Virus record (IMG/VR): IMGVR_UViG_3300036715_002570
Coordinates: 86,678 to 150,677 of that record
Reading direction: 5' to 3' (one strand)
Length of the DNA: 64,000 nt
DNA from: a virus
Shown: piece after piece, positions 1 to 64,000 of the stretch
Position numbering within the stretch: the stretch's first letter is position 1
Layout of the letters: the number at the start of each line of letters is the position of its first letter
Position numbers and translations under genes: made by a program
Notes under the pieces: generated by a model
What the model saw: only the letters and a program-made list of their open reading frames with translations
What the model was told of the DNA's origin: nothing
Database searches by the model: none

Positions 1-14
1 ATAGTTGATCAACA

Positions 15-638
15 ATGAGTTGGTCAATGGCGACAGAACAACAACTAAAAACGCTTGACAAATACGTAGACACGATCCACGAACTACTGATTGATCAGAT
101 CGAAGGCTTCCGCGTAAACCCTGCTCGACAACTGACGACCAATCGTCAGATATTTGTCCGAATGCTCGGCCAATTGCTGTATGAAGCACCACGCTTACAT
201 ACTGGCAAGGTCAGCATCCGTATGGTTGAAGAGAAGTTAAAAGACTTCACAGCCAAGGCATGCTTTGAACACCACCAAAGTCGTCAAAAAGGTGGCAAAG
301 CCTTCCTGCATTTAGTTGACGCAGCAGTACGTACGGGTGTCAACCCAACCGTAGAACAGGTGCGCGCAATCGCTCTGGTCTACTGTCAAGTCCATTATAC
401 GACCGCACAGGAGAATGCGCAGCTTCGAAAGCACCAGCGCAGATGCTCTAGTGAGGCCGCTTACCGCCGTGCCAACATTCCCCTAATTGAGGCACGCGAC
501 CTGTTCACGAAGCTGGGACGACACTCTGAACAGTGGAAGCGTACAATGATCGCAAAATACCAACCGATCATTGATGCATACAACACACCTGCGGTTAGCA
601 TACAGCCATTACCCGAAATGCCGATTGTCATCAACTGA
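15..638 (+). CDS. hypothetical protein, possibly HNH-like fold
   Basis: 207-aa ORF; CFEHH...YCQVHYTT..EN pattern loosely nuclease-like. Confidence 0.6.
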   Translation: MSWSMATEQQLKTLDKYVDTIHELLIDQIEGFRVNPARQLTTNRQIFVRMLGQLLYEAPRLHTGKVSIRMVEEKLKDFTAKACFEHHQSRQKGGKAFLHLVDAAVRTGVNPTVEQVRAIALVYCQVHYTTAQENAQLRKHQRRCSSEAAYRRANIPLIEARDLFTKLGRHSEQWKRTMIAKYQPIIDAYNTPAVSIQPLPEMPIVIN

Positions 639-708
639 TTGGGTTATTGTGGTGGCCACTTCCACCTGCTCCGGTGAAGTAACACTTGCTCCATTTTAAT
701 GGCCTGAT

Positions 709-897
709 CTAAGGAGACGACGGTAGATATAATTTCTTCGCGGTTGTAAGCCTTGTACCGTGCATCTTGCACTTGATCTCAACAGTAGTGCTGGCGTTGA
801 TATATATAACCTTATCGCAATCGTACCGATTGCTGTGCACCCGTTGTGACAGTTCTACAAATTGCTTCTGGGTTAACGCTGATGGTAGTATAATCAC
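709..897 (-). pseudogene. remnant of a DUF723-type/homing-endonuclease DNA-binding repeat
   Basis: LTQKQFV..SQRVHSNRYDCDKVIYINASTTVEIKCKMHG matches the VHG.KYDYSKV.Y.....KV.I.C..HG repeat, then breaks off. Confidence 0.6.
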
Positions 898-940
898 CTA
901 TAATCAAATCTGTCCCTATCTATCGAATCGGAGGCACTAA

Positions 941-1837
941 GTGGCAAAATACGAATGGTCTGAAGTTTTCTACTCTATTGAAGGGGAGGCCAAATATGCT
1001 GGGCGGCCTACTGTCTACGCGCGGTTCGCTCTGTGCAATTTCCAGTGCAAAGGATTCGGCAATCCTGAGAAATTGGATACCACAAAGATTGATGTTCTCG
1101 GATTCAACCCCGCGGACTACAAAGACATCTACTCAATCCCTCTAATTACGAGGGGGTGCGACTCCATCTATTCATGGGATCCAAAGTTCAAGCATATGTG
1201 GCGGAAGACGGATGAGCATGAGCTGGCACAAGAATTGCTGAACGTTCTTCCGAACAAATCCTTTATTCAACCATCAGGCCAGCGCGTGATCTTGTCCTTG
1301 ACGGGAGGAGAGCCAACTCTCCGTGCCAAATTCCTTCCAGCACTATTCAACGCTGCGGAGTTGTCGGACGTGAAGCATATCCTGGTAGAGACAAACTGCG
1401 CCGTTCCTCTGAAGCGTGATTTCATGATGGAAATCAACGCATGGCTTGCAGCAGACGCGGAACGAAAGTGGACGTGGAGTAATTCACCCAAACTGTCTGT
1501 CTCAGGAGAGGAGTGGGATGAAGCGATTCGCCCTGAAATCGCCGTGATGCAACGGTTGGCTACCAGCCGTGAGTTTCAGCCACAGCAGGTTGATCAGTAT
1601 TTCAAGTTCGTTTGTGACCCAACCGACGAAAGCTTCAATGAAGTAGCGAAGGCTATGGAAGAGTACTACACGGCTGGAATCCCCCGAAACACAGAGGTAT
1701 ACATCATGCCCGTGGCGTGCCAAGACACAGACCAGTCGGCGATTTCTTCAGCGGTGGCACAGCAATGCATGACTCGTGGATATATCTACTGTCACCGTGT
1801 TCACCTTGATGTGTTTGGTAACGCACCAGGAACCTGA
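941..1837 (+). CDS. queE: 7-carboxy-7-deazaguanine synthase (radical SAM)
   Basis: EVFYSIEGE, RFALCNFQC..GCDS, LTGGEP, ETN, SPKL, RVH motifs. Confidence 0.9.
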   Translation: MAKYEWSEVFYSIEGEAKYAGRPTVYARFALCNFQCKGFGNPEKLDTTKIDVLGFNPADYKDIYSIPLITRGCDSIYSWDPKFKHMWRKTDEHELAQELLNVLPNKSFIQPSGQRVILSLTGGEPTLRAKFLPALFNAAELSDVKHILVETNCAVPLKRDFMMEINAWLAADAERKWTWSNSPKLSVSGEEWDEAIRPEIAVMQRLATSREFQPQQVDQYFKFVCDPTDESFNEVAKAMEEYYTAGIPRNTEVYIMPVACQDTDQSAISSAVAQQCMTRGYIYCHRVHLDVFGNAPGT

Positions 1838-1846
1838 GGGAACAAA

Positions 1847-2131
1847 ATGATCAACAGCCTAATCACGATCAATGACAAGTCGTACCAAGTACCGGCTACA
1901 TCACGCCTGGATGCGACAGATCTCGCCGTCCTAGACGACCGCGCATGTGGGAAAAGTGCTATCAGTGTTCATGATCTCCAAGAGGCTGTGCAGGGTCGCC
2001 GATTTACTGAAGATGCCAGCTATAGTCATAACTTCAGTGCTACAAGAGCAGAGCGAGCTCGCTCCACAGAGAAACAATGTCGTGAAGCTATCACGATGAT
2101 CCGTCAGACCTTCACACAACAAGCGAGGTAA
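1847..2131 (+). CDS. hypothetical protein (N-terminus resembles the start of a beta-grasp domain)
   Basis: ORF with RBS, in operon after queE. Confidence 0.6.
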   Translation: MINSLITINDKSYQVPATSRLDATDLAVLDDRACGKSAISVHDLQEAVQGRRFTEDASYSHNFSATRAERARSTEKQCREAITMIRQTFTQQAR

Positions 2132-2132
2132 C

Positions 2133-2642
2133 ATGATTCCCGCCGGTTCAATTCACCAAAGCCACTTTGACCAAGAAGAAGGACCCTGGTGCAAACAGGT
2201 CCTTCTGTACTCTCCCGACAACGGTGGAGACAATCCAGACAACCGCATTGATTTGTATGCTGGGGAGCCTCAACGCTTGTCAGACGAGCGAATCATCGAG
2301 CTAGCGAAGAAAATCCTACGGCGAGACATCTTTGCGGGCTCTGCTCTAGCAGTATTTGCTCGAGCTGTTGAACAAGAAGCCACACAGCTACCAAAGGTGG
2401 AGAAGCTGCAAATGGTCAGGATCACAATCAACGGAAAGCCTCACTTGGTATACAACAGGCCAATGACGTACTATGACGTTGTTCGCTTGGCATGGGGTGA
2501 AGGAGATCACCCACTGTTGACGGTGACGTATGCGAGCGAACATTGCAGTGGACTGCTTGCGCCTGGTACGAACCGGCGAGAAGCGTCTGTTGTTCCGTGT
2601 GACAATATGCACTTCTGTGCTGTTCATACAGGGAACGCTTAA
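2133..2642 (+). CDS. protein with C-terminal multi-ubiquitin (ubiquitin-like) domain
   Basis: ITINGK...MTYYDVVRLAW...TVTY...GLLAPG...V..CDNMHF..VHTGNA resembles Multi_ubiq. Confidence 0.65.
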   Translation: MIPAGSIHQSHFDQEEGPWCKQVLLYSPDNGGDNPDNRIDLYAGEPQRLSDERIIELAKKILRRDIFAGSALAVFARAVEQEATQLPKVEKLQMVRITINGKPHLVYNRPMTYYDVVRLAWGEGDHPLLTVTYASEHCSGLLAPGTNRREASVVPCDNMHFCAVHTGNA

Positions 2643-2644
2643 TT

Positions 2645-2941
2645 ATGGTAGCAAAACTCAAGTTGGATGAAGAGGTCGCTGTGTCCTACGCGGTGAACAT
2701 TCGTGGTGAGAAGGCTGACCCAAATACGATCCAGTTTTTTAACGGTCACGAGTCATTGTTCACTGCGGTGCAAGTGATGCGGTTGGCTGACAAATTGGGT
2801 GTTAAATTGGTGCAGGATGATAAATCTAATTGGACCGCTTTTCAGTACCAAGGAAAGCACCTGTCTAACGTCAACTTTTATCATCCTAGTCACGCCTATG
2901 CTTTCCTGTTGGGTGTGGCTGCCATCAAGGGAATTACATGA
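2645..2941 (+). CDS. hypothetical protein
   Basis: contiguous ORF in operon. Confidence 0.65.
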   Translation: MVAKLKLDEEVAVSYAVNIRGEKADPNTIQFFNGHESLFTAVQVMRLADKLGVKLVQDDKSNWTAFQYQGKHLSNVNFYHPSHAYAFLLGVAAIKGIT

Positions 2942-3375
2942 GCCACAAATTTACCGTGCACGTAGAGGGTGCTGACACGGCAGCAAAGAAGGCACTAACA
3001 CACCTGCTAGCCTCATTTCTGGAAGACAGCGTCAAGCACGTAATCGTTCCAGGCGAACGTATGTCAATGCAGAAGATTTTCGGGCAGATGGATCGAATTC
3101 AAGACCATGCTGTGGTTGAATTCGTCACAGATGCTCCCGTGGTGCACACCGTTCAAGCGGTAGTTGCACCTACAACGGTTGCTGGCACTGCTCCTACCTA
3201 CACGGCCGCCACTGTATCTGCACCTGCCACTGTATCCGTTTCCGCAAGTGCTGTTGATGAAGACGGTGACGCGTTGACTCTGCCAAACGTAGCAGAGTTT
3301 CTTCCTCCAACCCCTGCGAAGGCATTACCGCAGCATCCTGCTACTGTGATGGCACGACCAAAGCATCGTTGGTAA
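2938..3375 (+). CDS. hypothetical protein with Ala/Thr/Pro-rich tail
   Basis: ATGA overlap with upstream gene. Confidence 0.65.
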   Translation: MSHKFTVHVEGADTAAKKALTHLLASFLEDSVKHVIVPGERMSMQKIFGQMDRIQDHAVVEFVTDAPVVHTVQAVVAPTTVAGTAPTYTAATVSAPATVSVSASAVDEDGDALTLPNVAEFLPPTPAKALPQHPATVMARPKHRW

Positions 3376-3420
3376 AGTGAAGCCCATGCCTCGTAAATAG
3401 CACGACTATGGAGGGGGCAC

Positions 3421-3546
3421 ATGGAGAGCAATTGGCACAACTGGTTTGCGTGGCGGCCAGTTCGAATGATGGGTGGTAGGATTGTATGGTTCTGCTACGT
3501 ATGGCGCCGTCGAATTCGACAGCAATGGCAATATCACGTTTTCTGA
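3421..3546 (+). CDS. small Trp-rich phage protein (WHNWFAWRPVR family), not in ORF track
   Basis: GGAGG RBS; MESNWHNWFAWRPVRMMGGRIVWFCYVWRRR. Confidence 0.65.
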   Translation: MESNWHNWFAWRPVRMMGGRIVWFCYVWRRRIRQQWQYHVF

Positions 3547-3556
3547 AAGGCCAACG

Positions 3557-3814
3557 ATGGACATGAAGACCACTGGCTACGCAGCAATTGATCTCCAAGA
3601 GTTCCTTGAGATCGTATTGATGTGGCATTGCAGTGGTGATATTCCCATGGACCGCAAGTCAACTGCGGAGTTCATTGAGACGGACACCTTCAGTGAATTT
3701 CTGATGTCCGTTAAGCACTGGGCGCGCAGATTTGGTGTAAAGGTACCAACGACAGCTGAGATCGTCAAGACGCTGTACGCGCTATACAACGATCCTGCGC
3801 GTTGCAGTACATGA
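3557..3814 (+). CDS. hypothetical protein
   Basis: ATG 3557 just after upstream stop. Confidence 0.55.
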   Translation: MDMKTTGYAAIDLQEFLEIVLMWHCSGDIPMDRKSTAEFIETDTFSEFLMSVKHWARRFGVKVPTTAEIVKTLYALYNDPARCST

Positions 3815-3851
3815 CGGTTGCGATATATACTCCGATCTAACAGGAGTTTCT

Positions 3852-4280
3852 ATGTCGTACGATAAAAAGTTGGTCTACCGGGCAAGTCTAATCCCATATG
3901 TCGTGGAGAACGGCCAGGTACTGATGATGTTCATGAAGCCGTCCAACCCTGAGTATGGCGGCAATACCTACCAACTGGCCAAGGGCCGCATTGAAGATGG
4001 TGAGGACTCGAAGGCTGCTGCGATCCGTGAAGCGAAAGAAGAGCTCGGCTTGTTCGTTGGCAATGTTGTATTGACCGAAAGCATCGGTCAATTCATGGGT
4101 AGGACGTCGGTATACGTTGCCAAAGTCAAGGATCGCAATATGTTCGGTGAGCCGGATTTTGAAACGGAAAGCGTCACGTGGATGACGGCCGAAGAGTTTG
4201 ATCACGTTGGTCGTGATCTCCACCGCCCCGTAGTCAAGGCTGCTGTGCGGAAAATTTGTCAGTTGGAGAAGCTACAATGA
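3852..4280 (+). CDS. Nudix hydrolase
   Basis: Nudix box GRIEDGEDSKAAAIREAKEELG. Confidence 0.9.
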   Translation: MSYDKKLVYRASLIPYVVENGQVLMMFMKPSNPEYGGNTYQLAKGRIEDGEDSKAAAIREAKEELGLFVGNVVLTESIGQFMGRTSVYVAKVKDRNMFGEPDFETESVTWMTAEEFDHVGRDLHRPVVKAAVRKICQLEKLQ

Positions 4281-4540
4281 AGTTACGAGCACTATTAGAG
4301 CGAGATTACACGTACCCTGTATCGGTTCAGTACGAACAGGAATACACAAATGCGGACGGTGAGGTTGACGTCGAGGAAGATCCATACGCTACAGGTGATT
4401 CTCCGTCGCTGTCTTCTTTTGAGCCGACAGCTGTGTTCGTGACGGACACAAAGGAGCAGCTGGATCTTGCAGCGTTCCTCAAGTCGTTGACACCAGCACT
4501 GTACGAGTGGATTACCAGCGAAGCGCTGGAATTGGCCTAA
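4277..4540 (+). CDS. small acidic protein, possible head-targeted protein
   Basis: MKLRALLE N-terminus; ATGA overlap. Confidence 0.55.
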   Translation: MKLRALLERDYTYPVSVQYEQEYTNADGEVDVEEDPYATGDSPSLSSFEPTAVFVTDTKEQLDLAAFLKSLTPALYEWITSEALELA

Positions 4541-4557
4541 TACTAGACGTGCCCTCA

Positions 4558-4563
4558 TAAATA
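4558..4563 (+). promoter_or_regulatory. T4-late-like TAAATA motif (others at 3394, 7496, 22342, 24683 on +; 13125 and 23755 on -)
   Basis: TAAATA shortly upstream of gene starts; a short motif, so position is the main evidence. Confidence 0.5.
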
Positions 4564-4590
4564 CTCCTACAACTCTGTAGGAGAACCAAT

Positions 4591-5355
4591 ATGAGTACAC
4601 AATGGAATATGGCTTCAGTACGCCGCCTCGCCGGCCTGCCACTGACAGAAGGTTGGATGCGTGATGACGACGACGATGATGAAGATCCAGACGTCAAGAT
4701 TGTCAATGCTGACAAGGGCCAAACGGCTTTCGAACGCAAGAACAAGAGCCACCTCGATGACAACGCTGAAGCACTGAAGAAACGCACAGCTGAAGTCAAG
4801 GCAAAGGCAGCTGAGAAAAAGGCCGAGAAGAAGGCTGAACCAAAGTCTGAGACCCCTGCAAAGGACAAGACAGAAGAGAAGTCTCCACCTGCTGAAAAGG
4901 CTCCTGCTAAGGCTGAGCCAGCCAAGGAAGAAAAGAAGGTTGAAGCTGCGGCTGAGAAGAAGCGTCGTGGTAAGGCTCCTGATGAGAACAGCAAGTCGGG
5001 CCAGATGCGTACGTGGTACAACGCAAACAAGCCAACACAGCGCAAGCACTTCCTTGCTCATGCAGCAAAGATTGGCATGAGCGCTGCTCAGGCATCAACC
5101 TTGCATGCCAAGCTGAATCCAAAGTCTGGCCGCGAGGTCAAGACCGACGAGTGCTACGTGATTACACACCCGTTCATGCCATCGTTCATGCTTGCAGAAA
5201 ACCGCGAAATGAACGGTCAAATGCAGTGGATCGATCCAGCAAGCCCTCTCGATCCATTGGTGTTTGAAACCGCTGAGGAAGCTCAGAAGGTTGTCAAGTA
5301 CATGGCTGAGTGGAAGGGTCAAACATCCAAGGTAACGAAGGTTGTGTTTGACTGA
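4591..5355 (+). CDS. probable internal head protein; K/E/A-rich linker plus divergent copy of the shared helical domain
   Basis: RRLAGLPLTE leader, TAAATA upstream, SKSGQMRTWY..R...GMSAAQASTL. Confidence 0.6.
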   Translation: MSTQWNMASVRRLAGLPLTEGWMRDDDDDDEDPDVKIVNADKGQTAFERKNKSHLDDNAEALKKRTAEVKAKAAEKKAEKKAEPKSETPAKDKTEEKSPPAEKAPAKAEPAKEEKKVEAAAEKKRRGKAPDENSKSGQMRTWYNANKPTQRKHFLAHAAKIGMSAAQASTLHAKLNPKSGREVKTDECYVITHPFMPSFMLAENREMNGQMQWIDPASPLDPLVFETAEEAQKVVKYMAEWKGQTSKVTKVVFD

Positions 5356-5496
5356 TCATGAACTCGCTGTTCTACACTGTCTGGCTCGGCGTTCAGGTAA
5401 TCCATCCAGACACCCATGTGGCTAATTGCAAAGCTCCGCGGTAAGACGTATGAGTGGTGGGGCGGCGTACAGTAAGACGCAAACTTACTAGTAAAC

Positions 5497-5525
5497 AAAG
5501 GGAAGCGTTGCTTCCCTTTCTTTTT
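5497..5525 (+). terminator. intrinsic terminator
   Basis: aaagggaagc-gtt-gcttcccttt followed by T-run. Confidence 0.8.
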
Positions 5526-5565
5526 GCCTATACGATATAGGCTTCTATCTACGTATGAAGCTCCT

Positions 5566-6045
5566 GTGAACAAACTTCTTGCCGCCCTGATGCTCGTCGC
5601 GTTTAACGCTTATGCGGTCGACGCCCCTGATCCGACGCTGACTCCTGGCGCCGCCCGAACGACGGACCCCGCTGACATCTGCTCGACCGCTGGTCACAAG
5701 ATCAGCACAAAGGATGTCCGCAATGTGCCAGAGTCCGTCAAGAGGCAAGTGTTCGCTGAGTATCACGTTGACGGTGGCAACCACACTGGTTACTGTGCTG
5801 TGACGAGCGGATGTGAAGTTGACCATCTGATCAGCCTGGAACTCGGCGGCAGCAACGACATCAAGAACCTGTGGCCGCAGCCGTACACCGGTGTGTGGAA
5901 TGCACACATGAAGGATGCGTTGGAGGATAAACTGCACCACATGGTCTGCACTGGTCAGATTTCGCTCCCCGATGCCCAACATGCGATCGCTTCCAACTGG
6001 AAGGGGGCATGGGTGAAGTACGTTAACAAGGGACAACCAAAATGA
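5566..6045 (+). CDS. exported HNH-type nuclease-fold protein
   Basis: signal peptide NKLLAALMLVAFNAYA; EVDHLISLELGGSN..NLWPQ. Confidence 0.7.
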   Translation: MNKLLAALMLVAFNAYAVDAPDPTLTPGAARTTDPADICSTAGHKISTKDVRNVPESVKRQVFAEYHVDGGNHTGYCAVTSGCEVDHLISLELGGSNDIKNLWPQPYTGVWNAHMKDALEDKLHHMVCTGQISLPDAQHAIASNWKGAWVKYVNKGQPK

Positions 6046-6314
6046 TTGCGTTGGGTACATACGTTCAGTTCAAGCCAGAAATGTTCCTCCCGCCGAATAC
6101 TCCATGGTATGATGGCTATGAAGGCCACGTATTCGAGGTGATCGGTTACATGCCGAACCAGGGGATTGAATTCGACCTGTCATCCCCTGAGCTCAAGGGA
6201 ACACCATTCGATCACGGTGACGTTGTGTACGACCACATCAGTCTGAAGTGCGTCACTGGCGATGTGGTCGTACGTGGATACGTCCATGATTGGGATGTGA
6301 TTCAGGTACCTTGA
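6042..6314 (+). CDS. hypothetical protein
   Basis: ATGA overlap. Confidence 0.6.
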   Translation: MIALGTYVQFKPEMFLPPNTPWYDGYEGHVFEVIGYMPNQGIEFDLSSPELKGTPFDHGDVVYDHISLKCVTGDVVVRGYVHDWDVIQVP

Positions 6315-6409
6315 CCTGTTCGCTGAACAGAATATATAGTAGATGACAGGTCTTCGGCTCATCCCTGCTAACTCTGCGCCAAAACAATAACTACAACAAG
6401 GAATAGAGC

Positions 6410-6937
6410 ATGAGCACACAGTACCCCGCAATTGAATATAAGTGGACCTCTTCCAAGGAATATGTTGATGCATTTCCTGTTGCATACCGGCAATGGAGAG
6501 ATGATGATAAGAATGGAGATATTCCTGGATGCAATAAAATTCACGGATATGCTTTCAGCATGAAATTTGAGTTTGGATCTAATGAACTTGATCGCCGAAA
6601 TTGGGTTCAAGATTATGGATCTCTCAAGCCACTGAAAGAGTTCTTACAATCCCAGTTTGACCATACCTTGTTGGTCGCATCCGACGATCCTGAGTTGAGT
6701 TGGTATAAAGAGGCTGATAAGCGAGGGATCGCAAAGGTAATTGAACTACCCAATCTGGGGTGCGAATGTCTGGCTGATATGTTGTACAAGTACGTCAATG
6801 GTGTGTTTATTCCCACCGCATTCGGTTCGGGAGAATCAGATCGCATTTGGTGCTACAGGGTTTCAGTGCGAGAAACACAATCGAATGTCGCGTCTCGCAC
6901 TGGTCATCGTGGGTGGGGAGAGGACCTCTTTGCCTGA
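6410..6937 (+). CDS. queD: 6-carboxy-5,6,7,8-tetrahydropterin synthase
   Basis: CNKIHGY, WVQDYG.LK, FDHTLLV, CE, VRET motifs. Confidence 0.88.
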   Translation: MSTQYPAIEYKWTSSKEYVDAFPVAYRQWRDDDKNGDIPGCNKIHGYAFSMKFEFGSNELDRRNWVQDYGSLKPLKEFLQSQFDHTLLVASDDPELSWYKEADKRGIAKVIELPNLGCECLADMLYKYVNGVFIPTAFGSGESDRIWCYRVSVRETQSNVASRTGHRGWGEDLFA

Positions 6938-7012
6938 AGTAGTAGTTCGCCACGGTGGTAGACAGCGCCGTGACCATAAACTTCTAAAAGTTTGGTATAG
7001 GCATTCGTCAGC

Positions 7013-7201
7013 ATGAGCACATCCACAGCCCAACCCGTCGCCGATACATTCAATGAATGTATCGCTCAAGAGTTGATTCTGCAAGTCAATCCAAATGCAA
7101 CAGAGGCAGAGATTACCGAGACTTGGCACAAGTGTCGCGATAATCCTTGGGATGCTGGCATCCTGTATGCTCTGTTGCAACTCGCAAGGGAGCGCGCATG
7201 A
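7013..7201 (+). CDS. hypothetical protein
   Basis: 62-aa ORF. Confidence 0.45.
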   Translation: MSTSTAQPVADTFNECIAQELILQVNPNATEAEITETWHKCRDNPWDAGILYALLQLARERA

Positions 7202-7528
7202 TCGATACAACCGTCACCGTGTCGGGGATGGGTGGGTGCATCCAGAATGAGATTTTCTTGATCTCTGGTGCACCCCGCGCAGCGGGGGTTCATTGTCAAG
7301 GTGGATGACTCATACTCCCCCACAGAGAAGTACGACGACCCCCTCAACACTCCAACAGGTTCGCCAGCATTGTCAGAAATTCAATGCTGGCATACTATCC
7401 CCTAACAGACCGCAAGCACGAACCAAATACTGTACGTATTATTGCTCGCCATATTCCCCGGGGGCGGTTAAACACAACATTGAAAGTGAATGCCATAAAT
7501 ACAGCACCTGCCCCATAGGAGCGTATGT

Positions 7529-8803
7529 ATGACATTCAAAATGATCCGGGAAGCACAAGCGCTTGCCCGCCTCGGCCGTAATGCTGAATTCACCCAAACC
7601 GTTAAGAACGTGTTGGGTGTTGACTCTGTAATCGGCTTGCCTGTGCTGCACGAAGGTGCAAGCCCTGAGCCAAGTGACTTCTCAACTTGGCTAACGACTC
7701 TCGTCGATCACGCCGCTGATGCTGGCATCAACATTTCAAAGCGTCAGGACTTTATGGACCTGGCCCACGAAATGTTTGACAACGACCCAAAGATGGGTAT
7801 GTTTGGTGGTGGCCACAAGATGCGTGAGCGTTGTGCCAATATGCTGTGGGCTCAGTACAAGATGAACCAAGCCCACCAGCAAGTGCAAGATCACGTTGCC
7901 AACGTTGTTGCCCCAGGCAACGAAAACGAAGAGTCTGGCTTCAGCCAAGCGCTGACGATGGCCAAGGGTAGCGAAAATGAAGAGCGTGCTCGCACAAAAG
8001 CGCCTGTTCTTGCTCGTGCTCTGAAGGTTAACACGAAGACCAAGAAGAACCCATACCCAGCTGGATCTCTCCGTGCAGCGCTGTGGGATGACCTGCATTC
8101 AGGCTCTGAGGATGAGGAAGAAGATCCAGAACTGCAAGACGATGTCAACGATGAGATTCCATCCGACATGGACGAGCCAGATTCATCCGATATGTCTCCA
8201 GATCAACTCGCCATGCGCATTACCGGTGTAGCACACACTAGCGAGGATGACGAGGGCGACATCGAAGCACGTCTCGATGACCTAGAACAGCGCGTATCTG
8301 ACATCGAAGGTACAGATAAGGACGTCGGCAACGATGAACTGCTGGACCAGGAGCGCGAAGACAATCCAGAAATGGATCATCCAAAGGCTGATGACGACAC
8401 CGACGACGCTGGCATCGACCAGATGGGCGATGACGAGTACGCTGACGATGATGGTGAGGAAGATCCGATTGCCGCTGTCCGCAATAAGCCAGAAGGTGAA
8501 AAGCCTCGTGCTTTCCAACCAGGTGCACGCTTCCAAGAGGACGAAGAGTTTTCACCGGAAGTAACCAAGACGATTTTCCAACACGCCATCACACAACCTA
8601 AGCAGCATATGGCTCAGGCTCTGAAGGATGAGGAAGATGCTGGTGCGACAGCTTGGCTGAAGACACAACTGCCTAAGAATCCCCACCCAAAGGATTCACC
8701 AGCACACCGTGCTTGGATGAAGGGTCTGCGCAACACTGCTGCGCAAGCTCTGGGTATTAACCTGAAGCCTCGCGACCCCGTGAAGACCAAGAAGAAGCGC
8801 TAA
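7529..8803 (+). CDS. acidic probable internal head protein
   Basis: TAAATA + GGAG upstream; repeated E(N/D)EE motifs; two KNP(Y/H)P..S....W repeats. Confidence 0.6.
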   Translation: MTFKMIREAQALARLGRNAEFTQTVKNVLGVDSVIGLPVLHEGASPEPSDFSTWLTTLVDHAADAGINISKRQDFMDLAHEMFDNDPKMGMFGGGHKMRERCANMLWAQYKMNQAHQQVQDHVANVVAPGNENEESGFSQALTMAKGSENEERARTKAPVLARALKVNTKTKKNPYPAGSLRAALWDDLHSGSEDEEEDPELQDDVNDEIPSDMDEPDSSDMSPDQLAMRITGVAHTSEDDEGDIEARLDDLEQRVSDIEGTDKDVGNDELLDQEREDNPEMDHPKADDDTDDAGIDQMGDDEYADDDGEEDPIAAVRNKPEGEKPRAFQPGARFQEDEEFSPEVTKTIFQHAITQPKQHMAQALKDEEDAGATAWLKTQLPKNPHPKDSPAHRAWMKGLRNTAAQALGINLKPRDPVKTKKKR

Positions 8804-8911
8804 TGCACCGCGCGTAGAGAGAACTAGAGCACCCAACAGTGTTCAGTTCTCTCTACTCACTTTCGGTCGTATAATCATAACAGACGTGTATGTAACACGC
8901 AAGAGAAAACA

Positions 8912-9283
8912 ATGCAAGAAGCGAAGCCTTTCCTGACGGTTCAAGAGCTGATCGATCACGTTGACACCGTTCTCCTATCGTATCAATCCGTGCTCCAGCA
9001 TGCGCGCGCCGGCACGATTGACACTCTATACCATAGCACCATCAAGTGCGTCGTTGACGAAATGATGATGATGCCTTCTCGTCGTGTAGACTTGAAGATG
9101 GAGGTGGTTGAGGAGCAGCAAAAGGTAACTGAGGGGATGGCTACAATCACTAACATCCTCGCTGCAATGTGTGATCGTACCCTAACTGAAGTTACTGAAG
9201 ATGTGGCTAAGGTAATAGGCGAATTTCCCCAGCAGGATGTCATTACAGCCACACAGCTTCGCCGAACGAATATGCTCAACTGA
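8912..9283 (+). CDS. hypothetical protein
   Basis: 123-aa ORF. Confidence 0.65.
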   Translation: MQEAKPFLTVQELIDHVDTVLLSYQSVLQHARAGTIDTLYHSTIKCVVDEMMMMPSRRVDLKMEVVEEQQKVTEGMATITNILAAMCDRTLTEVTEDVAKVIGEFPQQDVITATQLRRTNMLN

Positions 9284-9351
9284 GTTGAGCATTAAACCCC
9301 TATCAGATAGGATATCGGTCATTCCAGCCGCTATCCTGCTGAGGAGGCCCT

Positions 9352-10317
9352 TTGGCTAAGAAACAAGCACCGTATTTCACACTGGCTCCTACACAAAAAC
9401 CGAAAGTTGAGCCACCACCTGCCCAACTCCAGCTGTTCAGCAAGATGCACTTTGCGGCAATCGATCCGAAGATCGAACAGCTCGCTGATGAAGTCGCCCC
9501 GCGACTGAACAGAACAACGTCGATGACGTATTACGCAGTGCTCCATCCGGAGACTGTGTTTGAGCGGCTCGACGACATCCAGCCCGACACTGCTCAATAC
9601 GAAAAGTGGTCGTTGTGTGGCGTTACTGCTCAAGTAACCCCGAAGCGGATCCGCTCGTTCAGGGGCAACCTGAAATGTGTCTGCTGCGGCCGTGAAGGTA
9701 ATATGTTCCTTGTCGAGCGCCACAAAAACGACATAGGAGGATGCCAGTATCTGAACCTGTATCATGCGAGCCAATCTGGGCTCGCTCTGATGACGGTTGA
9801 TCACATCCTGCCCGATAGTCTTGGTGGCAAGTACAGTCAAGACAACTTCCAGACGATGTGCCGCAGCTGCAACAGCGCCAAGGGCAACCTGATGTCGATC
9901 CCTGAGATTGAGAAGGTTCGCGCAAACATCGCTTTGTACGCAAAATCCTGGGTCGTACATGAATTCCTTGACCTGCTGTTGAGCTTGCAGCTGCATATCA
10001 ATAAGGCAGAGGAAAACACGAAGGAACAGTCAGACTTGCGCAAAATCTTCGATCAGTACCGCCGCCGCATTAAGTACAACACCAAGCCGGGTGCTGCTAA
10101 CGCCGCTGTGCTCGAATTGCGTCAAGCTATCGACCGCCACTTCAGCCCGCGGCCCGTGATCGCCGCCCATGTCGTGAAGCCGCATTCGTGGCTTCACGAG
10201 ATTAAGTTGGCGTATCGTCGCTGGCGCAAGCAATCCAAGAAACTGGTTGCACAGTCGATTCGCCGGATGGGCGTATCACTAGTAAACATGTCGAACGCAA
10301 TGCTGTCGGATAAGTAA
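9352..10317 (+). CDS. HNH endonuclease-domain protein
   Basis: CVCCG...TVDHILPDSLGG....NFQTMCRSCNSAKG; GAGGAGG RBS before TTG. Confidence 0.8.
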   Translation: MAKKQAPYFTLAPTQKPKVEPPPAQLQLFSKMHFAAIDPKIEQLADEVAPRLNRTTSMTYYAVLHPETVFERLDDIQPDTAQYEKWSLCGVTAQVTPKRIRSFRGNLKCVCCGREGNMFLVERHKNDIGGCQYLNLYHASQSGLALMTVDHILPDSLGGKYSQDNFQTMCRSCNSAKGNLMSIPEIEKVRANIALYAKSWVVHEFLDLLLSLQLHINKAEENTKEQSDLRKIFDQYRRRIKYNTKPGAANAAVLELRQAIDRHFSPRPVIAAHVVKPHSWLHEIKLAYRRWRKQSKKLVAQSIRRMGVSLVNMSNAMLSDK

Positions 10318-10376
10318 CCCTGTTGTTTAATGGGTTTTGATCGATTAGGATCGAAACATCAACAGCAGGAAATTAC

Positions 10377-10511
10377 ATGAGCAGCTTCGCCAGAAAATTC
10401 AATGGTACTCATGTACTGTCTGCCATTGTGAATGCCACGGTGACCATCATCGTGTGTACGCTTACCGCCATCGGTGCGTTTGCGATCGGTCACATTGCGG
10501 GTTGGTGGTGA
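10377..10511 (+). CDS. small membrane protein
   Basis: AGGA RBS, 44-aa hydrophobic ORF. Confidence 0.5.
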   Translation: MSSFARKFNGTHVLSAIVNATVTIIVCTLTAIGAFAIGHIAGWW

Positions 10512-10512
10512 T

Positions 10513-10650
10513 ATGAACTTCAACGGCATTGAGAAAATGATTCTGGGCCTCATCTTCTGGGATGTGGTTGCTGTGCTAGCTGTTGGGGCTCTGTGCTCCG
10601 GCATTGTGTACGGCGTGTACAAGGCTGGCCAAGCCATTGGTGCTTGGTAA
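10513..10650 (+). CDS. small membrane protein
   Basis: 45-aa hydrophobic ORF abutting upstream stop. Confidence 0.5.
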   Translation: MNFNGIEKMILGLIFWDVVAVLAVGALCSGIVYGVYKAGQAIGAW

Positions 10651-10662
10651 CGGGAGAATACC

Positions 10663-10821
10663 ATGGACGACGAAAAGGTTTGCACGAACTACCTCGGCTA
10701 CAAGCAGTTTGTAGACGAAAAGGGTCGCTACAAGTGCATCTGCTGCAAACTGCCGTACACCAACGAGGGTGATGGTCTGTTGTGCAAGATGTGTGCCGAC
10801 AAAGAGGTTGGTGATGACTGA
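10663..10821 (+). CDS. small Cys-rich protein
   Basis: GGAG RBS; CICC...CKMC. Confidence 0.5.
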   Translation: MDDEKVCTNYLGYKQFVDEKGRYKCICCKLPYTNEGDGLLCKMCADKEVGDD

Positions 10822-10984
10822 CTTTAACGTCGCTATCCGGCGTGCGACGAGCATACACGGAGCAAGCACGATCTGTGTTGCGGTGGGTACTTTCGTGGAT
10901 TGATTGAGCTTGACTCTTGATTTGGGTCTTGTGATAGTCTGTATACTGGTTTTTACAAGACGAAGCCAAGTCGAGACGACAACC

Positions 10985-11018
10985 CAACATCGTCGGCCTC
11001 GCGAGGCCGACGATGTTG
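10985..11018. repeat. perfect 34-bp loopless palindrome
   Basis: caacatcgtcggcctcg|cgaggccgacgatgttg. Confidence 0.95.
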
Positions 11019-11065
11019 CACCGAAGGTGCAGTGATTGCTGTTCTCGAAACAAGAGGAGCACACC

Positions 11066-11332
11066 ATGTACCCGATTCTGCCAGCCAACCCAAATACCAT
11101 CACCCCTCAATCCCGAGGGGGGGTGATGTCCGCTGCCGATGTCGTTCGTAAGTACGCGATAATCGATCGTCATGCGGATATCTATAATGCGGTTCAGGTG
11201 GACCTCGCACACCTGCGATCTTGGGACACGTATCAACGGACTACTGCTGAGGAGCGTGAGCAGGCAAAGATCGCGCTCTACACAGTCTTCCACGAGAGAC
11301 TTCCGGGTGGAAAGCCGCAGAGGCTGCATTGA
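11066..11332 (+). CDS. hypothetical protein
   Basis: GAGGAG RBS before ATG 11066. Confidence 0.6.
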   Translation: MYPILPANPNTITPQSRGGVMSAADVVRKYAIIDRHADIYNAVQVDLAHLRSWDTYQRTTAEEREQAKIALYTVFHERLPGGKPQRLH

Positions 11333-11403
11333 ATTGCCCTCTTGACTTTTACCCTAAATCCTCCGATACTGGCTTCATTGTCGATCAACCGAGGATTCCC
11401 CAC

Positions 11404-12579
11404 ATGAGCACTACCGACCCCGACTTCGAACAGAATGAACTCGCCAACTCGATCGAGGACGGGCTCAATCCGGACAGCCTTGTTGAGATGTACGGTGAGC
11501 GCGAAATGCGGTGGTATCAGGTTGCAGCTCGCAACCAAGCCGTCGCCGCTCTCGAATCGGGCAGCAAGCGGGTCCTGATCGTTCTGCCCACGGGCGCAGG
11601 TAAGACCCTGACGATCGCCGCTTCCCTGTCGTTCCCCGCGATGCGACACGCACTCGGCGTTACGGGCGATCGTCCGCTCCGCGTGCTGTTCATCGCACAC
11701 AAGCACCGGTTGCTGTCGCAGGCCGAATCGACGTTCGTCTCCGAGAGCAACGTCGAACTGATCGCTCACAGTGCCTTCAGTGACCTCCCACCCGATCTGA
11801 TCAAGAACGGCTGGGACGTGACAGTGATCGACGAGGCGCATCATGAAGCTGCCTCAACATTCCAGCTGCATTTGGAGCGACTCGGCAATCGCCCGATCAT
11901 CGGCCTGTCTGCCACACCCGATCGTGCGGATGGCTGCCTGATCAAGTTCGATGTGATCATCAATCCGATCTCGCGTGAGCAGGCCGTGGCAGAGGGCTTC
12001 CTGGCGGAGACGTCGATCCACTCGTTCGTTGACGCCTCAATGAAGGACAAGACGGAGATCCTGACCGACATCTTCATGAACTTTGGCCATCAGATGGGCC
12101 AGACGATGGTGTTCCTGAAGACCAAGAAGGAAGTCGCTGCGATCACGCTCGTGCTCCAGTCGCTCGGCTACAAGGCAGTTGCGATCCTCAACCAGACCGA
12201 ACGCGAACTCAACCGTGTGCTCAACGACTTCTCGGACGGCAAGATCCAGTACGTGGTCAACTGCAACAAGATCAACGAGGGCGTTGACGTCAAGGGCTGC
12301 ACCGATGTCGTCCTTGGACGCCAATTTGGCTCGTACCCGCAGCTGAACCAAGTGATCGGTCGGGCAGCTCGGCCCGACTCGGACTGCAATGTGTGGGAGC
12401 TGATCAACCCGCTGTCTGGCCGTAACCTCGATACGACTGTGATCGTCGGCACGCCGAAGGAACACCGCCTGATGTCGAAGCGTGGCACAAAGTGGAACGA
12501 GCGTCAGTTCGACTATGTGACGCACCGCACGAACAAGCAGCTGGGCATTGCGTCTGGCATCCGCATTCGTCATAACTGA
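11404..12579 (+). CDS. superfamily 2 DEAH helicase (UvsW/ResIII-like)
   Basis: PTGAGKT, DEAHH, SATP, EGVD, QVIGRAAR; promoter ttgact-N17-gatact and RBS place the start at 11404. Confidence 0.9.
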   Translation: MSTTDPDFEQNELANSIEDGLNPDSLVEMYGEREMRWYQVAARNQAVAALESGSKRVLIVLPTGAGKTLTIAASLSFPAMRHALGVTGDRPLRVLFIAHKHRLLSQAESTFVSESNVELIAHSAFSDLPPDLIKNGWDVTVIDEAHHEAASTFQLHLERLGNRPIIGLSATPDRADGCLIKFDVIINPISREQAVAEGFLAETSIHSFVDASMKDKTEILTDIFMNFGHQMGQTMVFLKTKKEVAAITLVLQSLGYKAVAILNQTERELNRVLNDFSDGKIQYVVNCNKINEGVDVKGCTDVVLGRQFGSYPQLNQVIGRAARPDSDCNVWELINPLSGRNLDTTVIVGTPKEHRLMSKRGTKWNERQFDYVTHRTNKQLGIASGIRIRHN

Positions 12580-12587
12580 CGTGCAGC

Positions 12588-12622
12588 AAACAAAAACGGC
12601 CCCCACGGGGGCCGTTTTTGTT
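12588..12622. terminator. bidirectional intrinsic terminator
   Basis: aacaaaaacggccccc-ac-gggggccgtttttgtt between convergent genes. Confidence 0.9.
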
Positions 12623-12633
12623 ATCGGTGTGCC

Positions 12634-13092
12634 TTACTTCACTGGTGCACCCATGTACTTCAGCAGCTTGTAGCAGTCTACGCGGTCATCTGAAGTTGCT
12701 GGCAGGCCCGCACGGCGTGCAACCTCTGCACCAAGCCTGAAGCAGTACCACTTGTTGCGGTCCGCTGTATCAAAACCAACAATGAAGCCCAACAGACCAC
12801 GCCAGTCGTAGTCCTTGTATAGTTGTGTTTCCAACCACGTGAGAGCTTCTGCCTCGTTAGGAGCGCTAGCCTCTACGATTTGATGATCGGGGAATCCCTC
12901 CAGGAAGCTGTTAAGAGAGCGTTTCGTTACGCCGCTGCGCCGTGCGAACGCATCGATGATGTGCTTGCCGTCGGCTGTAACGATGGCACAGTGAGCCCAT
13001 GGTGCAAGGCCAAAGTGACCTGCCCGCAGTCCTTGTACTAGGCGTGACAGTGTGCTGAGGAATGCTGTGTCGCGGGTGAAAATAATCTTCAT
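12634..13092 (-). CDS. permuted papain-like amidase (YaeF/YiiX, C92-like)
   Basis: WAHCAIV...YDWRGL...KWYC. Confidence 0.75.
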   Translation of the reverse strand: MKIIFTRDTAFLSTLSRLVQGLRAGHFGLAPWAHCAIVTADGKHIIDAFARRSGVTKRSLNSFLEGFPDHQIVEASAPNEAEALTWLETQLYKDYDWRGLLGFIVGFDTADRNKWYCFRLGAEVARRAGLPATSDDRVDCYKLLKYMGAPVK

Positions 13093-13163
13093 GGTTGTCC
13101 ATTTGGCGTGTTGTTTGACCCAGTTATTTATCCAACGCTGTTAGTTATTTGGGAGATTCAACC

Positions 13164-13310
13164 ATGCAAATATTCAAGATCAGGAACTCAGTAGGACTGT
13201 TCTCAACAGGCGGCGCCTCACCGCGATGGGCAAAGTCTGGCACCGTCGCGGTGATCATCTAGCGCAATCGGACTGCGCAGCGGTGTGCGGAATACGAACG
13301 CCTCAAGTGA
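13164..13310 (+). pseudogene. frameshifted remnant of a GLFSTGG..P.W..GKVW-type phage gene
   Basis: MQIFKIRNSVGLFSTGGASPRW, then GKVWHRRGDHL in another frame. Confidence 0.45.
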
Positions 13311-13484
13311 GAATTCGGCTGAGGCCCCATTGACATTCAGCATTGCGTGGCGGGCAGTGCTTGGTTCGTCTGATTTTTGTGGGCACACCCTGCAAAAATC
13401 AGTAAATGGCCCTGTTGATCTTTCACCCTAAAACGATGATGATGGTCCCATCGCTGATCAAACCATTCCGAGGAAGCCCATATT

Positions 13485-14735
13485 ATGCTGAAGATCGATC
13501 CCAAGCTGCTGACTGTTGAAATCGTCCAACTGAAGGCTGTCACAACCGCTCTTGGCGGCAGCATCAGCGTGGTCGATCCCGAAGCCAGCGCGCCTGGCAA
13601 AGAAGCATACAAGCGGATCGCTGTTCCGTTGGCTGTGGCCCGTTCGTTCATCCAGAAAACCAAGAAAATCACGCGCTATCTCAAGCCCGTGTACACCGCC
13701 CTCGTTCGATACGACAACAAGCTGGTTGTGGCAATGGAACGCCACCCCCTTGCTGCAATGGGTGCTCTCGAGGAAGTGCTGGAAGATGGTACCGTCCATC
13801 GCTGGCGCGCTGCATGTGAGGTCAACCTGCGGTCGACTGTGATTCCGCTGCTGTCGAGCTTGAACCGCACGTGGTACTTCGACGGCCGCTACGCGTACGC
13901 ACTCGCTACGAACGATCCGTCGGCTGCGATCCGCTCCGGCACGTTTCTGACGCGCAATGGCAGCTTCCGCAAGGTCATCGCCTCGTGCATCGATCTCCAG
14001 GAGCTGTCCGACGTCAACAAGTTGACCGTGTGCGACCGCAGCTGCTTGGCCTTCGTGACCAGCAGCGGCCAGTACGCGATCTCCCCTCCGATCTGGAAGA
14101 ACCTGTCGGACGTTGGTGGCACTGCTCTGCGCAAGGCTGCAGCGGCTGAATCCACTGAAGACGAGGATGACGATGAAGGTACTGCACCCGACGCCGAGCA
14201 CCCGGATGACCAACACGTGTACAACTTCGACGAGATCGACCGTACGCTGGCCGTCAACCTGAATTTCGCTCTCGCCGCAGGCAATGAAATCGGTAAGCTG
14301 TTCGGATTCGAACAGATCGAGCCGCTCCAGCTCGATCGGTTGATGATCGAGCTGCATACGACCAACCTGCCGAACGTGCCAAAGCAAGTGAAGGCGACGT
14401 ACGACACGGGCCTGCAATTCACCCACGCGATGGCGTGGCTGATCGGAATGTTCCGTCACACGAAGACGCTGGACACGCTGATCATGATGCGAGCCCTGAT
14501 GAAGTACCTGACGCAGAAGGGCGTGTTCCGTAGCAGCACGTTTGATGCTGCTCACGTGTTCATGGAAGGCAAGTCGCAAGCTGACGTCCCCGTCCACAAG
14601 CTGGATGACCTGCTGCATGACGACACGACGAAGGTATCGATCGGCGCCCTGCTGAACCAGGCTCGCCGCGGTGCCAAGGCACGCAAGGGCCAGCCCCTGA
14701 TTCACCAAATCGGTGGCATGTTGAACGAAGAGTGA
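13485..14735 (+). CDS. hypothetical protein (416 aa)
   Basis: long ORF with strong codon bias and GAGG RBS. Confidence 0.8.
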   Translation: MLKIDPKLLTVEIVQLKAVTTALGGSISVVDPEASAPGKEAYKRIAVPLAVARSFIQKTKKITRYLKPVYTALVRYDNKLVVAMERHPLAAMGALEEVLEDGTVHRWRAACEVNLRSTVIPLLSSLNRTWYFDGRYAYALATNDPSAAIRSGTFLTRNGSFRKVIASCIDLQELSDVNKLTVCDRSCLAFVTSSGQYAISPPIWKNLSDVGGTALRKAAAAESTEDEDDDEGTAPDAEHPDDQHVYNFDEIDRTLAVNLNFALAAGNEIGKLFGFEQIEPLQLDRLMIELHTTNLPNVPKQVKATYDTGLQFTHAMAWLIGMFRHTKTLDTLIMMRALMKYLTQKGVFRSSTFDAAHVFMEGKSQADVPVHKLDDLLHDDTTKVSIGALLNQARRGAKARKGQPLIHQIGGMLNEE

Positions 14736-15036
14736 GGAGCGAACACATGGACAAGATCCCGAACCAATTCACTGCGGAAGACCGCGAACGCGTTGCGGAC
14801 GGCTATCCGCCGCTCGATATGAAGGACGCGGTGATGTACACGCTTACATACCTCCCTGGGATGTGAGCTAAACGGCCCAGTAAATACACCGTTGACATCC
14901 TTCAGCGTTTCGCTTAGGATATCTTCACTGAACGACGTACGCGTACGAAGTCCAGTGTGTAGTTCGAGTCGGAAGCATCTTCGCCTCCCTCTCCCACCAT
15001 CAACTCTAAATGTCTGCGGACAGATAGGATACTGAA

Positions 15037-16131
15037 ATGACGCAATTCCACCTCCTGCGTGGTTCTTCGGTCGAAGCCAAGGCCGTCTCCACTGGTTCTG
15101 GGAAGGACCGCAAGGTACTCGCCGAGATCGAGATCGACGGCAAGTTCCAACACCGCTTCACGCCGCAGTCGCGCGTGTCGAAGCACCTCGAGATCATGAC
15201 GCCCAAGGATCTCAGTGCCCGTCTCTCGGGCGGCTCGTTCTTCTTCATCGACGAAGAGGACGGCGAAGGTCCGAAGATGGTTGACTTCCGCGACGGCCAA
15301 TACCACGGGTTCATCCACACCGATGAGTCTGTCGGCAAGTTCATGGAAGTGCTCGGCTTCACTCACCGCAACACGATCCCGCTCCACCGTCGCAAGCGGA
15401 ACGCCAGTGAAGACGTCACCGACGTCGTGCTCCGTCGCGAGTGGTCGAACGGCGAAATCGAGGTCCCTGGTTACCAGTCCGGCGGCCAGTTCAACTCGCG
15501 CCTGTCGTTCGTCTGGAATCCGTACGTCAAGACGATCAATAGCACGTTCGACCTCGTCCGTCTGATCTGCACCAACGGTGCGGTTGGCCTGACGTCGTTT
15601 CTGAACACGAAGATTCCTCTGCAGAACCGCTGGGAGGAGCACCTGGACATCGCGTCGCGCCAGATCCAGAACAAGGTCAGCTCGATCGTGGTCGAACGCG
15701 TCCAGCGGATGATCGAGGAACGTGCGTCTGTCGGCGAGTGCCTGCTGCTCGAGCAGCACATTTTCGATCGGTTGTACTCGCCGACTCCGAAGTCGGATAA
15801 CGAGCGTGAGCGTCTGCTGGCGCTGCTGTCCGCCGTGTCGCCGCAAGCGCACATGAGCCAGGTGTACCGTGAGGAAGTGTTCCTCAACAAGGCACTCGCT
15901 GCTCAAGTGCAGGGCCACCTGTCGCACTTCGATCTGTGGAACATCGCGACCGAAGTGCGCACGCACACTGGATCGTCCGCTAACAGCTCGGATAACGCGC
16001 TGGACAAGCTGGCCAACAGCCTGATGTTCGACGTGGAAGACAACTACTCGCTGTCGAACGCGCGGATGAGCGCGCCGTCGCTCAGCTCGTTCGCTGACCC
16101 CGAAAGGGCTTTTTATGGGACGTTGAACTGA
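15037..16131 (+). CDS. DUF932-like protein
   Basis: RLICTNG motif, LWNIATE; promoter ttgaca-N17-taggat at 14892-14920. Confidence 0.7.
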   Translation: MTQFHLLRGSSVEAKAVSTGSGKDRKVLAEIEIDGKFQHRFTPQSRVSKHLEIMTPKDLSARLSGGSFFFIDEEDGEGPKMVDFRDGQYHGFIHTDESVGKFMEVLGFTHRNTIPLHRRKRNASEDVTDVVLRREWSNGEIEVPGYQSGGQFNSRLSFVWNPYVKTINSTFDLVRLICTNGAVGLTSFLNTKIPLQNRWEEHLDIASRQIQNKVSSIVVERVQRMIEERASVGECLLLEQHIFDRLYSPTPKSDNERERLLALLSAVSPQAHMSQVYREEVFLNKALAAQVQGHLSHFDLWNIATEVRTHTGSSANSSDNALDKLANSLMFDVEDNYSLSNARMSAPSLSSFADPERAFYGTLN

Positions 16132-16150
16132 GCACCCACCTGCTGGGCTG

Positions 16151-16178
16151 AAAGCCGCCTCCGGGCGGCTTTCCCTTT
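16151..16178 (+). terminator. intrinsic terminator
   Basis: aaagccgcc-tccg-ggcggcttt. Confidence 0.75.
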
Positions 16179-16247
16179 GCCTGATCCGTCTAGCTGATTC
16201 GGCAAGCTATAACGGGGATTTCCTACGATGAAAGCTGCTGTGTAGAA

Positions 16248-16281
16248 AAACGATCTATGATGGCGCCATCATAGATCGTTT
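16248..16281. repeat. perfect 34-bp loopless palindrome
   Basis: aaacgatctatgatggc|gccatcatagatcgttt. Confidence 0.95.
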
Positions 16282-16473
16282 ACCCTAACGCAACCGTTGA
16301 TAGCGAAGGGTTGTCACCCTTACAGGTCTGTGACGACCTGAACGAGGACTACGAAGATCACCTGGTCGTCCAGTGCACGCGTTCCGACGGAGATGCCCAT
16401 TCGCTCCGTTTAGGGTTAACGATAACTATGTTATGATACTCATCTTTTCAACTCCTCTATAAGGAATATCACC

Positions 16474-17049
16474 ATGAAGATCAAACTGATCGCTGCCATT
16501 CTGGCGCTCGCCTTCTCGTCCGCTCACGCTGCCTCGACCACTGTCGGCGTTGAGTACGACTACAACCACAGCATGAACAACATGCACACGCACTACTTCG
16601 CCGCCGGCGTGACCGAATCGTTCGACAACTTCAGCGTCGACGGGTGGGTGCAATCGCAGCGCTTAACTGACGGTGCCTCACCGGTCGACAACATCAACGG
16701 CTGGGAGGTCGGCGTGTCCCACACGTTCGCACTGCCGAAAGACTTCACGCTGTACGGCCGCACCGCGATCGGCACGTTCCACGGCATTGGCCCGTCGGAC
16801 GGCATCGCCAACTACTCGCTGACGACCGCCGAAGTCGGCCACCGCCTGAATGGCCACACGCTCGGCTACGCCAGCTACAGCTACACGCTCGGTCTGAACG
16901 ATTTCGCTATCCCGGTGATCCGCCGCTGGCAAGTCGGCGTGGACACTGAGCTGACCAAGAACTTGACGGTTCGCACTGGCTACTCGATGCAGCGCGCGAA
17001 CAATCAGGTCTACAATGGCCTGGTCGTCGTGACGTCGTACACGTTCTGA
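16474..17049 (+). CDS. small outer-membrane beta-barrel protein
   Basis: signal peptide ending AHA, amphipathic strands, C-terminal YTF signal. Confidence 0.75.
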   Translation: MKIKLIAAILALAFSSAHAASTTVGVEYDYNHSMNNMHTHYFAAGVTESFDNFSVDGWVQSQRLTDGASPVDNINGWEVGVSHTFALPKDFTLYGRTAIGTFHGIGPSDGIANYSLTTAEVGHRLNGHTLGYASYSYTLGLNDFAIPVIRRWQVGVDTELTKNLTVRTGYSMQRANNQVYNGLVVVTSYTF

Positions 17050-17244
17050 CCAACGTGTCCCACTCGTTGCCTAACTTCAGCCGCATGTTGACGGCTGAAC
17101 AGATCCAAGATCGCTTGCAACGGTTTTGGGACAGCAATGAACAGGATTGGAGCGTATTCGACGACGTTCCAATCCTGTTCAGCACGTCTGTGTGATGTAT
17201 CCGCACAGAATCCGTATGATCAACCTTTCCCTTGAGGTGCTCCC

Positions 17245-17856
17245 ATGATCTTTGGCATGTCCTACTTGGAAATCGCAGCGAACATGATGACAGTCGTCTG
17301 CATCCTGCTCGCCGGTCGTAACAATATCCACACGTGGTGGACTGGCATCGTTGCCTGTGTGCTGTTCGGTGTGCTGTTCTACCAGTCACAGCTGTACGCA
17401 GACGTCACGCTGCAGGTGTTCTTCATCGCGACGAGCGTGATCGGTTGGTACGCTTGGGCAACGAAGGGACCGGAAGCTGCTGGTCTCCCAGTCAACAAAG
17501 CAGACGCGGGTCTGCTGCGGATGGCTGTGATTGGCGGTGCCGCTGTCTGGCTCGGATACAGCTTCCTGCTGCACAAGTTCACGAACGCGTACCTCCCGTT
17601 TGTTGACGGCGCGGTGATGGTTCTCAGCATCATCGCACAATTGCTGTTGATGCGCCGGTCCGTTGAGAATTGGCCGACGTGGGTGCTGGTCAACATCATC
17701 AGCGTGCCGTTGTACATGTTGAAGGACCTGAAGCTGACTGCGTTCTTGTACTTCGTGTTCCTGATCAACGCAGGGATCTCGTGGAAGCACTGGCTTAATC
17801 TGTTCGACGACCAGCGCACCACTCCCACTGAAGCGCAAGCTGCGCTCGGCGTGTGA
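17245..17856 (+). CDS. pnuC: nicotinamide riboside transporter
   Basis: multi-TM; LYADVTLQVFF..S.IGWY.W, ENWP.W..VN. Confidence 0.9.
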   Translation: MIFGMSYLEIAANMMTVVCILLAGRNNIHTWWTGIVACVLFGVLFYQSQLYADVTLQVFFIATSVIGWYAWATKGPEAAGLPVNKADAGLLRMAVIGGAAVWLGYSFLLHKFTNAYLPFVDGAVMVLSIIAQLLLMRRSVENWPTWVLVNIISVPLYMLKDLKLTAFLYFVFLINAGISWKHWLNLFDDQRTTPTEAQAALGV

Positions 17857-17864
17857 AATAGGAG

Positions 17865-18914
17865 ATGGCCATGTACAAGACGGGCTTTGTCGTAGGTAAG
17901 TTCTCGCCTCTGCACAATGGCCATCTCCATCTGATCAATCAAGCTGCACGGCAGTGCGAACGACTAATCGTCCTCAGCTACTCGTTTCCGGAATTGCCTG
18001 GCTGTTCCGCTGAAGTGCGCAGGCAATGGCTGGCGCAAGTGCAACTGCCCTCCAACGTCGACGTCACAGTACTCGATCCAGAGCGGGTGGTTCTCCCCAA
18101 GAACGACGCCTCTGATTGGGTTCACCGTGAATTCTGTGCGCACATTCTTCGTGCGCAGCTTGGCACGGAGGTTGATGCTGTGTTCAGCAGTGAGACCTAC
18201 GGCCCAGGCCTTGCAGAACACCTCACCCGATCGTTCAACAAAGATCGAATGTACAAAACCAAGGTCGACCACGTTATGGTCGACCTTGACCGAACGACGA
18301 TTCCGGTCAGTGGTACAGCGTGCCGGAATGACCGATTCACGTTGTACACACATACACGCCCTGTCGTCCATTCAACGTTCGTTCACCGCGTTGTTCTACT
18401 CGGTGGTGAATCGTCAGGCAAGACAACCCTCGCAGTCGAACTGGCACAAGCGTTGGGTACACCGTGGGTTCCAGAGTACGGTCGCAACTACTGCGACCAG
18501 ATCGGCGGTGTAGATCGATTGCAACTGCAAGACTTGACGTTGATTGCACGGCGTCAGGTTGCCAACGAATTGATGATGGCTCAGTTGTTGTGCCGCACGT
18601 TTGAAGCGTTCCAGAAGCCACTAATCTGTGACACCTCTCCGCTGACAACACAGTTCTATTCGGAACAAATGTTCGGGACGGTATGCAATGAGCTGCGGCA
18701 GCTGGCGCGGCGCCAATATGATCTGACGATCGTATGTGAGCCTTCGTTCCCGTTCGTACAAGACGGAACACGTCAAGACGACTCATTCCGCAAGATCGGT
18801 CACGAGTGGTATTTGTCGAGCCTCAAGGGCAACGAGTATACTATCGTTAGTGGGTCGGTTGAACAACGCGTCGAACAGGCCCTTGCTGCGATAAGGCTAC
18901 TCAATGACAAGTGA
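17865..18914 (+). CDS. nadR: NadR-like NMN adenylyltransferase / ribosylnicotinamide kinase
   Basis: GKFSPLHNGH, SSETYG, GGESSGKTT, EYGR, ICDT, QDGTR. Confidence 0.9.
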   Translation: MAMYKTGFVVGKFSPLHNGHLHLINQAARQCERLIVLSYSFPELPGCSAEVRRQWLAQVQLPSNVDVTVLDPERVVLPKNDASDWVHREFCAHILRAQLGTEVDAVFSSETYGPGLAEHLTRSFNKDRMYKTKVDHVMVDLDRTTIPVSGTACRNDRFTLYTHTRPVVHSTFVHRVVLLGGESSGKTTLAVELAQALGTPWVPEYGRNYCDQIGGVDRLQLQDLTLIARRQVANELMMAQLLCRTFEAFQKPLICDTSPLTTQFYSEQMFGTVCNELRQLARRQYDLTIVCEPSFPFVQDGTRQDDSFRKIGHEWYLSSLKGNEYTIVSGSVEQRVEQALAAIRLLNDK

Positions 18915-19111
18915 ATTAACTGACGAACAAGTCTCTCTTCGGTGAAGACGCGATCAAGCAGGCCCACTGGCGAGTGGAGTCCGTCAGTCGTGATGCGCAG
19001 CAACTCCTACGCGAACGTCTGGAACGGGGCCTGATAGGCATCCAGTTTTCTGCAGACGATTGATCTGAATTTAGGGTTAGTTTATACTGGGGGTTCAAAA
19101 GGATCCCCAGC

Positions 19112-21358
19112 ATGAAAGTCCACCAAGTAGAATTAGAGATTGAACGCTCCGGCATTGAGGCCGAGGGCAAGTTCAAGATGAAGGCTACGGCCAAGGCGTT
19201 TGATATTCTGTCGAGCGCCCTGTACTCAGACAAGATCCTCGCTGTCATCCGCGAGCTCTCTTGTAACGCGTACGATAGCCACGTTGCTGCTGGGAAGCAG
19301 AACGTGCCAATCGAGATTCACCTGCCGACGATGTACGAGCCAAAGTTCTATGTTAAGGACTTTGGTACTGGTCTGTCACACGAGGATGTGATGGAGATGT
19401 ACACAACGTACTTTGACTCATCAAAGACGGAGAGTGACGAGTACATCGGCCAGCTTGGCCTGGGCAGCAAGTCTCCGTTCAGCTACTCAACAACATTCCT
19501 TGTTGCTAGCCGGTTCAACGGCACGCTTCGACAGTACACATGCTTCAAGGATGAGAACAACATGCCGTCAATCGCTCTGCTTGGTGAGGAACCAACGGAG
19601 GTGTGCAATGGTCTGCAAGTGACGCTTGCCGTCCGCACATCCGACTGCGAGAAGTTCCTGACGGCGGCGCGGAAGGCGTTGATGTACTTCGACCCAGTGC
19701 CTGACGTTAAGGGTGTGACGGGGTTCAGGCCATATTCGATGACGCATACGGTGCGTAGTGAAGATTGGCGAATTCGTGACACAGAGTACTGGGCTGGTAT
19801 GTCTGGCGCACACGTCGTTCAAGGGTTCGTTACATATCCTGTTGATGCTGAGCAGCTAACAGCTCAGGGAATGTCCGCTGTTGCCAGTGCGATCGCTGCA
19901 ACAGACATTGACATGTATGTGCCGATCGGTAAGGTTGAAACAGCTGCATCACGTGAAGCTCTATCGTATGACAAGCGGACCGTTACAAACCTTATCGGGG
20001 TGTTCGAGAAGGCAGCCGCAGAGATGAGGCAATCATTCCAGAAGGAATTTGACGCCTGTACGACGCAATGGCAAGCCGCTAGCTTGCTCGATCGTCTCGG
20101 GAACAGTGGAGGCGACAAATTCAAGGCGCTGTTCAAGAAGTTCCATAAGGAGCAGCCATTCACTTGGAACGGTGAGGAAGTATCGACCGAGATTGTCCTC
20201 AAGCTAGACGCAATCAAGGAAACGCAGGTAATTCGGCAAGGTGTCACCCGACGTCGCTCGTCCACCAAGACTGTGATCAACAGCACGTGGCACCCTGCAA
20301 CATCCTCAGCACTGCACGTATTTAACCTGCAGGCGAACACGTTTGTTGTGTTTGACGACATGCCAAAGAATGCCGTTGAGACGCTCCGCACATGGATCTC
20401 CAACCGCCCTCAAGAGGGAGGACGAGCGGCATCAGCTATCGTCCTCCGTCCTGTGACGAAGACACAGTACAACCAAGCTGAAATGGATGCGATCGTTGAT
20501 GCTCTTGGGGGGCCTCCTGCGATCAAAGTGTCTGCAATGCCTCAGGTCGTACGACACACCAACCGCTCGTCCTCGTCTGAGCACTCGTCTCGAAGCCGCC
20601 GCAAGAAGACGGAGAAGTTGGTGTGGAACGGATTCAGAACATCGGAGCGCCCAGGCCAGCGGAAGTTCTCGTATCTAACGTGGGAAACAAAGGAGATTGA
20701 CCTCAACGCAGGAGGCTTCTACGTTGAGATTGAGCGTCACAGCGTCTTGTCTCAACACGGCGTAGATGGTGTGTATATGCAGGAGATCGTCAAGCTTGGC
20801 CGAGCGTTGGGATACATTGATGAAGATGTCGACATCGTTGGTCTGACCCGGAAAGACCTGGAGACCATTGATCCCACCATCTGGACAAATGCGTTCGAGT
20901 GGGTCAAAAGCGAGTTTTTGCGCAACAACGCAAACGGTGAACTACTAAGTAGGCAGATTGCTGATAGTGTGTTTTCAGCAATTGGCCACCACGTGCTGAC
21001 GTTCTTTGTTAAGCCGTGGGACAAAGTCGAACCAAAGCTCGTCGATGGCCCGTTCAAGCGAATGATTCAAGAGTTGGTTGAGCTGGAGGCCACAGCGGGG
21101 AAGTTCCGGTCTCATGACGTGGCAACGTTGATGCAGGTGTTCCGCCAGGCGGCGCCACCGACCGTAGCGGAGCGAATCCAGGCGATCCAAAAGAAGTGGG
21201 AGACGGTGGTCAAGAAGTACGAGATGTTGCAGTACATCAACATGCGGTACTACCTGAACAACGACTCCTTCAAGACGATTGTTAACTACATTAACCTTGT
21301 TGACAGTCAACAAAAATCTGCTGATAGTCAGCAATCACAACAAGAAGGAACAGCATGA
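19112..21358 (+). CDS. rIIA: RIIA protein (GHKL ATPase N-terminus)
   Basis: LYSDKILAVIREL.CNA.D, DFGTGL, IGQLGLGSKSPF, SREALSY. Confidence 0.9.
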   Translation: MKVHQVELEIERSGIEAEGKFKMKATAKAFDILSSALYSDKILAVIRELSCNAYDSHVAAGKQNVPIEIHLPTMYEPKFYVKDFGTGLSHEDVMEMYTTYFDSSKTESDEYIGQLGLGSKSPFSYSTTFLVASRFNGTLRQYTCFKDENNMPSIALLGEEPTEVCNGLQVTLAVRTSDCEKFLTAARKALMYFDPVPDVKGVTGFRPYSMTHTVRSEDWRIRDTEYWAGMSGAHVVQGFVTYPVDAEQLTAQGMSAVASAIAATDIDMYVPIGKVETAASREALSYDKRTVTNLIGVFEKAAAEMRQSFQKEFDACTTQWQAASLLDRLGNSGGDKFKALFKKFHKEQPFTWNGEEVSTEIVLKLDAIKETQVIRQGVTRRRSSTKTVINSTWHPATSSALHVFNLQANTFVVFDDMPKNAVETLRTWISNRPQEGGRAASAIVLRPVTKTQYNQAEMDAIVDALGGPPAIKVSAMPQVVRHTNRSSSSEHSSRSRRKKTEKLVWNGFRTSERPGQRKFSYLTWETKEIDLNAGGFYVEIERHSVLSQHGVDGVYMQEIVKLGRALGYIDEDVDIVGLTRKDLETIDPTIWTNAFEWVKSEFLRNNANGELLSRQIADSVFSAIGHHVLTFFVKPWDKVEPKLVDGPFKRMIQELVELEATAGKFRSHDVATLMQVFRQAAPPTVAERIQAIQKKWETVVKKYEMLQYINMRYYLNNDSFKTIVNYINLVDSQQKSADSQQSQQEGTA

Positions 21359-22332
21359 ACTCTATGATCCGTACTCAATCCGGCTTATCGCTGGTAGTCA
21401 ACAATCAGCCATTCACGATTGACAGCACACACATCAATTACAACGACATTGTTGATGCTATCCGGGAAGGTCGTTGGAATGATGTTCCCGATCTGGTCTC
21501 AATCACCAAGTCGTTGCAAATCCATCTGGCCAAGCCAGAAACCAACGTTCTTGGCCTGCGCGTCGCCAACGACCGTTTGTACTACAACAACGAGGGAGTA
21601 GAAGGCGTGATCGCTGACCGAATCCTCGCAATGCGTGCTGACGGTTTCGATCTACGCTCAATGGACCTGTTCCTCGGCAATCTGTACCAAAATCCGTCGA
21701 ATAAGGCGATCAAGCAGCTATATAGTTGGATGGAGAAGAACGGAATCACGATCTCCGAAGATGGCCATCTGCTAGCGTACAAGCGTGTGTGTGACGATTA
21801 TACGTCATTCCACGATGGTGTTACGAAAAACAATGTTGGTCTGATTGTTGAACTGCCTCGCAACAAGTGCGATGACCGCAGCGAAGTGACATGTTCTACT
21901 GGTCTGCATTTCTGCTCACAAGCGTACCTGCCGCACTACTCTGGTGGTGCTGGCCGCGTCCTGTTGTTGAAGATCAACCCACGCGACGTGGTGTCGATCC
22001 CAACGGACTACAACAACGCCAAGGGTCGCGCTTGCAAGTACCTCGTCCTGACAGAACTGCGAAACGATGCGCGGGCGACAATCGAAGTCAAGCCTGTACT
22101 GACGCAGCCTGTTATCCTCGAGGAACGCACGGAAGAGGTCGCTGAAGTTGGCGATTCGTTCAAGGCTGGTTACGCCGATGGTTATAAGGACGGTCGCGGC
22201 AAGAAGGCGTACGGCACATCTGCAAACGGCAACTTCCTCAACGCTGTCGAGGCTGAGACAAGGAACAAGTACACGGAAGGTTACCAAGCTGGGCGCGTCG
22301 ACGGCCGCAACAAGGCACCAAAGGCATACTGA
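21355..22332 (+). CDS. rIIB: RIIB protein
   Basis: NL.QNPS, DGHLLAYK, CSTGLH, INPRDVVSIP.DY. Confidence 0.92.
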   Translation: MNSMIRTQSGLSLVVNNQPFTIDSTHINYNDIVDAIREGRWNDVPDLVSITKSLQIHLAKPETNVLGLRVANDRLYYNNEGVEGVIADRILAMRADGFDLRSMDLFLGNLYQNPSNKAIKQLYSWMEKNGITISEDGHLLAYKRVCDDYTSFHDGVTKNNVGLIVELPRNKCDDRSEVTCSTGLHFCSQAYLPHYSGGAGRVLLLKINPRDVVSIPTDYNNAKGRACKYLVLTELRNDARATIEVKPVLTQPVILEERTEEVAEVGDSFKAGYADGYKDGRGKKAYGTSANGNFLNAVEAETRNKYTEGYQAGRVDGRNKAPKAY

Positions 22333-22367
22333 CCGAACTTGTAAATAGCCCATAAAATGATGCTAAT

Positions 22368-22600
22368 ATGAATTGTGAAGTCCGAAGCTCACCAATCCAC
22401 GGTGTTGGTGTATTTGCGACGCAGCGTTTGAAACGTAATGACTTCCTGATGATGTACACAGGAGAACGAATCAATAGTGAAGAGGCAACGCGACGCCACA
22501 ACATATCCCCGGATGGGTTTATTGACGGGGCGCCGTTGGAGGTAACTACGGCAGCAGTCTGAACCACCTATGCAGTCCAAACTGCGCAACCGGGTACTAG
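22368..22600 (+). pseudogene. broken SET-domain methyltransferase
   Basis: SPIHGVGVFA...YTGE in the start frame; GGN...LNHLCSPNC in a shifted frame after the G4 run at 22527-22530. Confidence 0.75.
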
Positions 22601-22611
22601 CTGTGAGGTTG

Positions 22612-23253
22612 TCACACACCTGGGTGCTGGACACCCTGATAGTACATGTCGACTGCGAGTCGGATAGCGGCTATTCTTAGCTGGTCCTTCTCGTAGATCG
22701 ACATTTCCTTTTTGCTGTACAGCACGATGTAGCCGGTGACGCGCCCATAGTATGGTGGAATAGGAACACGACATGTGGTGTGAATGATGTTCCGCAGACC
22801 GTACTGTCTCGTGAAGATGCTTTCGCCAGAGTTACACGTGAACTGATTGCTGAGCAGAGAGGAAATCTCAGAATTGCTCTCTATGTCAGACGTAAACAAC
22901 GGCTGCGGCTTTTCGGGGGGGTGTGCAATCTGTTCCTGCACTTTCGCTTCGAGCGCCTTATCATTGAACATCCGAAGCATGTTCGTTCGCGTGTTGTGAA
23001 CCATATCAAAGTTGACAACACCAACAACGTCAATATCTGGATGCGTCTTCAGAAATTGCTGAACGATCAGTACGCTGTTGGGAGTCAATTCCAAACGATC
23101 ACCTACTGACATGATAAACGGAGGCGGATTGGATTCCGTCACACTTTGAAAGTACGCTATCTTAGCGCCGTATAAGATGAAGATCGTTGCCAGCATTACG
23201 GCAAAAACGACTGAAGTGACCAACTGCGTCAGCGTGATGTTACGAAACTTCAT
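22612..23253 (-). CDS. single-TM protein with periplasmic GAF-like domain; T4 T-holin-like candidate
   Basis: N-terminal TM; CRVPIPPYYGRVTGYIVL; near rII. Confidence 0.5.
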   Translation of the reverse strand: MKFRNITLTQLVTSVVFAVMLATIFILYGAKIAYFQSVTESNPPPFIMSVGDRLELTPNSVLIVQQFLKTHPDIDVVGVVNFDMVHNTRTNMLRMFNDKALEAKVQEQIAHPPEKPQPLFTSDIESNSEISSLLSNQFTCNSGESIFTRQYGLRNIIHTTCRVPIPPYYGRVTGYIVLYSKKEMSIYEKDQLRIAAIRLAVDMYYQGVQHPGV

Positions 23254-23728
23254 GCGAGGGCCCTGCTGTTGGTTGGACCATAAGTACAATCACGGCTGTT
23301 GCTGTCGCCGCAATCGCTGACATGATTCCTGCAATGAACCCAGCGACGTGCCACCATCCACCGTACATAATTATACCAATTGATGATGCACTGACAGCCG
23401 CTGTTGCAATCAGCTGTGCACCTATCGAGCAAAACACAAACTTCAATGCACGCGATTGCAGTACGGCGCAGTGGCGGATTGCAGCGATGCCAACGATTAG
23501 GTTCATTATCCCTGTGATAATGTGGCCAGCTGTTCGGCCAGAGATGATCCAACCAGTGTCTGATAAGCTGTAAATGAAATTGATTGGTGGCAACTGGCCA
23601 ATTGCACCCATTGATACAGGCGTAACAGACAGCAAGCTCGATACAAGAATGCCAAGAATGATCACCTGGACCACTAAGATGACAAAGACGGTAGTAGACC
23701 AATTGAATGGTGGTGGTGGTCGGTCCAT
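23240..23728 (-). CDS. multi-pass membrane protein
   Basis: hydrophobic segments; AGGAAG RBS and TAAATA upstream. Confidence 0.6.
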   Translation of the reverse strand: MDRPPPPFNWSTTVFVILVVQVIILGILVSSLLSVTPVSMGAIGQLPPINFIYSLSDTGWIISGRTAGHIITGIMNLIVGIAAIRHCAVLQSRALKFVFCSIGAQLIATAAVSASSIGIIMYGGWWHVAGFIAGIMSAIAATATAVIVLMVQPTAGPSHEVS

Positions 23729-23844
23729 TAAACACTTCCTAAATTCGTTCTGATTATTTAGTAGGGTGGGCACTGTTGACCTATCGAAAAAGGTCATATA
23801 TTGTTGAGCACAAATGCTCATAAATTACAATGAGGAGCGCAGAG

Positions 23845-24681
23845 ATGCCACTACCAACACAATTCCAAAAAGTACAGCGGTACCCCGTCAACACACAAGG
23901 CAAAGACTACGTTGTTGGTGATATCCACGGGATGTATGAGACACTGCTGACGGTGCTGACAGAGCTGAAGTTTGACGGTCGAGTTGATCGTCTGTTTTCC
24001 GTTGGCGACTTGGTTGATCGTGGTCCTGATAGCCAGAAGTGCGCTGAACTGATCTACGAAAGCTGGTTCTATGCTGTTCGCGGCAACCACGAACAGATGA
24101 TGATCGATGCTCTGGTCAAGGATGACCAGAATTCTGCGGCATTATGGGCGTGGAACGGAGGTCAGTGGGGGATCTACGGAACTCCTGATGAGCAAAACGG
24201 GCGAAGACTGCTCGCCGCCGACCTTGATCTGCTGCCACTCGTGATCGTTGTTGGTGAAGGAGATCACCGGTTCAACGTTGTTCACGCAGAGATGATCCAC
24301 CGCGAGTATGGTGAGAATGATGGGTACTACGGCGTTATTCCGCTGACGGATGCGATGATCGACAACTGGGTGTTCAACTCCAGTGAGGAGAACGGTCTGA
24401 TCTGGGGTCGTCAAATGATCTCTGGCGATCCTGTCTCCAACCGTGCTCACAACATGGTCAATATGTCGCTGACGTTCGTTGGGCATACCCCTGTCCGTGA
24501 GCCGATTCGTGTACAGAGGCAGATCTATCTTGACGGCGGCGCTGTGTTTGCGCAACGTAGTCCAAGCCACGAGAACTCAATGATCATTGCCTGCCCGCAC
24601 GATAACGAACTACACGTGTTCCGAGTTGTTCCGCGCACGCTGGAGACGATCAAGTTTACGGACATCACTGTTGGGACGTAA
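23845..24681 (+). CDS. Ser/Thr metallophosphoesterase (NinI/PphA-like)
   Basis: GDIHG, GDLVDRG, RGNHE, GHTP. Confidence 0.92.
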   Translation: MPLPTQFQKVQRYPVNTQGKDYVVGDIHGMYETLLTVLTELKFDGRVDRLFSVGDLVDRGPDSQKCAELIYESWFYAVRGNHEQMMIDALVKDDQNSAALWAWNGGQWGIYGTPDEQNGRRLLAADLDLLPLVIVVGEGDHRFNVVHAEMIHREYGENDGYYGVIPLTDAMIDNWVFNSSEENGLIWGRQMISGDPVSNRAHNMVNMSLTFVGHTPVREPIRVQRQIYLDGGAVFAQRSPSHENSMIIACPHDNELHVFRVVPRTLETIKFTDITVGT

Positions 24682-24694
24682 GTAAATAGGTCGT

Positions 24695-24904
24695 ATGAAC
24701 CAAATTGCAACACCTGTCATACATCCAATAGCAATAGGAGTGCCTGTGAAGGCACTCCGTCCGTCTTGTGCATGCAAAGGTGCCAAGATGCAACATGTCA
24801 ACGGCAAAGTAATGAAGGTAATCCACAACAATAGTGGATACTGGTACTACTTGACGTCCGGCGTCACAGTCCGAGGTGACTGGATCCAGTCAGTTGGTGA
24901 TTAA
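24695..24904 (+). CDS. small SH3-like hypothetical protein
   Basis: 69-aa ORF after TAAATA. Confidence 0.5.
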   Translation: MNQIATPVIHPIAIGVPVKALRPSCACKGAKMQHVNGKVMKVIHNNSGYWYYLTSGVTVRGDWIQSVGD

Positions 24905-25170
24905 CTGCTGCTGAGCTTGACAGCGATCCGCTGCACAGATCGGCGCGGAATATGTGTGACAACGCTCGTCTTCGCGTCCCATAGCTGGAATGTCTCCAGC
25001 TCCCCGTCCATAAAACTGGCGATCTCAGCCGCAACGGTGTTGTACACGGTGGCTGGGATTGGTGAGCTGACCAACGGGAGCTGCTCTCCCACGAGGTATA
25101 CATGCACAGCAAACGACTTGCTGTCGTTTGATGCATTTAGGTAGCTATCGAAGTTCTGGAAGTAACTCAT
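24901..25170 (-). CDS. hypothetical protein
   Basis: AAGGA RBS, ATGA overlap. Confidence 0.6.
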   Translation of the reverse strand: MSYFQNFDSYLNASNDSKSFAVHVYLVGEQLPLVSSPIPATVYNTVAAEIASFMDGELETFQLWDAKTSVVTHIPRRSVQRIAVKLSSS

Positions 25171-25412
25171 GTCGTCGTTTTCCTTTTGACGAGGATCACC
25201 TTTGCCAGGTAAATCCAAATGAACACGTTGACGACTGGCACAAGCAACAAGATCGCAACGGCAATAACCAACGGATGCAACATCGTCTTGCCGTGATCGC
25301 CGTCTACGAAGTCAATGTACGTAAAGTACAGCAAGAACGCGCTCATAATAACGGCTGACAACAGGACGTATCCTGCCGTCATCAATGCCAAACCGTTCCA
25401 TAGTAGATTCAT
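25167..25412 (-). CDS. two-TM membrane protein
   Basis: hydrophobic ORF, ATGA overlap. Confidence 0.6.
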   Translation of the reverse strand: MNLLWNGLALMTAGYVLLSAVIMSAFLLYFTYIDFVDGDHGKTMLHPLVIAVAILLLVPVVNVFIWIYLAKVILVKRKTTT

Positions 25413-26074
25413 GACGGCAGGACCAGTTGATCAACGGATACCCAACGACGATCACCTGATTGGTCAAGTGCTTCAATCAGCACTTGCGCACAACCAAACA
25501 TTCCGTTGTCGATCACTTGCACAATCACATATTGCTTGCCATCGAGGACGACTTGCTCACCGGCAACACCAAGAGCCGGTTTGCCAGCAACAGCGGGTCG
25601 CTCAACGGGGCTGGTTACAACAATCTGGTCATACTGAGCCTGCCCGAAGCAGAACACGTACCAGATGTTGCCATCAGTGCCAAGAATGTGATCAATGAAG
25701 ATCCGCGTCTGCACGTCGTATTCAACAACCTCTTCTGTGTCACTTTGCAGTGCAAACACATACATCGGCCCGTCACCAAATGGCTTCGCTGCCGCTGGCA
25801 GCGTTGGGTTTACGTAGAAGCTCATCTCAATCCGCGGACCAATCTCAGACTGGGGGTCGTCGTGGACCCACACCTTTGACGGTAGGTATCCACGGACGCG
25901 TGGATCGTCAACGGTGAACAACTGCACCTGCACGTTCCGCTCCGGCTCGTATTTGTCGCTAACGATGTCGAAGTGAGTGGACACCTTCGTCCGCTTGAAT
26001 AGCGTGACATCGAGGCGGACAATCTGCATCGTGTGCAGAGCGTGCTGTTGTTCAAACGTCGGTAACTGTGTCAT
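25409..26074 (-). CDS. hypothetical protein
   Basis: AAGGA RBS before MTQLP. Confidence 0.65.
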   Translation of the reverse strand: MTQLPTFEQQHALHTMQIVRLDVTLFKRTKVSTHFDIVSDKYEPERNVQVQLFTVDDPRVRGYLPSKVWVHDDPQSEIGPRIEMSFYVNPTLPAAAKPFGDGPMYVFALQSDTEEVVEYDVQTRIFIDHILGTDGNIWYVFCFGQAQYDQIVVTSPVERPAVAGKPALGVAGEQVVLDGKQYVIVQVIDNGMFGCAQVLIEALDQSGDRRWVSVDQLVLPS

Positions 26075-26280
26075 TTGCTGTTCCTTAACTGGCAGTGCGT
26101 AACATAGCACCGCCCTTTATACGATCCGCCGTACTTATTGCCGCTAGTGCAGCGGTTGTCCTATAGCATCGGTGCAATTCGGTCAACAACGTGTTCGCCA
26201 CGTATCGTCGTAATACGACATCTTTCGATCGAACTTGCCGGTTGCAATCCGCAGTAACGCGTCAAAGTAGTCCTTGTTGA

Positions 26281-26487
26281 TCATTGCTTGTCCCTGATTA
26301 CGTTTTTGTCGTCGAGCCACGCATGGCACGCATACCATTTGCCGCCAACCCATACCCGTTTGTGCAGATCGCACTTCGGCGTCGGCCGGCCAGTTGTGTT
26401 ATGACCATCTTCTAGGTGGTTGAATTCGATCGGCTCACCCTTTCGCTGGCGGGCCCAAAGTGTCACTGGCTTCATTTCACCACCCAC
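26281..26487 (-). CDS. hypothetical protein
   Basis: ORF in minus-strand cluster. Confidence 0.45.
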   Translation of the reverse strand: MGGEMKPVTLWARQRKGEPIEFNHLEDGHNTTGRPTPKCDLHKRVWVGGKWYACHAWLDDKNVIRDKQ

Positions 26488-26626
26488 GGCGAACGCCTGC
26501 TCGCTCCTTCATCTTCGCCACCCGGATCCCAACCCACGTCAGGAACACCCAGCTAATCCCGATTGTGACGCCACCACCGCCACCAAGCAGCATTAGGAAG
26601 ATAACGATTTCAATACCTGGACTCAT
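26477..26626 (-). CDS. small membrane protein
   Basis: MSPGIEIVIFLMLLGGGGG. Confidence 0.45.
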   Translation of the reverse strand: MSPGIEIVIFLMLLGGGGGVTIGISWVFLTWVGIRVAKMKERAGVRRGW

Positions 26627-26969
26627 GGTACAATGTTCTCCAAAACGTAGTGAATACCGAGTGGAACTGCAACAACCAACAGTCCCCAAATCACCGGATC
26701 GAACAAGGGGACCGCATGAACGACGGCGCTACCGACCAACATTGCGGAAAAACGAAAACGCGCGGCTACCAGTTGCTCCGCCGTAGTTCATGTCAACAAC
26801 AGCCTGGCTGATCACCATCGCAAAAAGCGAATACATCAGCCAGCACATCGCCGGCCCGAACACTGTGTTATCATTCATAGTTGTTCTCCCACACTGTAAC
26901 ATGCCTGCGCCGCAGGTGCAAACGGAGGAAAGTCACTGGGCGGCGGGTAGTCACCAATTGGTTGTGGCG

Positions 26970-27137
26970 TCATTGCTCTATCTCCTGGTAAATTGTGTCA
27001 ACAATCGCTGCAACAACTTCCAGCTGAAGCATGATCACCGTTTCCCACGCAGCACTGGTTGTCCTCCGGTCCCGTACAATGTTAAGCAGCTGCTCGATCT
27101 CCCGATCAGCCGCATCTAAAGTTTTCTCTGTAATCAT
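26970..27137 (-). CDS. small helical protein
   Basis: ATGA-coupled to the restored poly-G gene. Confidence 0.5.
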   Translation of the reverse strand: MITEKTLDAADREIEQLLNIVRDRRTTSAAWETVIMLQLEVVAAIVDTIYQEIEQ

Positions 27138-27297
27138 GGCATCCAAATCCATTCCAGTAGGCACCCAGCTACACCAGCCAGATTAACCAAGCCAAACCAC
27201 CCAGCCCAGAACGACACGTTCTTGCTGACCCCCCCCCCCCCGGATACGCCCACGTAACCAATCCGATCATCGCTAGCAACGTAAACGTCAGCATCAT
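27134..27297 (-). pseudogene. small membrane gene frameshifted at a G13 tract
   Basis: C13 at 27229-27241; G11 or G14 restores a two-TM ORF ending in an ATGA overlap with the next gene. Confidence 0.55.
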
Positions 27298-27680
27298 TCG
27301 TATGATCAATTCGCTCGCCAAGTCAGTCCCCTGGGTGAGCCGGAACCCCGTCGTGCGGAGCCGGAACCGTAACTACTGTATAACCCGCAATATGATATGT
27401 CAACGAATAGTATAGGGGAGCGTAATCAGTGACGCCCGTAACACCGTACATTCCGCCGGGGAAGTTGTACGCAATTGGTCGTTGCCGGACTGCAACGTGA
27501 CAGCCCGGATTACCCACATAATCTGCGGGGAAGCAGTCGTTCTGCACGGGTGTTTACTAGTAGACATTTGAGCAAAAGTGATCACTCAACTCCGCCACAT
27601 TGTTGCTGATTTTCGCATAATGGGAACCACACCCAAGGGGAGGTAGTTCGTCATTATTGCGTTATATCCGCGTAATCTAC

Positions 27681-27865
27681 CCGTGGTCTCTGTTGATTAG
27701 TGCTGTTTTTAGCCATAATCAACATGATCTACCGGCGGATTATGTGCATAATCAACATGATCTGCACCGTGGTCTCTGTTGATTAGTGCTGTTTTTAGCC
27801 ATAATCAACATGGTCTGCACCGTGGTTACTAGTAAACATTGCTGTTTTAGCAACAATCAACACGG
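27681..27865. repeat. 46-bp direct repeat x2 (27681-27726, 27767-27812) plus partial/degenerate copies, with internal inverted repeat
   Basis: ccgtggtctctgttgattagtgctgtttttagccataatcaacatg. Confidence 0.9.
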
Positions 27866-28307
27866 TTAACCCTATTGTCTCTCGACAATCTATAGGGTTA
27901 TGACCAGTTTACAATCAGTTCTGTGAAAAACAGCATGGCCGATTTTACCGCAGATTCATGCGATTTCGGTGTGTTTTGAACCCGGGGCGAACAGACGTTT
28001 TGTCAACGCTTCGTGATCATGAACGTATGGCCGTCGGCAATGAACATCTCACAGACGTTCCTTCCGTCTCGATCATAGAAGTCAACGGTCCAAATGTCAT
28101 CGAACCGCTTGTTTGTGCTGTAAGATTCACCTTAAATGTCGTGTGTAACAAGCGCTCCCGCGCTGAGAACACTGATTTGGTATTTTTGCATTGTTTGTCC
28201 AGTCGTATTAGCGTCCGTTTAAGCAATAATCAACGCATATCTATTGTACATTATTAACCAATTTGACGTCAACGGCTGGTCGGTCACAAGTGACAGTGCG
28301 GGTTTAC

Positions 28308-28363
28308 ACCCACAATATGGGGCTTTCTACCCACAATATGGGTGTTTCCACCCACAATATGGG
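28308..28363. repeat. three iteron-like 14-mers at 21-bp period
   Basis: acccacaatatggg at 28308, 28329, 28350. Confidence 0.9.
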
Positions 28364-28705
28364 TGGTTAGCCCCCTGGGGAAAGCACCCACGATTGCCCC
28401 GTTGACCGGCAATAACCGTCGTCTTTGGGCGCTTGCCCCGTTGACCATCGTGTTCTGCCCGCTCATTACGCTCATTCTCACTTATACAGGGCGACCTCTC
28501 AAACTGTAACCAAGTCAACATGTACAAAGAGAACCCGACTTTTCCAAATGTCAACAGGGCAACCAAAAAGTTACACGCATCTGACATTATACATCAAGCG
28601 GTGTACAATCGTCAACTGAGGGTAAAATCCCATGCCAACCACTGCGTTTTGGGTGATACTCTCGGTTGGGATGGTGCGAGTTGCCGGGGGAGAAAAACAG
28701 ATAGG

Positions 28706-28761
28706 TGCTTTCGCCGTCCATCCCCCGTAGCTGCGGTTCGAATCAGTATGTGTATCATAGC
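28706..28761 (+). repeat. 56-bp exact direct repeat, copy 1
   Basis: identical to 29197-29252. Confidence 0.92.
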
Positions 28762-28849
28762 AGGTTCGTGCGGTGGTGGTGATCGGTGGAAACCCTCACG
28801 CTGCAGTGTAGCTGATGCTGTATCATAGAGGCTCCACAACAAGGAGCTA

Positions 28850-29140
28850 ATGATGAAGATGAAGATGAAGATGAAGATGAAGATCAAACCGGAACACTAC
28901 GAGCACCTGCGTGCCGCAGCGGCGGCATACGTTGAGCAGGCTGGCCGCGCCCGCATTGCTGCTTATAAACAGCAGCTCAGCAGCGATCAGCGGGTCAAGG
29001 ATGTCGACATGCGGCTCGGGTGGGATATGCTGCGCGCAACGGTGCCGTATGCATGGGTCTGCGACAACCTGTATCCGTATATCAACGACACTCACATCGA
29101 CATCGCGCTGCGCGCGATCGTCGCTGAGCTGAAGCTGTAA
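28850..29140 (+). CDS. first gene of the early-type array; (ATGAAG)5 at start
   Basis: AAGGAG RBS; microsatellite 28853-28882. Confidence 0.75.
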   Translation: MMKMKMKMKMKIKPEHYEHLRAAAAAYVEQAGRARIAAYKQQLSSDQRVKDVDMRLGWDMLRATVPYAWVCDNLYPYINDTHIDIALRAIVAELKL

Positions 29141-29196
29141 CGGCAACCCCAGGGGGCGCTCGCGAGCGCCCCCGTTGCGATACTGTGACAGACGTC

Positions 29197-29252
29197 TGCT
29201 TTCGCCGTCCATCCCCCGTAGCTGCGGTTCGAATCAGTATGTGTATCATAGC
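29197..29252 (+). repeat. 56-bp exact direct repeat, copy 2
   Basis: identical to 28706-28761. Confidence 0.92.
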
Positions 29253-29565
29253 TGTGAACGGTGTTGGGGTCAAGCGGAAACAGTAAAAACACCTCACGGT
29301 TTCGCCGGGGTGGTCGGAGTTTCTGCTTGCGCCTTGCTGCAGAAGGAGGCGGCCCTGTAGTGCTGGGACTTCAAAGTGAGGTGCGGTGTTGATCTTAGGC
29401 GGTCCGTTCAGTTTCGTCGTATGCCGGAGCTGAGTACTATGACGGGGTGCTTGCGGATCGAATCGCATTCTCTAGCTTTATATATGACGAGTCGCTGTAA
29501 GACTGCCTATTTACCTCTGTCTGTGGTTGTTAGATACTACGGTACCGACTAAGGAGAGCTGAGAA

Positions 29566-29784
29566 ATGCAAGTCTTGAAAATTACGACCGCACCTGCGAA
29601 CTGCCATACCGAGCAGATCGAGATGGCTGAATTCACCGCTCAAGCGTGCCTGTTGGATGCGTACGGGAACGAGGCAGACGCAGAGCGCAACTGGGACAAC
29701 ATCGTCCATCAGGTGTTCCCCAGCTTCGTCACGTTCAGCACGATCGTCAACGACGAACGCATCACGTACATCGACAAGTTCTGA
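29566..29784 (+). CDS. hypothetical protein
   Basis: promoter + AAGGAG RBS. Confidence 0.7.
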   Translation: MQVLKITTAPANCHTEQIEMAEFTAQACLLDAYGNEADAERNWDNIVHQVFPSFVTFSTIVNDERITYIDKF

Positions 29785-29786
29785 TC

Positions 29787-30192
29787 ATGGCTCTGATTCT
29801 GCACTCTTTTCCCGGCGATGTCAAGCTGGATGACGCCCTGGCCGCGCTGATGATCAAGAAGGCGGAGGAGTACCACTGCTGCCAGAAGCCGGTGACGCTC
29901 GTGCTCGACTACATCCACCAGAAGGAAGACGGCACTCCGCTGTTTCCTGGTGACCGTAAGAAGTGGCACCTGCGGCGACCCGCAGATCGAGCGCGGTGGC
30001 GACGTCAACCGACTGATGGTCGAGAGCTGCCGCTCGATGATGGAGGGCTTGTACGAGGGCTGGATCATCGGCTGGCTGCCGAACCGTGATGCAGCAAAAG
30101 CAAAAGCGAAGGCAGACAAGCTTGCGGAGCGGCGCCGTCAGCGGGGTCACGCTGCAATGATCACCGGCTGGTCGCTCAATCAATTCGATTGA
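29787..30192 (+). pseudogene. hypothetical gene split by a frameshift near 29970
   Basis: coding-like text moves from the MALILHSF frame to the TCGDPQIE frame. Confidence 0.55.
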
Positions 30193-30256
30193 GCTCGTTG
30201 TCTTTTACCCCAATATCAACGATAGTAGGGGGGCATCCGTTCAAGGAGAAACCGTC

Positions 30257-30763
30257 ATGCAAGGATTCCAACGAGTCACTGACTTTAGCAAGCCGCACTA
30301 CCTGACGACAAAGGACCGCGTTGTTCGCGAGTACGAAGGCAAGCCGACGGCGTTCCGCGTGCTGTTCATCCGCAAGGGGCGGGACGGCAAGGGCGAAGCG
30401 CTGCTTGGCAGGACCGTTCCCGGTCAGGCGACGAAGATCATCAAGGTGACGGTGCCGGACGTGATCGATGCGGAAGTCGCCAAGCACGTTGAGGTCTGGC
30501 GTCCGACCGGTGAATATGTGCCGCGTGTCGGTGCGACCGAATATGCGGGCGACGTCGAGCCCGCACGCAAGCGGACGAAGCCAGCGGCGGGCGAGAGCAA
30601 GATCGCCAAGTGCAAGGCGTTCTACGCCTTGAACAAGACGCTGTCGCGTGATGCGATGCAGACCGCGTTCGTCGAGCAGTTCGGCTGCACCAAGCAGGGC
30701 GCCGTGACGTACTTCCTCACCTGCCAGCGGGAGCTTGGCGAGCTGGAGAAAGCCCCCAGTTGA
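30257..30763 (+). CDS. protein with C-terminal shared helical domain
   Basis: SKIAKCKAFY..SRDAM...FGCTKQGAVTYF. Confidence 0.8.
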   Translation: MQGFQRVTDFSKPHYLTTKDRVVREYEGKPTAFRVLFIRKGRDGKGEALLGRTVPGQATKIIKVTVPDVIDAEVAKHVEVWRPTGEYVPRVGATEYAGDVEPARKRTKPAAGESKIAKCKAFYALNKTLSRDAMQTAFVEQFGCTKQGAVTYFLTCQRELGELEKAPS

Positions 30764-30816
30764 GGATCGCGGTGATCCAGCGGGATAGTTGGACACCAAC
30801 CACGAGGAGCGTTCAC

Positions 30817-31131
30817 ATGAACATCAACAAGAGCTACACCCGCAGCGTGATGATCGGCCTGCTGCCGAAAGACGCGAACGTTGACGATCTCGACGCGGAA
30901 GACGGGCTGCATCTGCAAGCGGATGCGCATCAGCGACTGCTGACGGGGCTGAACCACATGGGGTTCGCACCGCTGTCGCCGTTGCACTTCACTGGTGAGA
31001 TGAAGCCCGAAGTCGAAGCCGGTCGTTACGGCGACATCGTGCTGCATGCAGCGGGCGTGTTCGGCCTGCGGTTCAGCGTCGATCCGGACGACGAGCACAC
31101 GTACGTGTGGATCTTCTACGACGAGCGTTGA
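30817..31131 (+). CDS. hypothetical protein
   Basis: promoter + GAGGAG. Confidence 0.7.
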   Translation: MNINKSYTRSVMIGLLPKDANVDDLDAEDGLHLQADAHQRLLTGLNHMGFAPLSPLHFTGEMKPEVEAGRYGDIVLHAAGVFGLRFSVDPDDEHTYVWIFYDER

Positions 31132-31188
31132 CCCTAACTACGTTCGCGTGGATACTGGACTCACCATCAACCAACGAGGAGCCTCATA

Positions 31189-31536
31189 GTGGCCAAGACC
31201 AACCTGTACACCGTCGACGTTTCGAAGTACAAAATCGATATCACCAAAATCGAGAAAATCGAAGATGCAGGTGATGACTTCGTCACGCGCGAAGAGCTGA
31301 TGGAGCTGCTCGGCGGAGACTCGGAGCGCTTCTATTATGGCTACCCCAAGCGGGCGTGGCGGTATTCGGTGATCTCCAGTGAGGTCGCTGCATGGAAGAG
31401 CAAGATCAAGGACGGCAGCAAGTCGATCATCATCACTGATGATGATGATCGACGCGCTGCAACAAAGCTACTATTCGGTGTCGGACTACGTCCCCGGAAC
31501 TCAACGCCGTGGCAACAGGCTGTTCATCCATGCTGA
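31189..31536 (+). CDS. hypothetical protein (3' end uncertain at a (GAT)n run)
   Basis: promoter + GAGGAG, GTG start. Confidence 0.6.
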   Translation: MAKTNLYTVDVSKYKIDITKIEKIEDAGDDFVTREELMELLGGDSERFYYGYPKRAWRYSVISSEVAAWKSKIKDGSKSIIITDDDDRRAATKLLFGVGLRPRNSTPWQQAVHPC

Positions 31537-31843
31537 TCCTGCAGTTCGCACCGTCGCGACCAAGAAGGACTACGGCCACCTGATCAACCGAATCCAGATG
31601 CAACTTAACAAACCGCTGAAGGGTTCGGCCTGTGTGATCGACATCAAGCACGTTTACGACGATTATGCGGGTGTTTTGCAGCTTCTGCAACGACTGATCA
31701 AGTGGGAGGAGATCGAGTGGACGTTCAACCACTACGGAACGACCATCACGACTGCTCCTGAAGAAGTCGACAGGATGAAGCAGATCTGGGACAACCCCAC
31801 GATGTTCGACAAGCAGCCGACCAACAAAGGCAGCCAATCGTGA
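31439..31843 (+). CDS. hypothetical protein
   Basis: probable start within the atgatgatg run. Confidence 0.5.
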   Translation: MMMIDALQQSYYSVSDYVPGTQRRGNRLFIHADPAVRTVATKKDYGHLINRIQMQLNKPLKGSACVIDIKHVYDDYAGVLQLLQRLIKWEEIEWTFNHYGTTITTAPEEVDRMKQIWDNPTMFDKQPTNKGSQS

Positions 31844-31933
31844 GCCTGCCCCTGTTGTCTGTTCACCTTTTCGTTAGATACTGGCTTTGCCAGTTAGGCA
31901 CCCATCCACAACCTTCACACGAGGACACATCAA

Positions 31934-32527
31934 ATGAACACGAACCAAAACGGCATGGCCGTCGCCCTGAAGTCGATCGAATCGAACGTCAACGTCGGCA
32001 TGGACGAAGTCGTCTCGGTGTTCGTCTCGAAGTACGAGACCAACCTGTTCGACACGAAGGACCAACTGCAGTCGCAGATCAAGGCGGACAAGCGCGAAGC
32101 CGACGACCTCGAGAAGGGCCTGATCGCTTCGGTCAAGCGCAGCGACTACGAAGCGACGGTGCCCCATCTCGGCCTGACGTTCACCGTCGACGGTGTGACG
32201 GTCAACTGGAGCGATGACAGCTACCGCACGAGGGGTAAGTCGATCGTCATCGCCATCAAGATGGCCGATCGTGGCGACCGCGACAACCACTCCGCCTACA
32301 CGAAGTCGATGTTCGTGCCGATCAACCAGATCGATCTCGACGAGAAGGCGCGTCTGACCGCGCTGATCGCCGATCTCGAGGGCAAGCTGCTCGAGGTGAT
32401 GGGCAACATCAAGCAAGTCGGTCGCAAGGAACGGCAGATTCGCGGCAAGATCGCCGAGATGAAGCTGGGTCAGTGCGGCATGGCTGCCCTGCTGCAGAAC
32501 GAAGAGCTGCTCAAGCTCGTCGGCTGA
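31934..32527 (+). CDS. coiled-coil hypothetical protein
   Basis: promoter + GAGG, strong codon bias. Confidence 0.8.
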   Translation: MNTNQNGMAVALKSIESNVNVGMDEVVSVFVSKYETNLFDTKDQLQSQIKADKREADDLEKGLIASVKRSDYEATVPHLGLTFTVDGVTVNWSDDSYRTRGKSIVIAIKMADRGDRDNHSAYTKSMFVPINQIDLDEKARLTALIADLEGKLLEVMGNIKQVGRKERQIRGKIAEMKLGQCGMAALLQNEELLKLVG

Positions 32528-32627
32528 TCAACGGCGACGGTGTGGGGATAACTCCCCACACCAGCAGTGTTGTCAGTAACCGTGGTCTAAAGGATACTGA
32601 CTTCACTGTAACGAACTGGAGAGCGAA

Positions 32628-33254
32628 GTGCTCAACGTCAACGTAGCCCTGCGGCACCTGGACATCAACCCGAACAGCGTGATGCGTGCCGTGCAAGAGG
32701 TGCGGCTCCACATCGAAGAGCGTGGGACCGAGCCGTCTGAAGCGATCAGCTTCATGCAGCGGGTGTTCGGCACGGCGCCGTCGTACGCGGAAGTTCACGA
32801 GCAGAAGATGTGCTCGCCGTTCGTCTACGCGGTCACGGTCGCGCAAGCGATGACGGAAGCTGCGATCAAGCAGCATGGGCAGATCGATAACGATACACTG
32901 CCGCTGCTGCTCGCGAACGCGAAAAAGCGGGCGGAAGGCGTGATCATGAAGCCGGAGAACCGCTGCATGTACGCTGAAGCGGAATCGGTCACGGGTGGAA
33001 ACACTACGTCGGCCGCTGTTGCCAAGAGCGTCGACACCGTCGTCGAGGTCAAGGCGTCGGGCGAAATCAAGAAGGGCGGAAAGCAGATTCTGGCTGAGGC
33101 CCTGTACCGCAAGCACGTTCTCGACACACCGTCGCCGTTGACAAACCAAGAATTCATCAAAGTGCTGATCGCAGAAGCACAAATGACGAAGGGTGGAGCA
33201 ACGACGTATGCGTTCAATCTGAAGAAGAAGCTGGGCGCTCCGAAGACGGAGTGA
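32628..33254 (+). CDS. protein with C-terminal shared helical domain
   Basis: GKQILAEALY...QMTKGGATTYAFNLKKKL. Confidence 0.8.
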   Translation: MLNVNVALRHLDINPNSVMRAVQEVRLHIEERGTEPSEAISFMQRVFGTAPSYAEVHEQKMCSPFVYAVTVAQAMTEAAIKQHGQIDNDTLPLLLANAKKRAEGVIMKPENRCMYAEAESVTGGNTTSAAVAKSVDTVVEVKASGEIKKGGKQILAEALYRKHVLDTPSPLTNQEFIKVLIAEAQMTKGGATTYAFNLKKKLGAPKTE

Positions 33255-33312
33255 CTTGTTGAACTTGGTCGGAAGGTGTTGTATCATCTTCCCACCGCAA
33301 CCAAGGACCAGT

Positions 33313-33570
33313 ATGCTGCCGATTCCGCGAATCCAAGCGATGATCACAATCGTTGAGACGAACCAGATCATGAAGGTGGTGTTCACCAACGTGGGCAACA
33401 TGATGGACGAGCTGCTGATTGCGATCGAGCTCGCATCGATCGCTCTCGGACGCTGGATCGACCCGACCCCGTTCAATGTGCTGCGTGGTGAAGACATCTT
33501 CATCTGGTTCCTGTACGAGGGCACCAACGAGAAGTACATGACGGTCCTGGGGCATAAGCTCAGCGACTGA
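33313..33570 (+). CDS. hypothetical protein
   Basis: hairpin promoter + AAGGA. Confidence 0.7.
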   Translation: MLPIPRIQAMITIVETNQIMKVVFTNVGNMMDELLIAIELASIALGRWIDPTPFNVLRGEDIFIWFLYEGTNEKYMTVLGHKLSD

Positions 33571-33638
33571 CTAGTTGACCCCAACAGGAGATCGTGGTAT
33601 GATCTCCTCTCCACAACCACTCCCCAAGGAGGAGCACC

Positions 33639-34208
33639 ATGAAGTACACTATCCAGATCGGCGACACCCGCCTGGTCCAAGACGACAACGGCGACGTGTT
33701 TGAGTTCACCGCGACGCGCCAACTGTCGAGGGAAGAAGCCCAGGCGAAGATCGCCGAACGCGAGCAGGAGTTCCGTGACGAGATCGCTAGCCTGCTCAGC
33801 GGGCTCAGCGAGGTCGGCGGGCAGAGCATGGTTGTGCTCGACACTGCTGCATCCGCCATGGACGGCAGCAACGGCCACCCGCAATGCGCTGTCTGCGGCA
33901 CACACCACGAGGGCGCTTTCGCCAGCCTGGACGCCGAGATCGTCACAACGTACCCGGTGACCGAGAGCGTCTGGTTCAACTACCCGAACACCGACGCGCT
34001 TGAGGACGACGTCACGCCGAAGCTGTACTTGACGGAGCGCACCACCGGCCGCGCGATCATCGAAGAAGAGCCTGAGCTGCTGGACTGCTCCGCTGAGCAC
34101 GAGCACGGCGCGCTGATCCGCAAGTTTGTGTTCGAGGACGCCACGCCGGCTGAGAAGCCGGTGATGACGATCACGATCCAACCGGTGCCGTACCCGACCG
34201 TCCACTGA
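33639..34208 (+). CDS. acidic hypothetical protein with CxxC
   Basis: hairpin promoter + GGAGG. Confidence 0.75.
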   Translation: MKYTIQIGDTRLVQDDNGDVFEFTATRQLSREEAQAKIAEREQEFRDEIASLLSGLSEVGGQSMVVLDTAASAMDGSNGHPQCAVCGTHHEGAFASLDAEIVTTYPVTESVWFNYPNTDALEDDVTPKLYLTERTTGRAIIEEEPELLDCSAEHEHGALIRKFVFEDATPAEKPVMTITIQPVPYPTVH

Positions 34209-34221
34209 CCACCGTCTCCTC

Positions 34222-34267
34222 GTTCAGAAGGGCTCTGCTAGCAACGGTAGGGCCCTTCCGCTTTTTG
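34222..34267 (+). terminator. intrinsic terminator
   Basis: gaagggctctgc...gtagggcccttc + T-run. Confidence 0.7.
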
Positions 34268-34366
34268 GTCACGAACGGGTAGTTTCACCCTGTTGATCAT
34301 TACCCTCGACGGTATTAGGATAGACCCTGTCGATTGATCAACAACGTCACCTACAGGAGATCAGAC

Positions 34367-34504
34367 GTGAACAAGTCGCACCGTGCCAAGCATGCCCCGC
34401 AGCGCAAGAACGACGGCGGTGATTCGCGGATGAACCGCCTGGCGAAGGCGGCCCGCAAGGGAACGCTGGCCCGCGTCCGTGAGCGCGAGGCGCAGGAGGG
34501 CTGA
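34367..34504 (+). CDS. 45-aa basic protein, not in ORF track
   Basis: promoter, AGGAG, GTG; MNKSHRAKHAPQRK. Confidence 0.65.
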   Translation: MNKSHRAKHAPQRKNDGGDSRMNRLAKAARKGTLARVREREAQEG

Positions 34505-34778
34505 TCACGTCACCCTGTTGATCCTAGCTCGCAATTGGGTTAGGATCAACTCAACACCTGGAGATCTGAATGGGATTACCGCTATAGGGCTTTGATGTGA
34601 CATGCGCCCGCCCCGAAGTCACCCTCGGCTAGAGTTATCTGTGCTGCGGCAGCGCTCAGCAAGTGTGCTGAGACCGCCCGCGATCAGAGAATACGCATGT
34701 TAGAGGATTCCGGCGCCGGCCCGGGCCGGCGCCCCCAGCGCATTCATATCAACAATCCCACCTGGAGGATCCCAGAGC

Positions 34779-34970
34779 ATGAGCAAGAACAGCAAGAACG
34801 CCAAGCGCCACATCACTGAGAAGCAGGCGTCGACCCAGCGCCTCGCTGGCAACAAGGGCCCGTCGAAGACGGCGCCAAAGCACGGCAAGAAGAACGCGTG
34901 GTGGCAGAAGTACCTGTCGTACGCCAGCTACATCAAGGGCGGCAAGAAGGCGGCCAATCAAGACCAGTAG
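34779..34970 (+). CDS. 63-aa Lys-rich protein
   Basis: GGAGG RBS. Confidence 0.7.
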   Translation: MSKNSKNAKRHITEKQASTQRLAGNKGPSKTAPKHGKKNAWWQKYLSYASYIKGGKKAANQDQ

Positions 34971-35059
34971 GCCGCCGCGGCTGAAGCACGAAAAGGACCC
35001 ATGTGGTTCTTTCGTTGTTTTTGGGGTACAATTGTTACATCTTTCAACGAGGAGCAACC

Positions 35060-35410
35060 ATGCCCACGAACAAGCTGTTTACGAACATTGACCGGAAGGT
35101 GTCCCGCGGCCGCCAGGACGTGACGCTGTTGCAGTTCGCAACGGTCGGTGCCCACAAGGTCAGAATCGAGGTCAAGTCGGACTCTTACAAATTCCAATGC
35201 TATGCCCACTTATCGGTTCTCGATAAGGAAAAGATGGCATGGAACCCCGTGGTGCATATCCCCCATGGTCAGATGCACACCCCTGAGGGCGTGTGCTATC
35301 AACCGGATGCCCGTGAGGTCACTGCCCACAATCAATCTACGCTTGCAGCCAAGTATTTTGGCGCCGACGTCAACGAGCTGATCCGTATCTATAAAGCGTT
35401 GATCGACTGA
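35060..35410 (+). CDS. hypothetical protein
   Basis: GAGGAG RBS. Confidence 0.7.
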   Translation: MPTNKLFTNIDRKVSRGRQDVTLLQFATVGAHKVRIEVKSDSYKFQCYAHLSVLDKEKMAWNPVVHIPHGQMHTPEGVCYQPDAREVTAHNQSTLAAKYFGADVNELIRIYKALID

Positions 35411-35557
35411 GTGGGTGTTTTCACCTCGTGGTGAAAAAAGCATCATCGCCCAGTTGATTCGACCTGCGGTTTCCCTTATAGTTACTTCACTGGATCGAAC
35501 AACGCAAGCAAGCGACTACGACCAGCCCTCATCCACCCTCTCCACAGGAGCTGCACC

Positions 35558-36193
35558 ATGTCCAAGAACCTCGCCCCCGCGCAACACGCCGTCGCCCTCG
35601 CCATCCTCGCCGCCGTCGGCCGCGAAGTCCTCGCCACCGAGGAAGGCAACACCCACACGCTCAAGATCACCGGCATCTCGCCCGACCAAGTCGGCTCGAT
35701 GAAGGACAAGAGCAAGGCTCCGTACGCCGTGCTGACCCGCGACGGCGAGGACGGCGGCGAGGCGATCGTCGTCGCCCTGCACCCGAAGAACGCCTCGGCC
35801 CTGCTCGAGAAGGGCGAGGACGGTATCTACAAGCTGGTCGCCGCTGAGGGCACGACCGAGGCCGTCTCGACCTCGGCCGCCGCCGAGCCGACGACCACGG
35901 AAGCGTCCGCCGAAGGCACGGCCGAGGGCAACGCCGAAGCGACCGTCGAGGCCAAGGACAACGTGCCGACCAAGAAGGAAATGGCGATCGACGCCTACAT
36001 CACGTTGGCCAACGACGGCAAGACCCGCGCCGAGATCATCAAGCACTTCGTTGACGTGATCGGCCTGTCCAAGGCGGGCGCCGCCACGTACTACCAGAAC
36101 TGCCACTCGAACAAGGCGGGCTGGACCGAAGCGCTCGAGACCTCCAGCGACGCCGCGGGCACTGAGAACGATGCCGAAGCGGACGCGTCCTGA
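35558..36193 (+). CDS. acidic protein with shared helical domain
   Basis: TKKEMAIDAY..TRAEIIKHF...GLSKAGAATYYQ. Confidence 0.85.
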   Translation: MSKNLAPAQHAVALAILAAVGREVLATEEGNTHTLKITGISPDQVGSMKDKSKAPYAVLTRDGEDGGEAIVVALHPKNASALLEKGEDGIYKLVAAEGTTEAVSTSAAAEPTTTEASAEGTAEGNAEATVEAKDNVPTKKEMAIDAYITLANDGKTRAEIIKHFVDVIGLSKAGAATYYQNCHSNKAGWTEALETSSDAAGTENDAEADAS

Positions 36194-36233
36194 TCGGGCA
36201 ATGGGGAGCTACGAGCTCCCCCACTCCACCCAG

Positions 36234-36273
36234 AGGGTGGGTAGTCGTGAGGCTACCCACCCTTTCTCCTTTT
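36234..36273 (+). terminator. intrinsic terminator
   Basis: gggtgggtagtc-gtga-ggctacccaccc + T-rich tail. Confidence 0.8.
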
Positions 36274-36580
36274 CATGTGGGCAGATGGCGGAAAGAGCTT
36301 ATCTGCAACGACGTTATTACTGAGGATTTCCCATGGACGACCCAGCTGGTCAATGTCTCCTAGACCTCTAGCAGATAAGCGACCATTGAATCAGGAGACT
36401 ATCGACAGATTACCCTACTGTATAGTCCGTTGACATTAGCTGCTTATTCTGGTTGACCGGTTGATCTCAACCCAGTTTACCCTGATAGTAGACCCCAATG
36501 CGAACGGAATTCCAGCCGGCGCAGAAACTTCAACCACAGGGCAGTTTCGCCCAGCTTTCCTTTTACAGGAGCCTTTCATC

Positions 36581-37036
36581 ATGTCGACCACCCAAGCCGT
36601 CAACCTGTCCCCCAACGCGATCAAGATCCTCGGCTACGTCAGCAAGGGCCTGAACACCCGCGAAGCGATCGCCAAGCGCATGAAGACCAGCGTGCCCGTC
36701 GTCAACGGCAGCCTGACCGTCCTGAAGCGCCAGGAGATGGTCACCGTCGACGAAGAAGGCGTGATCACCGCCGTCGAGGGCGCCGCCGTCGTCGCCGAGT
36801 CCGCCCACACGCCGCGCTCGCAGAGCAAGATGGCGCAGGCCCGCAAGCTGTACGCGAAGTACCAGCACAAGGGCCGTCAGGTCGTGCTCGACAAGCTGAT
36901 CGGCATCGGCCTGACCCCGAAGGGCGCGTCGACGTACTACCAGACGCTGAAGACGCGCGCCGACGCCGAGGCTGCCGCGCCCGCCGCTCCGGTCGCCCGC
37001 AGCCGCAAGTCGCAGGCCGCTGCCACCCACGCCTGA
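36581..37036 (+). CDS. winged-HTH protein with shared helical domain
   Basis: N-terminal TREAIAKRMKTSVPVVNGSLTVL; C-terminal SKMAQARKLY..GLTPKGASTYYQ. Confidence 0.8.
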   Translation: MSTTQAVNLSPNAIKILGYVSKGLNTREAIAKRMKTSVPVVNGSLTVLKRQEMVTVDEEGVITAVEGAAVVAESAHTPRSQSKMAQARKLYAKYQHKGRQVVLDKLIGIGLTPKGASTYYQTLKTRADAEAAAPAAPVARSRKSQAAATHA

Positions 37037-37075
37037 TCGGGGCGATCTGGGTGCCGCTCTGAGGGCGGCCTCCAC

Positions 37076-37091
37076 TGTTCACTAGTAAACA
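37076..37091. promoter_or_regulatory. near-palindromic operator-like site TGTTCACTAGTAAACA
   Basis: core ACTAGTAAACA also at 5487, 10278, 27551 (rev), 27828, 41053, 41087. Confidence 0.6.
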
Positions 37092-37186
37092 TCTGGTGTA
37101 ATAGTGGTGGCCGCCCTCTCCGTTTGCACTGTTGACTAATTAGGGTGAAGGCAGTATCCTGCATCACCACTTCGAGGAGTCAACTG

Positions 37187-37504
37187 ATGCCCAAGAAATT
37201 GACCGATGCGGACCGCGTCCGTGCTGCGATGAAGGCGGCGGGGTTCAAGACGAAAACCCGCGTCGGCGACGTTGCTCTGAAGCGCAACGTCAATGTGTCC
37301 GACCGCTCGTGCAACCCGTACATCCAGCTGACGCTGCCGCTCGCCGCCGACATCAACAAGGCGCCGCTGGAGCAGCAACATAAGCTCCATGACGAGCTGG
37401 TCAAGCAGTTCGGTGATCGGTACGCGTTCGGGATGTTCCGCCGTCCGCACCCGCGTCTGTCGACGTACCTGCAGTTCTACGTCACGCGGGAGAAGAAGCA
37501 ATGA
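37187..37504 (+). CDS. basic hypothetical protein
   Basis: hairpin promoter + GAGGAG. Confidence 0.7.
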   Translation: MPKKLTDADRVRAAMKAAGFKTKTRVGDVALKRNVNVSDRSCNPYIQLTLPLAADINKAPLEQQHKLHDELVKQFGDRYAFGMFRRPHPRLSTYLQFYVTREKKQ

Positions 37505-37867
37505 TGTACCAGCACCTGCCCGAGCGTGTGACGGAGACGGTTCAGCGCCACCCGCAACGTCCGCAGACTCCGACGCAATGGCCTCTCGGCCTGCCCGTCT
37601 CTCCTCCTTCGAACAGCAAGGACAAGCCTCGTTGGTGAGCGCGCTGCCCACTTGAGGTACGAAGGCTGGTGTGCAAATGTCACCCAGCCTTCTTAAAAAA
37701 GTCAACGGCGAAAAACAAACAGGCGCTCTCGCCGTCCACCCACAGGATGCCTGTTCGACCGCATACCCATTATCACCGCACACTAGAGAAAAGGCAAGCC
37801 CCTCCTTAACGGTTGCCAAGTTACCCGTGCGGAAGGATACTAAGGCATCGCAATTGAGGAGCCCGCA

Positions 37868-38389
37868 ATGGCCCGCACGCCCAAGCCGCAACCGCTCGTG
37901 ACCAAGGAAACGCTGCAGCAGATGATCCAGCTTGCAGCCAACCGCGCCGAGCAGAAGAAGATCGTTGGCCGCGCGCTCGTCGCGCTGTACCAACGTCAGA
38001 CGCCGTCGGAACAGTCGTCTGAAACGACGAAGGACAGCAACTCGATCGGGTTCTCCAGTGCCGATGCCGACGTCGGCTCCCGCTGCGCGAAGTACTTCCT
38101 GCAGCACCAGACGCTGCTCGACTGGATGTACGGCGTCTGGATGCAAGCCGGTAAGGGCGGCTATCCGCGTATCTGCCGGTACAGCCGCCAGCTGAACGAG
38201 ATCGCTGAAGAGAAGGCGGCTCGCAAGCGTACGCTGATGCAGCGCCGCCTGGAGGAGCTGAAGGTGACCTATGGTGAGTGCGTCGACAGCGACGATCCGT
38301 CGATCCTCCAGCCGATCGTTGACGAAATGCGCTCGCTCGAAGATCGACTGGGTGTTTCGCCCTACATCATCATTGGTGCTGTTGTCTAA
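37868..38389 (+). CDS. conserved phage protein (RAL.ALY.RQT..EQ...GF...DA type)
   Basis: motif recognition, promoter + RBS. Confidence 0.75.
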   Translation: MARTPKPQPLVTKETLQQMIQLAANRAEQKKIVGRALVALYQRQTPSEQSSETTKDSNSIGFSSADADVGSRCAKYFLQHQTLLDWMYGVWMQAGKGGYPRICRYSRQLNEIAEEKAARKRTLMQRRLEELKVTYGECVDSDDPSILQPIVDEMRSLEDRLGVSPYIIIGAVV

Positions 38390-38532
38390 ACTGAATAGGT
38401 CAGATACGCTCAATCCGTCAACTGAAAAATTCGCTCAATAAGAGTGGATCTGCTAAGCAGGGCACCCAGCCAGTAAGAGGAGGGTTGGGGCGGATCGGAA
38501 GGTTGGCGTATTCCAACCAACCAGGAGCGAGA

Positions 38533-38709
38533 ATGACCTGTGAAGCAGTCGAAGACACCGTCACCCCGACCGAGAACCTGAAGTCGCCCGTGTTCGCGGC
38601 GCTGATGGCCCAGATCATGATGCCGCAGCAATACGACACGATCATGCAACACGCGCTGGTGTCCGTCAACGCGAAGTGCCCCAGCCGCACTGTGACCATC
38701 GACAAGTGA
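38533..38709 (+). CDS. hypothetical protein
   Basis: AGGAG RBS. Confidence 0.6.
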   Translation: MTCEAVEDTVTPTENLKSPVFAALMAQIMMPQQYDTIMQHALVSVNAKCPSRTVTIDK

Positions 38710-38716
38710 GGAGATC

Positions 38717-38911
38717 ATGAGCACCAACTTCGACAACATCGTCCTGATGGGCCAGATCCAACGGATCGCGGAGGCCCACGGTGTCCAAGCAGCCGCTCAT
38801 GTCGCCGACGACGCTGGCGTCCCGTTCAAGCAGGCGCACGCGATCCTGCTGCCGTACTGCGCCCGTGGGCGCACGTCGGTCCCGGCCGTTAAGGTGCAGC
38901 TGCTGCACTAG
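38717..38911 (+). CDS. hypothetical protein
   Basis: GAGGAG RBS. Confidence 0.6.
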   Translation: MSTNFDNIVLMGQIQRIAEAHGVQAAAHVADDAGVPFKQAHAILLPYCARGRTSVPAVKVQLLH

Positions 38912-39005
38912 GCAGTTGCCAAGCCAGCAGCCTTTGTGGGATAGTTCCTACATCGGCTGCTGATTGAAGCGCAGCCGAGATGTTCTTCAATCAGCGGGAG
39001 CTTGC

Positions 39006-39236
39006 ATGGCAATCATCAAGGAAGACACTCCGACCACGCTCGGCGTTCAGTTCGTCGTCGAGCTGCAGGTGGCGAACCACATCGACGGCAACTACCTCGA
39101 CCACGAGATGATGGCCTCTGCGATCCACGGTGCGATCCGGTGGATGCTGGATCGCCGTGGATACGCCGGCTGCAAGACGACGGTCGACTCAGTGCAGTAC
39201 GAAACCGATTACCCAATTGACAAGGCGGCGGAATGA
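39006..39236 (+). CDS. hypothetical protein
   Basis: GGAG RBS. Confidence 0.65.
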   Translation: MAIIKEDTPTTLGVQFVVELQVANHIDGNYLDHEMMASAIHGAIRWMLDRRGYAGCKTTVDSVQYETDYPIDKAAE

Positions 39237-39673
39237 TGAGAGAATTCTTCTACCGCACCGACTGGATCGGTGTTGCGATCGCGTTCGTGATCCTGTCCCT
39301 CTTCTTCACCACCGGAGCTGCTCAATGAAGATCAAGAAAGCCCTCACCCCCTTTGCATACGCCGTCCTGTTCGCGCTTGCGCTCGACGGGTTGATCGTGT
39401 GGGCGATCATCGAGGGCTGGGTCACCTACACGCAGGCTCACCCGTGAAGGGTTGGCTGGTTGAGCGCCCTGCTCCCAGCCGTTTTTATAACGATGCTCAA
39501 GGAGAGCTGAATGAAATGGTTCCTGCGTCTGTGGTTGATCTGGGCGTGCTTGTGTCTGGTCGGCAGCGGTCTGTGCGTCTACGCGGTGGTGCATTTCATC
39601 CAGAAGTTCTGGTGATCCGTTGACCCTCACCAGGAGTTAGGGTACACTACGTCCATCGTAGTGAGGAATCAAC

Positions 39674-40513
39674 ATGCACCTGACCGCTGAACTGAAGGCT
39701 CGTGTCACCGCGAAGATCAAGGACGGCATCGCTCGCGCTGAGAAGCGCTACGGCCGCACGTTTCCGATGCCGACGATCGGGTACGACCTGACCGGCCGCG
39801 TCGCTGGATACGCGAACTACATCAAGTGGCACATCCAGCTGAATGCTGACCTGCTGGTTCGCAACGTCGATGATTTCATCGCCCGCACTGTCCCGCATGA
39901 GCTTGCGCACTTGATCACCGACCGGGTGTATCCGGAGAACCACCGGAACAAGGGGATCACGATCACCCGCACCGGCCGCGTCAAGCGTGAGAAGCGAGAC
40001 ATCCACGGGACTGACTGGCAGAGCGTCTGCCTGGTGCTCGGGATGACCGATGTCACCCGCTGCCACAGCTACGACACGACTGAGACCAAGCGCGTTACGT
40101 CGCGTAGCCGGACGGTCGAATGGCAATGCCCGTGCGGTGCCAAGCTGATGCTGTCGCCGAAGATATCGGCAGAACTTGCAATCAACCCAGACTCGCGCTG
40201 GCACAAGTCGTGCCGGTGCCGTCGCCTGTTCCGTGCAGGTACCCAGCCCGCACCGACCTCGAACACGACGGTGCATGTTCGCCCGCAGCCGGCTCCGATT
40301 CTCCTGCCGAAGCCGACCCCGACGCCTGTGCTGTGCACCGCTGCAGCGGTGCAACAGGGCGCCAGCAAGATCGATGTCTGCTCTGCGCTGTACAAGGCTG
40401 CGCCTGTGGGTACGTCGCGCACCGCGATGATCGCACTGTTCGTCGCCAATGCGAACTGCACCCCCACGGGCGCGGCGACGTACTACCAGACGCTGAAGAA
40501 GAAGTTCAGTTGA
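39674..40513 (+). CDS. SprT-like zinc metalloprotease with C-terminal shared helical domain
   Basis: GRVAG.A, PHELAH, HG.DWQ, CHSY; SKIDVCSALY..CTPTGAATYYQTLKK. Confidence 0.85.
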   Translation: MHLTAELKARVTAKIKDGIARAEKRYGRTFPMPTIGYDLTGRVAGYANYIKWHIQLNADLLVRNVDDFIARTVPHELAHLITDRVYPENHRNKGITITRTGRVKREKRDIHGTDWQSVCLVLGMTDVTRCHSYDTTETKRVTSRSRTVEWQCPCGAKLMLSPKISAELAINPDSRWHKSCRCRRLFRAGTQPAPTSNTTVHVRPQPAPILLPKPTPTPVLCTAAAVQQGASKIDVCSALYKAAPVGTSRTAMIALFVANANCTPTGAATYYQTLKKKFS

Positions 40514-40627
40514 TCCAGAGAGCGGTTGCTCTTTGCACCGTTCTCTGCTGCTGTGAGCACCTGTAAGTTCGCCTCACAGTGCAGCCCGCACACCAGTGGA
40601 TGGTTGAGTGGGATGGTGTGATCAACT
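40508..40627 (+). ncRNA. candidate four-way-junction RNA element
   Basis: closing stem agttgatc/gatcaact enclosing three hairpins. Confidence 0.45.
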
Positions 40628-40658
40628 ACAATACAAATATTGAGGATGTGAGGCAACG

Positions 40659-40907
40659 ATGTCTGGATACGCTGGGGTTGATGATGATGCCCTACACGCG
40701 TTGATTCTCGCTGAAAACGGAATCAACGCGGCCAAATCAATGGTCGACGGACCTTCCCTGTCTGAATGTTTGGACTGTGGAGAATCGATCACTCCGAAAC
40801 GGATCCAAGCACTTGCAACGATCGGGATGCGGTGCATGTATTGCATTGACTGTCAACCGAAACACGACAAGCCGGGCGGCATCAAGATGCTCGATCGGAT
40901 CCTGTGA
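40659..40907 (+). CDS. DksA/TraR C4 zinc-finger protein
   Basis: CLDCGESI...R......CIDCQ. Confidence 0.85.
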   Translation: MSGYAGVDDDALHALILAENGINAAKSMVDGPSLSECLDCGESITPKRIQALATIGMRCMYCIDCQPKHDKPGGIKMLDRIL

Positions 40908-41144
40908 GGCGCTTGCCTTCCGGGGTGCTCTGGTTGCGGATCAACAGGTGGATCGCGCTTCCCTGGAAGACGACACAGACGCCGACGGCTGCGCTGAAGT
41001 TCAAGCCCGGATTGCCGCTCGTGACCGTGTGCTGTCCAAGTTGGTGAGATCCACTAGTAAACACCCACCCTCGATTACTCCATACCACTAGTAAACATTG
41101 GTGGTCTGGGTATCATACCGTCTTCACAACGCAAGGAGAGTGGG

Positions 41145-41363
41145 ATGAGCAACGTCGAGCTGGAGAACGTCTGATCGTCGACGTTCGCATCCCATGAGAC
41201 CGCATGCTTCCAGGCATCCGTTTACATCGACAACGCCGGGCATGGCGGTCCGAACCGTTACACACCGTGGGAGATCGAGAAGACGCTGACGGCGATCGCG
41301 AAGGCGACGATGCCGGTGCGGAAGTTCTCCGGGTTCGAGCTGGAGCCGAGTGCTGATCGGTGA
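41145..41363 (+). pseudogene. gene with in-frame TGA at codon 10
   Basis: MSNVELENV*SSTFASHETACFQASVYID...GHGG; good RBS. Confidence 0.6.
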
Positions 41364-41482
41364 CCTGTTCGATCGCATGTGGTTATTGTCTTCGCTTTTG
41401 GGTGAAAGGACAACGGCGTTGCCTCGTTGTCGGACAGCAGTGATTGGGGGTAGGATTCGTGCATCCGACCAAGGAGCCAGCC

Positions 41483-41779
41483 GTGAGCAAGATCAACTTG
41501 ATGTCGCCAGCCACCCTCGAGGCCGTCACTCACCTGGCGCGTTACGCTGACCAACTGATCAACGGCCCACAGCCGCTCGAGACACTGAAGGCGACGCTTG
41601 CGCAATGCAGGTTTACCAGCACGAAAAAGTTGGTTGGCATCGAAGGTGTTGACCTGATTAGTGGCGCTGCCCAGCTGCGGATCGAGTATACCTATCGCAG
41701 TATGGAAGACGGCTGCGAGAGGCGGGCGGTATTCTGGCTGAGCTACGAGTCGGGCAATTATGCCGGCTACGCGGCCTAA
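41483..41779 (+). CDS. hypothetical protein
   Basis: promoter + AAGGAG, GTG start. Confidence 0.65.
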   Translation: MSKINLMSPATLEAVTHLARYADQLINGPQPLETLKATLAQCRFTSTKKLVGIEGVDLISGAAQLRIEYTYRSMEDGCERRAVFWLSYESGNYAGYAA

Positions 41780-41851
41780 GGTCAACCGTTGTCTGAAGAG
41801 GTGGTCTAGGAGATACTGGACCACATCAGCAACCAACAGGAGCAAACTGCG

Positions 41852-42157
41852 ATGAGCACTCCCGATACCGTCAGCCAGATCACCCACACCGACGGCGGCA
41901 CGACGATCGTCGGTCCGGATGCGATGCTGTTCTACAAGGCCGCGCAACTGAAGGGCTTCATCGGCCTGTACATCAAGTGCGGCATGATCCCGACTCGCGG
42001 CGTGACGATCAGCAAGATGCTGAAGATGGCGACCGAGATCACCAAGAAGCCGTACAAGAACACCGACGACGGCCGCAGGCAGGCGGAAGCTGACCTGCAA
42101 ACGTGGGTCAACACGATGAAGGCCGCCCTGCCGATCGAGGACAAGCGGACGAAGTGA
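41852..42157 (+). CDS. hypothetical protein
   Basis: hairpin promoter + AGGAG. Confidence 0.75.
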   Translation: MSTPDTVSQITHTDGGTTIVGPDAMLFYKAAQLKGFIGLYIKCGMIPTRGVTISKMLKMATEITKKPYKNTDDGRRQAEADLQTWVNTMKAALPIEDKRTK

Positions 42158-42160
42158 CCC

Positions 42161-42202
42161 GTTGATGTGGCTGCTAGTTGGATGTATAGTAGCCACATCA
42201 AC
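42161..42202 (+). promoter_or_regulatory. hairpin promoter (type example)
   Basis: gttgatgtggctgcta / tagtagccacatcaac; TTGATG-N17-TATAGT. Confidence 0.8.
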
Positions 42203-42220
42203 AACTGAAGGAGCTCTGCA

Positions 42221-42583
42221 ATGAACGCCCAACAACTGCTGCTCGACGCCGCGAAGGACCTCGACAACGGCGCGGCCGTCCGCTCGTACTCGGGGCGCGG
42301 GATGTTCGGACGCAACTGCGTCGGGATCACCGGCACGCTGTCGGACTGCCAAGCGGTGGTCGCTGGCGCCCTGACTGCCGCGATGGAAGACCTGTTCACG
42401 TCGTCGATCGATACCGACGACAGCGACCGTGAAGCGTACAACAAGCGCGATCAAGTGGCAACGCTGATCGACCAGCTGACCAAGTTCTCGTGGGACAACA
42501 TGGGTTACGACGTCGTGCTGTACTTCCCGAACCTCAAGTGGGAAGAGGTTGAAGAGGAAGAGATCGACGACGTCGACGGCTGA
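42221..42583 (+). CDS. conserved phage protein (RSYSGRGM.G..C.GI type)
   Basis: motif + DNMG...VLYFP. Confidence 0.8.
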   Translation: MNAQQLLLDAAKDLDNGAAVRSYSGRGMFGRNCVGITGTLSDCQAVVAGALTAAMEDLFTSSIDTDDSDREAYNKRDQVATLIDQLTKFSWDNMGYDVVLYFPNLKWEEVEEEEIDDVDG

Positions 42584-42642
42584 CCAGTTGATCTGTGGTG
42601 CGTTTGGCTGTACGCTAGGCGCACCACAACTTGGAGTCTACT

Positions 42643-42936
42643 ATGCCGCACCGTGAATTGCTAACCCGAATGGCTGAACTGTCCGACGAGTCGTTGTACG
42701 AGCTGTTCGAGGGTGCTGCAGCAGAACTGGTGATCCGTAGCAACGCTGAAAACTTCGTTGACACGCACCTGGCTGTCGACGAGCCTGGCGACTTCTCGAC
42801 GTACGGTACCACGGAAGAAACCGTTCGAGCGGTGTTGGTGGACGGCATCGTGGAACTCGTTGCCAGCCGGCAGAAGACGATGGATCATGCAGCAATCATG
42901 AAGCGTTACGAGGAGCGCAACAAGAATGGCAACTAG
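42643..42936 (+). CDS. hypothetical protein
   Basis: hairpin promoter + GGAG. Confidence 0.7.
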   Translation: MPHRELLTRMAELSDESLYELFEGAAAELVIRSNAENFVDTHLAVDEPGDFSTYGTTEETVRAVLVDGIVELVASRQKTMDHAAIMKRYEERNKNGN

Positions 42937-43171
42937 CGTCAAGAACCCGATGCACCGCGTCGGGCAACCGTGGTTCAAGCGTTGCACACACTGCAACGAG
43001 CTGTTCACGTCGTTGGGGTTGTCGCGGCACTGGGACCACTGCAAGAGCCGCCCGGTCAATATGACGGTGCCACAGCAGCGTGAGCAGGAACGGCGCCGCC
43101 GCGAGATCCTGAAGTCGATGGCGGAGCTGGTGAAGATGCTGCCTTCGCGTGCGAAGGGGCGCCGCGTATGA
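42926..43171 (+). CDS. small zinc-finger-like protein
   Basis: CTHC...LSRHWDHC. Confidence 0.65.
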   Translation: MATSVKNPMHRVGQPWFKRCTHCNELFTSLGLSRHWDHCKSRPVNMTVPQQREQERRRREILKSMAELVKMLPSRAKGRRV

Positions 43172-43413
43172 CGTACGAGCTGCCGAACAACGAGGGGCGG
43201 CGGTATGAGAACACGAGTCGTGAGGACATGGCGCGCTACCTCGAGATCATGCGACAGTGCGCCCGGTATCGTCACTCGTCTCCGTCTGCAAGTCAACGGG
43301 CGAGACACTTCTACCACGAGCACACGTTCCGCCGTGCGTTCGTCACCAGCATCATCGAGTTGAGGCATCGTCTCCGCGGCAAGGTGGCCCTGTTGTCCAA
43401 CAGCGTGGTCTGA
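43168..43413 (+). CDS. hypothetical protein
   Basis: ATGA overlap. Confidence 0.6.
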   Translation: MTYELPNNEGRRYENTSREDMARYLEIMRQCARYRHSSPSASQRARHFYHEHTFRRAFVTSIIELRHRLRGKVALLSNSVV

Positions 43414-43457
43414 GGGATACTGGCTTCACTGATTCAACAACGCACGGAGAGATTCAA

Positions 43458-43979
43458 ATGCATGTCGACTTCGCAAACGAAGTGATCGCTGAACTGCTGC
43501 AAGACGTCAAGGGCACCAAGCTCCTGTCGATCGACATCAGCACCGAACCGACGCTGCTCGGCGGCAAGAAGAACCCGATGAAGGGCCACGTTCGCAAGAT
43601 CCAAGTGGGCGCGAACGTGATGGTTGCGGGCATGAAGAAGGGCAGCGTGTACGACAACATGGTGCGCCGCCGCCTTGCCGCTGAAGGCAAGGATCCGGAC
43701 GCGTTCGAACTGCAGGAGCGCAAGTGGGGCAAGCGCGTTGATGGCACGCCGTTCATCGAGAACAAGGGTGAGCTGTACCTCGAAGTGTTCTACGTCAAGC
43801 CTGGCAAGGTGCATTACGAGCACAACGGCAAGCAGATCGATCCTGCGTTCATCGAGGGCCTTCCGCCTGCCCGCGAAGAAGCCGAACAAGGTGGCCTCGA
43901 AGACAAGGTGATCATCCGCACGGTCAAGCTGGAAAACATCCTGGCGATGAACGTCAACGGCGGCCGCCACGAATTCTGA
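43458..43979 (+). CDS. conserved phage hypothetical protein
   Basis: KNP.KG, YDNMV.RRL..EGK, RKWG, G.LYL; terminator-like hairpin 43988-44010. Confidence 0.8.
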   Translation: MHVDFANEVIAELLQDVKGTKLLSIDISTEPTLLGGKKNPMKGHVRKIQVGANVMVAGMKKGSVYDNMVRRRLAAEGKDPDAFELQERKWGKRVDGTPFIENKGELYLEVFYVKPGKVHYEHNGKQIDPAFIEGLPPAREEAEQGGLEDKVIIRTVKLENILAMNVNGGRHEF

Positions 43980-44079
43980 AGTCAACAGGGAGGCCGAAAG
44001 GCCTTCCCTTCCGTATGGGCACTGTTGTGGTTATACGGAAGGGGCTGGATACTACGTCTACCGCATCAGAAAGCCAAGC

Positions 44080-44436
44080 GTGAAACCGACGAGCCTTTCC
44101 CCCAACGTCGACACGGACGCATGGACCAGCGAACAATGGGATGCAAGCATTGACGAGGGTGGTGACTTCACGATCGACGGCACGTGCTGGTCGGTGACGG
44201 GGATCGGCACGAAGGACGCTGACACGATCGCTCACCGTGGTACGGGTCTGAGGCTGTCGTACACGCTTCAATGGGGCAAACACCAGCTGATCGACCTGCC
44301 CGACAATCCGACGTGGATGGATCTCAACAAAGCGGCCGCTCAAGCAATCAAGCAAAGCGGCGACCGCCACCACATCTTTATCGAAGACTTCAGGCTCGTC
44401 AACGAGCACATGATCGACCTGATCACCGGCAGCTGA
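44080..44436 (+). CDS. hypothetical protein
   Basis: TW.DL..AA..AI.QSGD.HHIFIE. Confidence 0.7.
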   Translation: MKPTSLSPNVDTDAWTSEQWDASIDEGGDFTIDGTCWSVTGIGTKDADTIAHRGTGLRLSYTLQWGKHQLIDLPDNPTWMDLNKAAAQAIKQSGDRHHIFIEDFRLVNEHMIDLITGS

Positions 44437-44439
44437 CCT

Positions 44440-44481
44440 GTTGATGTGGCTACTGATTGGTAGTACAGTAGCCACATCAAC
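44440..44481 (+). promoter_or_regulatory. hairpin promoter with perfect 16-bp stem
   Basis: gttgatgtggctactg / cagtagccacatcaac; TTGATG-N17-TACAGT. Confidence 0.8.
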
Positions 44482-44496
44482 TACTGAGGAGTCCAC

Positions 44497-44736
44497 ATGC
44501 ACACCGATCTGCTGAGCCGCTTTCCGAAGGTCGAGGCGCTGATCACCGACATCCAGGCGGCGAACGTCGGCCAGACGACCGACTCGGTGATCAGCGACAT
44601 CCGTGAGGTGTTCGATCGTGAGGGGCCGTACCAGTACGCCAAGCGATTCGGCCTGCTGGTCAACAACAGCGGCGAAGAGTTCGCGGTCCAGTGGATGAGC
44701 TTCTACAACGAGTATTCCGGCTCGCTGACGTACTGA
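44497..44736 (+). CDS. hypothetical protein
   Basis: GAGGAG RBS. Confidence 0.7.
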   Translation: MHTDLLSRFPKVEALITDIQAANVGQTTDSVISDIREVFDREGPYQYAKRFGLLVNNSGEEFAVQWMSFYNEYSGSLTY

Positions 44737-44793
44737 CCCGTTGATCGTTGGTGCGTTTGGTCTGATACTAGACGCACCAACTGGAGACCAAGC

Positions 44794-45021
44794 ATGAACC
44801 AGACCAGCATCCACTATCGCACCGACCAGCCTCGGCTTAGCGTCTCCTCTCCCGTCAACGCTGAAGGGGACAGCCGTGAGATGGAGATCGGCCAAGCGGA
44901 GTCCGCGAGCGAGGCGGCGTTCTGGCACAGCATCGGCTATGCGGTCCACGTCGCACAGTGGAACGGCCGGTACTTCGCCGATCGCCAGACGATCTTCCCT
45001 GACCAACCGCTGGAGGGCTGA
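44794..45021 (+). CDS. hypothetical protein
   Basis: hairpin promoter + GGAG. Confidence 0.7.
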   Translation: MNQTSIHYRTDQPRLSVSSPVNAEGDSREMEIGQAESASEAAFWHSIGYAVHVAQWNGRYFADRQTIFPDQPLEG

Positions 45022-45181
45022 GGTGGCCTCGACTGCGCAATACACCTGCGGCCGGTGTGGTGGGCTGTTCACCGCTCGGACCGCGGGCGTCGTCAGCTGG
45101 ATCACCTGGCGCAGGATCCCGTGATGTGACCACTCTTCGTGATCTGTACCGACGGGGACGGCCGCTCGCGATCGCCAAGTG

Positions 45182-45286
45182 GCTGAGCCGAGCCGAGCTG
45201 CGCTGAGCCGAGCCGAGCTGCGCTGAGCTGATCTGCCATGAGCTGAGCTGAGCTGAGCTGAGCTGAGCTGAGCTGATCTGCCATGA
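45182..45286. repeat. pentanucleotide microsatellite (GAGCT/GAGCC)n
   Basis: (gagct)7 at 45240-45274 plus degenerate units. Confidence 0.95.
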
Positions 45287-45422
45287 TCGGACTGGATCGC
45301 CAATTTGGCTGGCCGGTCGAGCTTGGCAGGGACGGCCGCCCAGCTGTACATGATCTGCAGCCGGATCCTGTTGCCCTCAGCGTGAGGCTGTGCTATAGTA
45401 ACCACATCAACTGGAGACCTCA

Positions 45423-45905
45423 ATGACGCGACCGAACTTCTGGACTGGTGCCCACCCGTTGACAACGACGCAGCGCGAGCTGTTCGACAAGCTGGTGCCG
45501 GTGAACGGGGCAGCGGAGACGCTGCAAGGTGAGCTGCTGCACGCCGCGAACAAGATCAGCTACGACTGGTACAACAACGGCTGGGGCTGCAACAACTGGT
45601 CCGGCGCCGTTGTGTTCCTCCGCGACAGCATCAACCTGCTGCCGAACAGGATCTCTGTTGGAGAGTTGATCCGCTTGAACGGGGCACTGCGGTTTGCTAA
45701 CAACTACTCACATGGCGAGCAGACGTTCGGCCTGGCTGACCGGGAAGCGGCCAACACCGTGACCGACATCATGGAGATCGTCGTCCAAGCGATCATCAAC
45801 AATCCGGAGCCGATCGTCAACATCGATGACATGTACAACCACTCGGAGCCGGACTACCAAGGGCATGATGATGAGGACTACGACGAGGACTACGACGAGG
45901 ACTGA
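45423..45905 (+). CDS. conserved phage protein (LVP..G.A.T.QGELL...I.YD.YNNG type)
   Basis: motif, promoter + GGAG. Confidence 0.75.
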   Translation: MTRPNFWTGAHPLTTTQRELFDKLVPVNGAAETLQGELLHAANKISYDWYNNGWGCNNWSGAVVFLRDSINLLPNRISVGELIRLNGALRFANNYSHGEQTFGLADREAANTVTDIMEIVVQAIINNPEPIVNIDDMYNHSEPDYQGHDDEDYDEDYDED

Positions 45906-45961
45906 CCCGTTGATCCGATGTGGATGCTGATGTATAGTAGCCACATCAACTGGAGACCAAC

Positions 45962-46276
45962 ATGCAACTGCGACTGACCCCGTTCTCGTCCAAGCTGTTC
46001 TCGTGCAACCGAAAGCGCGGCCTGTTGGTTGCTGAGCTGAGCGACCTTGGGGTCCGCCCCGGCAACTCGCCGCTCAGCCAGCTGTACGACGACGCTGCTG
46101 ATGTCGGCCTGGCGATCCGCAGCGACGAGACTGGTGTCACGACCGTGTGGCACTGGTCGCACGACGTGATCAACGCGGACGATGAGGTTGAGGTGATGAT
46201 CTTCCGCCCGACTCACGAGACGGTGCGGAGCAACCCGCAGCTGGATGGTTACGAGCTGCACCTGATCAACGACTGA
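45962..46276 (+). CDS. hypothetical protein
   Basis: hairpin promoter + GGAG. Confidence 0.75.
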   Translation: MQLRLTPFSSKLFSCNRKRGLLVAELSDLGVRPGNSPLSQLYDDAADVGLAIRSDETGVTTVWHWSHDVINADDEVEVMIFRPTHETVRSNPQLDGYELHLIND

Positions 46277-46396
46277 GGTGATGATGACTACATACCAACG
46301 AACCAATTTCGGCAACCGGATCCGTCCGATCGTGCGGCGTGTCCGTGAGCTGCTGCTCGACGTCGTGATCTTTGTCGCCGGCCACTGAACACAATT

Positions 46397-46630
46397 ATGG
46401 ACCACGACGACTTCCTCAAGCACACGTTCTCGTGGGTCCTCAGCAAGTGCGTCGAGTTGAACTAGCAAGCCAAGCAGTTCTCCGAGTTCGTCAACCGGAC
46501 GCACACCGTTGTGTATTGGTACCTGCAGGGCCAGCAGACGCTCAACGGCTCGTGCTCCGACATGGTGTGGCACGTTTGCGATCGAGGCGAAGCACGTGTT
46601 CAGCTCCCACCTGCCAGCGCGCTAAAGTAA
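46397..46630 (+). pseudogene. ORF with in-frame TAG at 46463
   Basis: MDHDDFLKH...VELN*QAKQFSEF. Confidence 0.45.
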
Positions 46631-46688
46631 ACGGTTGACCCTAACCCGGAGTGCTGGGATAGTACTCCCATCGCAACCGGAGACCAAC

Positions 46689-47102
46689 ATGCTGTCGACC
46701 ACCAACCTGCTGAGCGCAATCCGCACTGCCGACGTCACGCCGAGCCGGCGCCTGTTCATCCTGAACAAGGTGCTCGGCGACCGGATCGAGGAGCTGCACA
46801 ACCAGACGCAAGCGCGGATCCGCATGCACCGGCAGATCGCCGAGCTGCAAGAGGAAGGATCGATCGCAGTGATGTGGTCCGGCCGTGACTGCGATGGCGT
46901 CCAGTACAGCGGCAGCATGCGGATGGTCGCAGCGGATCCTGCTTCGGTGATCCGCCACATCGACGAGACGTACGAGTGGGCGGATGGCCCGTGCAGCTGG
47001 ACGCTGATGCGCCCAAGCGAGGCGATCAAGGTGCTGTACCAGTCGCGCGACCTGACGCTGGAGGCGTTCGAGGACGGCCACCCGCACGGGCTGTACGCTT
47101 GA
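46689..47102 (+). CDS. hypothetical protein (GRDCD...WADGP)
   Basis: hairpin promoter + GGAG. Confidence 0.75.
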   Translation: MLSTTNLLSAIRTADVTPSRRLFILNKVLGDRIEELHNQTQARIRMHRQIAELQEEGSIAVMWSGRDCDGVQYSGSMRMVAADPASVIRHIDETYEWADGPCSWTLMRPSEAIKVLYQSRDLTLEAFEDGHPHGLYA

Positions 47103-47127
47103 CGGGTCACAGGGAAGGAGCAACAAG

Positions 47128-47427
47128 ATGCAAGCACTGTCTGCATACCTCGGTGCGATCGCGGACGCCGGCTACACGCTGGAGACGCACCCGTTCGACA
47201 TCGCGATGACTGCGGAATGGAACAACAAGCACCGGTTCAAGGTCACCCGCAACGTCCGCCCGTTCGCAACGAACCAGCACGTGATCAACCAGCTGCACGG
47301 CGCGATCGACAGCCTGAACGAAGCGCTGCGGGAGAACGACTATTCGTGGACTGGTCGGACGGACACGCACATCAAGAACGCCCAGCGGAAGATCACCGAT
47401 GTGATGGTGCAGCTCGCACGGGGATAG
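47128..47427 (+). CDS. hypothetical protein
   Basis: AAGGAG RBS. Confidence 0.7.
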   Translation: MQALSAYLGAIADAGYTLETHPFDIAMTAEWNNKHRFKVTRNVRPFATNQHVINQLHGAIDSLNEALRENDYSWTGRTDTHIKNAQRKITDVMVQLARG

Positions 47428-47430
47428 CAG

Positions 47431-47787
47431 ATGCCATACAGGATGACAACCAAGGATGTGCCGGAGTACATCAACGGTGTTGCGTCACCGGACCGGCAGC
47501 TCGCCGCTCTTGTTGATCAGCAGCTTGGTGGGTGGCCTGTTGCTGCACTGACGCTGTGGCGGTTTGATCTGGCTGTGAACGGTCCAACGACGTACCAGTT
47601 CGCCGACGAGCGGGGGACGTCGCTCAATGGCAGCCGGTCGTTCAGTGCAAGCGTCGGGTGGTCGAAGGTGATGACCCGGGACCAGTACTACCTGCTGAGG
47701 CTGAGCCCGGCAGCGCGCCAGCAGATTGAGTGCGACGGGATCAAGCGGGCTCTGAACGACGCGTATGGACGCCTCGGGGGGCGTTAA
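47431..47787 (+). CDS. hypothetical protein
   Basis: contiguous ORF. Confidence 0.65.
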   Translation: MPYRMTTKDVPEYINGVASPDRQLAALVDQQLGGWPVAALTLWRFDLAVNGPTTYQFADERGTSLNGSRSFSASVGWSKVMTRDQYYLLRLSPAARQQIECDGIKRALNDAYGRLGGR

Positions 47788-47860
47788 CCTAATAGCGAGT
47801 CGGTTGATCATTAAATGGGTCACATAGACAGTATACCTTATCACTACGTATGAGGTATAG

Positions 47861-48277
47861 ATGGACAACCAGCAAGCATTCACCCGCTCCCTGAAGGGGA
47901 TCCGAGGCCAACAATACCGCCGGGCGGTTGACAAGGATGGCCGGTGTACATACATTGTCCCGGACACTCCTGCGGTCCGTTGCGGTGTTGGCCACCTGCT
48001 GACGACAGACACTGCCCGCAACACGTTCGGTCCAATCTCGCACATCCTTGAGCACCACTGCCCTGCGAATGATGCGGTGCTCAAGGAGCTGGAGGGTGTT
48101 GACACCGAGCTGCTGATCCGTCTGCAGAATGCTCACGACACTGCCCTGAAGCTGACCCGACTGAATGTTAATGGTGAGCACGTCAAGCAGGAGCACGGTG
48201 CTGCTGTGTACGAGCAACAGATGGCTGAGATCGCCGAGCTGTTTGGTCTCCAATACGACGAGCCTGTTCGTCGTTAA
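47861..48277 (+). CDS. conserved phage protein (C.Y.....RCGVG.L...LQ.AHD type)
   Basis: motif, GAGG RBS. Confidence 0.7.
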   Translation: MDNQQAFTRSLKGIRGQQYRRAVDKDGRCTYIVPDTPAVRCGVGHLLTTDTARNTFGPISHILEHHCPANDAVLKELEGVDTELLIRLQNAHDTALKLTRLNVNGEHVKQEHGAAVYEQQMAEIAELFGLQYDEPVRR

Positions 48278-48341
48278 GTGGCTGTTGCCTTAATGGGGTG
48301 AAGGGGTTACGATACTCCAATCCCATCAAGGAGCAACACAG

Positions 48342-48566
48342 ATGTCGATCACCGTATACTACCTCAACGAAGATGGCGACCGGATGCTTGGTTACCGCTC
48401 GGCGGAGTTCATCAAGGCAACGATCCCAGTGTCATCGTACAAGGCAGTTGCGTCGGTCAACACCGACGACATCGAAGTCGCGTTCGAGAAGACGAACACG
48501 ATCGATCGCCACTGGCACAACAACCCGGAGGTGACGGTCCTGTCGCATGCTGTGAGCAACCGTTAG
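48342..48566 (+). CDS. YodL-like N-terminal fragment
   Basis: Y..VA......E.AFE.TN...W; TAG precedes in-frame SMSV. Confidence 0.55.
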   Translation: MSITVYYLNEDGDRMLGYRSAEFIKATIPVSSYKAVASVNTDDIEVAFEKTNTIDRHWHNNPEVTVLSHAVSNR

Positions 48567-48569
48567 TCG

Positions 48570-48938
48570 ATGAGTGTGATCGTGCGCCAGCTGCCTCCTC
48601 CGAACATCCTCGCTCGCCTGAACCAAGCGGCCGAGCGAGGTGACCGCGTCTGCATCGAGGTCGTCCATGACGGCGTCAAGAAGTACCTGACGAGCAATTC
48701 GCTGTTCAGCGGCGGCGAAGATGGTCCGTACACGACCGACCCAGTGCTCGCGCTGAACTGGGCGGTCAAAGATCCGGACTTCACTGAGATGTGGTACTGC
48801 CTGCACACGCTGTACATCAAGGATGTCGGTGGTGGCAGGAGCTCGCCGTGTTCCGATGTCCCAGGCCAGATTGTGACGTTCAAGATCGTTGCGACCGAAT
48901 CGCAACGGCTTGCTGACTACGGGGAGTACAAGCAATGA
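48570..48938 (+). CDS. hypothetical protein, in frame with upstream ORF
   Basis: ORF track. Confidence 0.55.
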   Translation: MSVIVRQLPPPNILARLNQAAERGDRVCIEVVHDGVKKYLTSNSLFSGGEDGPYTTDPVLALNWAVKDPDFTEMWYCLHTLYIKDVGGGRSSPCSDVPGQIVTFKIVATESQRLADYGEYKQ

Positions 48939-49178
48939 GTGCTGTGCCGCCTCTCGGCTACTACTGTGGCCGGTGAAAAAGCCGAACGGCCCAACCGGGC
49001 CGGCAGGGTGGGCGCTGGGCTCATCGATCTGCCTGTGTAGTGGAACCGGGCCGGTCGTCCCTGTGCCGATCCCTCCCGAACCTGGCTCCCGAACCTGGCT
49101 CCTGCAACCAAATAACCAGCTATCTCGGTCTGCCTCCAGGCTACCGCGGTAGCCTGTTGAATCTGTAAAGGACCGAAC

Positions 49179-49388
49179 ATGAAATGCCGCAAGCCAAATT
49201 TGCTGGTCGTGATCCTGGGGATGCTGATCCTCGTGTTCTGTGGCGGAACAGTGGTGATCCTGGGGATGACTACGTTCTTGGAAACGAACCTGAGGATCGT
49301 CCCGGGGAACTGGTGGGTCCTACTGTCAACTTTCGCTGTGTTCATTCAAGCCACGCTCGGATTGGGCTACTACTACAACCACCGATGA
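49179..49388 (+). CDS. two-TM membrane protein
   Basis: AAGGA RBS, hydrophobic. Confidence 0.6.
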   Translation: MKCRKPNLLVVILGMLILVFCGGTVVILGMTTFLETNLRIVPGNWWVLLSTFAVFIQATLGLGYYYNHR

Positions 49389-49753
49389 TGAGCCGCAAGC
49401 AACTACCAACCAAAGATGCACTCGGGAACGAAGTTGTTCTCGGTGCGACGTACGGGTACACCTCAACGGAAGGTAGCCGGGCGTCTGTTGTGATTGGTCG
49501 CACGATCAAGTTCTCTTCTTCCGGCTGGGTGTCCCTGAAGATGATCAGCCGCAAGGTGTTCATTAACGGTGAACAGACGGACGACGGGTGGGCTGATCAT
49601 CGGGCGAACAAGGTCGCGACCCAACCGTACTTGCTGTTCCCTGTTCCCTGTTCCCTGTTCCCTGTTCCCTGTTCCCTGTTCCCTGTTCCCTGTTCCCTGT
49701 TCCCTGTTCCCTGTTCCCTGTTCCCTGTTCCCGACCCGGTGTTGTCCCCCTAA
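49385..49753 (+). CDS. hypothetical protein ending in a heptamer tract
   Basis: MMSRKQLPTKDALGNEV; ATGA overlap. Confidence 0.6.
   Translation: MMSRKQLPTKDALGNEVVLGATYGYTSTEGSRASVVIGRTIKFSSSGWVSLKMISRKVFINGEQTDDGWADHRANKVATQPYLLFPVPCSLFPVPCSLFPVPCSLFPVPCSLFPVPDPVLSP
49634..49731. repeat. (CTGTTCC)14 tandem repeat
   Basis: 98 bp of perfect heptamers. Confidence 0.97.
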
Positions 49754-49835
49754 CGCGATCGTACGGACAATCAGTATACTGGTCTTAAACGAACTCGACA
49801 AGCGACTCGTCGACCCCCTCCTCTTCCAAAGCAAC

Positions 49836-49871
49836 GAGAGATCGGCGACTACGCGTAGTCGCCGATCTCTC
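49836..49871. repeat. perfect 36-bp loopless palindrome
   Basis: gagagatcggcgactacg|cgtagtcgccgatctctc. Confidence 0.95.
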
Positions 49872-49889
49872 ACCGAAGGTGTATAGTTG

Positions 49890-50189
49890 ATGGTACTCGA
49901 CCAAGACCAGCTGCAGGAAGTGGTCAAGCAACTGACGCAGGCAGTCAAGCTGCAGGGTGGCGCCTGGGACCGTGTCAAGCGCTCCGCCCATGCATGGGCG
50001 CTGATGAAGTTGCACGGGAAGTACCTGGAGGACAACTCATCCGGGATCCCGTGCATGGTGTCGATCAATCACTCCGACCGGGAAAGAATGGAGAAGTACT
50101 ACCACGACGCCCTGATGCGTGACATCGAGGCCACCTTCCTGGAGGATGCGCTTGCTAGTCGGGCGCTGTCTGACGCATTGACCAACTAA
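49890..50189 (+). CDS. hypothetical protein
   Basis: ORF track. Confidence 0.6.
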   Translation: MVLDQDQLQEVVKQLTQAVKLQGGAWDRVKRSAHAWALMKLHGKYLEDNSSGIPCMVSINHSDRERMEKYYHDALMRDIEATFLEDALASRALSDALTN

Positions 50190-50201
50190 CAAGGAGTACA
50201 C

Positions 50202-50474
50202 ATGCTGTACCATGCAAAGCATCCGACTGTTGACGCGGTCCGGTATACCGGTCACGAGACGAACATCCGCGGCCTCGACATCGTCAAGTGCACCGAGCGC
50301 GGCGACACGCTGCGCGAGATCCCGAAGGGCCTGGAGGCGTTCGGGCCGACGTGCCGAGCTGTGAAGTTCGGAGACCATCTGGTCAAGGTGTGCGTCGGCG
50401 AGTGGGTGGTGTTCACCGGTGATGATGTTGGGGTGATGCCGGACGATATGTTCCACCAACAGTACACCCAATGA
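50202..50474 (+). CDS. conserved phage protein (VDAV.YTG...GEWV....F...Y)
   Basis: AAGGAG RBS, motif. Confidence 0.7.
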   Translation: MLYHAKHPTVDAVRYTGHETNIRGLDIVKCTERGDTLREIPKGLEAFGPTCRAVKFGDHLVKVCVGEWVVFTGDDVGVMPDDMFHQQYTQ

Positions 50475-50761
50475 TCCCTCAAGAAGACAAAGTACGACCA
50501 GTTGCTGGAACTGGAGTGGGTTGCTGGGTGGGAACGAATCCATGACGACCAATTCGTCGGTTGGATGAAGTCGACAAACTACAACGGGACGAGGGGCCTG
50601 CTGTCTGCTCAACTGAAGGATAACAGCTGCTGGCTGATCGCTGTTGTTGAGCCGAACATCTTGGCTGAAATCAGCCTGCCGGCGAGAACCGTCTAACCCT
50701 ATTGTCGTTCGCAGCTGTAAGGGTTACGATCGACTGATCACACGATAGATGGAGATCAGCG

Positions 50762-51142
50762 ATGTTGACGTTCGAGCAGATGCAGCAGATCGTGGGCGAG
50801 ATCACGTACAAGCCGGGTTGGACGATCACACTGTCAACGGATGGCCACCGTCCGTACCTGCAGATCGGGGCGACAACGCTGGATAGCGTTACCCAGGAGA
50901 TAGTTCCGTGGCGAGGTGCGAAAGCATACCTGTCTCCGCATATGTGCCGCCAGGAGGTCGTCAGTGAAGTGTTCCACTTGATCGAGCGGGCAGAGCTGCA
51001 CGAGATGCGGGAATTCTTCCGCTACCGTGGTGCTTCGATATATAACCCGCACCTCGACCCGGATGTGCTCGTTCCGATCGCCAGAAAGATGGCGTCGTTC
51101 AATCTGCGTGACAACGCGATGTCGATGGTTGAAGGAAACTGA
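50762..51142 (+). CDS. conserved phage protein (YKPGW...E.HE.RE.F.Y...YNPH)
   Basis: motif, GGAG RBS. Confidence 0.75.
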   Translation: MLTFEQMQQIVGEITYKPGWTITLSTDGHRPYLQIGATTLDSVTQEIVPWRGAKAYLSPHMCRQEVVSEVFHLIERAELHEMREFFRYRGASIYNPHLDPDVLVPIARKMASFNLRDNAMSMVEGN

Positions 51143-51143
51143 C

Positions 51144-51434
51144 GTGATCAACCTGAACGAGACCCCGGAACAAATCATGATGGTGCGAGCTGGTGTGCAC
51201 GTGCTCGTCGATGGTCGTGAGATGATTGTCGCAACTGCTGGGTTCGACAATGTATATCTGACGAACGTCGACGCTCAGCCCATCCCGAGCGAGTTCTTCC
51301 TGCGGGCCGACAACAACTACAGCGACTACTGCGTCCACGTTCGCAGGATGGATGGCGACAAATACGGAGTTGCTGTAATGCGGCGCAGTGAGATGTGTGA
51401 GCGTCTGATCAACCACACATACGTGATCGGTTGA
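51144..51434 (+). CDS. hypothetical protein
   Basis: GTG start after AAGGA. Confidence 0.55.
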   Translation: MINLNETPEQIMMVRAGVHVLVDGREMIVATAGFDNVYLTNVDAQPIPSEFFLRADNNYSDYCVHVRRMDGDKYGVAVMRRSEMCERLINHTYVIG

Positions 51435-51479
51435 CATAACAATCCGGTTAGTTGAAGGTGGAGTCTTTCAGGAGGCTCC

Positions 51480-51746
51480 ATGACAATTCAATTAGTCGAC
51501 TGGCCGGACGGCGCAACAATCGGCACACTGCAACACCAATTTGGGATCTGTCATCCCGATCTAGACATTCTGGTTGAGATTGATGGCAAGTGCCACAAAC
51601 TGACAGGGATCAAGCAGTGGCGACCACTTGACAACAAGAATGTTGTGCTGTCGTTCACTGTCGAGCCGGAAGGCAAGAAGTTCGAAGAGTGGAAGATGAT
51701 CAGGTCGTCCTCCGCTGTGCCAACTGTACCGGCAGCTGTTGCGTAA
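51480..51746 (+). CDS. hypothetical protein
   Basis: GGAGG RBS. Confidence 0.65.
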   Translation: MTIQLVDWPDGATIGTLQHQFGICHPDLDILVEIDGKCHKLTGIKQWRPLDNKNVVLSFTVEPEGKKFEEWKMIRSSSAVPTVPAAVA

Positions 51747-51797
51747 TAACAGGGTGACCTATACGATATCAGTACTTTGTGTAACTGGTGACGTAAA

Positions 51798-51980
51798 ATG
51801 ACTCCTCTGAAGATTGCCCTTGTTGCTGTGCTGACCACTCTCGCAGTGGTGTGCCTTCTCCCTGCGTTCGTATTTGGCGTTGGAATTCTCGCCACAATCG
51901 GCGCCCTGATCATTCACCTCGCTCCGTATCTTGCTGTCGGATTTGCGGCAGCATACGTGGTGCAAAAGGTGTGCAAATGA
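51798..51980 (+). CDS. small membrane protein
   Basis: hydrophobic. Confidence 0.6.
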   Translation: MTPLKIALVAVLTTLAVVCLLPAFVFGVGILATIGALIIHLAPYLAVGFAAAYVVQKVCK

Positions 51981-52210
51981 AACAACTACTGATCGTGCTC
52001 GGTCAATTCTTTGGTGCAGTTGCAAAGATCGCACTAGCTTGCGTACTCGTCCCAGCGATGGTCGTGCTGGCTGTGATCCTGATCGGGTTGCTACTGTCTG
52101 CTCTTGCTGTTGCATGGGCGGTTGGGGCTCGCCTGACGATCAAGCAGAACAACGTGGTGATCGGCCATCTCCGCTGGTTTACGTTTACACCCGTTAGTCG
52201 GTTGCGTTAA
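51977..52210 (+). CDS. small membrane protein
   Basis: ATGA overlap, hydrophobic. Confidence 0.6.
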   Translation: MKQLLIVLGQFFGAVAKIALACVLVPAMVVLAVILIGLLLSALAVAWAVGARLTIKQNNVVIGHLRWFTFTPVSRLR

Positions 52211-52235
52211 TTAGGGTTTCTCCATAGAATAGATT

Positions 52236-52800
52236 CATCGGTTGAACGAAACGTTGCACGTAAAACTGCGAGGTTGAGTGAAGCAGATCCTCGTGGTTGG
52301 GGTTGCTCTTTGGAAGATAGGTCCTAGCCGATCGGGCCCTTGAAGGTGATCGGTCGCCGACTGACAGATTGTAGTGGCCACTACGTCGTTGGTCTAACCC
52401 CAGAGAAGATGTCGTATCTGGGACTGGTGGAGACTCTGAGAGTATGGGAGCGGGTGCATATCCCGCCTTGCTGTCTTGGTAATATGTCAGGGCATACGGT
52501 CGATTCCGTAGCGTGAGAGGGCCTGGGACTCCACCCACACATATTACTGACACTGCGAGTAGTTTACGCCTTAGGAGAACACATACTCGGACATCCTCTG
52601 ATTGCTAAAGCACGTACGCCCTAGCAATGACGCAGAGATTTATCAACGACGGTACGGTCGTCGGGAAACGCCCAGCACGCCACAAAGGTGCGCCAGATCG
52701 GTGGTAGGGGTTTTGAAAATAGGTGGCGGTGAGCCGAATCCTCACCGTTGCTTCTAAGTTGTTCGCAGATTGCCTAATGGGCAATGTCCGAACAATTTTC
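52236..52800 (+). ncRNA. candidate large structured ncRNA (~560 nt)
   Basis: promoter ttgcgt-N17-tagaat 52202-52230; no credible ORF; many helices, crossing pairings, T-loop-like hairpins. Confidence 0.65.
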
Positions 52801-52823
52801 ATCAACAGCGTGGAGCAAAGGCC

Positions 52824-53063
52824 ATGAAGCGCATCTATCAACTGAACACCACCCCGGTCCAATACTTCGAAACCAAGGAGGCGGCGAAGGTCGCTCGCGG
52901 TGCGAAGGTCCCCGCAAAGGACGACAAGCCGGAGCACTACAAGTTCACCGTGTCGAAGGGCCCGGATCATCCGAAGTTCGGCGAACGTGCGAACGAACGC
53001 ACGCACTCGTACAACAGCCGCTCCGGCGGTCACGACAACGGCTTCCCGGCCCGTCGCAAGTAA
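52824..53063 (+). CDS. small basic protein between candidate RNAs
   Basis: GGAG RBS, strong codon bias, KGPDH motif. Confidence 0.7.
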   Translation: MKRIYQLNTTPVQYFETKEAAKVARGAKVPAKDDKPEHYKFTVSKGPDHPKFGERANERTHSYNSRSGGHDNGFPARRK

Positions 53064-53180
53064 GCGATTTGCTGCTGGTCTCATAATCCAGCAGCAATAC
53101 GTGTGGTGCTACGTATTGCTGCACTGTTTGCCTGGAAACGTCAAAAAGGTGGGGCGGCCAGAATCACAGCCCCATCCTCG

Positions 53181-53332
53181 TCTGTATACGCGAGCAGAGT
53201 TGGATTTGAGCTTCGGTTATCCTGCGTAACGAGCAGGGCGTTAGATAAACGTGGACCTTTCCGGATAAGGGACATGCTGACTGCTGGTGTAAGTGTAACA
53301 CATCGATTCACCAACCTGCTCACGTATACGGA
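53181..53332 (+). ncRNA. candidate ~150-nt structured RNA
   Basis: ~20-bp closing stem 53181-53203/53311-53332 followed by TTTT. Confidence 0.5.
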
Positions 53333-53351
53333 TTTTCACAGGAGAAAAACA

Positions 53352-53525
53352 ATGTTGAAATGGATGTGTGCAGGCGCTGCAATCGGCGCCTTTATTGGTG
53401 GTCTGAGCTGCAGCGCGTTCCTGACGGGCGCACTGATTGGCGCAGGAGTGGTGTTCGGCTTCTACATGCTGTTTGGCATAACCGTGATCGTCGGACTCGT
53501 CAAGCTGTTCAGGGACGGCGTGTGA
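53352..53525 (+). CDS. small membrane protein
   Basis: AGGAG RBS, hydrophobic. Confidence 0.6.
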   Translation: MLKWMCAGAAIGAFIGGLSCSAFLTGALIGAGVVFGFYMLFGITVIVGLVKLFRDGV

Positions 53526-54721
53526 TCATCCCGGCTGTTGAACAACCGTTCATGACCACTATCGCGGGTAGCGTCTCTCTGACGCCGCGCGACGAGTGGG
53601 AAAAGAAGCTGCTGAAGTCCCAACAGACCGGCGTGCCGCTTCGGATCAAGCTCGGGTTCGACCCAACCGCTCCCGACATTCACTTCGGGCACGTCGTCGT
53701 CCTGCAGAAGCTACGGCAACTGCAGGATCTTGGGCATACGGTAATTCTGCTAATCGGTGACTTCACAGCCGCGATTGGCGATCCGTCTGGCCGCAACTCC
53801 ACCCGACCGGTACTGTCTCACCATCAGATTCAACTGAACGCGGAGACGTACTGCGATCAAGCGTGGAAGGTGCTCGACCAATCGAAGACGGAGGTCCGCT
53901 GGAACAGCGAGTGGTGCAACGCGCTTGGTGCACGTGGGCTGGTCGAACTCGCTGCCAAGCACACTGTCGCTCGAATGCTTGAGCGGGACGATTTCGCCAA
54001 GCGGCTGCAGGCTCAAACTCCAATTAGCATCCACGAGTTCCTGTACCCCCTGCTACAAGGCTACGATTCCGTCGCACTCAATGCGGACTTGGAGATCGGT
54101 GGCACAGATCAGACGTTCAACCTGATGGTTGGTCGTCAGCTGCAAGAAGCCTACGGGCTATCTCCGCAGTGCATTCTGACGATGCCGCTGCTGGTCGGGA
54201 CGGACGGCACGCACAAGATGTCGAAGTCGAAGAACAACTACATCGGTGTTGCTACGCCACCCGAACAGATGTTCTCGCAGGTGATGGCAATCAGCGACAA
54301 GCTGATGTGGGATTGGATTCCGCTGCTCAGCGGTAACGGACAGCTGGTCGCGCAAGCCCTTGTTCGTCGTTCTGATGTCAACTGCCGAGACATCAAGGTC
54401 ACCTTTGCAAAAGAACTGGTTACGCGGTTCCATTCCGCAGAACTGGCAGATCGTGCGCATGACGACTTTGTCAACCGTTCTAACGGTGGAATTCCGGCAG
54501 AAGTGCGCGACTTCTATGCATCAGGCGGCGCTCGTCCTGTCACATCCTTGCTAAAGGAATCTGGCCTGTGCCCCTCGATGTCTGAAGCCGGGCGAAAGAT
54601 CGAACAGCGTGGGATCCGCATCGACGGTGTGGTCGAGCAAGACAAAAGGCGCGTGATCGAACCAGGCACCTACGTGATGCAAGTAGGTAAGCGAAATTTC
54701 GCTCGGATCCATCTGTCATAA
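53522..54721 (+). CDS. tyrS: tyrosyl-tRNA synthetase
   Basis: GFDPTAPDIHFGH, YPLLQGYD, GGTDQ.FN, KMSKS, C-terminal S4 domain. Confidence 0.95.
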   Translation: MIIPAVEQPFMTTIAGSVSLTPRDEWEKKLLKSQQTGVPLRIKLGFDPTAPDIHFGHVVVLQKLRQLQDLGHTVILLIGDFTAAIGDPSGRNSTRPVLSHHQIQLNAETYCDQAWKVLDQSKTEVRWNSEWCNALGARGLVELAAKHTVARMLERDDFAKRLQAQTPISIHEFLYPLLQGYDSVALNADLEIGGTDQTFNLMVGRQLQEAYGLSPQCILTMPLLVGTDGTHKMSKSKNNYIGVATPPEQMFSQVMAISDKLMWDWIPLLSGNGQLVAQALVRRSDVNCRDIKVTFAKELVTRFHSAELADRAHDDFVNRSNGGIPAEVRDFYASGGARPVTSLLKESGLCPSMSEAGRKIEQRGIRIDGVVEQDKRRVIEPGTYVMQVGKRNFARIHLS

Positions 54722-54923
54722 TCAAAGGCGCTGGGAGACGCCTTTCAGTTACAACAGCATCGTCAACGTATCTCTTTGGGAGCATGGTGTCACCTACCAA
54801 GTGTACGCCGGTTGACAAGTCAACCTGTTGTGTCATTGGAGCTCTGGGGATTGGGATGTAACACTTATCGGAAGTTGTCCCCCTGTGGAGAGATAGTGAT
54901 GATGGGGAATCAGGATAAATCAA

Positions 54924-55217
54924 ATGATCACGAATTCAACGCCAAAAGTATATCTTAGCCGTCGGAATTTGCTAGCCCTACTGTCTAAGCTCGACCGTGA
55001 GGCTGCTGGTGAGAGCACACACTGTATGGTGATCAAAAACCAAAACCCTTCGCCGACTTACCAACAGACGATGAAGCAGATTGCCGTCATTGCAGTGGAA
55101 GATGATGAGTATTACGGCACCCTTGGCCGTGCTGCCGGTGAAATGCACCCTTCCGACGAACAACACCTACCAAAACCAGCAACTGGAGTTCAGTACGCCG
55201 GCCCAATTTTTGGTTGA
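54924..55217 (+). CDS. conserved phage protein (LSRRNLLALL.KL)
   Basis: motif, RBS. Confidence 0.7.
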   Translation: MITNSTPKVYLSRRNLLALLSKLDREAAGESTHCMVIKNQNPSPTYQQTMKQIAVIAVEDDEYYGTLGRAAGEMHPSDEQHLPKPATGVQYAGPIFG

Positions 55218-55397
55218 ATCTATTTTTGGGTTTCGGTACAGTAGACTCATCTAACGAACGAGGGAGCCTGTGATGATTGAATATGATAGCGGCACCGCCG
55301 CGGAAAGCAACACCGGAATGTGGATCGTTCTTAGTGTAATTGCTGTATCCGTGCTCGCCGCTGTAGCCCTGGGGTGGACCTGATGTCGCGCAAGGGA

Positions 55398-55805
55398 ATG
55401 GACAATCAAGTTGTCATCGTTGGTGACAACGAGCTAGCTCACACAGGCGACGGCAACCTTGCTCGCGCCGTTGCTGGAAACTGTGGAACAGCAATCTCAG
55501 GTCGCTACGGCACATCGATCGTCGGCGATCACGGCGCGGCAAAGGCAGGATTGTACGGGGTTGCCCAATCAGGAAACTTTGGGCGATCAGAAGCAGGTGC
55601 CGGTGGTGAAGTTGTAACCGGCGCTGGTGGAACTGCCGTGTTGCATGACTACGGAACAGTATCGGGTGGCGATGGTGCAACATTCGAGCTGTGGTATCCA
55701 ATGGGGTTCAACGAAACGGTAATTGTGTTCACCGTGGGCGTTGACGGAATCAAGCCAAACGTCAAATACGAATACGACTACGGCTCTATCAAGGAAATCA
55801 AATGA
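55398..55805 (+). CDS. Gly/Ala octapeptide-repeat protein
   Basis: A..G..G repeats, C-terminal VGVDGIKPNV.Y. Confidence 0.7.
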   Translation: MDNQVVIVGDNELAHTGDGNLARAVAGNCGTAISGRYGTSIVGDHGAAKAGLYGVAQSGNFGRSEAGAGGEVVTGAGGTAVLHDYGTVSGGDGATFELWYPMGFNETVIVFTVGVDGIKPNVKYEYDYGSIKEIK

Positions 55806-56008
55806 TCAAGCTATACGCATCCGTTGCTGCGATTCTCGTGCTGTTGGCTGCTGCCTTCTTGGGTTCGTACTTTTACGGCTACCGTCATGAGGTGACGCAA
55901 CAGTACAAGAAGTACTCAGACAGTTGCTACAGCACGACGATGACGAGCCAAGTCACCCGCGGCACAAACGGGACGGCGATGTTCGTCTCTACCTGCAGGA
56001 TGAACTGA
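55802..56008 (+). CDS. small membrane-anchored protein
   Basis: N-terminal TM, ATGA overlap. Confidence 0.6.
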   Translation: MIKLYASVAAILVLLAAAFLGSYFYGYRHEVTQQYKKYSDSCYSTTMTSQVTRGTNGTAMFVSTCRMN

Positions 56009-56219
56009 TGTCGGAAATCATCAAACACGCCCTAGTGTTCGGCCTTGGGTGGTACGTTGGTGCAATGCTAGTCGGGTACGGCGTATTTGCATACCAACGG
56101 TTCAATTCAATCCTCTGCATGTCGCCACCCATGCGCCCATCGTGGACTGTCGCACTCCCCCCGTCGTTGTCGTGCTTGTTTCGGCAACAACGCAACTTCT
56201 CATGAAATAAAGGATCACC

Positions 56220-56690
56220 GTGGAACAATACAACAACCCCGTCCCCGTCGCCGTCGGCATCATCGAACTCGTCAACGAAAAGACTGGTGATACCTTTCTG
56301 CTCGGTGTTCGCCGCAACATCGAGCCGCAAATTGGCGGGATCGCCTTCCCCGGAGGCTACCTTAATGCGGGTGAAACCGCAGAGGCCGCAATGGCGCGGG
56401 AACTCGAAGAGGAAACCGGCCTGCACATCCCTGCGGAACATTGGATCGTTGCTGGCACGGAAGTGACGCCGACCAATCGTCTGCTGATCATGCTGGCGGC
56501 CGAATACGCGCTCCCCTTGGAAGCGCTGGAATTGTTCGTCAAGAACGACGAAGTTCAAGAGCTGGTTGCGATCGATGCCAACACCCCGATCTGCTTCCCT
56601 CTGCATGCACAGTGGGCCGAGCACTACTTTGCTGGCCAAGACGCTTGCGGCCACTCGTGTGACTGTGGGGCAGACGATGGAAGTCATTAA
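56220..56690 (+). CDS. Nudix hydrolase
   Basis: NPVPVAV, FPGGYL..GET...A.ARELEEETG. Confidence 0.9.
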   Translation: MEQYNNPVPVAVGIIELVNEKTGDTFLLGVRRNIEPQIGGIAFPGGYLNAGETAEAAMARELEEETGLHIPAEHWIVAGTEVTPTNRLLIMLAAEYALPLEALELFVKNDEVQELVAIDANTPICFPLHAQWAEHYFAGQDACGHSCDCGADDGSH

Positions 56691-57237
56691 GCACCCATCA
56701 CTGTATCAGACGGTCGACCGAATCGTCGGCATGTCGCGCCGAGACTTCAAGGGCATTGAAGGCGTTGGCTTTAAGCTAATGGAAGAAGTGGGGGAGCTAT
56801 CTGAGGCCGTAAATCACAGCCTCGGCAATCTGCCACACAAGACGCTCAAGGAGCCGGTGATTGGTGAAGTAGCGGACGTGATCCAGAACGCAATCGCCCT
56901 CGCAGCCCTCGTCTATCCCAACAAGACGGGAGCGGAGCTGGCAGAGATGCTGGAAGACTACCTCGACTCAAAGACGACCAAGTGGGAATCGATCCTCGTT
57001 GAAAACACTCCCGCACCGTCAGCGCAGGACATCAAGAACGCGATGTGCATCGAGGGGCACTTGAATCAATGTCTACGAGACATCATCGAGAGTAGCGGCG
57101 AACTTGGCGGGACGGATGCGGTGTTCAACCACATTACTGCTGTTGTTCTTCAAGCGATCGACAAATGCTATGGCATTAAGCAAACGCCGGAACAGCAGCG
57201 TGAGAATCTGTCAAACGCGTTTGACCCGACTATTTGA
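56677..57237 (+). CDS. MazG-like NTP pyrophosphohydrolase
   Basis: KLMEEVGELSEA...GEVADV. Confidence 0.8.
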   Translation: MEVIKHPSLYQTVDRIVGMSRRDFKGIEGVGFKLMEEVGELSEAVNHSLGNLPHKTLKEPVIGEVADVIQNAIALAALVYPNKTGAELAEMLEDYLDSKTTKWESILVENTPAPSAQDIKNAMCIEGHLNQCLRDIIESSGELGGTDAVFNHITAVVLQAIDKCYGIKQTPEQQRENLSNAFDPTI

Positions 57238-57351
57238 TACTCCCAACACCTAATAGCGAGGCCGCTGGGTTTACCCTAAATCTACCGATTTGCTACTAAG
57301 CGTGGGAATCGGTAGACTCGCTTCTGTCACATATCCAAGAGGAGATCGCTT

Positions 57352-57561
57352 GTGAAATTCCGCCTTACCATGCTCGCCGTTGCCGTGATGGCAATACCCC
57401 TGATCGGCTGTGGCCCCTCACCGCAACCGCAGGTGATCTACCAGCAGCCGCAGGTCGTGGTCCATGACAACGGCCCCGGTGTCGGCACCGGCCTGTCCAA
57501 GACGTCGACGTCGACCAACAACGCCAAGCCGCTGTTCGCGCCTACCACTCGCAAGCGCTGA
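57352..57561 (+). CDS. small lipoprotein
   Basis: lipobox LIGC, GAGGAG RBS. Confidence 0.6.
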   Translation: MKFRLTMLAVAVMAIPLIGCGPSPQPQVIYQQPQVVVHDNGPGVGTGLSKTSTSTNNAKPLFAPTTRKR

Positions 57562-57712
57562 TCGATCGCCGCGGAGTCCGTTGGACGGGGGAACGTCCAA
57601 CGGAGCTTCTACTTTCGATGTGGCAATGGGTGTTTACCCTCACGGGTACGATATGAGAGTTGATGCACATTCAGCTTTCATAAGAGCAACTGCAAAGAGG
57701 AAGGCGTGCGTA

Positions 57713-58135
57713 ATGGAACAAGAAAACAATCTGTCGGACGTGGCAGCCAAGGCTGTCGCACGTCTGCAGCTCCGACTGCGTGAGAACGTCGGCAACTACC
57801 TCACGCTCGGCGATTGGCTGTCTGGCCTGTCGCTGTTCGATGTGCACGATCTCAACAAGGTCGCTGCGCAAGTCCAACATCACGTCACTGAAGCTGCTGC
57901 TGAGGATCAAGCGGGCCGCGACATGATCGTCCTGACGATGATGCTGCTCGCCGCCGAGGGTGAGGACGTTGAGGATCTGACCAACGACTACGTGAACGAG
58001 GCGATGGAATACCTGACCGCCATCCTCCTGCCCCTGGAAGAACTCCGGCGCGCAGGCCTGGTGACGATTTCGTACGAGAACCTCTCGTTCGCTCATCGCG
58101 AGGGCGTCAATCTGACGCAACTGGTGTCCGCATGA
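57713..58135 (+). CDS. acidic hypothetical protein
   Basis: ATG 57713 after promoter-like sequence. Confidence 0.65.
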   Translation: MEQENNLSDVAAKAVARLQLRLRENVGNYLTLGDWLSGLSLFDVHDLNKVAAQVQHHVTEAAAEDQAGRDMIVLTMMLLAAEGEDVEDLTNDYVNEAMEYLTAILLPLEELRRAGLVTISYENLSFAHREGVNLTQLVSA

Positions 58136-58408
58136 AATTCATAATTTGCTCAACTTTGGTTTCCATTGCCGTGTTTCTGCTCGGCGGCTGGATCTCCGAC
58201 TGGAGCGTCACGGAGTCTGCGTTTTGGCCGTGGGCCCTTGTGTCTACCGCCGGCAGCGTGGGTGGCTGCTTCAGCCTGATCAAGGTCAGGTAACCTCCCC
58301 AACATGGAACGCCTGTGGCCACGAGCCACAGGCGTTCCCCTTTTATTGGTTGTTTACTGGATAACCGATTTCTCGGAAGGTTGATTATCACAACTTCCGG
58401 AGACTAGT

Positions 58409-58942
58409 GTGTTTACAGTATACGCAGCGAAAGGGTCGCAAGACCCAGTTTACATTGGATACGTTGAAGGTGGCCTGGACAAGGCCAAAGAATGGCTCGA
58501 ATTCAGCAGCGCTCGAACTACTGCCTCGGAAGTGACACGGTTTGACGTACGGTTCCGCGCTCTGTATAACGGAGACATGTCCTCCGTCAAATACACGAAG
58601 ATTGCAGAGTGTGAGACCCGGGAAGAGGCACGTACTGTCAGAGACGAGAATCGCGCTACAAATCCCAATTCGTTTGGCGATCCATCTCCGCTGCCTCCCG
58701 ATACGTATAAGGCAGCAAGCGACAAGTATCCGGAACGGATACGCAAATACAACGAAATCTTTAAGGCACGACGTGCTGCAACAGCGCGCGATGCAATGGG
58801 CGTGTTGTTCTCGTCCGCGCAGATCAAGAATCATCCCGCCCCCCGGGAAGAAAAAGTTGCTGATTTGGATCGAATGAAACCCGATCCCTTCATGGTCAAG
58901 TACGGCTTTCCGATGCCAACAATCGATTTGACCCAAAATTGA
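58409..58942 (+). CDS. GIY-YIG-like nuclease-domain protein
   Basis: TVY......VYIG N-terminus, later E...N. Confidence 0.45.
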   Translation: MFTVYAAKGSQDPVYIGYVEGGLDKAKEWLEFSSARTTASEVTRFDVRFRALYNGDMSSVKYTKIAECETREEARTVRDENRATNPNSFGDPSPLPPDTYKAASDKYPERIRKYNEIFKARRAATARDAMGVLFSSAQIKNHPAPREEKVADLDRMKPDPFMVKYGFPMPTIDLTQN

Positions 58943-59000
58943 CTACGGAGTCGCCTTCCTCTATAGTCGGTCATCGTTTAACAGCTCTGAAAGTACACAA

Positions 59001-59234
59001 ATGGCACGCTCCAACCCGCCGCTGACCAGTGAGCAGCTAGTTGCCCGTCTGACCATGTATCCAATGTTACTGACGTATGAAGACAAGAAGTCAGGTACTG
59101 TGTACCTTGCAGGTGCAGACATGCGCGCTGCAGCACGTCGAATCCAGGAGCTGGAAGAAGAGCTGCGAGTGTTGCGCGAGCAGTGCATCCAAACAGTATG
59201 GCACACATCCAGCAGCAGCGGAGAGCGAGCATGA
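59001..59234 (+). CDS. hypothetical protein
   Basis: AAARRIQELE motif. Confidence 0.6.
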   Translation: MARSNPPLTSEQLVARLTMYPMLLTYEDKKSGTVYLAGADMRAAARRIQELEEELRVLREQCIQTVWHTSSSSGERA

Positions 59235-59419
59235 GCGTGTTGACAGAATTCCAATCGTTGGTTAGATCTACCAACGCCACTCCCTTTGATGGACTGCGGC
59301 GCCACCTCGAGGTGCTGCCACGAATCGGTGAAAAGGTTCGCGTGCGTGACCACCTAGTCGTAGTTGTCGATGTGGTCCACTTCGCCGACCTGGCGGTCAC
59401 TGTGTTGCGGGTGAAATGA
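59231..59419 (+). CDS. hypothetical protein
   Basis: LPRIGEKV, ATGA overlap. Confidence 0.55.
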   Translation: MSVLTEFQSLVRSTNATPFDGLRRHLEVLPRIGEKVRVRDHLVVVVDVVHFADLAVTVLRVK

Positions 59420-59519
59420 TGAAATTGGTCTGGCGGTCACCGAAGTTCTTCAAGCACGGCGGCATCTGGCTGTACGTGATGAAAAAGTGGTACCGGATCA
59501 TTCCCGTCAAGGAGTTCGA

Positions 59520-59879
59520 ATGCCACAACTGATGATTCCCCACCTGCGCACAGAACTAACGCTGTCGCAGCCGTGGACATTCAAACTACACGCTGAGCAC
59601 AGGAACAGCGATTTCCGCCAGCTGCTTGGGTTGGAAATACCGTACTCTGCCGCTGCCACGGAAGAACAGTGGCAAGCGTGGCGGAAATCGCGCGATGAGG
59701 TATACGACGTCACCCTACCTGCTGGCACAGTACTGTCTGTTGATCGGATCTTTATCCGCAACGGGATGGCCGAATACGACAGTGTGACGTTCCGCATTCG
59801 GTCCCACCCCGACCTCAAGAAGTGCAAGTCACGCTTCTGGGTCAAACTAGACGATGCGAACAACATCGTGTATACATGA
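59520..59879 (+). CDS. conserved phage protein (TLPAGT.L.VDRIFIR...RFWVKL.D.N)
   Basis: motif, AAGGAG RBS. Confidence 0.75.
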   Translation: MPQLMIPHLRTELTLSQPWTFKLHAEHRNSDFRQLLGLEIPYSAAATEEQWQAWRKSRDEVYDVTLPAGTVLSVDRIFIRNGMAEYDSVTFRIRSHPDLKKCKSRFWVKLDDANNIVYT

Positions 59880-60154
59880 ACTGGATTCAACAATTAGTAG
59901 AACCGCTTGGGTGGTTCGGCGCTGCGGTGTTTTCGCTATCAGCGTTGCCTCAAGCATGGGTGTGCTGGAGGCAAAAGCATAGTAACGGCCTCGCATGGCC
60001 GTTCCTTCTTTCCTGGCTGGTTGGTTGTTCAACCATGCTACTGTACGTATCGCTGAAGGGACATATGCTACCTCTGCAGTGTAACTACGGTGTCAATCTC
60101 GCGTTGTTGCTGGTGATTGTTTGGTATAAACTATTCCCCAGAGACCCTTCCTGA
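59876..60154 (+). CDS. PQ-loop (SemiSWEET-like) membrane protein
   Basis: LGW.G......ALPQ, three TMs. Confidence 0.75.
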   Translation: MNWIQQLVEPLGWFGAAVFSLSALPQAWVCWRQKHSNGLAWPFLLSWLVGCSTMLLYVSLKGHMLPLQCNYGVNLALLLVIVWYKLFPRDPS

Positions 60155-60353
60155 AATTGTTGAATGCGGTAGGATGAGCAAGTACAGTAGTCCATATTGA
60201 AAAGGTACTACTATGCCATTCCCTCAACCACTCCCAACTCCGCCCCACCGCAATCCGCCACCGCCGCCGTTCTATCCGTTCGATGACGAGGATGACGACG
60301 ACCCTGACGAGTTCGACCCACCTGTCCTTCCGGTCCCAACCAAGCACTAAGTC

Positions 60354-60809
60354 ATGAAATCGTTCAACCTATCCTCAAACTCGCTCCACTTCCGATTTGC
60401 AACTCTGTACGGGCCAGCATCACACTTTGCCATTGTGCAGGGGTATTACGATCTGTGTTCGTATATTCGTGCGGTGCTGCTGGGAATGTTTGTCGCGCTG
60501 ATCGGCACGGCAATTGGTGGTCTAGTGATCGGCCTGACGATTGGTGATATCGCTGCGTGGGTATCAGCAATGGCTCACCTGGGTCAGTGGATCGATCCAG
60601 AGCCTGGTTCCGTGATTACGATGATCGCCTCCGGCATCGCCAGTGTGATCGTGGCGATGATCTACACTCACCGGCGATATAAGCAATGGAAGGAAACGCG
60701 GCCGTGCCAGCCTGTGACCGCACCATCGAAGCCAAGCTTTGCTCAAATCGCCTACGAATCGCTACACAACCGGTTTTGCGGCACCATTTCTGTGGATGAC
60801 GCCGAGTGA
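60354..60809 (+). CDS. membrane protein
   Basis: DLCSY.R, two TMs. Confidence 0.65.
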   Translation: MKSFNLSSNSLHFRFATLYGPASHFAIVQGYYDLCSYIRAVLLGMFVALIGTAIGGLVIGLTIGDIAAWVSAMAHLGQWIDPEPGSVITMIASGIASVIVAMIYTHRRYKQWKETRPCQPVTAPSKPSFAQIAYESLHNRFCGTISVDDAE

Positions 60810-60902
60810 AAGTCTGGAACAACCTACCACCTGAAGTGCGGTTCATCATTGTCGCGATGCTCACCCTGCTGTGCTATCGCTACATCATTGGAGTACATCA
60901 AA

Positions 60903-61235
60903 ATGCGTTGTAAGAAGGGCGACCTGGCGTTCGTATTGCGGACAGTCACAGGTAACTACGTAGGCCACATCGTCGATGTGGCCGAATATATTGGCTACAT
61001 GAACGAAGGTGACGTGTTTGAAGTCAACGGGATCATGTGCAAGGCAATGATCACGGATAACTACTGGTGGATTGATGCCACGTCTCCGCGGGGCTTCGAA
61101 ACCCCGTACGGTCCAACCTCCCGGGCATACAGTCCAGACACGTGGCTGAAGCCGATCCCTCCCGATCTGCTGTCCAAGGACACAGAGACTGGTGAGGAAA
61201 TCTACAACACCAAGCCGGAGACGGTTGAAGTGTAA
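60903..61235 (+). CDS. conserved phage protein (MRCKKGDLA...D.WLKPI)
   Basis: motif, GGAG RBS. Confidence 0.7.
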   Translation: MRCKKGDLAFVLRTVTGNYVGHIVDVAEYIGYMNEGDVFEVNGIMCKAMITDNYWWIDATSPRGFETPYGPTSRAYSPDTWLKPIPPDLLSKDTETGEEIYNTKPETVEV

Positions 61236-61455
61236 GTTGACAAGCCCATTCTCGTCGAGCTTCCAACGTTACCGGATATTCGTATGAAGCTCGAAGAAAC
61301 GGGCCTAATCAACCGTAAGATCAAAATCAGCAACACTTCACCAGAACATGCTGGTGAAGTGGGTAAGGTCGTCGCTGGTTGGCAGTGCAAGAAGTAATTG
61401 TTGAGGGTCAAAGCTGCTAACAGGATGATTGAGTTACTTTAACTAGGACTCAATC

Positions 61456-62301
61456 ATGTCCAAGCAACAACAGCAATCTCAACGTCGCATCTCTCTGCAG
61501 CCGACGCCCACGTCAACCTCCAACGAGGTTCATGAGCGCATCGTCGACATCATTGCATCAGGCAACTACGACTCTCATGCGATTGCCTTGGCTCTTGCCA
61601 AAAAGCATCCGGCAATCTTCGTCCAACTGCACGACGCCGGCGTCGTGACGAAGACCGCACCCGCTGACCCAAGGTGGGCTGGCGATGTCGCCAGCCTGCT
61701 CCGCAGTGGTGGGCTCATCTCGGCGATCAAGATGGTCCGTGAGAACACCAAGCTTGGCCTGAAAGAAGCGAAGAACATCGTTGATGCTGCTCGCTCCAAC
61801 AGCAACAGCAATGGCCTCGTGGCGGAGAGCAATCTTCACTACGTGAATGCAATCGTAGCCGCCTGGTGTGACATGTCAGACCTGGCCTTATTTGAGCGAA
61901 ATTGCGTAGACGTCTGTAACCAGGCGTTTACTTCGTTCAAGCAGGAGATCCAGGGATTCCTTGATGGACCATATCCTAACCATTGGGTATATGGAGACGA
62001 CATCATCAGTGTGTATACCCGTAAGGCTCATCATGCGATCTCAGGCGCATTGATCCAATCCTTTGACATTGGTACAATTACAGTCTCTGAGCAATTCAGA
62101 GGCCGAGGTCTTGGCATGCGGGTAATCAACCATATGCATCAGATCAACCCATTCCGGTGCACGTACGTTGAGAGCATCCTGAACGAAGGGCTGTACGATC
62201 GCCTAATCGATGAGGGGTGGCGAGACGTACCCGGCTCCAAACCCAAGTCTGTGTTTAAGATGACGCCGTTGACGAAAAAATTGGGTGAGACTGATAGTTA
62301 A
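61456..62301 (+). CDS. ribosomal L7/L12 C-terminal-like domain fused to GNAT acetyltransferase
   Basis: ISAIKMVRENTKLGLKEAKNIVD; V.EQFRGRGLG. Confidence 0.7.
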   Translation: MSKQQQQSQRRISLQPTPTSTSNEVHERIVDIIASGNYDSHAIALALAKKHPAIFVQLHDAGVVTKTAPADPRWAGDVASLLRSGGLISAIKMVRENTKLGLKEAKNIVDAARSNSNSNGLVAESNLHYVNAIVAAWCDMSDLALFERNCVDVCNQAFTSFKQEIQGFLDGPYPNHWVYGDDIISVYTRKAHHAISGALIQSFDIGTITVSEQFRGRGLGMRVINHMHQINPFRCTYVESILNEGLYDRLIDEGWRDVPGSKPKSVFKMTPLTKKLGETDS

Positions 62302-62598
62302 CTCACTGAAATGTGCAAGCAACTCAGTTGGTGGAGCCGCTCGAAACCGTTCGAGCCCCTCTCGAGCTTGAGAGTGTTAACAGGCGCGTCGAGACGAAGC
62401 CTCCGTGCTCGACATCCAAATTTAGACAGGCTAGTATCGTGAGAACTAGCTGCACTTGGTGCTAGTAACCCAGCGCGCGGGCGAATGTAGTGTGTAGAGG
62501 GAACGCCAAAAGAAACCTCAAGGCCCCTCATGTCGGTTTATTGCTGTTGATCTTTGTGCCAATTGCGATGATCATGCCGCAATTGCACAAGGAACAAA

Positions 62599-62928
62599 AT
62601 GTACACAGTATACTGGACTGAAGAGTCCTACACAGACTCACTAGCACCAGCGTTGGTGCGTGAACCTCAGTCGCGTGAGTTCCCCCCGTCTGAACTGGCC
62701 CAAGCGCTGAAGTTCTCTGAGGAATTGCGCACACGTCGTCGTGGAGGTGCCCGTATCTCAATGATCACCATGGCGTCGGAGGACATGAACAACGTCGGTC
62801 AGCTTGGCGTTGCATCGATCATTGACGGTAAGACACCGGACGGTCACGACTACGAATGGTCCAAAGCAGGTCGCGCTGGGAAGATGCGGCCGAAAGACTA
62901 CGTCAAAACGGCCAACGCAGCTGAATAG
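62599..62928 (+). CDS. conserved phage protein (GKTPDG.DY.W.K)
   Basis: promoter + AAGGA. Confidence 0.7.
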   Translation: MYTVYWTEESYTDSLAPALVREPQSREFPPSELAQALKFSEELRTRRRGGARISMITMASEDMNNVGQLGVASIIDGKTPDGHDYEWSKAGRAGKMRPKDYVKTANAAE

Positions 62929-62977
62929 TTGGGTTAACTGTCGTTTCGGTTGAATCTCTAGTTATAGGAGATTTAAC

Positions 62978-63577
62978 ATGGAAGACTATAAGAAACTGTA
63001 CATCTCGCTGCGATATTTCCTGCTTGGCCGGGAATTCTACATGGCCGCTGACGCGTTGCAATTCGCATCCCAGTACCATGTAGGGACACGCAAGGATGGT
63101 GTCACGCCTGAGTTCCAACATCAAATTGAGATTGCGCACTACCTGCGCACGCTACTGCCATCGATGATGTTTCCAGAGGACACGCTGGCCGCCGTCCTCT
63201 TGCATGATGTCCCGGAAGACTACGGTGTCCCACACTCGGAGATTGCGAACCGGTTCGGCCCTCGCGTTGGACAAGCAGTGTTCCTGATGGACAAGAACGG
63301 CAAGCAGCAAGCAAAGATGATGGAAGACATTGGTCTGCATCCAATCGCATCTCTTGCAAAGGGTGGTGATCGCTGTCACAACATGCAAACGATGGTTGGT
63401 GTGTTTACGCTGGAGAAGCGAATCAAGTATATGGAAGAGGCGAGGACTTTGTTTCTTCCGATGTTGAAGACTGCCCGTCGTCTTTTTCCGAAACAAGAAG
63501 CTGCGTACGAGAACATCAAACACGTGATGACGTCACAGCTCGAACTACTTGAAGTGATCAATGGTGCCGAACGCTAA
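62978..63577 (+). CDS. HD-domain small alarmone hydrolase-like protein (Mesh1/SpoT HD)
   Basis: A..YH.G.RKDG.TP...H, LLHDVPED, K..DR.HN. Confidence 0.85.
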   Translation: MEDYKKLYISLRYFLLGREFYMAADALQFASQYHVGTRKDGVTPEFQHQIEIAHYLRTLLPSMMFPEDTLAAVLLHDVPEDYGVPHSEIANRFGPRVGQAVFLMDKNGKQQAKMMEDIGLHPIASLAKGGDRCHNMQTMVGVFTLEKRIKYMEEARTLFLPMLKTARRLFPKQEAAYENIKHVMTSQLELLEVINGAER

Positions 63578-63584
63578 TGTACCC

Positions 63585-64000
63585 ATGTTTCCTGCGGAAC
63601 GATTCCGTTATATTGAAGCACTGATCCCCCTGCTGGAACGTACACCCCATTGGGATGAGCTGTATCAGATAGAGTGGTATGTAGACAAGTGCGCTCGTGC
63701 GGGCTTTGCTACAACCGCTGATCAAATTCGTCTGTGCGCAAGTCGGTTCATTGCTGGAAAGCGAAAAGTTACGCCGCCCGGCACCGCTCGGCGCAAGCAG
63801 GCAGAGAAGCGACGGTTGCAGATGCTGGCTAACGTACCTCCGGAGCTGACGGCAGCAATTGAGGCTGTTATAGCTGAGCAACAGAAGGCGGTCGACCAAT
63901 TCAAATCGGGCGTGGAGAAGGCTCTTAATTCGTTGGTAGGCGGCGTAATGAAGCGATACAAGAGCGACCCCGCTACTGTTCGTGAACTACTGATTCAGCG
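63585..64000 (+). CDS. protein with GatB/YqeY-like C-terminal domain (runs off window)
   Basis: IEAVIAEQQKAVDQFKSG.EKALNSLVG.VMK..K.DP..VRELL. Confidence 0.7.
   Translation, partial: MFPAERFRYIEALIPLLERTPHWDELYQIEWYVDKCARAGFATTADQIRLCASRFIAGKRKVTPPGTARRKQAEKRRLQMLANVPPELTAAIEAVIAEQQKAVDQFKSGVEKALNSLVGGVMKRYKSDPATVRELLIQ

Follow-up and report, generated by a model that had tools for sequence, protein, structure and literature searches.

An unnamed three-helix module shared by six otherwise unrelated proteins of an uncultured phage is a candidate DNA anchor for diverse effectors

What could one module of about 50 amino acids be doing on six otherwise unrelated proteins of the same virus? The question is raised by the stretch of DNA analyzed here, a 64,000-nucleotide window (positions 86,678 to 150,677) of the 150,677-bp genome of an uncultured phage (IMG/VR record IMGVR_UViG_3300036715_002570), for which the original prediction, made from the letters alone, had proposed a single shared domain of ~50 aa on unrelated proteins. 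All six open reading frames are present on the + strand at the starts which that prediction gave them (30257, 32628, 35558, 36581 and 39674, here proteins A to E, and 4591, here protein F), and the peptides that it quoted are found in the six proteins.

The modules of A to E are homologous. Pairwise BLASTP links them into one connected set (best pair, E 7e-7), and profile HMMs built with each copy left out in turn placed the omitted copy first every time among the genome's 2,094 stop-to-stop ORFs (A 4.7e-10, B 2.5e-6, C 6.1e-10, D 1.4e-8, E 1.1e-12), after which the next ORF lay above E 0.3. A foreign profile of 207 instances, from which the window's own proteins had been left out, matches the same five at 3.6e-11 to 1.2e-19 and, searched against the genome, reveals no copy beyond the six. 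The HMM check that had been suggested for the shared domain thus came out in its favor, with the A–E copies aligning significantly. They follow the consensus (S/T)K-helix1-Y ... (S/T)R-helix2-F ... G-x-T-x-A-G-A-x-T-Y-Y-x-x-x-K-K, and none of the five departs from the signature residues K, G, A, T and Y; membership was scored on K4, Y12, R20, F27, T34, G37, A38, T40 and Y41. Across the family, K4, G37, A38, T40 and Y41 occur at frequencies of 0.89-0.97 (K4 at 97%) and R20 at 73%, with K in another 20%; K46 and K47 are conserved too. Conserved basic or N-cap residues (K4, R20, T34) open each helix, and conservation is highest in the N-terminal half of helix 3 (T-x-A-G-A-x-T-Y-Y), which makes it plausible that the copies address one common target.

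The sixth copy is divergent. Protein F (254 aa; 4591..5355) consists of an acidic run, a Lys/Ala/Glu/Pro-rich low-complexity region, the module (nt 4990-5115) and a conserved C-terminal domain; the expected location near the C-termini therefore holds for A to E and fails for F, whose module occupies the middle of the chain (aa 134-175 of 254). On its own the F copy is marginal (E 0.025-0.031), yet it is always the first non-training match, and it keeps S-K, W-Y, R, G-M-S and A-S-T, with L-H replacing Y-Y. Since several of its 77 orthologues hold recognizable copies at the same position (P0209 7.7e-8, P0228 8.7e-6, P0219 1.7e-5), we accept it as a divergent true member, as had been supposed. 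The additional suggestion that the 4591 product is a probable virion protein delivered at injection finds no support: the neighboring genes encode a NUDIX protein, an HNH-like protein and QueD/PTPS, structural genes are not among them, and the product has no virion or structural match in Pfam or PHROGs. The idea that 4591 is targeted to the capsid was rejected, having nothing in its favor.

The partners to which the module is joined do differ, as anticipated. In protein E (279 aa; 39674..40513) the partner is a SprT-like zinc metalloprotease (HExxH motif HELAH, aa 75-79); a CxC...CxC zinc ribbon follows, and a Pro-rich linker leads to the module (nt 40361-40507, aa 230-278). Protein E matches SprT-like PF10263 with 42.2 bits (Pfam gathering cut-off 25.6; E 8.2e-11) and NCBIfam SprT NF003421 at 1.4e-25, yet with 89.8 bits against an equivalog cut-off of 175, and is thus a member of the SprT family without being orthologous to E. 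coli SprT; it also matches the family of SprT proteins bearing the module at 3.1e-70. Protein D (151 aa from the ATG at 36581; 36581..37036) probably begins with a winged HTH (aa ~8-80), as had been proposed, the Pfam matches behind this assignment being all sub-threshold (CggR_N 1.3e-3, MarR_2 0.01, ArsR), and continues with the module (nt 36821-36958, aa 81-126), behind which the tail is rich in Ala and Pro. Neither Pfam, PHROGs nor NCBIfam assigns protein A, B, C or F to a family. Protein A (168 aa; 30257..30763) has a beta-rich N-terminal domain, a basic linker and the module (nt 30590-30739, aa 112-161), and this N-terminal domain is conserved, its family (P0024, P0067 and P0069 among the members) recurring in other phages with an identical architecture (E 3.4e-31). 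Protein B (208 aa, GTG start; 32628..33254) has a helical N-terminal part and a module (nt 33075-33236, aa 150-203) with a 4-aa insertion after helix 1. For the N-terminal part of B, membership in the P0001-like family, with 39 members the largest of the partner families, was considered and dropped, the HMM of that family finding no genome match at E <= 0.1. In protein C (211 aa; 35558..36193) an N-terminal domain, whose family comprises P0023, P0083 and P0090, is joined by an acidic Ala/Thr/Glu linker to the module (nt 35966-36109, aa 137-184), and the chain ends in an acidic tail.

How far does the module reach beyond this phage? A profile search of 1.84 billion proteins returned 1,967 clusters (defined at 50% identity) at E <= 1e-3, and 153 at E <= 1e-10, nearly all from uncultured large phages; the copies seen in GenBank phages are annotated "hypothetical protein" without exception. 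The module, C-terminal in nearly all cases, occurs once per protein, as a tandem of 2-3 copies or as a stand-alone protein of 63-67 aa, and proteins made only of tandem copies join them by basic linkers. Among the top 150 matches there are at least 41 distinct N-terminal partners (BLAST-level groups), chief among them SprT-like proteases (25 of 150), with exoenzyme-type ADP-ribosyltransferases (ARTs) in three; the picture of a portable module joined through linkers to unrelated partners thus holds here and in many other phages. Several copies per genome are the general condition (five in Vibrio phage Bakedbeans, four each in Aeromonas phage Ahp1 and a 13.7-kb metagenome contig). Cellular genomes rarely carry it (one of 301 Burkholderiales searched): in Pandoraea anhela a stand-alone copy lies in a non-phage integrative/mobile element, between a 1,021-aa P-loop protein that, by its sequence, looks like a primase-helicase and a probable serine recombinase. 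Of the other searches, tblastn with two family members reached two cultured phages only, tblastn with protein E retrieved other SprT genes in alignments that stop at about residue 229, short of the module, protein E as a single query found no relative in IMG/VR, and no match came from comparing the 11-kb region by megablast with 50,697 phage records.

The module belongs to a large unnamed domain family of phages and mobile elements that lies outside all curated libraries searched. Scans of the six proteins and of stand-alone and tandem members found it as a family in neither Pfam, PHROGs nor NCBIfam, sequence-profile searches of the PDB gave noise only (E > 0.08), the ESM Atlas returned unnamed viral clusters at a score of 0.81 and no named one, and a literature search with motif strings and phage SprT fusions found no description of it, so that the concern that the family might already be characterized did not materialize. 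The best Pfam scores are all sub-threshold: WH_Rok (PF23159) 22.7 against a cut-off of 27.6, GerE (PF00196) 21.3 against 23.5, HTH_10 21.4 against 23.1 and Sigma70_r4_2 (PF08281) 16.5 against 25.7, plus one DUF7726 match (19.6 bits, cut-off 26). The former four are matched by 1-3 of 150 members and by none of the six window proteins, and they cover helix 2-turn-helix 3. A likeness to DUF3489 (PF11994) was considered and dropped, since that family is absent from every Pfam scan at E <= 1.

From a 35-sequence alignment, AlphaFold2 predicts a confident three-helix bundle (pLDDT 94.5) with helices at 5-15, 22-33 and 37-51, a tight 3-residue turn between helices 2 and 3 and no wing; the module part of a single-sequence model of protein E reaches pLDDT 80-89. 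The nearest solved structures found with VIA-align are a RecX repeat (Z 6.6) and the MCM C-terminal winged helix (Z 6.0), then homeodomains (Z 5.3-5.7) and a CRP-type winged helix (~Z 5), a list made up mostly of HTH and winged-helix domains, with all Z < 8, the range that helical bundles reach by chance; the top rows of Foldseek (BirA, MarR, DtxR, Sso10a, Rok) have a best E of 2.6, none significant. Together with the weak WH_Rok, GerE and sigma-70 region 4 matches, this agrees with the HTH-like character originally ascribed to the module. Net charge averages +4.1 over the 207 foreign instances, 94% of which are positive and 81% at +3 or more.

Among known systems, tri-helical and winged HTH domains (GerE/LuxR PF00196, sigma-70 region 4 PF08281, Rok PF23159 / PDB 5ZUZ, homeodomains, MCM) share with the module a size of ~50 aa, a build of three helices in which a short Gly-bearing turn connects the second to a long third one, a basic surface and portable use as a fused unit. 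However, the module scores below every Pfam gathering threshold, its Z of 5-6.6 does not discriminate, and it has its own K...Y...R...F...G-x-T-x-A-G-A-x-T-Y-Y...K-K signature, no predicted wing and a putative DNA-binding role. The three-helix repeats of RecX (PDB 3E3V and 3DFG) are the best VIA-align matches (Z 6.6 and 5.8 over 47-50 residues, rmsd 1.9-2.4 Å) and, like the module, are ~50-aa units occurring in tandem, but identity is 8-13%, Z stays below the chance level for helical bundles, and there is neither a sequence-profile signal nor an evident link to RecA. Spartan couples a protease with DNA binding, and the phage SprT proteins that carry the module parallel that logic: protein E and 25 of the top 150 members pair an HExxH protease and a zinc ribbon with a putative DNA-binding tail, as in SprT/Spartan/Wss1-type DNA-dependent proteases, although this tail is a different domain from the zinc-binding and basic regions of Spartan. 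Phage SprT-like peptidases are mentioned in PMC7824862 only as probable anti-host proteases.

On balance we lean, without great conviction, towards the module being a portable nucleic-acid-binding anchor, probably for double-stranded DNA and with little or no sequence specificity, that brings effectors to DNA; DNA is the most likely ligand and tethering the most likely purpose. Early in infection the module would then concentrate its fused partner on DNA or on host proteins bound to it, the cargo being a SprT-type protease, a winged-HTH regulator, ARTs (in other phages) or one of several unassigned domains, while proteins of 1-3 copies alone may serve as small DNA-coating or regulatory proteins. 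DNA-associated work of the carriers is suggested by their partners, since these include SprT-like proteases, ARTs and the probable winged HTH of D, and by the neighbors of the Pandoraea anhela copy. The HTH-class fold, the positive charge of most copies with its conserved basic residues, and the sigma-70-like promoters, for early expression, speak for the same reading. Several observations count against a DNA anchor: the structural matches fall within the chance range for small helical bundles (Z < 8; Foldseek E > 1), protein D, with a winged HTH of its own, does not obviously need a second DNA-binding domain, and the A and C copies are weakly basic (both net +2). Three-helix bundles also work as protein-protein modules, and a helix 3 that is near-invariant across phages of differing hosts fits a conserved protein ligand equally well.

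Were the ligand a protein, the module could be an adaptor that addresses effectors to a single conserved machine of the host, such as RNA polymerase (for example through mimicry of sigma region 4), the sliding clamp or a nucleoid protein. This would account for a near-invariant T-x-A-G-A-x-T-Y-Y in ~200 instances, for partners that modify or cleave host proteins (exoenzyme-type ARTs, SprT-like peptidases) and for the weak Sigma70_r4_2 profile matches, and enzymes of these types in T4-like and jumbo phages have been interpreted as means of taking over RNA polymerase or other proteins of the host (PMC7824862). We nevertheless consider it unlikely, because the strong positive charge of most copies and the HTH-like geometry favor nucleic acid, and tandem-only proteins with basic linkers are harder to explain by it. 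Sequence-specific binding, with each copy recognizing an operator and the six proteins acting as separate transcription or replication regulators of phage motifs (promoter hairpins, or the over-represented near-palindrome TGTTnACTAGTAAACA as a candidate operator), appears to us quite improbable. It draws on the over-representation of ACTAGTAAACA (10 sites with <= 1 mismatch against 0.37 expected), three sites of which are 16-bp near-palindromes, one lying 40 nt past the stop of D and another 132 nt past that of F, and on the variation among paralogues of helix-3 positions 35, 36, 39, 43 and 44, predicted from helical periodicity to be exposed. However, the same recognition-helix framework recurs in Vibrio and Aeromonas phages, the Pandoraea element and uncultured phages that share no operators, fusion to a protease or an ART would be unusual in a classical repressor, there is no evident dimerization element, and the palindrome could be assigned no less readily to the winged HTH of D itself.

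The genomic context bears on whether the module could be a packaging or capsid-targeting signal, or the mark of injected proteins, a reading to which we give hardly any credence. A common terminal module on unrelated cargo does recall an address tag, and some ART-bearing phage proteins, T4 Alt among them, are established as virion-borne (cited in PMC7824862). But the clustered A–E genes lie in an array of small early genes behind sigma-70-type promoters, rather than among late or structural genes: the 19 sigma-70-like promoters are an enrichment over the 3.5 ± 1.7 expected, and such promoters directly precede B (32570-32598), C (35454-35482) and E (39620-39648), the latter two as promoter-like sites. 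The surroundings of 4591, described above, and the stand-alone copy in a non-phage integrative element also speak against packaging, and the short targeting peptides that are known do not resemble a folded, basic HTH of 50 aa.

An anchor with variable effectors is a familiar principle, real but conceptually ordinary, so that the surprise is moderate; a specific host machine as ligand would make it greater. That the module reads one universally conserved host structure, the surface of RNA polymerase or a DNA-bound nucleoid protein, and not DNA generally, strikes us as doubtful; were it so, large phages would own a common "address label" for an exchangeable set of early effectors (SprT protease, ADP-ribosyltransferase, regulators, unassigned domains) directed at one host target, for which the tandem-only proteins would be competitive blockers. 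Naming the family would part-annotate thousands of phage early proteins and would flag their N-terminal partners as candidate host-takeover effectors acting on or near DNA.

The module of about 50 residues that the original prediction had placed on six proteins encoded in the window is real: it is a domain common to them, and the statistics behind it are solid. All six proteins (A to F) are encoded by plus-strand open reading frames, five of them clustered, namely A (30257-30763), B (32628-33254), C (35558-36193), D (36581-37036), which joins the module to a probable winged HTH, and E (39674-40513), in which an SprT-like protease and a zinc ribbon precede it; the sixth, F, lies at 4591-5355. 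When the six proteins were compared by BLASTP, the C-terminal 50 or so residues of A to E could be aligned with one another (A and E share 43% identity over 49 residues; E-value 7e-7), with little alignment in the rest of the sequences. Each clustered copy in turn was left out, and an HMM made from the remaining five modules (four from the cluster plus that of F) was searched against all 2,094 stop-to-stop ORFs of at least 40 residues in the 150,677-bp genome containing the window. The omitted copy was the top non-training match every time, with E-values of 4.7e-10 for A, 2.5e-6 for B, 6.1e-10 for C, 1.4e-8 for D and 1.1e-12 for E, and the next-best ORF stood at an E-value above 0.3. The module of F reached only 0.025, yet was the first match among the genome's ORFs after the five clustered copies. 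A foreign profile of 207 instances, from which the window's own proteins were excluded, gave E-values between 3.6e-11 and 1.2e-19 for A to E and of 0.031 for F, and found no seventh copy in this genome. Because several of the 77 full-length orthologues of F, all in metagenomic phage contigs, bear a far clearer module at the same position (P0209, 7.7e-8; P0228, 8.7e-6; P0219, 1.7e-5), the copy in F is to be regarded as a real, divergent member of a subfamily.

Outside this genome the family is large. A profile made from the A to E alignment and searched against 1.84 billion representative proteins matched 1,967 clusters at an E-value of 1e-3 or lower, 153 of them at 1e-10 or lower. Among the best 150 of these 1,967 matches, 82 proteins carry one copy, 64 carry two in tandem and four carry three, and in 131 no more than 10 residues separate the end of the last copy from the C-terminus; single proteins of 63-67 residues consisting of the module only also occur in the family. 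Several copies within one genome are the general pattern, as in Vibrio phage Bakedbeans (five), the T4-like Aeromonas phage Ahp1 (four), and metagenome contigs of 13.7 kb (four) and 7 kb (two). Bakedbeans, whose module proteins include gp4, gp65, gp180 and gp186, and Ahp1 are cultured phages, the former growing on V. campbellii BB120. In cellular genomes the module is rare: two loci were found in 185,579 species genomes, with patterns whose reach is limited to close relatives of the tandem member P0006, and among 301 Burkholderiales genomes searched with a profile the sole carrier was the already found Pandoraea anhela. There (LMG 31108, NZ_CABPSB010000017.1, 2792-7787) a stand-alone module protein of about 55-87 residues is encoded between a 1,021-residue P-loop protein, which we read from its sequence as primase-helicase-like, and a putative gene for what is probably a serine recombinase. 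These surroundings resemble those of an integrative element, so that the module would travel on non-phage elements of this kind too.

What precedes the module is highly varied. In 124 of the same best 150 matches at least 40 residues lie ahead of the first copy, and BLAST sorts these N-terminal stretches into 41 groups. The biggest, with 39 members, is an unassigned helical domain of about 120 residues, usually followed by two or three tandem copies; the second is the SprT-like protease with zinc ribbon (27 members, E included at 3.1e-70), and the families of A and C have eight and four members, respectively. Three metagenomic proteins of 608-844 residues (P0043, P0084 and P0059, the last being MGD9581107.1, labelled as from a Vampirovibrionia MAG) have two N-terminal copies, then further degenerate helical repeats, and at the C-terminus an exoenzyme-type ADP-ribosyltransferase (PF03496, up to 3e-29); they are possibly a counterpart of the T4 Alt/Mod enzymes equipped with their own DNA or target anchor. 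A survey of jumbo phages (PMC7824862) regards phage SprT-like peptidases and ADP-ribosyltransferases as probable anti-host enzymes; the module tail is not described there.

The possibility, raised with the original prediction, that the domain belongs to an already characterised family is not borne out by Pfam, PHROGs, NCBIfam or PDB profiles. The first three left the module unmatched in the six window proteins and in stand-alone and tandem members, and sequence profile searches of the PDB returned noise only. A Pfam scan of the best 150 of the 1,967 matches (E-value 1e-3 or lower) gave partner domains and a handful of sub-threshold HTH matches on helix 2-turn-helix 3 (WH_Rok three, GerE two, HTH_10 one). 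Wherever the module turned up in GenBank phage records, the annotation reads “hypothetical protein”, and a literature text search, covering the motif as well as phage SprT fusions, yielded no description of the module.

The fold check suggested with that prediction was run as well and yielded a three-helix, HTH-like bundle. Protein E, modelled by AlphaFold2 from its single sequence, was poor overall, with pLDDT 80-89 over the last 50 residues; the module with a 35-sequence alignment reached 94.5, with helices at module positions 5-15, 22-33 and 37-51. Foldseek found no significant match in the PDB, and its top, non-significant rows were N-terminal winged-helix or HTH domains (BirA, MepR/MarR, ScaR, Sso10a, Mu transposase I-beta and the Rok DNA-binding domain). 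VIA-align against 48,161 chains gave RecX repeats (Z 6.6 and 5.8), P-element transposase (6.4), the MCM C-terminal winged helix (6.0), homeodomains (5.3-5.7) and CRP-type winged helices (about 5), scores at which, by the tool's own account, small helical domains are not told apart. Every close match in BFVD (TM 0.8, 20-34% identity) is an uncharacterised phage protein, and T4-like phages are among the sources. These results put the predicted fold in the HTH-like class and single out no solved structure as a relative.

Over their roughly 51 residues, the 207 foreign instances carry a net charge that averages +4.1; it is positive in 94% and reaches +3 or more in 81%, while the window copies range from +2 to +8. 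Conservation is highest at K4 and Y41 (97% each), A38 (95%), T40 (94%) and G37 (89%), followed by F27, Y12, T34, R20, K46 and K47, and helix 3 hardly varies over its first half. These conserved positions define an S/T cap at the opening of each helix, next to which helices 1 and 2 bear a conserved basic residue. Cysteines at positions 8 (helix 1) and 33 (the turn before helix 3) occur together in 36 instances and singly in 14, an odds ratio of 141 with instances counted without phylogenetic correction; a third, at 45, is often present. In A the three are residues 119, 144 and 156, and E has cysteines at 237 and 262. The pairing fits a contact of helix 1 with the turn, and core packing, a disulfide or redox switch, or a metal site may lie behind the pattern.

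The 29-42 kb region is enriched for promoter-like sites of the sigma-70 type (19 observed, 3.5 +/- 1.7 expected), and such sites immediately precede B, C and E, as would suit genes that the host RNA polymerase transcribes early. Directly downstream of E, at 40659-40907, is a gene for a small DksA/TraR-type C4 zinc-finger protein (PF01258, E-value 6e-5, just below the cut-off), which could be an RNA polymerase secondary-channel binder in the same early array. ACCCTAA occurs at 12 sites within 9179-57279 (2.3 expected), several of which adjoin promoter-like hexamers (e.g., 31131, 37140 and 39637). ACTAGTAAACA, allowing one mismatch at most, has 10 occurrences where 0.37 would be expected, including 5487-5497, 10278-10288, 27551-27566, 27823-27838, 37076-37091, 41053-41063 and 41087-41097; at three sites it forms the 16-bp near-palindrome TGTTnACTAGTAAACA. 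The subset compared with ORFs is intergenic; one site lies 40 nt past the D stop codon within a GC-rich stem-loop, and another 132 nt past that of F. ACTAGTAAACA/TGTTnACTAGTAAACA is a candidate operator of a dimeric regulator, and the winged HTH of D is an obvious candidate for its reader.

As for the module itself, we lean, with modest confidence, towards a nucleic-acid anchor, the putative ligand being most likely DNA bound at low sequence specificity. This is favored because the fold is HTH-like, the positive charge is strong and consistent, the helix starts bear conserved basic residues, the partners act on DNA or on proteins bound to it, some family members consist solely of tandem copies and basic linkers, and the stand-alone copy on the mobile element adjoins putative replication and recombination genes. 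Were the module instead to recognize phage-specific operators, helix 3 should hardly be near-invariant across phages of unrelated hosts, and we consider this quite improbable. The same near-invariance would suit a conserved protein ligand, for example RNA polymerase, just as well, an alternative that we regard as unlikely.

The proposal that module proteins are delivered with the virion, made originally for the product of gene 4591 (F), found no support and strikes us as very improbable: the five clustered genes lie in the early array, and 4591 is surrounded by NUDIX, HNH-like and QueD genes. Its flanks (3852-4280 and 6410-6937) encode the NUDIX hydrolase (PF00293, 3e-12) and the QueD-type enzyme, a 6-pyruvoyl-tetrahydropterin synthase (PF01242, 5e-14), which is a hint that the phage modifies its DNA with 7-deazaguanine.

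Taken together, the module, favored here as a nucleic-acid anchor, represents an HTH-type family that is new and uncurated and whose partners are interestingly diverse, but its design principle is an ordinary one.

Follow-up and report, generated by a model that had tools for sequence, protein, structure and literature searches.

Here we describe compact regulatory modules in the early region of an uncultured phage genome, each of which places a predicted sigma70 promoter and an inverted repeat between the stop codon of one small gene and the start of the next. These modules are probably composite elements of the PeSL type, the promoter/stem-loop cassettes of the T4-type phages RB49/phi1, PST/T4 and nt-1/KVP40 (Arbiol et al. 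2010, PMC2839356; Comeau et al. 2014, PMC4122927), in which a sense-strand hairpin formed only in read-through RNA would attenuate or end upstream transcripts and leave the genes as insulated cassettes that can be shuffled. The kind of element is already known; here it is found in a distant, high-GC T4-type lineage and with unusually long stems.

The window, a stretch of 64,000 nucleotides, lies within the 150 kb of a virus record from an uncultured lineage with a GC content of 55-60%. The genome is that of a T4-type phage, because it carries genes for a Gp23-type capsid protein (PF07068, E=2e-44) and for rIIA (E=2e-120); the portal family gave no match in the record, which is 64% complete. 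Its small early genes are mostly ORFans, with no Pfam match at E<=0.01 for 7 of 10 proteins. Four metagenomic relatives, with marker protein identities of 46-73%, were recovered only via a large protein index, and blastn of the phage collection, a module pattern search of IMG/VR and two IMG/VR scans seeded with proteins returned no relatives. The hairpin-promoter design of the window recurs in the relatives' contigs L011 (the same phage as L012 and L013), L014, L015 (the same phage as L016), L018 and L019, and the synteny comparison showed a mosaic gene content. Five near-identical contigs (L006-L010) represent the same phage as the window and differ from it solely in a tandem repeat; within this near-identical set, none of the modules carries an indel.

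The modules share a fixed order of elements, in which a stop codon is followed by a sigma70-type promoter, a stem-loop overlapping the -10 box, a Shine-Dalgarno sequence (SD) and an ATG, and they precede ORFans. The promoters are predicted from clear -35 and -10 boxes with 17-nt spacing, present in many copies. In the 31-49 kb part of the window, 24 promoter-like sites were observed versus 4.5+-2.3 in shuffled sequences, and 25-28 sites between 30 and 50 kb have an SD and an ATG downstream. The median distance from the stop codon to the ATG is 59 nt; the upstream stop is mostly TGA, the modal gap between it and the -35 box is 4 nt, and the stop codon with a short C/G-rich linker stands immediately 5' of the -35 box. 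The loop of the inverted repeat falls on the 5' half of the -10 box, and the 3' arm covers the predicted start site. The hairpin lies precisely in the interval from stop codon to SD (GGAG), and the original prediction that stems end just before the SD agrees with a median distance of 7 nt from their 3' ends. Loops measure 3-35 nt and stems 8-20 bp; 15 of 76 stems reach at least 12 bp, and about half have only 8-10 bp. At least 13 hairpin promoters were counted in the 33.2-46.7 kb region, where at least ten had been proposed, and additional ones are found elsewhere in the genome (Table 1).

Table 1. Hairpin promoters, related modules and canonical terminators in the early region (positions are those of the window; z, folding score against shuffled controls; new, absent from the original prediction)
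Feature	Position	Strand	-35	-10	Stem and remarks	z
Promoter (new)	33259-33292	+	33259-64	33282-87	8-bp stem 33271-78/33285-92	-3.5
Promoter	33575-33608	+	33575-80	33598-603	stem 33586-95/33599-608	-2.5
Promoter	34291-34343	+	34293-98	34316-21	-35 pairs with 34335-43, 9 bp, 35-nt loop; inner stem	-3.2
Promoter	34517-34550	+	34518-23	34541-46	within 10-14 bp hairpin	-5.6
Bulged site (new)	about 35453-35507
Promoter (new)	38916-38962	+	38916-21	38940-45	stem 38925-32/38955-62 around -10	-5.3
Promoter	41789-41824	+	41789-94	41812-17	stem 41801-09/41816-24	-4.1
Module A, stop codon to SD	42155-42208	+	42162-67	42185-90	16-bp stem 42161-76/42187-202	-6.6
Module B	42588-42628	+	42588-93	42611-16	15-bp stem 42594-608/42614-28, three G:U pairs	-5.4
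Module A', paralogue of A	44434-44487	+			85% identical to A; perfect 16-bp stem 44440-55/44466-81	-6.5
Module B', paralogue of B	44741-44781	+			stem 44747-61/44767-81; three compensatory double changes versus B	-5.7
Half-module (new)	45371-45419	+			-10, 3' arm and SD at 45394-45419; 5' arm missing
Promoter	45910-45947	+	45910-15	45933-38	stem 45917-29/45935-47, one mismatch	-2.7
Promoter, weakest site	46635-46668	+	46635-40	46658-63	stem 46648-55/46661-68	-1.7
Canonical hairpin and T-tract terminator	34227-34268	+
Canonical terminator	34992-35022
Canonical terminator	36232-36275

Homology between modules is confined to the interval from the stop codon to the SD, and the flanking genes are unrelated, as is the case for modules A and A'. 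The half-module is 96% identical over its preserved part to positions 45933-45958 and is preceded by a 400-nt non-coding gap with a tandem repeat. Downstream of the promoter at 34517-34550 a non-coding leader comes next, with no gene directly following.

A script check of the arms found the pairing as originally described in all ten inverted repeats of the original prediction. When these sites were folded against shuffled controls, as had been proposed, all ten beat the shuffles, with z-scores from -1.7 to -6.6, and for 8 of them no more than 1 shuffle in 200 folded equally well. The same excess was seen in the 25 elements with promoter, SD and ATG from 30-50 kb, whose mean minimum free energy (MFE) was -16.4 versus -11.2 with shuffled flanks, a value reached by 0 of 100 shuffled sets. 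The longest helix had at least 8 bp in 11 of these 25 elements, compared with 19% of random 55-mers (p=0.003), and at least 12 bp in 4 of them, compared with 1.6%. The placement of the -10 box at the loop was likewise recovered, since among the 44 helices found within +-90 nt the hairpin centre lay between -6 and +5 nt of the first -10 base in 19 (p=3e-10); the count of MFE pairs enclosing the -10 box was no different from that in shuffles. The independent events number fewer than ten, because the four strongest stems form two paralogous pairs (42161/44440 and 42594/44747).

Stem sequences had been described as differing between sites while staying paired, and alignment A1 bears this out, with double changes at 10 of 16 pairs, a number matched by 0 of 500 shuffles; compensatory changes also distinguish the stems within the paralogue pairs. 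The claim that nearly all mismatches are G.T holds for the ten arm pairs, where 7 of the 8 non-Watson-Crick positions are top-strand G:T pairs and the remaining one is a true mismatch. With symmetric stem definitions, the non-Watson-Crick positions on the sense strand include 25 G:T versus 5 A:C (p=0.0014), and the more stable RNA hairpin lies on the sense strand in 32 cases versus 5. Together with the variability of the stems, the wobble and stability biases argue for the predicted selection on top-strand RNA or single-stranded DNA, and not on a double-stranded operator. The 5' arm does lie upstream of the start site predicted by promoter geometry. A transcript from the module's own promoter would lack this arm, and therefore the hairpin would form only in read-through RNA.

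Each small early gene is preceded by such a module of stop codon, predicted sigma70 promoter, inverted repeat and SD, and we propose that in read-through RNA the hairpin causes attenuation or termination, or brings the upstream message to an end in some other way. If upstream transcripts are attenuated or ended in this way, each ORFan would become an insulated unit with its own promoter, and the conserved module ends could provide short homology for the exchange of cassettes between phages. The termination step is taken over from experimental work with another phage. The stems are not canonical intrinsic terminators, because no T-tract follows them (0 of 38 have at least five T in the next 8 nt), and the terminator scanner gave no match on any promoter hairpin. 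Canonical terminators are absent from 41-47 kb, the region of the strongest promoter hairpins. Promoters with a separate upstream hairpin tend towards weaker internal stems, a trend that is not significant (p=0.07).

The lack of a T-tract would also fit a hairpin that serves RNA processing or stability instead of termination, either as a site for an RNase III-type cut in polycistronic read-through RNA or as a protective 3' or 5' stem-loop on which the half-lives of the adjacent mRNAs depend. We regard this alternative as rather unlikely, though it accounts for several of the observations, including the bias towards sense-strand RNA, the stems as long as 15-20 bp and the position of the hairpin between stop codon and SD; moreover, the published PeSL reporter assay was unable to separate termination from RNA cleavage or decay. 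The modules resemble the early RNase III sites of T7 and REP-type stabilisers in being sense-RNA stem-loops between the cistrons of a read-through transcript, but neither of them is overlaid on a promoter, and the T7 sites are longer and have internal loops. An RNase III site comprises about two turns of double-stranded RNA, for which the 8-10 bp of about half of the stems are short. An Rfam search gave no match, and RegB, like AsiA and a T7-type RNA polymerase, was not found in the 150 kb of the 64% complete record by searches whose controls also gave no match.

Much less probable is a switch at the DNA level, in which the palindrome gates the promoter by extruding as a cruciform when the DNA is supercoiled, or by folding when it is single-stranded, in the manner of N4 or single-stranded DNA promoters. 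The long, nearly perfect arms with the AT-richer -10 box in the centre would suit such a switch, and the position of the loop relative to the start resembles that in the early promoters of coliphage N4, where a short hairpin is likewise centred about a dozen nucleotides upstream of the start. However, N4 early promoters lack sigma70 boxes and their hairpin is read by the virion RNA polymerase on the template strand, whereas the modules have a strong sigma70 consensus with 17-nt spacing and wobbles that favour the non-template (sense) strand; an N4-type hairpin promoter was rejected on these grounds. Many stems are also too short for extrusion, and the search for a phage RNA polymerase was negative within the limits given above. 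In the Frpo single-stranded DNA promoters of conjugative plasmids, the promoter sequence also lies inside a fold-back, but the Frpo fold rebuilds a duplex -35/-10, as in the F plasmid. The fold in the modules forms no such duplex mimic, because the start region pairs with the -35 box, and the -10 box falls partly in the loop and partly in the stem; a Frpo-like reading was set aside. Thus, the original interpretation stands for sense-strand selection and a fold restricted to read-through RNA, and not for an N4-like, cruciform or single-stranded DNA switch.

Two more speculative proposals, which we consider improbable, are that the palindrome serves the host sigma70 polymerase as a supercoil-sensing on/off switch, a counterpart of the N4 system, or that the stems have been selected to diversify in sequence with their structure kept and so limit recombination between neighbouring cassettes. 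Extrusion in supercoiled or transiently single-stranded DNA is conceivable because the palindrome reaches from the -35 to about +6, and the -10 box, which melts readily, lies at its centre. We give the least credence to the repeats being operators bound by a dimeric regulator of phage or host origin, or non-functional by-products of template switching and recombination in cramped intergenic DNA: they overlap promoters as operators do, and template switching can perfect quasi-palindromes, but the stems differ among sites in sequence, in length, in register and in the size of their loops (3-35 nt), half-sites are not conserved and their spacing is not fixed, strand-asymmetric wobbles are not expected of a duplex site, and the enrichment and fixed position across five divergent phages argue for selection.

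Under the PeSL-type reading that we favour, these cassettes would not be limited to AT-rich T4-like coliphages and vibriophages but would occur as well in a distant T4-type clade that is uncultured and of high GC content, and in several of its relatives. It supports the view that large lytic phages have a general way of packaging accessory genes into insulated units that can be exchanged, in which every ORFan receives one promoter and one read-through hairpin. The stems also offer naturally occurring promoter/insulator parts of very compact size, as well as a case on which to test the stopping or processing of transcripts by hairpins that lack a U-tract.

In PeSLs, the stem-loop terminates transcription in a lacZ reporter, the whole element is a strong promoter, and recombination between PeSLs has been reported for RB49/phi1 (PMC2839356; PMC4122927). 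The insulator or processing signal and the recombination handle of the original prediction correspond to functions that the literature reports for PeSLs (PMC2839356; PMC4122927). Both kinds of element order their parts as stop codon, sigma70-like -35/-10, SD and ATG, place the stem-loop between the boxes or over the -10 or -35 box, and contain G-T stem pairs, which the PeSL authors noted too. Both recur in front of ORFans in the variable parts of T4-type genomes, and both show module-sized homology between unrelated genes as well as degraded half-modules. The PeSLs of phage phi1 itself, analysed with the same script, have 7-8 bp stems, with the -10 box located either in the loop or at the edge of the stem. 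Unlike PeSLs, the modules described here lack the GGGG/CCCC signature and the AT-rich tract 5' of the -35 box, which here lies 4 nt from the stop codon, and the stem often takes in the -35 box itself and the start site. The genome that carries them is uncultured and of high GC content, and terminator activity, like recombination that yields indels and mini-circles, is a feature of PeSLs. Finally, the stems here are longer, with a maximum of 16 bp within the window and of 20 bp among the relatives, and far more varied in sequence, and such long, highly varied stems are cleaner evidence of sense-strand structural selection than the original short G/C stems.

The virus record is 150,677 bp long, linear by its IMG/VR class and 64% complete by CheckV, and the window covers its final 64 kb. 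Products of the record include rIIA (E=2e-120) and a major capsid protein of the Gp23 type (PF07068, E=2e-44), along with a helicase, a tyrosyl-tRNA synthetase and a nicotinamide phosphoribosyltransferase, and almost all genes lie on the + strand; these features identify the virus as a large lytic myovirus of the T4 type, from an uncultured lineage. A DNA search of the phage collection gave no match to the virus DNA, and the best matches of rIIA are just 25-33% identical. The region at 30-50 kb (GC ~59%) is densely filled with small genes on the + strand; of ten that were tested, 7 have no Pfam match at E<=0.01.

A consensus scan of 31-49 kb found 24 sigma70-type sites, nearly all on the + strand, against 4.5+-2.3 in shuffles. 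According to the original prediction, at least ten such promoters between 33255 and 46670 are folded into sense-strand hairpins. When re-derived by script, the ten arm pairs listed there all pair as described, and top-strand G.T accounts for 7 of their 8 non-Watson-Crick positions, in line with the predicted excess; every repeat sits in the gap that separates one gene's stop codon from the GGAG ribosome site of the gene downstream. Folding against shuffled controls, which had been proposed as a check, gave the ten sites z-scores between -1.7 and -6.6, and two additional sites reached -3.5 and -5.3. For 25 elements picked by promoter score, SD and ATG, without regard to pairing, the mean MFE was -16.4 kcal/mol as compared to -11.2 with only the spacer and downstream flank shuffled, and the observed mean was matched by no shuffled set. 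An uninterrupted helix of at least 8 bp is present in 11 of these 25 elements versus 19% of 55-mers taken at random in that region (p=0.003), and one of at least 12 bp in 4 of 25 versus 1.6%. Outside this region, too, promoter-like elements of the genome are enriched in helices (14 of 36, p=0.005), so hairpin promoters are not limited to 33255-46670.

The protein encoded at 43458-43979 has identical copies on metagenome contigs of the same phage (99.8-100% identity), which differ from the window only within a tandem repeat, and homologues on other contigs at 73%, 64%, 56%, 53% and 46% identity. The intergenic regions of these relatives repeat the same design many times over with quite different stem sequences, including perfect 15-20 bp stems reaching from the -35 box to just before the SD. 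Among 76 elements pooled from the window and relatives, 54% have a helix of at least 8 bp, 26% one of at least 10 bp and 20% one of at least 12 bp, as compared to 19%, 4% and 1.5% of random sites. The hairpin-promoter observation is real, statistically solid and clade-wide. In one more distant relative (L018, 50% GC), the -35 box is paired with a longer, different downstream box (consensus about TAGGGGACAAT) and not with a plain -10; in another (L011), a putative tRNA gene lies between two promoter modules at 7430-7510.

The four strongest stems make up two pairs of paralogues. Comparison of 42594-42628 with 44747-44781 shows both partners changed in three base pairs and one G:U pair turned into A-U; in 42161-42202 versus 44440-44481, both partners are changed in one pair. 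The proposed covariation check was made on an ungapped alignment of eleven same-register modules from the window and three relatives, where both partners are changed in 10 of 16 pairs and pairing holds in 86% of cells; its members were selected for having a stem, so covariation is illustrated there, not proved. The covariation score and the share of paired cells were each reached by 0 of 500 shuffles, the count of doubly changed pairs by 1 of 500, and every slid register collapses. The proof of selection for structure is the enrichment over random sites, not this alignment. A search of the hairpins against RNA families gave no match.

Helices of at least 9 bp were searched for within +-90 nt of the 76 elements (n=44). 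Their centres lie between -6 and +5 nt from the first base of the -10 box in 19 of 44 cases versus 3.5 expected (p=3e-10), within a stop-SD gap so short that a hairpin fitted there is centred near -12 by geometry alone; a -10 box in the loop therefore need not mean a role in promoter recognition. The predicted layout itself was recovered: the -10 box is at the loop or stem edge, its first half in the loop and its second half in the 3' arm, and the stem stops shortly before the SD (median 7 nt). The stem begins a median of 8.5 nt past the stop codon, the median distance from stop codon to ATG is 59 nt, and the commonest layout is a TGA stop, four bases and the -35 box (20 of 68 elements).

To determine which strand is selected, stems were redefined with an equal penalty for G:T and A:C. 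The predicted strand bias of wobbles was evident, with transition-type mispairs in 41 stems numbering 25 G:T versus 5 A:C (9:1 in the window only) against 56% G:T at background sites (p=0.0014). Of the two strands, the sense strand forms the more stable RNA hairpin 32 times and the other strand 5 times (Wilcoxon p=1e-5). The central proposal of a sense-strand structure present only in read-through RNA is supported.

Pairing, position, covariation and strand bias of the hairpins are direct observations. With a transcription start 6-8 nt past the -10 box, no more than the final few bases of the 3' arm would be present in a module's own transcript, and therefore the hairpin would form only in RNA arriving from upstream. 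By analogy with reports on promoter-early stem-loops (PeSLs) of T4-type phages, its most likely effect is to attenuate or terminate such RNA, and attenuated read-through would leave each gene driven by its own promoter. A serious rival is that the hairpin marks a site of cleavage or stabilisation of read-through RNA, because a T-tract follows 0 of 38 stems and the three canonical terminators of the region lie away from the promoter hairpins; it is also compatible with the published PeSL reporter assay. The same two features disfavour a classical terminator. The suggested N4-like or single-strand promoter fails because the modules carry a strong sigma70 consensus, the wobble bias is toward the non-template strand, and the fold pairs the -35 box with the start region, rebuilding no duplex promoter. 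A duplex operator, already doubted in the original prediction, is excluded because arms, loops and registers vary, and the wobble asymmetry is unexpected for a duplex.

Gene content is mosaic, with unrelated genes interrupting a homologous scaffold and two homologues in different order. Modules 42155-42208 and 44434-44487 are 85% identical, with the similarity ending at the stop codon and at the SD, and their flanking genes are unrelated; a 3' half-module was also found (see table). Conserved module ends could act as short stretches of homology at which cassettes are exchanged. Just upstream of the half-module, a 400-nt non-coding gap contains ~20 copies of the pentanucleotide GCTGA (45182-45280), where several contigs end and where the same-phage contig L006 has its sole differences from the window, a 10-nt deletion and a 15-nt insertion.

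Other sequence features were also noted. The 12-mer CACTAGTAAACA occurs 7 times in the window versus 0.12 expected, as well as in intergenic regions of the relatives L011 and L015; two copies are upstream of the gene at ~41145 and one is in the loop of a long hairpin (37050-37120). The 12-mer may represent a second class of promoter, or else a site for a regulator. A non-coding motif of 19 exact nt (similarity ~45 nt) at 37728-37746, L011 5852-5870 and L015 1099-1117 is located in long intergenic regions after T-rich terminators, is common to phages with proteins only 56-64% identical, and may represent a small RNA or regulatory site. The promoter hairpin 34517-34550 directly precedes no gene; after it come a 5-codon ORF and a ~230-nt leader (34551-34778), and this leader holds, ahead of the gene at 34779, a perfect G/C palindrome of 22 nt (34712-34733). 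A C-terminal segment is common to three early proteins that are unrelated otherwise (36922-36953, 40468-40499, 35996-36097), two copies being 97% identical in DNA over 32 nt.

Copies of the 12-mer and the half-module in the window
Feature	Position	Strand	Remark
CACTAGTAAACA	10277		exact
CACTAGTAAACA	37080		exact
CACTAGTAAACA	41052		exact
CACTAGTAAACA	41086		exact
CACTAGTAAACA	5486		one mismatch
CACTAGTAAACA	27551	-	one mismatch
CACTAGTAAACA	27827		one mismatch
3' half-module	45394-45419	+	96% identical to 45933-45958; without 5' arm

PeSLs were first reported in RB49 and phi1, both T4-type phages, and PST/T4 and nt-1/KVP40 were added later; they lie mostly in front of ORFans in hyperplastic regions. 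Their stem-loop matched the rrnB T1 terminator in lowering reporter expression, the complete module is a very strong promoter, and inter-PeSL recombination yields indels and mini-circles (PMC2839356, PMC4122927). The window modules share this anatomy and belong to this already described kind. In the phi1 variable region, the same script found many modules with a 7-8 bp stem and the -10 box in the loop or 3' arm, and others with the stem in the spacer. In contrast to the PeSLs described before, the window modules come from a high-GC, uncultured lineage and have no AT-rich tract upstream of the -35 box, and their stems are longer, far more varied and often take in the -35 box and start region. 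Their interest lies mainly in comparative data that strongly support selection on the fold, and in an extreme PeSL form, with the whole promoter inside the stem.

Follow-up and report, generated by a model that had tools for sequence, protein, structure and literature searches.

The gene-free gap at 52211–52823 (613 nt) of the window very probably encodes a genuine RNA fold that is kept by selection and represents a new family. The window covers the final 64 kb (64,000 nt) of an IMG/VR phage record of 150.7 kb, whose completeness is estimated at 64%. The preliminary description had proposed a large structured non-coding RNA behind a promoter and outside the known families. This proposal held: two homologous contigs were found, the stems carry compensatory changes and a pseudoknot covaries. 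The comparison predicts about ten hairpins and one long-range pseudoknot in the core at 52324–52749; this core, not the whole stretch 52236–52800 delimited before, is conserved. The fold is compact and well supported. Its pseudoknot shows compensatory changes of a textbook kind, a tRNA-like module is optional, and the RNA lies in the putative early transcript of translation-investing phages.

The relatives were reached through the gene neighbourhood. A 126-aa protein encoded 1.1 kb upstream, at 50762–51142, has a homolog, P0123, on the 60-kb Logan contig L007, which is syntenic with the window. L007 carries the 126-aa homolog first, then small membrane ORFs, a gap of 567 nt without genes (3267–3833), an 81-aa homolog of the window's 79-aa gene and later a NUDIX gene. 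P0128, the nearest relative of P0123, led to contig L085, with a 129-aa gene, a 102-aa gene, a 386-nt gap (874–1259), an 81-aa homolog and the start of a tyrosyl-tRNA synthetase (TyrRS). The proteins neighbouring the gap in L007 and L085 are about 52–70% identical to those of the window where aligned. The flanking genes have 65–74% DNA identity, yet the gap holds blocks of 100% conservation. The element is located directly upstream of the 79-aa gene homolog in all three phage contigs. As judged from the alignment, the three gaps are homologous, with structure conserved rather than sequence. The features of the window are as follows.

52202–52230, plus strand: sigma70-type early promoter TTGCGT-N17-TAGAAT, read from the sequence, overlapping the stop of the upstream 77-aa gene
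52237–52323, plus strand: putative transcribed 5′ extension; L085 shares its first ~30 nt (GATTCATCGGTTGAACGAA..), the remainder with the cgagg/cctcg hairpin is window-specific
52324–52749, plus strand: RNA core from CUAGCC through H12, homologous to L007:3309–3636 and L085:944–1225
52327–52354, plus strand: hairpin H1, GCCGAUC/GAUCGGU, 7 of 7 pairs in the three sequences
52371–52384, plus strand: hairpin H2, GUAGU-GGCC-ACUAC, found in the window and in L007 but not in L085; one position differs, U-A against G-C
52399–52422, plus strand: hairpin H3 with the conserved 12-nt loop GAAGAUGUCGUA (52405–52416) and a conserved CUAAC just before it
52440–52588, plus strand: variable tRNA-elbow-like module closed by helix Hx (GAGUAUG/CAUACUC), with T-arm and D-arm-like hairpins
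52450–52466, plus strand: hairpin H5 inside the Hx module, 5 bp with a 7-nt loop
52467–52559, plus strand: window-only insertion hairpin (93 nt) inside the Hx module
52562–52580, plus strand: D-arm-like hairpin H8 inside the Hx module
52590–52598, plus strand: 3′ strand of the pseudoknot, GACAUCCUC, pairing with 52405–52413 of the H3 loop; 8 of 9 pairs in each sequence
52601–52628, plus strand: hairpin H9, AUUGCUA/UAGCAAU, 7–8 bp with compensatory changes, window and L007
52647–52663, plus strand: hairpin H10, CGACG-GUACGGU-CGUCG, with a conserved GGGAA directly 3′
52675–52691, plus strand: H11, GCAC-GCCACAAAG-GUGC, the best-conserved block, with 18 nt unchanged in L007 and one change in L085
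52725–52749, plus strand: hairpin H12 with the 7-nt loop CCGAAUC, loop consensus (A/C)CGA..C; the three stems all differ and pairing is kept
52756–52802, plus strand: long imperfect hairpin followed by UUUU, terminator-like, window-specific, from an inverted-repeat search
52803–53063, plus strand: 5′ UTR (CAUCAAC..CGUGGAG, the SD) and gene of the small basic 79-aa protein, ATG at 52824

Perfectly conserved blocks reach 18 identical nucleotides and comprise CCGAUCGG..GAUCGGU, AGUGGCCACU, CUAAC and GAAGAUGUCGUA, followed by UCGGACAUC, CAAUGAC, GGGAA and AGCACGCCACAAAGGUGC. The stems between them change while pairing. H1 has a C-G to U-A change in L085 and a G.U to A-U change in L007. The H3 stem is CCCAGA/UCUGGG in the window, CUGUUGG/CCAACAG in L007 and CACCAGG/CUUGGUG in L085. 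These are three unrelated stems of 6–7 bp, with changes on both sides in 5 of 7 pairs, below an almost invariant loop. The stems of Hx, H9, H10 and H12 also differ largely at homologous places: H10 is wholly different, with CUCA/UGAG in L007 and UGACG/CGUCA in L085, and L085 has a 5-bp hairpin at the position of H9. For H2, an alternative GCCG/UGGC pairing, proposed by RNAalifold, is also compatible. G.U pairs are found in H1, H3, H8, H9 and H12. They would be A.C mismatches on the other strand, which identifies the plus strand as the RNA.

The covariance model R1 covers the 5′ domain and was built from the window and L007 only. The cores of these two score 170 and 168.8 bits. As an independent check, R1 finds the left-out L085 in 154 kb with 27.6 bits (E 2.9e-6). 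With the three sequences aligned to R1, 98.6% of the cells in the 5′ domain are paired, compared to 25–47% after sliding the partners by 1–3 columns, and 8 pairs change on both sides, compared to 0–2, values reached by none of 500 shuffles; these counts lean towards structure, since the alignment is fitted to a structure derived from two of its sequences. A hand count over all helices, in an alignment likewise fitted to the structure, gave changes on both sides at 28 of 67 positions and 4 broken positions. In two blocks, RNAalifold reported 6 and 10 pairs of which both partners change, and its unconstrained run recovered 39 of 40 curated pairs. A covariance model of the 3′ domain was dropped because MAFFT had placed H10 and H12 out of register. 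R-scape-grade statistics are impossible with three members only. Homologs in independent genomes, conserved loops and compensatory stem changes thus define a new family, of three members only.

The pseudoknot connects the H3 loop with a segment 55–176 nt downstream among the three sequences. In the window, its 3′ strand lies just 3′ of the variable module. The loop pairs as AAGAUGUC with GACAUCUU in L007 and as AAGGUAUC with GAUACCUU in L085. The L085 loop has only two substitutions, A to G and G to A, and the partner strand has the matching changes, U to C and C to U. Since covariation is also seen in the stem of H3, the two pairings should form together, as a long-range pseudoknot. The preliminary description had claimed crossing helices. 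A crossing helix does exist between 52405–52413 and 52590–52598, and the proposed crossing of 52426/52529 with 52479/52539 found no support.

The complementary segments listed before are all present at the positions given, and about half of the helices are not conserved. Comparison with L007 and L085 supports gccgatcg/tgatcggt (H1). gtagtggccactac at 52371 (H2) is supported by the window and L007, not by L085, and gagtatg/catactc (Hx) covaries between the window and L007. The helix cgagg/cctcg is window-specific. The pairs ggtggag/ctccacc and tcggacat/atgtccga, the latter proposed to close a second domain, are window-specific or unsupported. The helix gtaatatgt/acatattac and the hairpin at 52495 fall into the window-only insertion of 93 nt, and the terminator-like hairpin at 52759–52799 is window-only and lacks conservation. 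The hairpins at 52450 (H5) and 52726 (H12) were confirmed as hairpins by the comparison; their reading as T-loops is good only for H5 of L007. A helix closing the 5′ end with the segment after H11 was rejected, as it was seen in L007 only.

The Hx module is variable and tRNA-elbow-like. Comparison of the window with L007 shows covariation in Hx and H5, including a C-G to U-A change in H5. In L007, H5 is a canonical T-arm, GUGGG-UUCGAUU-CCCAC. The L007 sequence gave the only sub-threshold Rfam matches, both far below gathering: 15.5 bits to tRNA (RF00005) for the T-arm part, and 22.7 bits (E 0.029) to YrlA at L007:3403–3504. The loop of H5 in the window, UGCAUAU, is not a T-loop. L085 lacks the module and has only a short stem at that position; hence, the module cannot be essential and is optional. 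A tRNA-like sequence was observed elsewhere in L085, in a second gene-free gap (1668–2085) just upstream of the TyrRS gene. A perfect T-arm (GCUGG-UUCGAAU-CCAGC) is combined there with an acceptor-like pairing of 9 bp between GCGAAGUGG and CCACUUCGC, a D-loop-like GG and an insert of ~60 nt closed by a 9-bp stem. ARAGORN and Rfam did not call it, and R1 had a weak match of 10.5 bits at 1845–2058.

The gap is non-coding. As described before, it contains no credible ORF: no frame has an ORF with a positive codon score, compared to +0.05 to +0.27 per codon for real neighbouring genes, and gene callers placed no gene within the gap on contigs identical to the window. A search against Pfam and PHROGs yielded nothing convincing; the best match (E 0.0019) was to a PHROG of unknown function, antisense of the 79-aa gene. 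The conserved blocks sit in differing reading frames in the window and L007, and the indels are not multiples of three. The conservation is thus not protein-coding. A minus-strand frame across the gap (52194–53084) has a single stop (TAG, 52605–52607) in 204 codons, a value equalled by 16 of 2000 shuffles. This open frame is not kept in L007, lacks a coding signature and is probably due to chance.

Taken alone, the sequence of the gap is no more structured than chance. The minimum free energy of the gap had a z-score of −1.70 on the plus strand, with 6 of 100 shuffles as good, and −2.19 on the minus strand. Local folding in 150-nt windows over 52210–52650 gave z-scores between −1.2 and +0.8; only 52660–52720 reached −1.8 to −2.7. 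By chance, a stretch of 565 nt should hold about ten complements of 7 bp. Paralogs of the element or internal repeats were not detected in the phage genome. From single-sequence evidence alone, a real non-coding RNA would have been a doubtful proposal, its absence being the better guess. Single-sequence folding statistics would have missed the element.

The promoter at 52202–52230 was read as described before, TTGCGT-N17-TAGAAT. It is kept in L085 as TTGCAG-N17-TAGAAT, and L007 keeps the −10 element only (TAGAGT). The type TTG..N17..TA(C/G)GAT recurs ~30–60 nt upstream of many small plus-strand ORFs. In a scan for strict consensus promoters, the site was below the threshold. L007 has no 5′ extension and its core starts directly. 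At the 3′ side, nothing is conserved among the window, L007 and L085 between H12 and the UTR and SD of the 79-aa gene. The terminator-like hairpin at 52756–52802 was not listed by a terminator scan. Its place is taken in L007 by an extra domain of ~150 nt closed by a 12-bp stem. L085 lacks such a hairpin and has only 36 nt between H12 and the start codon. This is too little space for a second promoter and places RNA and gene on one transcript there. No U-tract follows H12 in L085 and L007, and a conserved rho-independent terminator was not found at the 3′ end. The RNA may thus be a leader and not free-standing. The distance from H12 to the SD varies between 36, 75 and 190 nt across the three contigs and the peripheral modules vary too, which agrees better with a fold that stands on its own than with a fixed expression platform.

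The best explanation, to which we lean modestly, seems to be a stable RNA that acts as RNA and is produced as the 5′ part of the early transcript. Host RNA polymerase would start near 52237 early in infection, and the RNA would be the first part of a transcript able to run on into the 79-aa gene. Release may occur by termination, in the window at the 52756–52802 hairpin and U-tract, or by processing. The folded stable RNA could act in trans or as an RNP. The tRNA-elbow-like module may touch tRNA-handling proteins; the phage has 45 tRNAs and its own TyrRS. A stable RNA is favoured by the variable SD spacing and by how large and modular the fold is; a cis-acting leader is favoured by the unvarying place before one gene and by the absence of a conserved terminator. 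Such a structured leader in the 5′ UTR, riboswitch-like or autoregulatory by protein binding, is the main rival, possible but rather unlikely. It would control read-through or translation of the 79-aa gene, an 83-aa ORF and TyrRS, perhaps with a ligand, a tRNA or the encoded basic protein as its binding partner. The position directly upstream of the same gene in three of three phages speaks for it, together with the missing space for a separate promoter in L085 and the lack of a promoter-like site from H12 to the gene in the window. The gene downstream encodes a very basic small protein, and the terminator-like hairpin of the window lies between fold and SD like an attenuator. This hairpin is, however, window-only, and neither the spacing from fold to SD nor its sequence is conserved. 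A conserved anti-SD or antiterminator alternative was not found in the three sequences. With 280–430 nt and ~10 helices, the element is larger than most known cis-regulators, and the gene family works without it in L012, L013 and L080.

Two further readings are highly improbable. The blocks might be protein-binding sites at the DNA level, or the transcript might prime replication, the hairpins being incidental. Origins of phage T4 use a promoter-driven transcript for priming, and a promoter followed by a long non-coding stretch with perfectly conserved blocks of 12–18 nt would agree with such a role. Compensatory changes, G.U wobble pairs and the covarying pseudoknot are signatures of RNA, however. 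The gap has no obvious AT-rich unwinding tract and no iterons, its GC content appears ordinary for the genome by eye, and a separate repeat-rich candidate origin is located at 27.5–28.8 kb of the window. Equally improbable is that the gap is a plain spacer or the cassette of an early gene that has decayed, flanked by promoter and terminator, with its complementarity due to chance. The layout of the early region with its common gaps of 200–300 nt, the insignificant single-sequence fold and the minus frame with one stop in 204 codons (16 of 2000 shuffles) would suit it, as would a 16-codon mini-ORF at 52279 that starts like the neighbouring 77-aa protein. Decay does not explain blocks of 100% conservation next to genes with 65–74% DNA identity, nor indels incompatible with any frame. 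The open minus frame is lost in L007, and neither a paralog signal nor a convincing Pfam or PHROG match was obtained for the gap.

To our knowledge, bacteria and phages rarely possess large non-coding RNAs with an intricate fold. GOLLD, ROOL, OLE and raiA each proved structurally surprising. The element belongs to this known kind, large structured phage and bacterial RNAs of unknown function, as a new family. The test with Rfam 15 included GOLLD, ROOL, OLE, raiA, HEARO, RNase P, tmRNA, 6S, group I and II introns, T-box and riboswitches. At the gathering threshold, no match was obtained anywhere in the window. At E values up to 10, nothing relevant appeared in the window at 51900–53400 and in L007:3150–3900, and L085 had nothing at E up to 5. 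The covariance-model search thus agrees with the initial view that no known family applies. ARAGORN found no tRNA or tmRNA in the window, L007 or L085.

The element resembles GOLLD (RF01998), ROOL (RF03087), OLE, raiA and HEARO in its several hundred nucleotides, many helices, pseudoknot and variable peripheral hairpins. Like these, it was found by comparative analysis, has no known function and occurs in a phage or phage-like context near translation genes, here tRNAs and an aminoacyl-tRNA synthetase. Sequence or structure matches to them were not obtained from this element. It has a smaller size than GOLLD, is known from three proteobacterial-type phage contigs only and lies leader-like before a protein gene. 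GOLLD and ROOL form RNA-only assemblies (PMC12286853). The likeness to YrlA concerns the module, which in the window and L007 has the permuted order of T-arm and then D-arm-like hairpin and is closed by a stem. The tRNA-like domain of YrlA has the order T-arm, then D-arm (Chen et al. 2014, PMC4201824). Membership in YrlA (RF02553) was rejected: L007 scored 22.7 bits against a gathering threshold of 69, and the window and L085 had no match. The module is only about a quarter of this RNA and is lacking in L085. A Ro60 gene (Rsr, TROVE; PF05731) was not found in the 150.7-kb record, which is ~64% complete; positive controls matched.

Like T-box RNAs and other large cis-regulatory leaders of translation genes, the element is a long structured RNA before genes, and an aminoacyl-tRNA synthetase belongs to the gene string. 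Contact with a tRNA elbow could be made by T-loop-like elements, and the terminator-like hairpin of the window precedes a gene. However, RF00230 gave no match, and no specifier loop, T-box sequence or antiterminator bulge was recognised. In the window and L085, the TyrRS gene lies at a distance of two genes; in L007, the 8 kb downstream contain none. The expression platform of this RNA is not conserved.

The family is very rare, with three members known, in uncultured, tRNA-rich large phages, and none in an isolated phage. Homolog collection, as outlined in the preliminary description, yielded the two relatives whose stems covary. A blastn search of the region against 50,697 phage records had no match, and scans of viral contigs with TyrRS, the 79-aa protein and rIIA provided no relatives. 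DNA-motif scans revealed no further member in viral contigs (IMG/VR; 29 and 9 chance matches in two scans), metagenome contigs (JGI; 64 chance matches) or genome contigs (GTDB; 4 matches in unrelated taxa). Among these 4, R1 had only a match of 24 nt and 11.4 bits (E 0.12) in L084 and nothing in the others. The other contigs with the 79-aa protein or TyrRS, L003–L006, are 100% identical to the window. The element is absent from L012–L015 with 79-aa homologs and from L008–L011 and L115 with 126-aa homologs. The 90% clusters of all flanking proteins are singletons. No RNA run is listed among those that contain the sequence. One 151-nt DNA fragment from a 2024 freshwater run differs from the window at 52707, 52717 and 52718, all in an unpaired linker. 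A published screen across IMG/VR set a minimum of three IMG/VR regions (PMC10690425). The motif scans of an IMG/VR subset found only the record of the window, so the element is probably below that bar.

The 79-aa gene has a codon score of +0.27 per codon. The motif in its 5′ UTR is common to the window, L007, L085 and L080. The protein belongs to a small basic family with 17 remote homologs, counted as cluster representatives in a full HMMER search. Family motifs are MKRLF.., KGPDH, RTHSHN, SGGHGNGFP and a C-terminal K/R tail. Pfam and PHROGs contained no match to the protein, and its AlphaFold model (pLDDT 73) had no PDB fold match with an E value below 4.9. A search with the family alignment added only L080, with no RNA upstream. 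The homologs on L012, L013 and L080, at 58% identity or less, have no such upstream gap or RNA; a plain promoter and a UTR with a short hairpin precede them. The tie between RNA and protein is thus optional.

The phage is translation-heavy. The whole record has 45 tRNA genes at 8.6–69 kb, all outside the window, for 20 of 20 amino acids and including tRNA-Tyr(GUA). Its gene content includes rIIA and rIIB, a NadR-like gene and TyrRS, which is 61% identical to enzymes of Comamonadaceae. The rIIA protein is less than 34% identical to that of any isolated phage, which places the phage far from anything cultured. We consider it unlikely that the RNA is a new large phage class whose pseudoknotted core and tRNA-elbow-mimicking module engage the host or phage translation and tRNA machinery. 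In that case, candidate partners would be RNase P, tRNA-modifying enzymes, TyrRS or tRNA-cleaving defence nucleases, the RNA being a possible decoy for these nucleases, and the RNA would be part of a translation-takeover kit of phages with 45 tRNAs and an own synthetase. The RNA offers a defined target of 280–430 nt in three natural variants for probing, cryo-EM and genetics.

The early region of the window has a cassette layout in which gaps of 200–300 nt are common. The gap lies between a 77-aa membrane ORF (51977–52210) and the 79-aa ORF (52824–53063). A hydrophobic 60-aa ORF (51798–51980) overlaps the start of the 77-aa gene by 4 nt. It has a codon score of +0.11 per codon and its own promoter at 51739–51767, was not called by gene callers on contig L004 and is probably a real small membrane protein. 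The 126-aa protein, of unassigned function, has ~500 homologs with 52–70% identity in phages and in alpha- and betaproteobacterial genomes, some fused to an extension of ~70 aa. The longest ORF of TyrRS, 53360–54721 (453 aa), is over-extended: homology starts at residue 81, the called protein P0001 has 399 aa and the true start is near 53522. The start of TyrRS is overlapped by the 83-aa ORF (53274–53525), which is glycine-zipper-like. Right 3′ of the 79-aa gene, hairpins at 53064–53230 fold strongly on the plus strand (z −3.2 to −3.4 in 150-nt windows) and are likely the terminator of the transcription unit of this gene.
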